Notes under the pieces: generated by a model | What the model saw: only the letters and a program-made list of their open reading frames with translations | Told to the model about the DNA's origin: nothing | Databases searched by the model: none | Translations under genes and position numbers: made by a program | NCBI GenBank assembly: GCA_000934665.2 | Contig: KZ538176.1 | Span: forward strand, 248,001 to 273,142 | Source of the DNA: Catajapyx aquilonaris | Taxonomy: Eukaryota | Reading direction: 5' to 3' | DNA length: 25,142 nt | Shown here: one piece after another, positions 1 to 25,142 of the stretch | How positions within the stretch are numbered: position 1 is the stretch's first letter | Layout of the letters: the number at the start of each line of letters is the position of its first letter

Positions 1-1803
1 TGTCCTCGATTTTGGGAATATCCGGAGCCATATATCAGGTTTGTGACAACACAATGTATAGTTAGCCAGTGTTACTATGGCCTGTATTTTTCTAGGTACT
101 CCCCAGGCAGAAACCGATGTTATCAAGCCGTCAAAGGACTTCTTACATCATAACTAGAGGAAGGCAGCTGATTGTTTGGCTGGCTGTGGCTGACTTATTT
201 GCTTCTGTGATGGTACTGGTGAGGGCTATTTCATGGATGCAACACAGTGGGTTTATGTCTGAAGAGAATTCATATGGACGAATCAACTGCGCAGTGCTGT
301 CCGTGAGTTTTAATTTGCATATCTTCAACATGTGACATATTGACAATATTATTGATGTTACAGGGATTGATTCAGTATTTTTACACTGCCACCTGGATGT
401 GGACCTTGTGTTACGCAATAGATGTCCAGTTGATTCTGGCGGATAAGTCGGGGCAGCCCTTGGTGTATCACACTATATCCTGGGGACTTCCTGCTCTTTT
501 ATGCCTCTCAGGGCTTGGGGTGCTCTACTTGCCGGATTTCAAGTGAGTCGGATTCTTGTACAACCCAATGTACCAGTGGGTTGTTGACAAGGAACTTTTG
601 ATATGGTTTATCTAACCTCTGTGGGGAAAAAAAGGTCGCTTGACCCACATTTAAATCCCTGCATTTGTATATCACAGGTTCAGTTCTAGATTGGTCTGTC
701 TATTTCCAGCTGCAGTCATCTGGGAAAAGATGCTGTTGCCAGACTTCTGCCAAACTATGTCCTCACGTTTGCACCAATCATGATGGTTATGTTGGTCAAC
801 CCCATTCTGTACAGTTCAACATCCAGAAAGGTGACGACCAGTTTTTACATGAGAATATTGCAGTATGTGAGTAATGTGACCCATTCATCTAAAGTAGTGC
901 ATATCCCTGATATTTTTTGTTGTTAACCTCAATCTGTAAACTGCAATGCAAAGATAGCCTACAAGGACCTTCCGTGAAGCATATCGTACCAATCCTCCTG
1001 GTGGAGGGTTGTTGATAAAGAGTTTGTTGATGAACTGAAATAGTTCCTGAAATTTGCTTGGCATCGCATGACCCAGATAAAGGTTGTATTACTCGGATTC
1101 CTCATGGCTTGCTTGGTAGTTGGTATCATTTCCCCAATAAGCCAATGCCAGAGTATCATGAAGGACTATATACCAAATTCTGGTATTTTCTACTTGTCAG
1201 GCACTTTTCAATGTTCACGCAGTAAATTTTAAAGCATGAAGAAGGGTCACATTACACGAATCGGTTCCTGATTATTTCACTTCTATGCATTTTGTTACAT
1301 GAATACAGTCAACATAACTTCCACAGGTAGAAAACCACCTCATGCATCGAGTATCCCGGTACACCCACCAAGAGCATGAGTTGGTGTGGGCCTTGCAGCT
1401 CAAGTTCCTCTGCATCAACATCACCTACTATGTCTGCTGGCTACCCAACATCATCAGTGGCATAGTTCTTTGGACCATGTGGAACACTGGGATCCCAGAC
1501 ACTTTTGTTCTGGCCTTGTGGTACTTGATGGCTGTATTCAACCCTCTCCAGGCCCTCCTGAACTGCCTTGTGTACCAGCAGTGGGGACAAGGAGCCCCTA
1601 AAGTGGCCCTTCCTTGGCCGTGCCCCACTTTGTTCAGTTGCTGCTGCAGGAGGAGTGTAGAAGTCCTCAATGTTTCAGGAGTCCACAATGAACCTTCCGC
1701 TGATGACAGTGTTAATGAGAACTCACCCTTGCTGCAGAGTGGACAGATGAATTTTTGTCAGGGACGGCACAGTATTAATGGAATCCAGAGGTACTCATCT
1801 TGA
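1..1803 (+). CDS. GPR143: G-protein coupled receptor 143 (ocular albinism 1, OA1)-like; 5'-truncated by window edge
   Basis: Exons <1-38, 96-302, 364-542, 710-830, 1327-1803 join in frame across GT-AG introns. Motifs: SSILGISGAIYQ|VLPR, IVWLAVADLFAS, IQYFYTATWMWTLCYAID, YHTISWGLPALL, PNYVLTFAPIMMVMLVNPILY, RYTHQE..LKFL.I..YYVCWLPNII, LWYLMAVFNPLQALLNCLVY. These match the OA1/GPR143 transmembrane helices. Stop TGA at 1801-1803. Confidence 0.92.
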
Positions 1804-2181
1804 CTTTGCAAACTCACTACATTCTTGAGTATTCTGTATTCCAGAGGAAACGCTTTGAGCTAAGCGCTGCTCAGAATTTTAAGGCCAGTAAGCAACGAGG
1901 TACAGTTTAATCATAGGATACATTAGGAAAAAGATGAGCCAGTCGTTGTGGTCAGGGTATTTAAAGAGAAAGTACTAATTACATAATTATAAACAAGAGA
2001 TGCCCAGTGAGACAGCTCTGACATTAACTGTGTAATGCATAATTTAGGTGTTATTAATAATATTACGGTATTACAGTATATTCTCTGCATGAATCTACTT
2101 TTTAAAGCATTTTGTAACAGCCCTTTTTATACTCTGGAATCATTCCCAAAAACAAACTTTTACATTTTTCAATATAAATAT

Positions 2182-2190
2182 TTTATTAAA
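2182..2190. terminator. Overlapping candidate polyadenylation signals (AATAAA on minus, ATTAAA on plus) between the convergent GPR143 and AKAP10 3' ends
   Basis: TTTATTAAA: TTTATT at 2182-2187 and ATTAAA at 2185-2190. Further signals are TTTATT at 2226-2231 and AATAAA at 2291-2296 and 2355-2360. Confidence 0.4.
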
Positions 2191-3230
2191 TAGATACTAT
2201 AATATACATAACATCATGTCCTGTTTTTATTCCACCCAAGAAGTGTAACATAAAATATGCACACCTGTTTCTACATCAGGTGCAAACAATAATAAACAGT
2301 TTGAAATGTGACCCTTTGTTAAATGATGTAAAGAAAAATAATTCAAGTACCAAGAATAAAAAGAAATAGAAGTGGCCTCTAGGGTCATTGCCTCCAACGA
2401 TACAGCAATTTATCTCAACTAGATAATTTCCGGTGCGCTCTGGTGGTGTTAGTTGAGATCACTTGCATATCCTTGTGGAGCAATGGCCCCCTATTCTCAC
2501 AACTCACGGGTAACTGATTTCTCTTTGTTTTATGCTCTTTTGACTTTCTAACAACAATACTGTTTGGCACAGTAATGTACTGTATTCTTCATGGGAGTCA
2601 GTACCCAAGAACACATTCTCCAGGGGGCAACCTTACTAAGGTCAATCAGACAGGTTGGATTACAAAAATAAAGTTACTGCACTTATCATTTATTCTGGAC
2701 ATTTCCAGAGATCTGCTTAAAAAGTGCTGCAATTTACATCACAATCAACTTTGGAATGCCCAATACCAGAAAGCATAGTAATAGTGCATGATTTTCTGTA
2801 ACATAAGCAGCATATATTCATTTAAAAAAGTAATTGTTCCATTTATGCAAGGAGTTAAACACAATTAACTTGAATAGTCAAGAAATTGTCAATTCATTTG
2901 CATTCCTCTTCTAACTGAGCAACTAAAGTCTACAGAACACGCACAGCGTGTTAATAATCCACAAGATGCGGGTGAGGAAGGTATTATTATAACTGCAATT
3001 TTATGTACACCACACCATTCTGATACCATTTTCTAATATCTTATTACTAAGCTTTATCACTGAGGGGTCGCCGTTCACTTTACATAGTGCCGCTTCATTC
3101 CACAATATTATGCAGGTACAGTTACTTTTCTTTTGTTTCAGATCTCTTTTGTTTAAATGGAGGGAGACATCTGAGCAGTTAAGGAAGTATTTTTTAAAAG
3201 GGATGAAACAGGGATCCGGAATGACTTCTT

Positions 3231-6200
3231 TCAGGATTCCTTGGAAGGCTGCTGGCTGCCTGAATCGAGACCCAACGTCACACTAGTGATGTCCTTGACA
3301 ATCATTTCAGCGATCTGCCAGGCCATCTCCTCTTTGGTCTGAAGTTTAAATTTATTGTTAGAAACAAACCAACAAGAAGTCCATAAGAAGTGGGATGAAC
3401 TCTTACAAAGGTCCTGCATTACAGTTCACTCCACTGAAAAATCTCGTCAAATTGAACCAGATTTGTTTCATACTCGCACAAATTGTAACAAATATTTTAC
3501 ACTACATCCAAAGGTCCTTTCTCCAATGAAGTTTCATTCTTAAAAGTGAGTGCATGTAATTTTGGAGCCAGTATTCTAGTCAAGGACATTTCATATCTAT
3601 TTATTCACTTACTAATTTATTAATACTTGTCAAGGAATGCCACTTCTGAAGGATTTTTTTGTCTCTAGAGCTCATTTTTTTTTTTTTCAAAATTAATTTT
3701 ACTATTGAGACCAAGGTCCTTGGATGCCTGGGAAGCATCCGCACATGCTTCTCAGATTTGGAGTGAATTCATTCATTTCTGATTAACACGCTATGTATCC
3801 TGACTTTGGAGTCACCATGTATTAGGCATCTGGCAAGATAGTGTAATTGAAATTACTATACCCTGCAATATTTGTTATTAACATGTTATGCTGGAGAAAT
3901 ACACTACATTTTCATATTTAAAATCATTACTCACTGATTCATAACCTTTGCAAAAGCAATCCCTATGTGATTTATAAACCTGCACCACTAACCTTGCTTT
4001 CCTCTAAGTTGACTAACCTCTTCACAGCTTTGGACAAACGGGATTCTACAGAGACAGAAATAAAAATTAAAAATAACAAATGTCATCGCATTTCCGTTCA
4101 GAATAAAAGTAGGGTCGAGCACTTACCTCCTTTTCTATCTGGCTCTGGCTCAATCTCAGTTTCAAATTTACCCAGATCATTTATTCTTCCTATACTCAAC
4201 TTGCTGCAAACAAATATTGAGGCTATTTACTTCAAGGTACCTCAGTTAATATGATGCAGATATGCACAGGTCATAAGACTTAACTTACAATTCGGTCAAA
4301 ACAATAACAGCAATAAATGTTGATTCCTGACCTCATATGCCTCCTCCTCCAGAGCGAATCAGGATCATACAATTGTCTTGAGTCGATGGTCATTGAACGG
4401 TTGTCTACATTCTTGACCAGTCGAGAAGCTCCCCCTCCTGCTACACCAGCTGTTGCTCCCACACCAATGCCTCCCCCATCCATGGCCAAGAGTGTGTTCT
4501 GTACAGAAATGCTCTGCTCACTACTGCAAGTGCTGTCTGAACCTGTTTGGAAGTGAGACCACTGAAGTTAAATTATGATGCAGTGTTACACTTCTTATAA
4601 AACCCAAAAATCACAATCATGTAACAATCATAAACAAGTACTTTAGTGGGGGCTTAATGTCGGCCTATTTCTGTCGCTAGGCTCAACACCGACGCCAGGG
4701 GGTGGTCCTCCTCCTGGAAATTTGGCCACTCTGGGGATCTTTAACGTGCACTCGCGCAATGTCACAAGCACACGGGACCGACGCCTTACTTCCCCTCCGA
4801 AGGAAGGCGCACTCTCACTTTTCTACCACCCGGAGAAAAGTCACCGACCTCGGCCGGGTTCGAACCCACAACCTTGGGACCAGAGGCGAGCGCGCTAACC
4901 ACTAGTCCACCAAGGCTGGCATGAACAAGTACTGCAGCTCCGTTTTGAAAAAATGTCTGGCTAAGGACAATGGGGGTCATGAGTACTGAATAACCTTACA
5001 TATTGACATTATTGAGACAATTACATTATTGTTCCACTACAAAAATTACTGTAATATGTACTACTGGCAAAGTAATATTGCGGACACTCTGCTAAAAGAA
5101 AAGTACGTGAAAGTGTCCAGAATAATACGGTGCTGATAGTAAATTGCATATTAGTACACCTTGAAATATTAATTTCTTTACAATATTTTAAGCGCCTGCT
5201 ATGATGCAAAAATCTGGTATGAAAGGCTTTTATTAATCATAGCTTTGAAATGCTTAGCTTATCATCTACTATTTATAGTAAGAGATGTAAGTGCAATGAC
5301 CTGATCTCTTCTTCCTTCCCATGGGTCCCGGACTACTCTGCACTGTGTTCATAAGCTCTGAAAGGTAGTTGAGGTAGAGCTGTGACTCTAAAAATGGGGG
5401 CAGAAAGGTCTTCTCTAACACAGAGAAGACTGTCCGAAGTGGAAGGTCCAAACAGCCTGGAAGCGGTCCCCCTTCTCTGCAGATTCTGTGCTCTACTTCC
5501 AGCCGAACCTTATCACCAAATCCCAGGGGGCTTGATGCTTGCATTGAAAAATACCTATTGCAACGGTTCAAAAGTAGATGCCGTATCACCTGTTATGTTA
5601 TCTAATCTAGTGTAAATATGCTTTTCCTTACCTGTCGTAAAGGACCATGGCATCATTCTGTGCCTCCGTGCCATCATATACCCCCTTCTTGGCTAAATAG
5701 TGCTGGCGGAAGTTGTCAGCAGCAAGCCAGAACTCAACCAGACTGCTCTGACCTTCCTGTTCCATGAACTGAAAGGACAGGGACTACATTAATACAATGA
5801 ATCCTGTCTGCATCAGACCCTGAAGACAACAAAGGCTTGCTCAATTACAGATTACAAGTTTGGCATTGGCAAAAAAATTTTAAATGAATTTCTGATGTAT
5901 GTAATGAACTGAGTGTGTAATCAGTATGGAGCATTTTCAAAGATTATATCAATTGTGCTTTAGGGAAGTTTCGCTGCATTATCACACGAGACTTTTGCAG
6001 GAAGGACCCACCTCCATAAAGTAAAACAGAGCCGCTTCGTTATACACCACATCAGTGAGGAAGACATGTCCACTGGTCAGCACATCAATCTGATGCTTAC
6101 AGTGGAATTCACTGCGTAGAAAGTAGGGGAAATATCTGAAATGATCGTTGCATATCTCTCATTAACAAAATGAAATGCATGAAATTCCTTTCTCCTAAAA

Positions 6201-9200
6201 TCAACTTCTCACACTAACTCTTAATACTAACTCATCACACATCAGGCCCTGCTATGGGCTCATGGTTTAAATGGACTTGCACACACTGAAATTCCTCCAA
6301 AGTTAATAGCCATACCATGAGCCAGACTGAGATAATTCCAAGCATAACTCACATAGTAACACATGATATAAAACAATAACAACAAATAATACATCAAAGA
6401 GGTCTGTGGCCCACAGGGCAACTCATCTTTAAACCTGTGACATCATCTGATTTCTGATGGATTTTACGAGTGGCTGGAAATGATAAGAGCGCTCTACGCA
6501 AGAATATCCATACAAACATGAATAATGAAGACTCCACTGAACCTTTTCACATAAGAAATGTAACACATGCCCAAGAGAAACGTATGGCACAAACAACACC
6601 ATCTTGATCCCCTGCAAAATATTGTACATATTATGTTTTGACCTACATATGCCTGCGACAAGTTACATATCAACTTCTTTAGTTGCTGTGTCATGAAGCT
6701 ACTAAAATGTTGCTTGCAATTACTTGCTTTCCAAGGATATAATTTCATTGTGTCTGGTACATCCCCTTTAGTAACATCCATATTTCATATAAGTATAGTT
6801 ACTGGAATGCAGATTCTGCTACAACTTTTTAAATTTTTTGGAGGTACTTGCAACTGCAGAAAATGGGTGGAATTAGCAGTGGCAGGCTACCAAAGAATTA
6901 GGGAATCATATAAAAACTTAAAATCAGGACTAAAAATGACATTTGGCATGACTTTGACACACAAGAATTGGTACAAAAATTACATTCCTAAAAACAATTG
7001 GCATCACCAAGCAGGATTATCTCTATTTCATGATCTCACTGTTTTGTTAATTTAGTAAAAATTATTAACATTTTAAATGAAGACATACCGGTACAGTACC
7101 CTGCATTAATGGCCATGCACAGACATCGCCACCTGTCCAAGAACGAGCGGAATTAGGCGCCGGTGGACTGCGTCCAAAATACTTGGACAGCTCAAGATAT
7201 CGCGGTTGATTCAAACGCTTGCTACAAAGATGGATCACAGCGGATCACAGCTGTATCTGTGGGATGAATATTATAAGGCCATTGCGATTCCTATCAATGT
7301 ATTGAGGTTGTGAACCAGTTATTACACGTACCACGTGAATGCCTGTTAATCCACCGCGATGTCTTGAGCAGCCTTGAGAGGACTCTTGAGAAGCCTTGAG
7401 CTGTCCCAAGTATTTTGGACGCAACCAACTTAATCTACTTCCGCTCGTTCCCCCCAGATGGCGGTGTCTGTGCATGGCCATTAATGCAGGGTACTGCACA
7501 TCCAAAATAATTATCACATAAAACAGGCAAGAAACAAGGTCGCAGGGTAGAAAAACAGCAATGATTGCAGGTTGCTCCTGATACCAGTGAAATATCACAA
7601 GTGTGTGTGGTTGCCTATCTAGCCAGGTTTGGGAAGGTTTTTCCTGTCCCACTGTTTGGTTTCAAGAAAGATAACAATGTGACCAAGACTTTATTTCCCA
7701 TAGGAAGGTTGCAACCAACATGTTTCAAATATACTGTTTCTGCTAGTTAAACACATGGCTTTTTTTTCTCTCTCTTCAAGGTCAGCTTGGGTTTTAGAGG
7801 TATCTGAATTACGCGCGATTATTATTTTATGCACATGCAAAATGAAAATCCGTAAATTCTGCATGACACTAGAGCGCAAAATATATTCAACAATTTTGAA
7901 TTAAATGTACCACACCGCATTGCAGACAAAAAGACTAACGAAGACAACTTTGAATGCAAGTGAAATTGAAAATCAACACAATATTTTTGTCCACTCTAGT
8001 ACAAACTTAGCTGGGCCATCTGCCAACATGCATACCATTTCACGAATTACGAGGCACACCCATTCCTTGGACGGCATCCACATTTGCATTGAGGTCATTA
8101 ATTTTTAATGTAACAAGTAAACAATCATCCCACAAAACTCCAATCAAAAATCATATAAAATTACAAATGATTATTAAGTATGGCAAGTAATTGTAACAGT
8201 AGGTATTTCTTTGCATCCAGGTTAAATCCTAATATTCACACTTTGCAGGTACGTTGCAAGTGCAATAATTAATTGCATATTGAAAATTCCCAACAATTTT
8301 AATGCTGGTTGCATATTCAAAAGGTGAATCTACAAAATTCATCAATGCAAACACTTTTTCTGGCAATAAAAACATTTCTTGTAAAAAACCAACTCTAATT
8401 AGAATGATCGCTGAGAACTTTATATTAGGCTGTAATTTTTCTTTTTCCTTGGGATTCCATGCAATTTCCAAAGGAACTACTTAACTTGTTCACTATATTT
8501 ACGATTTGATAAAATACAATTTGGAAATTGGTATGTCTGAAATTGACATTTTTCTCATGAGGTTTACAAAAGATTAAGGCTGAACGCAGGATAAGAAGTA
8601 GGATAAATAATAATTCAAGGAGGTAAACAAAATAAGGCAGAGCCTAAAATTTAAATCATTGCCTGATACTGGAATACAGGTGGGTCAGGACTTTGAATCT
8701 CCTTCCCTCACCTGCTGGAATTTTGTAGTAGTGAAGTACACTACCACAAACTGTGGCTACAAAACTGATGACTAAAATCATCAGATATTCATTAATTTTC
8801 GTAATAAAATTTGCACTTGATTAAATTCAAGTTTTACCAAAGATGAAACTGAACCGCTCCATCACACTTACTCTTTCTCCATGAGCCTATAGGTGGCGTC
8901 CTGCGCCTCTAAAAAGCAGTCTGGATCCACTCCACTGTCTTTTAATTCCATATATTTGCTCCTCACTGACTCCATCACCTGTTCTGCTAGGCCCAGCACT
9001 GGCTGGGAAGCAGACTCAGACAAAAATCGTTGGAAGATGCGCTCAGCGTCCTTCTCAACACCTGCTTCTTCTGATTCACTAGCACCACCACTCCCCCCTA
9101 CACTGGCTGCACTGGGCACTTGGGTGGCTGACGAGCGAAAGCTCTCTGCCTCCAGCCAGAAACGGATTACTGGAGCTGCGTCCTGCGCGTCCATAAACTG

Positions 9201-10355
9201 GATGAAGTAGCCGAGAGCACCTTTGTCATGTAAAACCTCCTGCAGTGTCTTGGACAGGCGGGAGCACTGCGTCCAGGTTGGTGTATAAGCCTCAGGTGAT
9301 AGCACCTTGTCCTCTGTAGCGATGGAAACACACATGAGTTTTTGAAACACACAATTAAGTGTTGTCACACTTACCCAGTTTGTCAATTTCCTGCTGCAGC
9401 AAGTGGTAAACTTTAGTTGGCCGGTGTCCAGGAGGTGTGGCCCAATCTGGCTGGTCCATGGAATCGTCTGGAATGCTGCCATTTTGGATTTGTCGCCTGG
9501 GAGACTTGGGAGATCCAGACCGGCTTGATTGGGAATCTTCAGATTTCTTTTTCCCTGCCACAAAGATACAGGTTAACTCCCGGATCAAAAAAAGGACTGA
9601 TATAAAATAGTGCATATCACAGATCCTGAATAGAGCATAAACCTATCCATCACAGGGTATATCTGTATGTCATACAAAACACTGACCTGCTCATTATCTT
9701 TACGGAATTTAATTTGGAATGGCCTGATTCCACTATATAAGCAGGTTAGTTGTAATTTCACTTCTGTGTTCAATTTATTGTATGCCAATATTGGCAATCA
9801 CTTACTCATATTCAGGGATACAGTGGGGGCTTTCTATCATTAGATCGCAGTAGTTGTTCTGGTGCTGCCGAAACCATTTCAACCAATGGCAATGAAGGTT
9901 TCAATAAATAGCCACGGTCATGGCCAAATGGCCCTTGCGATCTTGAACTAGGCAGCCCATAACATAGTAAAATTATTATCAATGGTCTGAAGGTCAAGAC
10001 ATTTAAAAGTCCACTTATCTACCCCTCCATTGACTGACAGCACTTCCAGTCAGCATCCATTGACACCCCAAGTCCCCTCGAGCATCAAGGGCAGCCCAGT
10101 AAACACGCCTGGCCCATATTTTCAACCATGATCAATGAACCATATCAGTGCTGTCTACTCCCCCTCTCCCGACTAATTAGGCCGATAACTTATCCCGATG
10201 GGGCCCAGTCATGCGTCCCTCCCCACCTGGATGCAACACCCCTACACAAAAAACAGCGCAACTAGGTCACGTAAGGTCAAGGCACCTGATGAAGCAGGTA
10301 ACACACAAAAAACGATCAAAAATTCACCAATTCCTAGTTTCCAAAACTGCGGCAT
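3231..10355 (-). CDS. AKAP10: A-kinase anchor protein 10 (D-AKAP2 / pkaap orthologue), two RGS domains plus C-terminal PKA-R binding helix, 537 aa
   Basis: Exons (minus strand) 10355-10328, 9554-9375, 9313-8872, 6135-6012, 5768-5632, 5554-5301, 4542-4332, 4203-4127, 4045-3993, 3338-3231. All introns are GT-AG, phases are consistent, total 1614 nt. Motifs: MPQFWK start; SRLSKTLQEVLHDKGALGYFIQFM..IRFWLEAESF (RGS1); FLRSEFHCKHQIDVLTSG..ALFYFMEFMEQE..FWLAADNF..AQNDAMVLYDRYFSMQA..LGFGDKVRLEVE..ICREGGPLP (RGS2); DPDSLWRR; GRINDLGKFETEIEPEPD; EEMAWQIAEMIVKDI (PKA anchoring helix). Confidence 0.95.
4643..4920 (-). mobile_element. tRNA-derived SINE (~280 bp) in AKAP10 intron 6
   Basis: Minus-strand head GCCAGCCTTGGTGGACTAGTGGTTAGCGCG (A box) ... 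GGTTCGAACCC (B box). The central CCTTCCTTCGGAGGGGAAGTAAGGCGTCGGTCCC..GCACGTTAAAGATCCC resembles Deu/Nin-type SINE domains. Flanking direct repeats ATAAACAAGTACT (4630-4642) and ATGAACAAGTACT (4921-4933) form a 13-bp TSD with one mismatch. Confidence 0.88.
7094..7496. mobile_element. Non-autonomous Tc1/mariner-pogo-type MITE with long inverted arms (AKAP10 intron 3)
   Basis: Perfect terminal inverted repeat CAGTACCCTGCATTAATGGCCATGCACAGACA at 7094, with its reverse complement ending at 7496. Imperfect symmetry continues ~120 bp inward. Flanked by TA on the left and CA on the right (decayed TA TSD). Confidence 0.85.
9827..9958. mobile_element. Possible degraded short MITE in AKAP10 intron 1
   Basis: GGGCTTTCTATCATTAGATCGC (9827-9848) versus the reverse complement of GCGATCTTGAACTAGGCAGCCC (9937-9958): about 15/22 match. 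No clear TSD. Confidence 0.3.
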
Positions 10356-10939
10356 CTTCCTTCCGTGGACCCCTTCAGCGGTCCCATCACGGGCTGCCCG
10401 CGGCTTCCGTCCGGCCAACAGTGCGGGAGGCTTCGGTGGAGGCGAGGCGCATCGTCCGTCCGTCCGTCTGGAGGAACCAGCCTTGTTTACTCACACCCGC
10501 ACTACTGCGACCTCCAACCCTCTGGGCGCAGACATCTTGGATTCACGGGAGGGGATGCTGCTCCAGCTAATGGGAGCGCACGTCCACGCTCATTGGCTTC
10601 TAGCCCAATGGGCAGCCAATGGGGTGGAAGTCCAGCTCAGCGGCTGGGCAGTGTAAATCCGGGCACTCGCGGACGGAAAGGTCACATACGGTATGACCTA
10701 CACCAAAGATCAACACGGGTCAACACCACAGAAATGACTGCACGAATCCCCAACATTTGCGTGTGTCCCTGTACGCACTATTAATATCACGCAAATTGAT
10801 GTAAAATGTGCGCTTCAGTTCGGCAGGCAGTTTGGCAACGTGGCCCGCGTTGCATTGTGGTCCTCCCCCCACCTCCCACCCACCCACCCACCCGGCCGTG
10901 ACGTCACGAATAGACGCCGAGGAGAAGAAGCGAGAGAAG
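10356..10939. promoter_or_regulatory. Bidirectional promoter / 5' UTRs shared by AKAP10 and the FET gene
   Basis: The two ATGs are 585 bp apart, head to head, in GC/CpG-rich DNA. CCAAT/ATTGG motifs at ~10592-10620, GGTCACA (Ohler motif-1-like) at ~10680, TCAGTT initiator at 10815-10820, and palindrome CGTGACGTCACG (CRE) at 10897-10908. Confidence 0.7.
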
Positions 10940-13900
10940 ATGGGCGACAGTCGTAAGTAGTTTTGCTCTGATTTTTATGTTTTGGGGCCATGGGGCCAAG
11001 GGCGGAGGCGGGGGCTAGGGGCGGGATGTGGGGCGTAGGCTGGGGCGAAAGAAGCAAGTGGGGTTTGGAGCCGGGGGCGGGCAGCAGGGGCCGGGACAGG
11101 AAGCTAGGCCTGGGGGGATCCGGTGGCGTGCTCTTTGTTCGACGACGCCCCGATTTTTGTGGACGGAATGCCGCGTTGAGGGAGAGGATTCGGGTCGAGA
11201 TATGGGGAGATGTCGGGATGTGGGCCTCGTTTGGTGACACTAGAAGTATGCATTGGGCAAGGAAAAGGCGCCAACTCATGCATAATGAATGGGGAATAAA
11301 AAGACAAGGGTTCGACTAGGGCTGGTGGAAGCTTCGCCAGTTCTCGGTTAATATGGGCAATTTTTGTATCTGCACCGTCTTGTGCAGCAGCCAGAAATAT
11401 GTTGTGGCTTTGCCAATCTGCATCTCATGGGTTGGAGGCCGTGATGGGTGGGTATTGCTCTACCCAGCACATCAGCATACTCAAATCATGGCAAAGGCTC
11501 ATTGAAGTAAGCCAAGGCCACTTCCACACAACGACCTTTCTGGCATATTTTAGGTTTTGGACTGTGGGATGCACTAGTCAATTTCCTAGTAAAATGAGGG
11601 GATATTTAGTAATACAGGTAGTCCCCAGTTTACAAACGACCTGACTTTACGGCAATCAATGCTTACGAACCCGGAAGGATAATTTGTAATATATTATCCT
11701 GCCGTTTTCAATCATTTCTGCATACATTTGAGCGACACCTAGTTCGACATAAATGCGTGTAATTGGAAAAGTACTTACGCTCATATAAACAAACACACAC
11801 AGCATAAGCGGTCGCTGCAGCAGCATCTTTGCGCTGTGTATATGAGCTGTTTCTTGGATATCCAAGTAGCGTACAAATCCGACTTTTGGACACTTTCAGG
11901 AACTTGACAGCGTTCATAGACCGGGTACTACCTGGGAGTGGATTCACGAAAGAGGGCAACTTTAGAGGGTGTACGTGATTTTCACTTTGTAACTCTATGC
12001 TGCCCTTACACCTTCGTATCTCTGGAGGTGTAAAGTGATTCACAAAGCGGCGCAGCACTCTGTGTAAGGAGGGCACAAGTGTAAAAGTCGCGTGTCATGT
12101 AACGGGGCTCGCTATTGGCTGCGTTGTTAGATGGCCACCCGAACCCAGCCATAACCCACCCTAGCGCCAACCTAGCAGAAGGCAAAGATACGAAGGGAAG
12201 GTGGGAAAGAGATGTGATCTTTGGTGGAATACCTGAAAATTGTGGGCACTCGGCTGAAATTAAAAAGGGAGACCAACTAGTTTATTGACAGATGGGGCTA
12301 GACTCTCAAGGCTGTTGCCATGTCGGATTGTCTGGGGGCAACCCGGACTTGCGGACACGTTCCCCGATTCCCATTCCTTACCTGAGCTAACCAAATAAGC
12401 TAAGGGCAGTCAGGCAAAGGTGGCCGAAACTGTTGCTTTGTCTGTGCCGAGGGGTCAATCACTCTGATGTTGAGCGTACAACGGACTTGCAAAAAGCCGG
12501 GCTTGGTGCTTACCGTACAACGGACTTGACGAGTGATTTACCCCTCGTTGTTGTGTCAGATAGATTTTACGCAGTGAGTAAGCCTGCCCATGGCCGGCAT
12601 GTAACGGGGGGTCCACATGCGATCCCGGATTATTGGGGGGGAAAGCTGGGTGAGGTGTACCTTCGACTTCTAGCTCTGGTCAGAATAGGGGCCAGACGTT
12701 GGCCATGTCACTTCTCCCACTTACACCTCCTCCCAAGCAGGCGTAGAGATCCGCCTGGTTAAGTAGTTGCGCTGCTTTGTGAGTCCAACTCGGAGCGCCA
12801 CCCCTCTGGCAGCGAAAAAGTGAACTGAACTTGCAACGGTGTATGTATTTGAGCTCTTTTGTGAATCCACCCCCTGTACTGTGTCAATGAGACATTTATC
12901 TGGGAAATTCTGTAACAAGGAGCAACTCCCATTAGAGATGTTTCACTGCGTTACCAGGCGAGATGACTTGTGATTGTGCTTGAAAATATCTGAGGATTGT
13001 CATAATGAAGAATTAAATTCCAGTGTTGAACCAAAAGAAGCCTGGTCCCTCTTTTGATTTTTCAAGGGGACCAGACCTCCCATGCCAACCCTCCATGTGC
13101 AACAATGATTTTGCACAGTCCAAATCTTTTAAAAACTGAATAGGATTGCAAGCCACAACCTCCACCAGCATGTGAGTCAGAGACTCTTATCTGTGCATAC
13201 AAGCACGTAACCCAGAATTCTCGGTTTTGCGAATCATCCAGATGTAAAAAGCAAGTGTTGGCACTAAGTGAGATTTTACGCCATCTGGATTGAAAGGAAT
13301 TTACCGCTTAACTCCTAGTGACGAATGGGGTGTTTGATGATGTGGCGAATTACCTTATGAGAATCTAGAGTGCTGATTTGCATTGTTGGAATTGAAAGGT
13401 GGGGTGGGGACAATGGCAAAAAATCAATGGTGCAGGGTGAATATGAAGTGAATAGTGATAGCAAATGGAGGAATGTAGACTATGGAAAAAAAAAACTGCA
13501 CAATTGCATTCCTGGGATGCTTCACATTCTGTAACTATTCAATTGACAAGTCACTCCATGACCAGTGATGAATGGATTTAGTGCCTTGAAAGAATTTGTC
13601 AAATTGAATAGGAAATTTCTATTGAATGACACATAGAACAAGGGTTGAAGTCAATGGGAATAAATTTTTGCGTCATTGGTTGCTTCCTGGATGTTGTAAA
13701 TCATGCAGGTCACAAATTTGCAAATGTGATATGAACACATGCTGCGAGCCGCCTATGATTTAAGACTTAATCAATATATTTGTGTTTTCCAATTAGAGTA
13801 CAACAGTTACGGTACCAGCGCTGGTGGTTACGGGAGTTACTCTGGCTACTCCCAGCCTGCCCCAGCAAGCGGAAATAACAACTCTGGAAGCTACAGCTCT

Positions 13901-16900
13901 GGTAACAGCGGCGGCTATGACCAGAGCAGCAGCGGTTACAGCCAACCTAGCTCCTGGGGAGGTCAGCAGAGTTACAGCAACTACAGCTCGACCACTGAGC
14001 CGCCATCAGGGGGTTATGGAGGGCAAAGCCAGTCCAGCTATGGGAGCTCACAGAGTGAGTTGCTTTATGGTCTGCCAGTACTTACTGCACCAACTTTTGA
14101 GGGTTGAATAGGTCAGGCTTCAATATCGTGCATAATTGTGGCACCCTTATAGCTCATTATTGAGGTCATCCCGTAGGCATGAGGTTTTTGTTTGAGACAG
14201 AATTTTAGGTATGGAATGTAGGCAGGATTATATATATGCAGCTGTTGAGAAAATTGAACAAGTTGGCCTTTGAAGGGACACTGAACTCCTTTGAAAGTTG
14301 GGCTATAAAATACAAGCAATAGGTCTTGTTTACAAGGGTGCAATTCATTTTTGACAAACCAAAATGCCAAACCCAGGCCAGGATGTCAAAACCAGCCAGA
14401 AAGCCACTGACTGGTAGATAGTGGTGCTGCCATGCATGAACTGATGGGAAAGAGAGAAGTGGTTCATTTGGAATTATTGACTCTCCTGTGTTGTTCCTGG
14501 GAGATCAGTTGCGAGTTACTTACCCTGCCCTTCTGGACATGCTTTTCCAGCTAATAACATGTCTGGTTCTGGACATTACTTTTGCATGCTGATCTTCCCT
14601 GTATTGGATGAAATTGTGTCGCTGGCGATGCAGATTTCTTGACCTCTCCTGTTGACCTTACCTTAGTTCTGAGAAAAACTAATTGCACCCTCAGAGTAAG
14701 ACTTGTTTGCTGATTTTTAGAGCTCAATTTGCAATTAGAGCGTAGTGCCCTTTCACACCAGCAATTTTGATGGCAGTTCAGTTTGCATGAATTTACACCC
14801 TTGAAAGTTGGCCAGAAGTTGGATAGGTGGGAACCCCCATAAGGAGAATTGCCATTCTCCATGGGACTACTTGTTTTTGCAGGAAGGGAGGATAGGCAGG
14901 GGGAGAAAAAAGTACACTTTGGGACATGAGGGTTGCGACTGGCAGACACGAGTTTCATTTGGAAGCCAGATTAACGTGGGCACTCCTGTGCTTACAGGCA
15001 CGAGCTACCCATCTTACGACCAGTCTAGCTATGGCAGCAACCAGAACCAAGGCTACCAGCAGAGCTACCAGAGTCCTTCCTCATACGACCAGGGGAACAA
15101 CACACAGTATTCTGGCTACGGGCAGCAGTCCAACTATAGCCAACCGAACAGCTACGGGGGGCAGCAGAGTAGCTATGGGGGGCAGAGCTACGGAGGTACG
15201 GATGGTGCGCACAAAACAATTTTTACATCTTATTTTGTTTGTAGCGTAACTCCTGGAGCAAAATTGGTGACACGACCTGTTTGCTTGTGGCAAAATTCCA
15301 TTGCGATAAATGAAAAATTGCCATAGAGGGAGTAGGTTTCACCGTGTATTTTGTTCCCATGGTAATTGAATCTTAGCGATTGCTTTTGAGGGTGGCTTGG
15401 CTGTGTCCTCAAAAAAATCCCCTTTCTCTTGCGATTGCAGGTCCTCCCAGTAGCGGGTACGGCGGTGGTGTAGGCAGGGGCGGATACAAGTGAGTTGCTG
15501 TTTTCTATTTTAATAGCCAAGTGGCTGATAGTACTGTTGATAGTTTCTGATAGTATACTACACTCTAAGAGAGTGAGTCAAAACGCAGTGTGCCACTTTT
15601 GGAAAGAGAACGAACGTCGTAGCTGGTTCAGTGAATAGAGTCTTGCTTGGATACAAGTCCTAAGTAATCTTAAGTTTCTGTTATCCCAATTTTTTTGGTT
15701 GACAAATAGCGAGCCTAGTAGATTTTGGTATTGTTCTGTATTAGGCTTGGTAAACTAATTTCAAGTAGCACCGAGTATGGAATTTGCTTTATTCAATTAG
15801 CTTGGTCTTGAAAAATTCTACTCAATGACATGATCTGCACATAAATTTTAACTCTACTGTACTTGTCATCTTTTTTCTCTTTAAGTCTTTCCAACAGGTT
15901 TCAAGTTGTGTGCAAACACATTCCATGTAATTATTTTTCTCCATTATCACGACATATGACGAGTACACTGTGCATAGAACGGGGAAGATTCAGAAGGGAT
16001 GATGGTTACTGAATGGTGTGGTGGTCATGTCTCTGAATTTTGAGAACTGGAATTGTGACCAAAATGAGCAGATAAAAGTGCACAGGTGGTGGTTTCATCT
16101 GGGTATTAACATTTTACACAGAGGAAAACAGATATCCAACCATATTATCTATATTCATTAGGTACGGAGTGTCCCTTGGCGGGAATGTCAAGGTTAAGGG
16201 AGATTTTACGAAGGTTGAATTTTGTTTTACTACATATTTTGGTAACGTTTTAGAAAGTAAGGGTCGAGTGGTTCGAGATGAATTATTTTGGTGCACAGCT
16301 CATAAAGAGTTAGAATAACTTGCAATATAGAAGAGTGGTTTATCAACTGGAGTGTGTAGACATTCTGGGGTTATTTTCCAAAAATATGTGAGTGGTAAAC
16401 ATGGTGTGTTGTGTCTGAAATTTTCAAAACAAAACCCAGGAACCAATCAAAAAGGGAAGGTTTGGTGTGTGTGGTGGTGGAAACTGTAGGCTAAAAAGCA
16501 AAAAAAGAAAGAAAATGGAAAATGAGGAGGGTTCTACTGCACAGTCATCACCAGGTCTAGACAACATTTTTCTGACTCTGACTAATCCTTAGCTCCCATG
16601 CACCATTATTTTGACTGTTTGACTGCTTTGACGTTACAGACTGTAATATACATCGTTGTTCTCCTTTCCCTTGCCCATTGACTGGACGAAAGTGTGAGAT
16701 GTAAGAGGAGTGTGATCTAGGTTTCCTAGCCAAGAAAAGGGACTCCACCCACACATGCACCCAGAAGGGAGTGAGGATGAGCAAATGGGTGAGCATGAGT
16801 AAACCGGATAAGTCGGGGTTGAAGGTGCTGGAAGGATTGTTAATACCGCTTGTAAAATTGGGTTCTCTGAATTGTCCGTTGACCTTAATATTAATTGCAA

Positions 16901-19900
16901 CTAATTATTATGTAAAATGTAGAGCCATTAAGGCAGCACTTTCGCTAAATAGTTCTTCAAATCTCGTAGGAGGGAACATGAGTTTTGTCAGACAACTGCA
17001 CCCGACTTATTTGTGTTGTTGGAGTGAATGAGAGTGTGAATGTAAACATATCCTGTGGTGGTGAGTCAAGGCCCACCCCCTCCTCCCAAGTAGAAGAACT
17101 GTCAAGACCTGAAGTCGCCCTGGGGAAGAGGGACAGGGAGAGAGAGAGGGACAGAGAGAGTTACTCATTACCTGTTTTATGCTTCCGTTCTAGCAGTGGC
17201 GGCAAGGGTGGTTTTGGCAAAGGTAACAGCACCCGTGGTTTCGCACCCGGTGCTTTTCAATTCTTTTCGGTTTTTACGGGCTGGTCACAAACCATCTTTT
17301 CTCTTGGTCGTCATCTCCTTTCCCCCTCCAATCACATACCCTTTTCCATTCAGTCTTAGCCACTGCTTGCGTAGTTGACAGTGACAACCAACCTTGGCAA
17401 GTAGAATTAATATTGAATTACAGAAAAATGAAAGTAGCAGCTTAATTTTGAACTGATCTTCCATAAATAATTGTTAGCAGGTCAATAATTCTAGCTATTT
17501 CTTTTTTGTGAAGGAAATTTTGTATCTGACATTGTCACTGTCAGCTTTGGCTGTGGGATAAAAGGGTCTGACCGTAAAATGGGGATATTGGATCAGTGGT
17601 TGCTTTGTCCGACCCACAAAATGGGGCAGCCAAGTACATGTTCACGTAAGCAGAGGCATTCCTCTATGTCACGTCTGTCCCCTAATCCTTGACTTGTCAA
17701 TCAGGGCTGCTGTCCTTCATTGTTGTCCTGCAGGATGGGAATGTTTTTTAGTTGGCACTCTTCTGTTACTTGTGGGGCACTTCAAATAGACACGTTCCCA
17801 GGACAATGTTGGGTTACTTCTTGTGCCAAGTGCATGCATTTTAAATCGTCTCTCAGACTTGCTGTATGTCTCCTGTTATGTTTTTTTTTGGAACAACCTT
17901 TTTTTTACGAAGAGGAGGAGGTAAGTGGACAGCAGCCTTGACTTGGCTTTGTACCTGGGGAAAGCCCACAGCTTGTCAGTGATCGTTTTAAGTCATTGCC
18001 GTATGCTTAAGAGTGTGTACGCCACCATAAGCCCATTTTTTTGAACATACAGAAAGTTAGGGGTATGTTTCTCTTATCGATACAAACTTAAGGTAAAACT
18101 GCCAAGTGGATGGGTTGTGTGCCATGTGTTTTCAACAACACACACTACGGAAAAGGAAAACAACAAACGTAACAAACCCCATGGTCATCCAACTCTGCTG
18201 TCAGTTCCGCTGTGCTCACTTGCAAATTTGACGTAACTGTAAATGATGCGGAGCTGCAGCAGAATACAAAACTGTGAAGTATCTTGGGTTGTACATTAAA
18301 AAATGTGATGGTAATAAAGGTTGTTAGGTGTGAAGACCAGGTCTGGTGGGTGATGCCGAAGGTTGGAAGGTGAATTAACGAGCAATGCTACGTTTGCAGG
18401 GGAGTGATGGAAGCGTCTTTAAGTAAACCAGGTGGATGTGATTCAATGGCTTCCATAACCAGGAGTAGCAGAGTGGCCGAAGGAAGAGATTGCAGCATGA
18501 TTGTTGTATTGTTTGGAAAAGTGATGTACTCCTGTCTAGCATATAACACCCTGCAATGTAAATGACCTGGGGTTTTGGTACAGAGGTTTTTTGCGGCACA
18601 TCCTTTCTGTTACTTTTCTGAACTGGTGACTCAGTGGGTACATAGCTGGTCCATGTTCTGAGTATGGTCTTTTGGTGGATTCCATTCGCCGGGCAGAGGT
18701 TTACATGTGTACACGTTTTCTCACGGTGTATTCATTGCATGCTATTGATCAGTTTGATGACAAAAAGAAATCAGTATTAGGGTTTTTTGGTCTGTGGATT
18801 GGGTGGGGAAGTGTTGAATGAGTAGGGGTCAAAGAAAACGAGTCTTTAGTTGTGTTTGTTAAAGCAGCAATGGTCATGCTATCTCCCAACTTGTTAAACA
18901 GTAGCTTGAAGTGATTGATTGATTGTCCAAAGGAGTTAACCTGATCATTGTTGAGGGTTGTGATCATGTGTATAGCAGGTGCAGTGCCTTAAATTTTGTT
19001 TCTGTAATGTAGGAGGCTATGGAGGCCCCGGGGGTGACGAGTACACTGTCATGGAGGACACCATTTTTGTCACTGGCCTGCCACAGACTGTCAACGAGAC
19101 TGACTTGGGATCATTCTTCGGATCCATTGGGATCATAAAGGCAAGCCCCCTCAGCCTGTATACTCCCTTGTGTGAATGCTCACCGCCAGTTTATGAACTG
19201 TCTTACTTCCCCTTGGTTTTTCACTTGGCACTGCTTTCGCTTTCATTACCAAGTTTTGTAGGAGGTATTCTTATGGTGGGTTCGGGGCCATTTACTCGGA
19301 TTAATTAGAACACCATTGGTGTGGATGACACCCCCTTGCAGAACGACAAGAAGACCGGCAAGCCTCGTATCTGGATCTACAAGGATAAGACCACCGGGAA
19401 GCCAAAGGGGGAGGCCACTGTGACTTACGACGATCCTAATGCCGCCAAGTCTGCCATCTCCTGGTTCCATGGTGGGCTCAGTTTCTATCTAGCAGCAGTT
19501 AGCTAATGACTCTTGAGTAATGTATTTTCGTTGTTGTTGAGCAGAGAAGGAGTTCCAGGGATGCATTATAAAAGTGCAGATGGCAACACAGAAGAACAAC
19601 TTTATGGGTGGCAGAGGTGGAATGAGGGGTGGCATGGGAAGAGGAGCACCCCGTGGTGGCGGCGGCGGCGGAGGGGGTGGTGGTGGGGGCGGGGGCGGAA
19701 GAGGTGGCGGCGGCGGTGGTGGATTTGGTCGAGATGGTGATTGGAAGTGCCCCAATGAGACCTGCGGCAACACTAATTTCTCCTGGCGCACCGCCTGCAA
19801 TCGTTGTGGCCTCGCTCGCCCAGAGGGTGAAGGCGGCGGCGGAGGAGGAGGAGGAATGGGGGGAGACTCTGATTTTGGTGAGTTGAAGGCTGGTACAGCA

Positions 19901-20314
19901 GCAGAATCAGAACTTAGGTATTGACAACTGGCAAGAATATCATCAATGACATGCTAGTTAGTCGATATCTAAGTTCCATTATGAGGCTTGTTAGTTTTAT
20001 TTCACAACAATTAGATGACATTGCAGGTGGTGGGATGAGAGGCCGCGGAGGTCGAGGTGGAATGGGAGGCGACCGTGGAGGCATGCGTGGAAGGGGTGGT
20101 GGAGATCGTGGGCGTGGAGGATTCCGTGGGCGTGGAGGTCCAATGGGAGGTGGAGACCGCGGCGGTGGTCGTGGCAGAGGAGGACCCATGAGGGCTGGAG
20201 GGTATGCATCTCACTGGGATTGTGTTTACCTGTTTTTGAAGATGTGTACTTATTAATATTTTGTGCCCATTGCTTTGCAGAGACCGCGGGAGGGACAGGC
20301 CGAAGCCCTATTAG
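10940..20314 (+). CDS. caz: FET-family RNA-binding protein (cabeza / FUS / EWSR1 / TAF15-like), 448 aa
   Basis: Exons 10940-10952, 13797-14054, 14998-15195, 15441-15489, 17194-17222, 19013-19140, 19342-19471, 19545-19877, 20027-20201, 20281-20314; 1347 nt, in frame. Domains in order: QGSY-rich prion-like N-terminus; RRM ([54 protein letters not shown]); RGG; RanBP2 zinc finger ([24 protein letters not shown]); RGG; PY-NLS end ([10 protein letters not shown]). Confidence 0.93.
11615..11934. mobile_element. Tigger/pogo-like MITE (FET intron 1)
   Basis: Left end TA|CAGGTAGTCCCCAGTTTACAAAC. Right end GTTCATAGACCGGGTACTACCTG is an imperfect reverse complement. Its right-hand TA TSD appears displaced to 12877-12878 by a second insertion. 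Confidence 0.75.
11935..12873. mobile_element. PIF/Harbinger-like non-autonomous element with CTG target-site duplication
   Basis: TIRs GGAGTGGATTCACGAAAGAG (11935-11954) and CTCTTTTGTGAATCCACCCC (12854-12873), 18/20 match. Flanked by CTG at 11932-11934 and 12874-12876. Subterminal inverted motif TCACAAAGCGGCGCA (~12040) pairs with TGCGCTGCTTTGTGA (~12768). No transposase ORF recognised; superfamily assignment is an inference from the 3-bp TSD and G-rich TIR. Confidence 0.7.
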
Positions 20315-20609
20315 TGGGCGACTTCATATGTCCACCTGGTGGGAGGGGGCCCACACTTAGGATTTATATCTTCTGTTCTGGTACAGATACCCCCCAACTC
20401 ACTTCCCATTTGTGTACAAAAGTGGCTCCGGCCATTTGCCTTGCAATTTGTTAGTTTTTTTTTCCCCCTCCCGCCCCCCCATCTTCTCTCATGGCATGAG
20501 TGAGTTGAGTATTGAAACGTGCAGAGGTTTTTGTGAGGACCAAGTTTTTTTTAATTTTTTTTCTTTGTGTAGCTCCTGCCTTTTATGATGTATAAGGTAG
20601 TGTTTGGTA

Positions 20610-20615
20610 AATAAA
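20610..20615 (+). terminator. Candidate poly(A) signal of the FET gene
   Basis: AATAAA ~295 nt after the stop, with TGTA motifs upstream and T/GT-rich sequence downstream. Confidence 0.55.
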
Positions 20616-21099
20616 TGTGACATGAATTCTGAGATTTTCTTTAGTGCATGCATTTGTATTTCAGATGTAAGCGACCAACGACACGGGATGTTGCAGGGTG
20701 CAATAAGTGTAGGCTACTGTAATGGATTCAGAAGTTTCTTAATGCCACTTTAACTAAGTACAATGAACAGGATTTATTTTTAAAGTGAATCCACAGCAAT
20801 TTGTAAAAATGGGCTTATCCCGAGTTTCATAATAATTAGTGTTGCATTTTGTGTATTAAATGTATACATTGGACATGCTGAGCAGATGCTGAGTATTTCC
20901 CACCGTGATGGGAGGCAGGCATGTGAAAGCCAGCTGTCATGGCCTATGGGAAATACAGTCGGAGCTGAGGCCGTTCAACAACCTCCGTAAGAAATGATGT
21001 ATAGACGCCATGGGTCAATCGCCCCGTGTGAACTCGATTGACCTTTCCTCATCCCGAATATTTTGATTCAAACAATCCGGACGATATTTACTACAATTA

Positions 21100-21654
21100 T
21101 TCGCAAATAAATTCCAACCGGATCCGTCCGCGAGATACAGTACCCGGACACTTGGCAACACCGCACTGCGACCTTCACCCTAACCACGCTTTTAACCGCA
21201 TTTATCCCGGATCATCCAACCACCGCTGGCCCAGCAACACCCCCGAATCCGGATCCAGATTCCAGTCCCAATCTCCGTATTCTCCTCCCGTGCTGTGCGG
21301 TGCGAGGTGCGGTGCAAGCCCCTCCTGCCGCCTGAACCCCGGGTGGTGGGCGCCCCTGTGAGCGGGCCTTCCCAGAAGGCGTCGCGTCGGGCAACATTGG
21401 CCGCACGTGGTAGCCCTACGCCGCTGCTCTCGCCTCTCGCCTCTCTCTCTCCTCTCTCCCCTCTCGTTCCCCCCCTGCACATGCCGAGATTATCCGGACG
21501 CGATCCCCGCCGCATCATCATCGGTGTACATGCTGCCAGACGCCAACGGACCACGCACGGGACTAGCTGCACTACCAGCAGGAAGAGGAGGCATCACCTC
21601 TTGTACGTCTGTGGCACACCCGCCGGCCATCGGATAAGGAGGCTGCTCGATTGG
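21100..21654 (+). promoter_or_regulatory. Probable promoter and first (likely 5'-UTR) exon of a downstream unidentified gene
   Basis: CpG-rich island, (CT)n tract at ~21440-21465 and donor-like TGG|GTGAGC at 21655. G-run-rich sequence follows, the same pattern seen after the FET first exon. No recognisable protein. Confidence 0.35.
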
Positions 21655-24600
21655 GTGAGCCATGCACACCGGATGGACACGCTTTTCTTTCAGTGAGGGA
21701 GTTGGGAAGAGCCCAGGGGCGGACCACGGGCCATATGCCGGCATTTTGGAGGCGGGGGGTGGGCATGGAATTGGGGGCAGGAAGTGGGTGGGTGGGTGGG
21801 AAGCCGGTAGAGAGAAGCGGGGTGGGAAGAAATGGCGTTGGATTTTTGGTGCAAGGGGGAAAAGAAACCAGAAAAAAAAAAATGTCCAGGTTGAATGATC
21901 CTGCAGTGTCATCATTGGAGGCTGGTTACATGGTCATGCCTTCATGTGTCTGCTCTGGATTTTTATGGGCTGAGCAGGAAATGGTACCGCTGCACACCAA
22001 ATAGGAGGATAGGGAGGGATGGCAGAGAGAGGGTTCATGGGAGGGGAAAATGCAGTCTAGTTGAGTGACCACTAATTTGGCCTGACTTTGTTGCATAATC
22101 TATGCTTATATCACCAGGGAGCTATTTTATGGAGGGGGTATGGGCCTTATCTTATGATGGATCGCGGGTTGTGTGGCAATAATATGTACGTGTTAGATGT
22201 TCAAGTGCATCTAAGTGTGTGTACAAACCTAGTGTCAGCACTCAGCATGGCATGTTTCATTGAAGCAGGTGTAATAGTAATGTGGCCTTGTAAAACTCAT
22301 ATGAAAGCAACCTTATAAAACTGAAATGTAGGCTATCATGATCAACAAGTCCCCCTTTTTTTCTGTGGGTGAAGTGATACTTCAGAAAATTAATTGGTCA
22401 GTCAGCTAGTGAAGGGTGATAGGCCAGGAAATAATGATGCTGAGTCAGCTGAGGAAGGGCAGGCAAATCTGTGCTTTCCGACTGAGCAAAGGTATTCTAT
22501 TCCTGACGCTGTTAGGAATGTTGTTACAATGTACTTTACAAATTGCAGGAAACTGCATGGCAAAAATGGGACTAAATTTACAATGAGTTTCCATCGTCTG
22601 ATACAGTTAGCCTTGTATAACTGCAGTCCAAAACATTGTGTCACGGGTCTAAGCACATTGTCTGGGCATATTGAACTGATGCCATCAGCTCTGCAAGAGT
22701 CTGCAAACATTGCAAGTGATTCAGACCAACCCACCCACTCTCCTACCACAGGCAGCCAGGAGATCTTATGCAAAACATCCCTGTGTAGCTCCCCTTCCAG
22801 GCAACACACCACAAAACAGAAAGCCAGGAATAGATTAGGTATACTCCCTTGCATGGAGCCCATTGATACTGGCAAGCTTCCCAGCACTTTGGGTTGTGTC
22901 CCAGGGATTGGAAATGCCCCAAAAAAGACTTCTGAAGCAAGCATTGATTAGTATTAATGAGTCGCTCATGGTGCATGGACCCTGGATACAATTAGCTCCG
23001 GATAGCCTGTTGATATTTGGCAGTTGGTGAGTTCCATGTGTGTGTGGAAAATCTTAGGAATCTGAGGACCATATTGTGCAATGTGGCAAGTCAGATCCAC
23101 ATGGGCACCTAACAGCCGCCACATGTAAATGCACATGTAAACATGGGATGGATTACACCTGTATTTGCAGTTGTTCTGCCAGCCTGCAAGTGTCTGACCA
23201 GCAGTCAGCAAATCTGGCCAAGCTTGTCAGTCATAAAACCTAGTTATAATTCAAGCCAGAGTGGGAGTCCGTGGCATGTGTAGGACATAACTTGACTATC
23301 CACATGTGCACCGCTCTGTGCGGATTTCCTGCAACAAGTAGGATATTGATTGATTGCTATATGTCAACGGAGCCACTTGCATATTCATTTTCCCCAGCAG
23401 TGCTTACGCGCACTTGTGGTACAGCCTGCAAGCATTAGCTTAGAATGGAAAAAAATGCAAAAGTGGTTGATAAGAGGCATGTGGCATTCGCAGCTGTAAA
23501 ATTGGCGTCACGTGGCACAAATGTGACCCTCACACTGGTCGGAAAAAGGGACTGGGTCGCCCTCCTTTCCCCCTTTTGCAATTACATATACCCCCACACG
23601 TAGCCATATTTTCCACAACGGCCATGCATGTACCCGGAGTTGGCCCAGGAGGGGTTAACGGCCCCCTTCAAAAACACGTTTCTGATATCTGGTTTTTGTT
23701 GGAAGGAGAAGGGGAGGGGGAGTAGTCCGGTCCAGGCTTCGATCCCCGGCCACGTTGTCCCCATGGTTCGACCACGTGAGCCACGCTCCAGGGTCTGGCC
23801 TCTTTCTGGTTGGATTGGGTCCAGAAATGAATGGCAAGGATGACAGCCAGCACCCAAGGTTTTCTTCTGCCCTTGCTAACACCACCCAGCCCTTAGGGGG
23901 TTTATTGGTCAAAAATTGGTGCCCTTGTGGTGGTGAAAGGAGAGTACCTAGGGTGTGGTCTCGGCACACTTGATACTAGTTCTTTCAGAGGATGATCATA
24001 CGCACTTCCGTATGTGACAAAAATGTGCAATGAGTGATGTGGTGATTGGGGGTCATCCTGAGGAGGTGCCGTAATGACAACCACGCCCAACATGGCTTTA
24101 GATGCAATCACAGAGCCGGTTTCTTCGAGTACAAAACTGGTCTGGAGCATGGGTGCACAGAAGACAGTTTTCACAATCGGTTTCGCGGCCTTGTTGCCAC
24201 AGTCTACTTGGCAGCAGGTACCACGAATTTCGATTCGGTTCGTGGTGAGGGATCCACGCGTCGAAATTTTGCGGCAGATGCAAGTTTTTTTGTTTTTTGT
24301 TTTTTTTTGAAAAATAAAAATAAAAGCACTTTCCACTCTCTAAACTAATGAGGGCTTGGAGGTCATAAGCAATGGCCCTAGGGACTGGACCAGAGCTTGG
24401 AGGAAGAAAAAAAAAAGTGAAATCTGCACAATTGTCGCGGTAGTAAACTTTTGAGTTAACCACGCGTATCAATCCGGACTGTGTTGCCTTTTTTTTTCAC
24501 TGCTTCACTGGCCTGCAACCGAAGCTTGTTGCAGGTTGTTGGAAGGAAGGAAAAGGACCACAATCTGAATAATTTGGAAGGAAACTGCTTTTTCTAGAGA

Positions 24601-25142
24601 GGGCTGGGGCATTCAAGGGGAACATGCAGGCTGACCATTTTTTGTTTGGAACAAGTCAGCTATGAGCAGTTTAAAAAGTAGATGTTATTTTTAAAATGAT
24701 TTCGACATTGGTGCAGGGGCATTCAGTGCCCCGAATCCGCTGCAAAAATTAAACGCGGCTGAAAAAAAAACGCGGCGTTTTTTTCCATCGTGTCGAAGAA
24801 AATGTTTCAGTTTTTTGGCATGGTGTCAACGTGTTGTTTTTATCGCGTAACTGATAGCTTGTGACATCATTAATCGATGAGCATGTGTTTCTTAATATAT
24901 TGCTAGTCATGTAATAGACGGGCAATTAGCATAGGCGATTTCCAGCTATCGGGAGGGGGTGGCCGTTTCCTGCAACCCCTTCGGATTGACCTTGCCAACT
25001 TTGGGTCCTTGGGAAGTGACCCTCGGAGAACGCATAACTTTGCCCTTTTTTTTCTTGGGGCTGGGAATTTCCTTCCATAATATACCTCACTGCTAATGGA
25101 GAGTTGAGCGCCACCGTAAGCCGGTGCCTTAATTCATCTGGC

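What the first reader, a model, noticed from the sequence alone, without database searches (positions are those of the whole stretch)
15490..19037. FUS-exon-7-like frameshifting micro-exon between two long introns: candidate conserved NMD autoregulation switch
Seen: exon 17194-17222 is only 29 nt ([10 protein letters not shown]), enters in phase 2 and exits in phase 1. It is flanked by ~1.7 and ~1.8 kb introns, whereas the introns further downstream are ~70-200 nt. Neither long intron has an obvious TE. Skipping it gives K-R-L-W-R-P-R-G-stop (TGA 19035-19037), 103 nt before the next junction and upstream of the RRM. Established: human FUS exon 7 (35 nt, GSDRGGFNKFG, same phases) lies between long conserved introns 6/7, and FUS limits its own level by exon-7 skipping/NMD and retention of those introns. 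Inference: the same switch exists here, implying it is very old.
Basis: partly seen in the sequence, partly recalled or inferred. Interest (0 to 1): 0.72.

Follow-up and report, generated by a model that had tools for sequence, protein, structure and literature searches.

The report
FET gene micro-exon with retained introns
An invertebrate relative of the human ALS gene FUS carries the same tiny frame-shifting exon between two long introns, and those two introns stay unspliced in part of its RNA, which suggests an old self-limiting switch that has not been tested here.

Summary
Window 10940-20314 (+) encodes a 451-aa FET (FUS/EWS/TAF15/cabeza) protein. Exon 17194-17222 is 29 nt, enters in phase 2 and leaves in phase 1. 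Spliced contigs of run X1 contain it, along with a 26-nt variant from a tandem acceptor at 17197. Skipping it gives TGA 19035-19037, 103 nt before the next junction.

- Both flanking introns (1704 and 1790 nt) are covered end to end by unspliced contigs. Introns 1 and 2 are joined across and have zero-depth bins. This matches the intron 6/7 retention route of FUS (Humphrey 2020).
- No contig shows the 15489>19013 skip, but contigs cannot show absence.
- GGT and GTGGT are enriched on the sense strand of the long introns, mainly the upstream one.
- No transposon domain, Rfam family or repeat explains the introns.

Control by the FET protein, NMD sensitivity and intron conservation were not testable. 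Skipping of a 38-nt exon driven by the protein itself is already published for C. elegans fust-1. About 50 predicted FET isoforms, from cnidarians to vertebrates, change reading frame just upstream of the RRM. I file this as a new member of a known kind.

The parts
10940..10952 (+). Coding end of exon 1 (ATG at 10940; exon ends at 10952)
   Evidence: Contig joint 10952>13797 with GT..AG ends.
13797..14054 (+). Exon 2, the S/Y/G/Q-rich low-complexity domain
   Evidence: Joints 10952>13797 and 14054>14998. Translation.
14998..15204 (+). Exon 3, 207 nt, S/Y/G/Q-rich. It is also skipped in frame.
   Evidence: Joints 14054>14998 and 15204>15441. The alternative joint 14054>15441 skips it. The skip isoform is 382 aa with the same stop.
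15441..15489 (+). Exon 4, 49 nt, ends in phase 2. TAG at 15471-15473 closes the +1 frame.
   Evidence: Joints, phases. The alternative-frame ORF ends ..GTAVV*.
15490..17193 (+). Upstream long intron, 1704 nt, kept unspliced in part of the RNA. It holds GTGGTGG clusters at 16018, 16086, 16471 and 17055, and a purine-rich tract at 17113-17160 just before the acceptor.
   Evidence: Unspliced contigs 15516-16195 and 16173-17223, and all bins 15614-17217 have depth. GTGGT occurs 11 times against 3.2 expected, 0 of 300 shuffles reach it. Positions. If retained, the stop is at 15491-15493.
17194..17222 (+). Frame-shifting micro-exon, 29 nt ([10 protein letters not shown]), phase 2 in and phase 1 out. 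An alternative acceptor at 17197 gives 26 nt. It contains GGTGGT.
   Evidence: Joints 15489>17194, 15489>17197 and 17222>19013. Phases, motif position 17207.
17223..19012 (+). Downstream long intron, 1790 nt, kept unspliced in part of the RNA
   Evidence: Unspliced contigs 17194-17640 and 18636-19040, and all bins 17218-18821 have depth. If retained, the stop is at 17357-17359. GGT is enriched but GTGGT is not.
19013..19140 (+). Exon 6, start of the RRM. It holds the skip-frame stop TGA 19035-19037 and an in-frame ATG at 19051.
   Evidence: Joints. RRM_1 match at 20.2 bits, just under the 20.7 cut-off for this 42-aa piece. Stop.
19141..19341 (+). GC-AG intron, 201 nt
   Evidence: Joint 19138>19340 with 2 ambiguous letters equals 19140>19342, with GC..AG ends.
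19342..19471 (+). Exon 7, middle of the RRM
   Evidence: Joints. RRM_1 at 24.4 bits against a 20.7 cut-off. 37 homologues, the best 85% identical.
19545..19877 (+). Exon 8, end of the RRM, a Gly/Arg-rich stretch and the RanBP2 zinc finger
   Evidence: Joint 19471>19545. Zn_ribbon_RanBP at 33.1 bits against a cut-off of 27. The donor is placed by sequence and frame only.
20027..20201 (+). Exon 9, RGG repeats
   Evidence: Joint 20201>20281. The acceptor is placed by sequence and frame.
20281..20314 (+). Last coding exon, ending ..RPKPY and TAG 20312-20314. The 3' UTR follows, with AATAAA at 20610-20615.
   Evidence: A contig reaches 20463. The AATAAA is read.

Best explanation
The 29/26-nt exon and its two long introns form the unproductive-splicing cassette of a FET gene, and are probably homologous to FUS exon 7 with introns 6 and 7.

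Productive splicing includes the micro-exon and gives the 451-aa protein. A share of transcripts keeps one or both flanking introns. These hit stops at 15491 or 17357 and cannot make the RNA-binding half of the protein.

The likely mechanism is inferred, not shown. FET protein binds GGU/GUGGU-rich RNA in and around the micro-exon. This slows or blocks its splicing, so that a high protein level diverts transcripts into intron-retaining forms, and perhaps into exon-skipped forms that end at TGA 19035. Such forms would be held in the nucleus or degraded. That would be negative feedback on an aggregation-prone protein.

Shown here: the exon structure, use of the exon, the tandem acceptor, the stops, unspliced cover of just these two introns, and the motif enrichment.

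Inferred: who binds, that the diversion responds to protein dose, the fate of the retained forms, and homology with the vertebrate and nematode cassettes.
For: 1. FET identity. The spliced ORF of 451 aa has an S/Y/G/Q-rich N-terminus, an RRM, a RanBP2 finger, RGG repeats and a C-terminal ..RPKPY. Homologues carry source names cabeza, FUS or TAF15.

2. X1 behaves as RNA-derived. All 10 of 10 listed joints lie on predicted exon borders, 9 with GT-AG ends and 1 with GC-AG.

3. Both micro-exon forms are present in spliced contigs.

4. Both flanking introns have contig cover in every bin from 15614 to 18821. The contigs run 28-30 letters over the splice sites (16173-17223, 17194-17640, 18636-19040). 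Introns 1 and 2 are joined across by contigs and have zero-depth bins: 11203-12405, 12807-13608 and 14411-14811.

5. Skipping or either retention gives an early stop upstream of the RRM.

6. GGT runs at 22.6/kb in the two long introns, against 13.7/kb in the gene's other introns (p=0.002) and 13.3/kb in the rest of the window (p=8e-5). Its complement ACC is not enriched. GTGGT runs at 3.7/kb against 0.4 and 1.0/kb. In the upstream intron GTGGT occurs 11 times against 3.2 expected, z=4.5, 0 of 300 shuffles. Zhou 2013 names GGUG, GUGGU and GGU as FUS motifs and reports GU/GGU enrichment in FUS introns 6/7 (passages).

7. Precedents. FUS represses exon 7 and the skipped form is an NMD target (Zhou 2013, passages). 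In mouse and human tissue FUS autoregulates by retaining introns 6/7, and exon 7 skipping is not detectable there (Humphrey 2020, passages). C. elegans FUST-1 promotes skipping of its own 38-nt exon 5, which lies upstream of the RRM (Cao 2021 preprint, passages).

8. Position and phase. The exit junction splits a Gly codon 14 residues before DTIFV here and 18 residues before NTIFV in dog FUS.
Against: - There is no perturbation data of any kind, so feedback is inferred only from analogy and motifs.
- The skipping arm has no direct support here.
- X1 is a single run of unrecorded library type, kept as contigs. Strand, amounts and rare forms are invisible. The tool's 31-letter bar for calling a contig 'bridging' is not reached at any of the three splice sites (30, 29 and 28 letters), as expected at a fork in a k=31 graph.
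- Depth figures cannot be turned into a retention fraction.
- The downstream intron shows no GTGGT or GGTG enrichment (2 against 4.6 expected, and 11 against 12.9).
- I picked the motif after seeing GTGGTGG by eye.
- The encoded peptide is low-complexity. The best alignment of the vertebrate RGGFNKFG motif may fall on the exon 4/micro-exon border (RGGYN|SGG) rather than inside the micro-exon. Exact exon-for-exon homology is therefore not proven.
- Intron conservation could not be examined.
Confidence: 0.55

Rival explanations
1. The micro-exon is constitutive and its neighbours are simply slow to splice. A 29-nt exon is hard to define, so the two long introns around it are removed late. The unspliced contigs would then be ordinary late intermediates, with no feedback role and no control by FET protein.
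For: No skip joint appears among the contigs, and only inclusion forms are seen. The micro-exon donor AAG|gtaaca departs from the consensus at +5 and +6. No perturbation data exist. The local fold around the exon is unremarkable, z=+0.58.
Against: Intron 1 is longer (2844 nt), yet it is joined across and has zero-depth bins. The sense-strand GGT/GTGGT enrichment is specific to the long introns. The same arrangement is regulatory in vertebrates and nematodes.
Confidence: 0.28
2. The cover of the two introns comes from another transcript, such as an antisense or intronic non-coding RNA spanning about 15.5-19.0 kb, and not from the FET pre-mRNA.
For: Contigs carry no strand, and a colinear antisense RNA would give the same pieces. 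Depth rises towards 19040, where the 18636-19040 contig has depth 13.3.
Against: The cover stops at the borders set by exons 15441-15489 and 19013-19140. No joint, loose end or start/end cluster lies inside the introns (tables 5-7). There are 0 Rfam matches in 10000-21500 at E up to 1, and no ORF with a Pfam family.
Confidence: 0.08
3. The cover is an artefact. Genomic DNA or bulk nascent RNA in run X1, or assembly chimeras, produce the intronic contigs.
For: The library type of X1 is not on record. There is only one run.
Against: Introns 1 and 2 of the same gene are joined across and have zero-depth bins. 19 of 21 laid contigs are at least 99% alike to the window. The intronic contigs have depth 4-13 over 3.5 kb without a gap in any bin.
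Confidence: 0.05

Closest known systems
Human/mouse FUS exon 7 with introns 6 and 7 (Zhou et al. 2013, PMC3814325; Humphrey et al. 2020, PMC7337901)
   Same: The gene family is the same. A short frame-shifting exon lies directly before the exon that starts the RRM. Skipping puts a stop in the next exon. The cassette is flanked by two introns of about 1.5-1.8 kb (about 3 kb in total in FUS). Both introns are retained in part of the RNA. GGU-type motifs are enriched. In contigs here, as in mouse tissue, retention is seen and skipping is not.
   Different: The exon is 29/26 nt here, and has a tandem acceptor. Nothing is known here about protein binding, dose response, nuclear detention or NMD. 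Intron conservation is untested. The peptide matches only as a Gly-rich GGF.K.G motif.
C. elegans fust-1 exon 5 (Cao 2021, bioRxiv 10.1101/2021.03.22.436400)
   Same: It is an invertebrate FET gene. A 38-nt exon (2 mod 3, like 29 and 26) lies upstream of the RRM, and the protein itself promotes its skipping.
   Different: In the worm the skipped mRNA is translated from a downstream AUG in the +1 frame, giving isoform b with an intact RRM, zinc finger and NLS. Here that frame is closed by TAG 15471-15473, so no such isoform can form. The worm paper does not report retention of the flanking introns in the passages I saw.
Unproductive splicing and detained introns of RNA-binding protein genes in general (PTB, hnRNP L, TDP-43 and others, as listed in Zhou 2013)
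   Same: The logic of negative feedback is the same: the protein diverts its own pre-mRNA into a form that yields no protein.
   Different: Most of those use poison exons or 3' UTR introns. Here an essential coding micro-exon and its two neighbouring introns are used.

Membership tests
FET (FUS/EWS/TAF15/cabeza) protein family | RNA recognition motif followed by a RanBP2-type zinc finger | tested here: met
   RRM_1 scores 24.4 bits on exon 19342-19470, above the 20.7 cut-off. The exon 19015-19140 piece scores 20.2 bits, just under it. Zn_ribbon_RanBP scores 33.1 bits, above 27.
FET (FUS/EWS/TAF15/cabeza) protein family | N-terminal S/Y/G/Q-rich low-complexity domain, RGG repeats and a C-terminal PY signal | tested here: met
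   These are read directly from the 451-aa translation, which ends ..RPKPY. No Pfam model covers these parts.
FET (FUS/EWS/TAF15/cabeza) protein family | Closest relatives are named FET proteins | tested here: met
   Hits carry the source names cabeza-like, FUS or TAF15/TAF2N. Local BLASTP gives up to 65% identity over the pre-RRM and RRM region.
FUS exon-7-type autoregulatory cassette | Short exon whose length is not a multiple of 3, placed directly upstream of the RRM-start exon | tested here: met
   29 or 26 nt, phase 2 in and phase 1 out.
FUS exon-7-type autoregulatory cassette | Skipping gives a premature stop in the next exon, upstream of further junctions | tested here: met
   TGA 19035-19037 lies 103 nt before the junction at 19140, and four more junctions follow. 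This is an in-silico result only.
FUS exon-7-type autoregulatory cassette | The exon-skipped RNA exists | tested here: inconclusive
   No 15489>19013 joint appears among X1 contigs. Contigs drop rare forms, so this says nothing about absence.
FUS exon-7-type autoregulatory cassette | The two flanking introns are selectively retained | tested here: met
   Unspliced contigs cover both introns in every bin. Introns 1 and 2 are joined across and have zero-depth bins. This rests on one run, contigs only, with no strand information.
FUS exon-7-type autoregulatory cassette | The flanking introns are far more conserved than the other introns | not testable with these tools
   No genome of this species or of a relative is held.
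FUS exon-7-type autoregulatory cassette | The FET protein binds the exon and its flanking introns | tested here: inconclusive
   Motif proxy only. GGT and GTGGT are enriched on the sense strand, but GTGGT is not enriched in the downstream intron. There are no CLIP data.
FUS exon-7-type autoregulatory cassette | Splicing of the cassette responds to FET protein level, and the products are NMD-sensitive or held in the nucleus | not testable with these tools
   This needs knock-down, over-expression, NMD inhibition and cell fractionation.

The most novel reading that the evidence does not exclude
The whole cassette is an ancestral feature of animal FET genes, older than the split between cnidarians and bilaterians. 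The cassette is a frame-shifting micro-exon in front of the RRM exon plus two detained flanking introns.

The +1 frame across the low-complexity domain is necessarily open, because that domain has almost no codons with T in second position. A skip therefore either yields a second protein with a different N-terminus, as in C. elegans, or is shut by a single Val codon, as here with TAG 15471-15473. Lineages would thus toggle between a two-isoform outcome and a decay or detention outcome of the same switch.
Probability: 0.35. Interest if true: 0.7.

Novelty: new member of a known kind. Interest (0 to 1): 0.55.

Why it matters
FUS dosage control through exon 7 and introns 6/7 is tied to ALS and is a target for antisense therapy. 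If the same cassette works in a distant invertebrate, self-limitation of these aggregation-prone proteins is several hundred million years old. The features shared between phyla would then point to the parts that matter: exon size class, phase, GGU-rich flanks and retention of both introns. Simple animals could also be used to dissect it. On its own, this window adds one well-documented instance and does not establish a new principle.

Tried and rejected
- **Run search:** no RNA holder is listed. The single listed run X1 has no recorded library type.
- **Skip junction 15489>19013:** not among X1 contigs. Contigs cannot show absence.
- **Zero depth at 20827-21227:** no contig joins across it, so I do not use it.
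- **Own genome:** none is held. Copy number of the introns and paralogues could not be examined.
- **Earlier findings of the scan:** nothing by place, words or sequence.
- **Rfam:** 0 matches at E up to 1 on 10000-21500.
- **Repeats in 15490-19012:** no inverted repeat pairs the two introns. Only a purine-rich direct repeat and a 17-nt palindrome were found.
- **Pfam on intronic ORFs:** 0 of 14 ORFs above cut-off. Three weak sub-threshold hits (DUF3796, EII-GUT, SMIM5_18_22) are taken as chance.
- **Local RNA fold of 17100-17320:** z=+0.58, and 135 of 200 shuffles fold at least as well.
- **Other motifs:** GGTG is not enriched in any intron. GTGGT is not enriched in the downstream intron.
- **Taxon:** not resolved. 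The best hit is 85% identical over 43 aa and carries no name.
- **Literature:**
  - A search for the 35-nt size of FUS exon 7 found nothing usable.
  - The published version of Cao 2021 (PMC8570788) is not held.
  - No paper stating that the vertebrate, nematode and other invertebrate micro-exons are the same exon turned up in the listings. It also did not appear in the passages. The supplements of Zhou 2013 and Humphrey 2020 were not opened.
- **A fust-1-like isoform b here:** rejected, because the +1 frame is closed in exon 4.


Full report
**What is in the sequence.** The + strand from 10940 to 20314 carries a ten-exon gene. I read the borders from the sequence and checked them against contigs of the only public run that holds this stretch, X1. 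The spliced ORF is 451 aa. It has an S/Y/G/Q-rich N-terminal half, an RRM, a Gly/Arg stretch, a RanBP2-type zinc finger, RGG repeats and a C-terminus ending ..RPKPY.

Pfam supports the domains. RRM_1 scores 24.4 bits on exon 19342-19470 and 20.2 bits, just under the cut-off, on exon 19015-19140. Zn_ribbon_RanBP scores 33.1 bits on exon 19547-19876. A search with the 43-aa exon 19342-19470 returned 37 proteins at E of 0.001 or better among 37 candidates, the best 85% identical. A second search seeded with an amphioxus hit returned 152 of 8000 scored candidates, many with the source names cabeza, FUS or TAF15/TAF2N. The gene is a FET family member. The species is not resolved.

**The observation.**
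- Exon 15441-15489 (49 nt) ends in phase 2.
- Exon 17194-17222 is 29 nt, encodes [10 protein letters not shown] and ends in phase 1.
- The flanking introns are 1704 and 1790 nt. The four downstream introns are 201, 73, 149 and 79 nt.
- Leaving the micro-exon out gives ..KRLWRPRG and TGA at 19035-19037, 103 nt before the junction at 19140 and upstream of the RRM.

Two details are new. The acceptor is a tandem ..tag|cag, and a second joint 15489>17197 gives a 26-nt exon in the same frame. Intron 1 (2844 nt) is longer than either flanking intron.

**RNA evidence.** The run search listed no holder on record as RNA, and X1 has no recorded library type. When laid on 10000-22000, X1 behaves as RNA-derived. 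All 10 of 10 listed joints fall on the predicted exon borders, nine with GT-AG ends and one with GC-AG (19141-19341).

Both micro-exon forms are present as spliced contigs: 15489>17194, 15489>17197 and 17222>19013. There is no 15489>19013 joint, but contigs drop rare forms, so this does not show absence.

The informative result concerns the introns. Unspliced contigs cover 15516-16195, 16173-17223, 17194-17640 and 18636-19040, and every bin from 15614 to 18821 has depth. Introns 1 and 2 are joined across by contigs and contain zero-depth bins (11203-12405, 12807-13608, 14411-14811). The two introns next to the micro-exon are therefore the ones that remain in RNA.

Limits of this evidence:
- It comes from one run, as contigs only, with no strand information.
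- Depth figures cannot be converted into a fraction.
- The contigs overrun the splice sites by only 28-30 letters, which is below the tool's 31-letter bar for bridging. This is what a fork in a k=31 graph produces.

Either retention gives an early stop, at 15491-15493 or 17357-17359.

**What the introns contain.** No transposon or embedded gene was found.
- 0 of 14 ORFs of 60 aa or more reach a Pfam cut-off.
- There are 0 Rfam matches.
- No repeats were found beyond a purine-rich tract at 17127-17160 and a small palindrome, and no inverted repeat pairs the two introns.
- The fold around the exon is unremarkable, z=+0.58.

The sense strand is rich in GGT: 22.6/kb, against 13.7/kb in the gene's other introns (p=0.002) and 13.3/kb in the rest of the window (p=8e-5). 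The complement ACC is not enriched. GTGGT occurs 11 times in the upstream intron against 3.2 expected (z=4.5, 0 of 300 shuffles). It sits in GTGGTGG clusters at 16018, 16086, 16471 and 17055, and the micro-exon itself holds GGTGGT. The downstream intron is not enriched for GTGGT (2 against 4.6 expected). Zhou 2013 lists GGUG, GUGGU and GGU as FUS motifs and found GU/GGU enrichment in FUS introns 6/7 (passages). I noticed the motif by eye before testing it, so this is supporting evidence only.

**Comparison with what is known.**
- *Zhou et al. 2013* (passages). [quoted passage not shown] This region of about 3 kb is conserved in 38 vertebrates. FUS represses exon 7, and the skipped RNA has a stop in exon 8 and is an NMD target.
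- *Humphrey et al. 2020* (passages). In mouse and human tissue, exon 7 skipping was not detectable. FUS instead autoregulates by retaining introns 6 and 7, and the retained RNA is nuclear and NMD-insensitive. The picture in X1, retention seen and skip not seen, resembles this second route.
- *Cao 2021* (preprint passages). C. elegans FUST-1 promotes skipping of its own 38-nt exon 5 upstream of the RRM. There the skipped RNA is translated from a downstream AUG in another frame, giving isoform b.

The exon sizes 26, 29 and 38 nt all leave remainder 2 on division by 3.

The exit junction here splits a Gly codon 14 residues before DTIFV. In dog FUS the matching point..NKFG|GPRDQG, lies 18 residues before NTIFV. 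The encoded motif GGF.K.G recurs in FET proteins of chelicerates, a centipede and a flatworm. The region is repetitive, though, and the vertebrate motif can also be aligned to the exon 4/micro-exon border. Exon-for-exon homology is therefore likely but not proven.

**A cross-species lead.** While aligning the homologues I saw that many database isoforms have an Ala/Val/Glu/Met-rich N-terminus that turns into the normal sequence shortly before the RRM.

With a first anchor, 73 of the 153 held proteins could be scored and 28 looked like this. With a better anchor, 102 could be scored. Of these, 57 had at least 15% V/L/I/M/F in the window 75-135 residues upstream of the KGEATV motif, 31 had at most 5%, and 14 were intermediate. 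The other 51 proteins were not scored: 44 were too short upstream and 7 had no anchor. By eye, 7 of the 57 are not convincing (P0007, P0012, P0044, P0045, P0131, P0134, P0153), which leaves about 50.

These come from:
- vertebrate FUS and TAF15, where the switch lies exactly at ..WG|PRDQG or ..WG|PRDYG;
- amphioxus;
- many insects, a springtail and Daphnia;
- ticks and a spider;
- gastropods;
- two cnidarians (names; sequences).

The composition is what the +1 frame of a Gly/Tyr/Ser/Gln-coding region gives. That frame can hardly contain a stop, because such regions have almost no codon with T in second position (my reasoning from the code). These models are therefore either real transcripts that lack a frame-shifting piece before the RRM, or annotations that missed a micro-exon. 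Either way they point to a frame-shifting element at this place across animals. In a few, such as Littorina and Aromia, the switch lies upstream of the GGF motif, so the element need not be the same exon everywhere. In this window the +1 frame is closed by TAG 15471-15473 in exon 4, so a worm-like second isoform cannot arise. The skipped RNA would carry only the 183-aa truncated ORF, followed by a 253-aa ORF starting at ATG 19051.

**Verdict.** The most likely reading is a FET-gene unproductive-splicing cassette that acts at least through retention of the two flanking introns. Feedback by the protein itself is inferred from precedent and motifs (confidence 0.55). The main rival is a constitutive micro-exon with slowly removed neighbouring introns and no feedback (0.28). 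An antisense transcript (0.08) and an artefact (0.05) are less likely.

I found no paper stating that the vertebrate, nematode and other invertebrate micro-exons are one ancient exon (listings; passages). The library is incomplete, and I did not open the supplements. Because the mechanism is established in vertebrates and a related one in C. elegans, this is a new member of a known kind, of moderate interest.

Noticed in passing
window 17190-17197: The micro-exon has a tandem acceptor (..tag|cag|). Contigs show both 15489>17194 (29 nt) and 15489>17197 (26 nt). The two proteins differ by one Ser (451 against 450 aa).
   Followed up: yes
window 14998-15204: Exon 3 (207 nt, 69 codons of the S/Y/G/Q domain) is skipped in frame in one contig (joint 14054>15441). 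This gives a 382-aa isoform with a shorter low-complexity domain.
   Followed up: partly
window 19141-19341: A GC-AG intron lies inside the RRM coding region and is confirmed by a contig joint.
   Followed up: yes
proteins P0030-P0149: About 50 of 102 scorable FET homologues are predicted isoforms whose N-terminus is read in the +1 frame and returns to the normal frame just before the RRM. They include vertebrate FUS and TAF15, amphioxus, insects, ticks, gastropods and cnidarians. They are either real skip transcripts or missed micro-exons.
   Followed up: partly
In a skipped mRNA the next long ORF (253 aa; RRM, zinc finger, RGG and PY signal, without the low-complexity domain) starts at ATG 19051.
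   Followed up: partly
window 17113-17160: A purine-rich (GA/GGGA) tract lies about 30 nt upstream of the micro-exon acceptor. A consensus-like donor GGTGAGT at 17058-17064 sits inside a GTGGTGG cluster. These are possible splicing control elements.
   Followed up: no
window 12511-12545: Several X1 contigs match only this short piece of intron 1 and run on into unrelated sequence on both sides. It is probably a fragment of a dispersed repeat.
   Followed up: no
window 307-1800 (+) and 5272-5783 (-): Two neighbouring genes are visible. Exons of an ocular-albinism-type (GPR143-like) receptor lie on the + strand (Pfam Ocular_alb, E 4.6e-12). RGS-domain exons lie on the - strand: 23.3 bits (E 9.2e-5) and 19.7 bits, both just under the 23.9 cut-off.
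   Followed up: partly
window 21228-22000: X1 contigs cover this stretch downstream of the FET gene (depth 7-12), with a loose end at 21654. This suggests another transcript. No Pfam family was found in the ORFs tested there.
   Followed up: no
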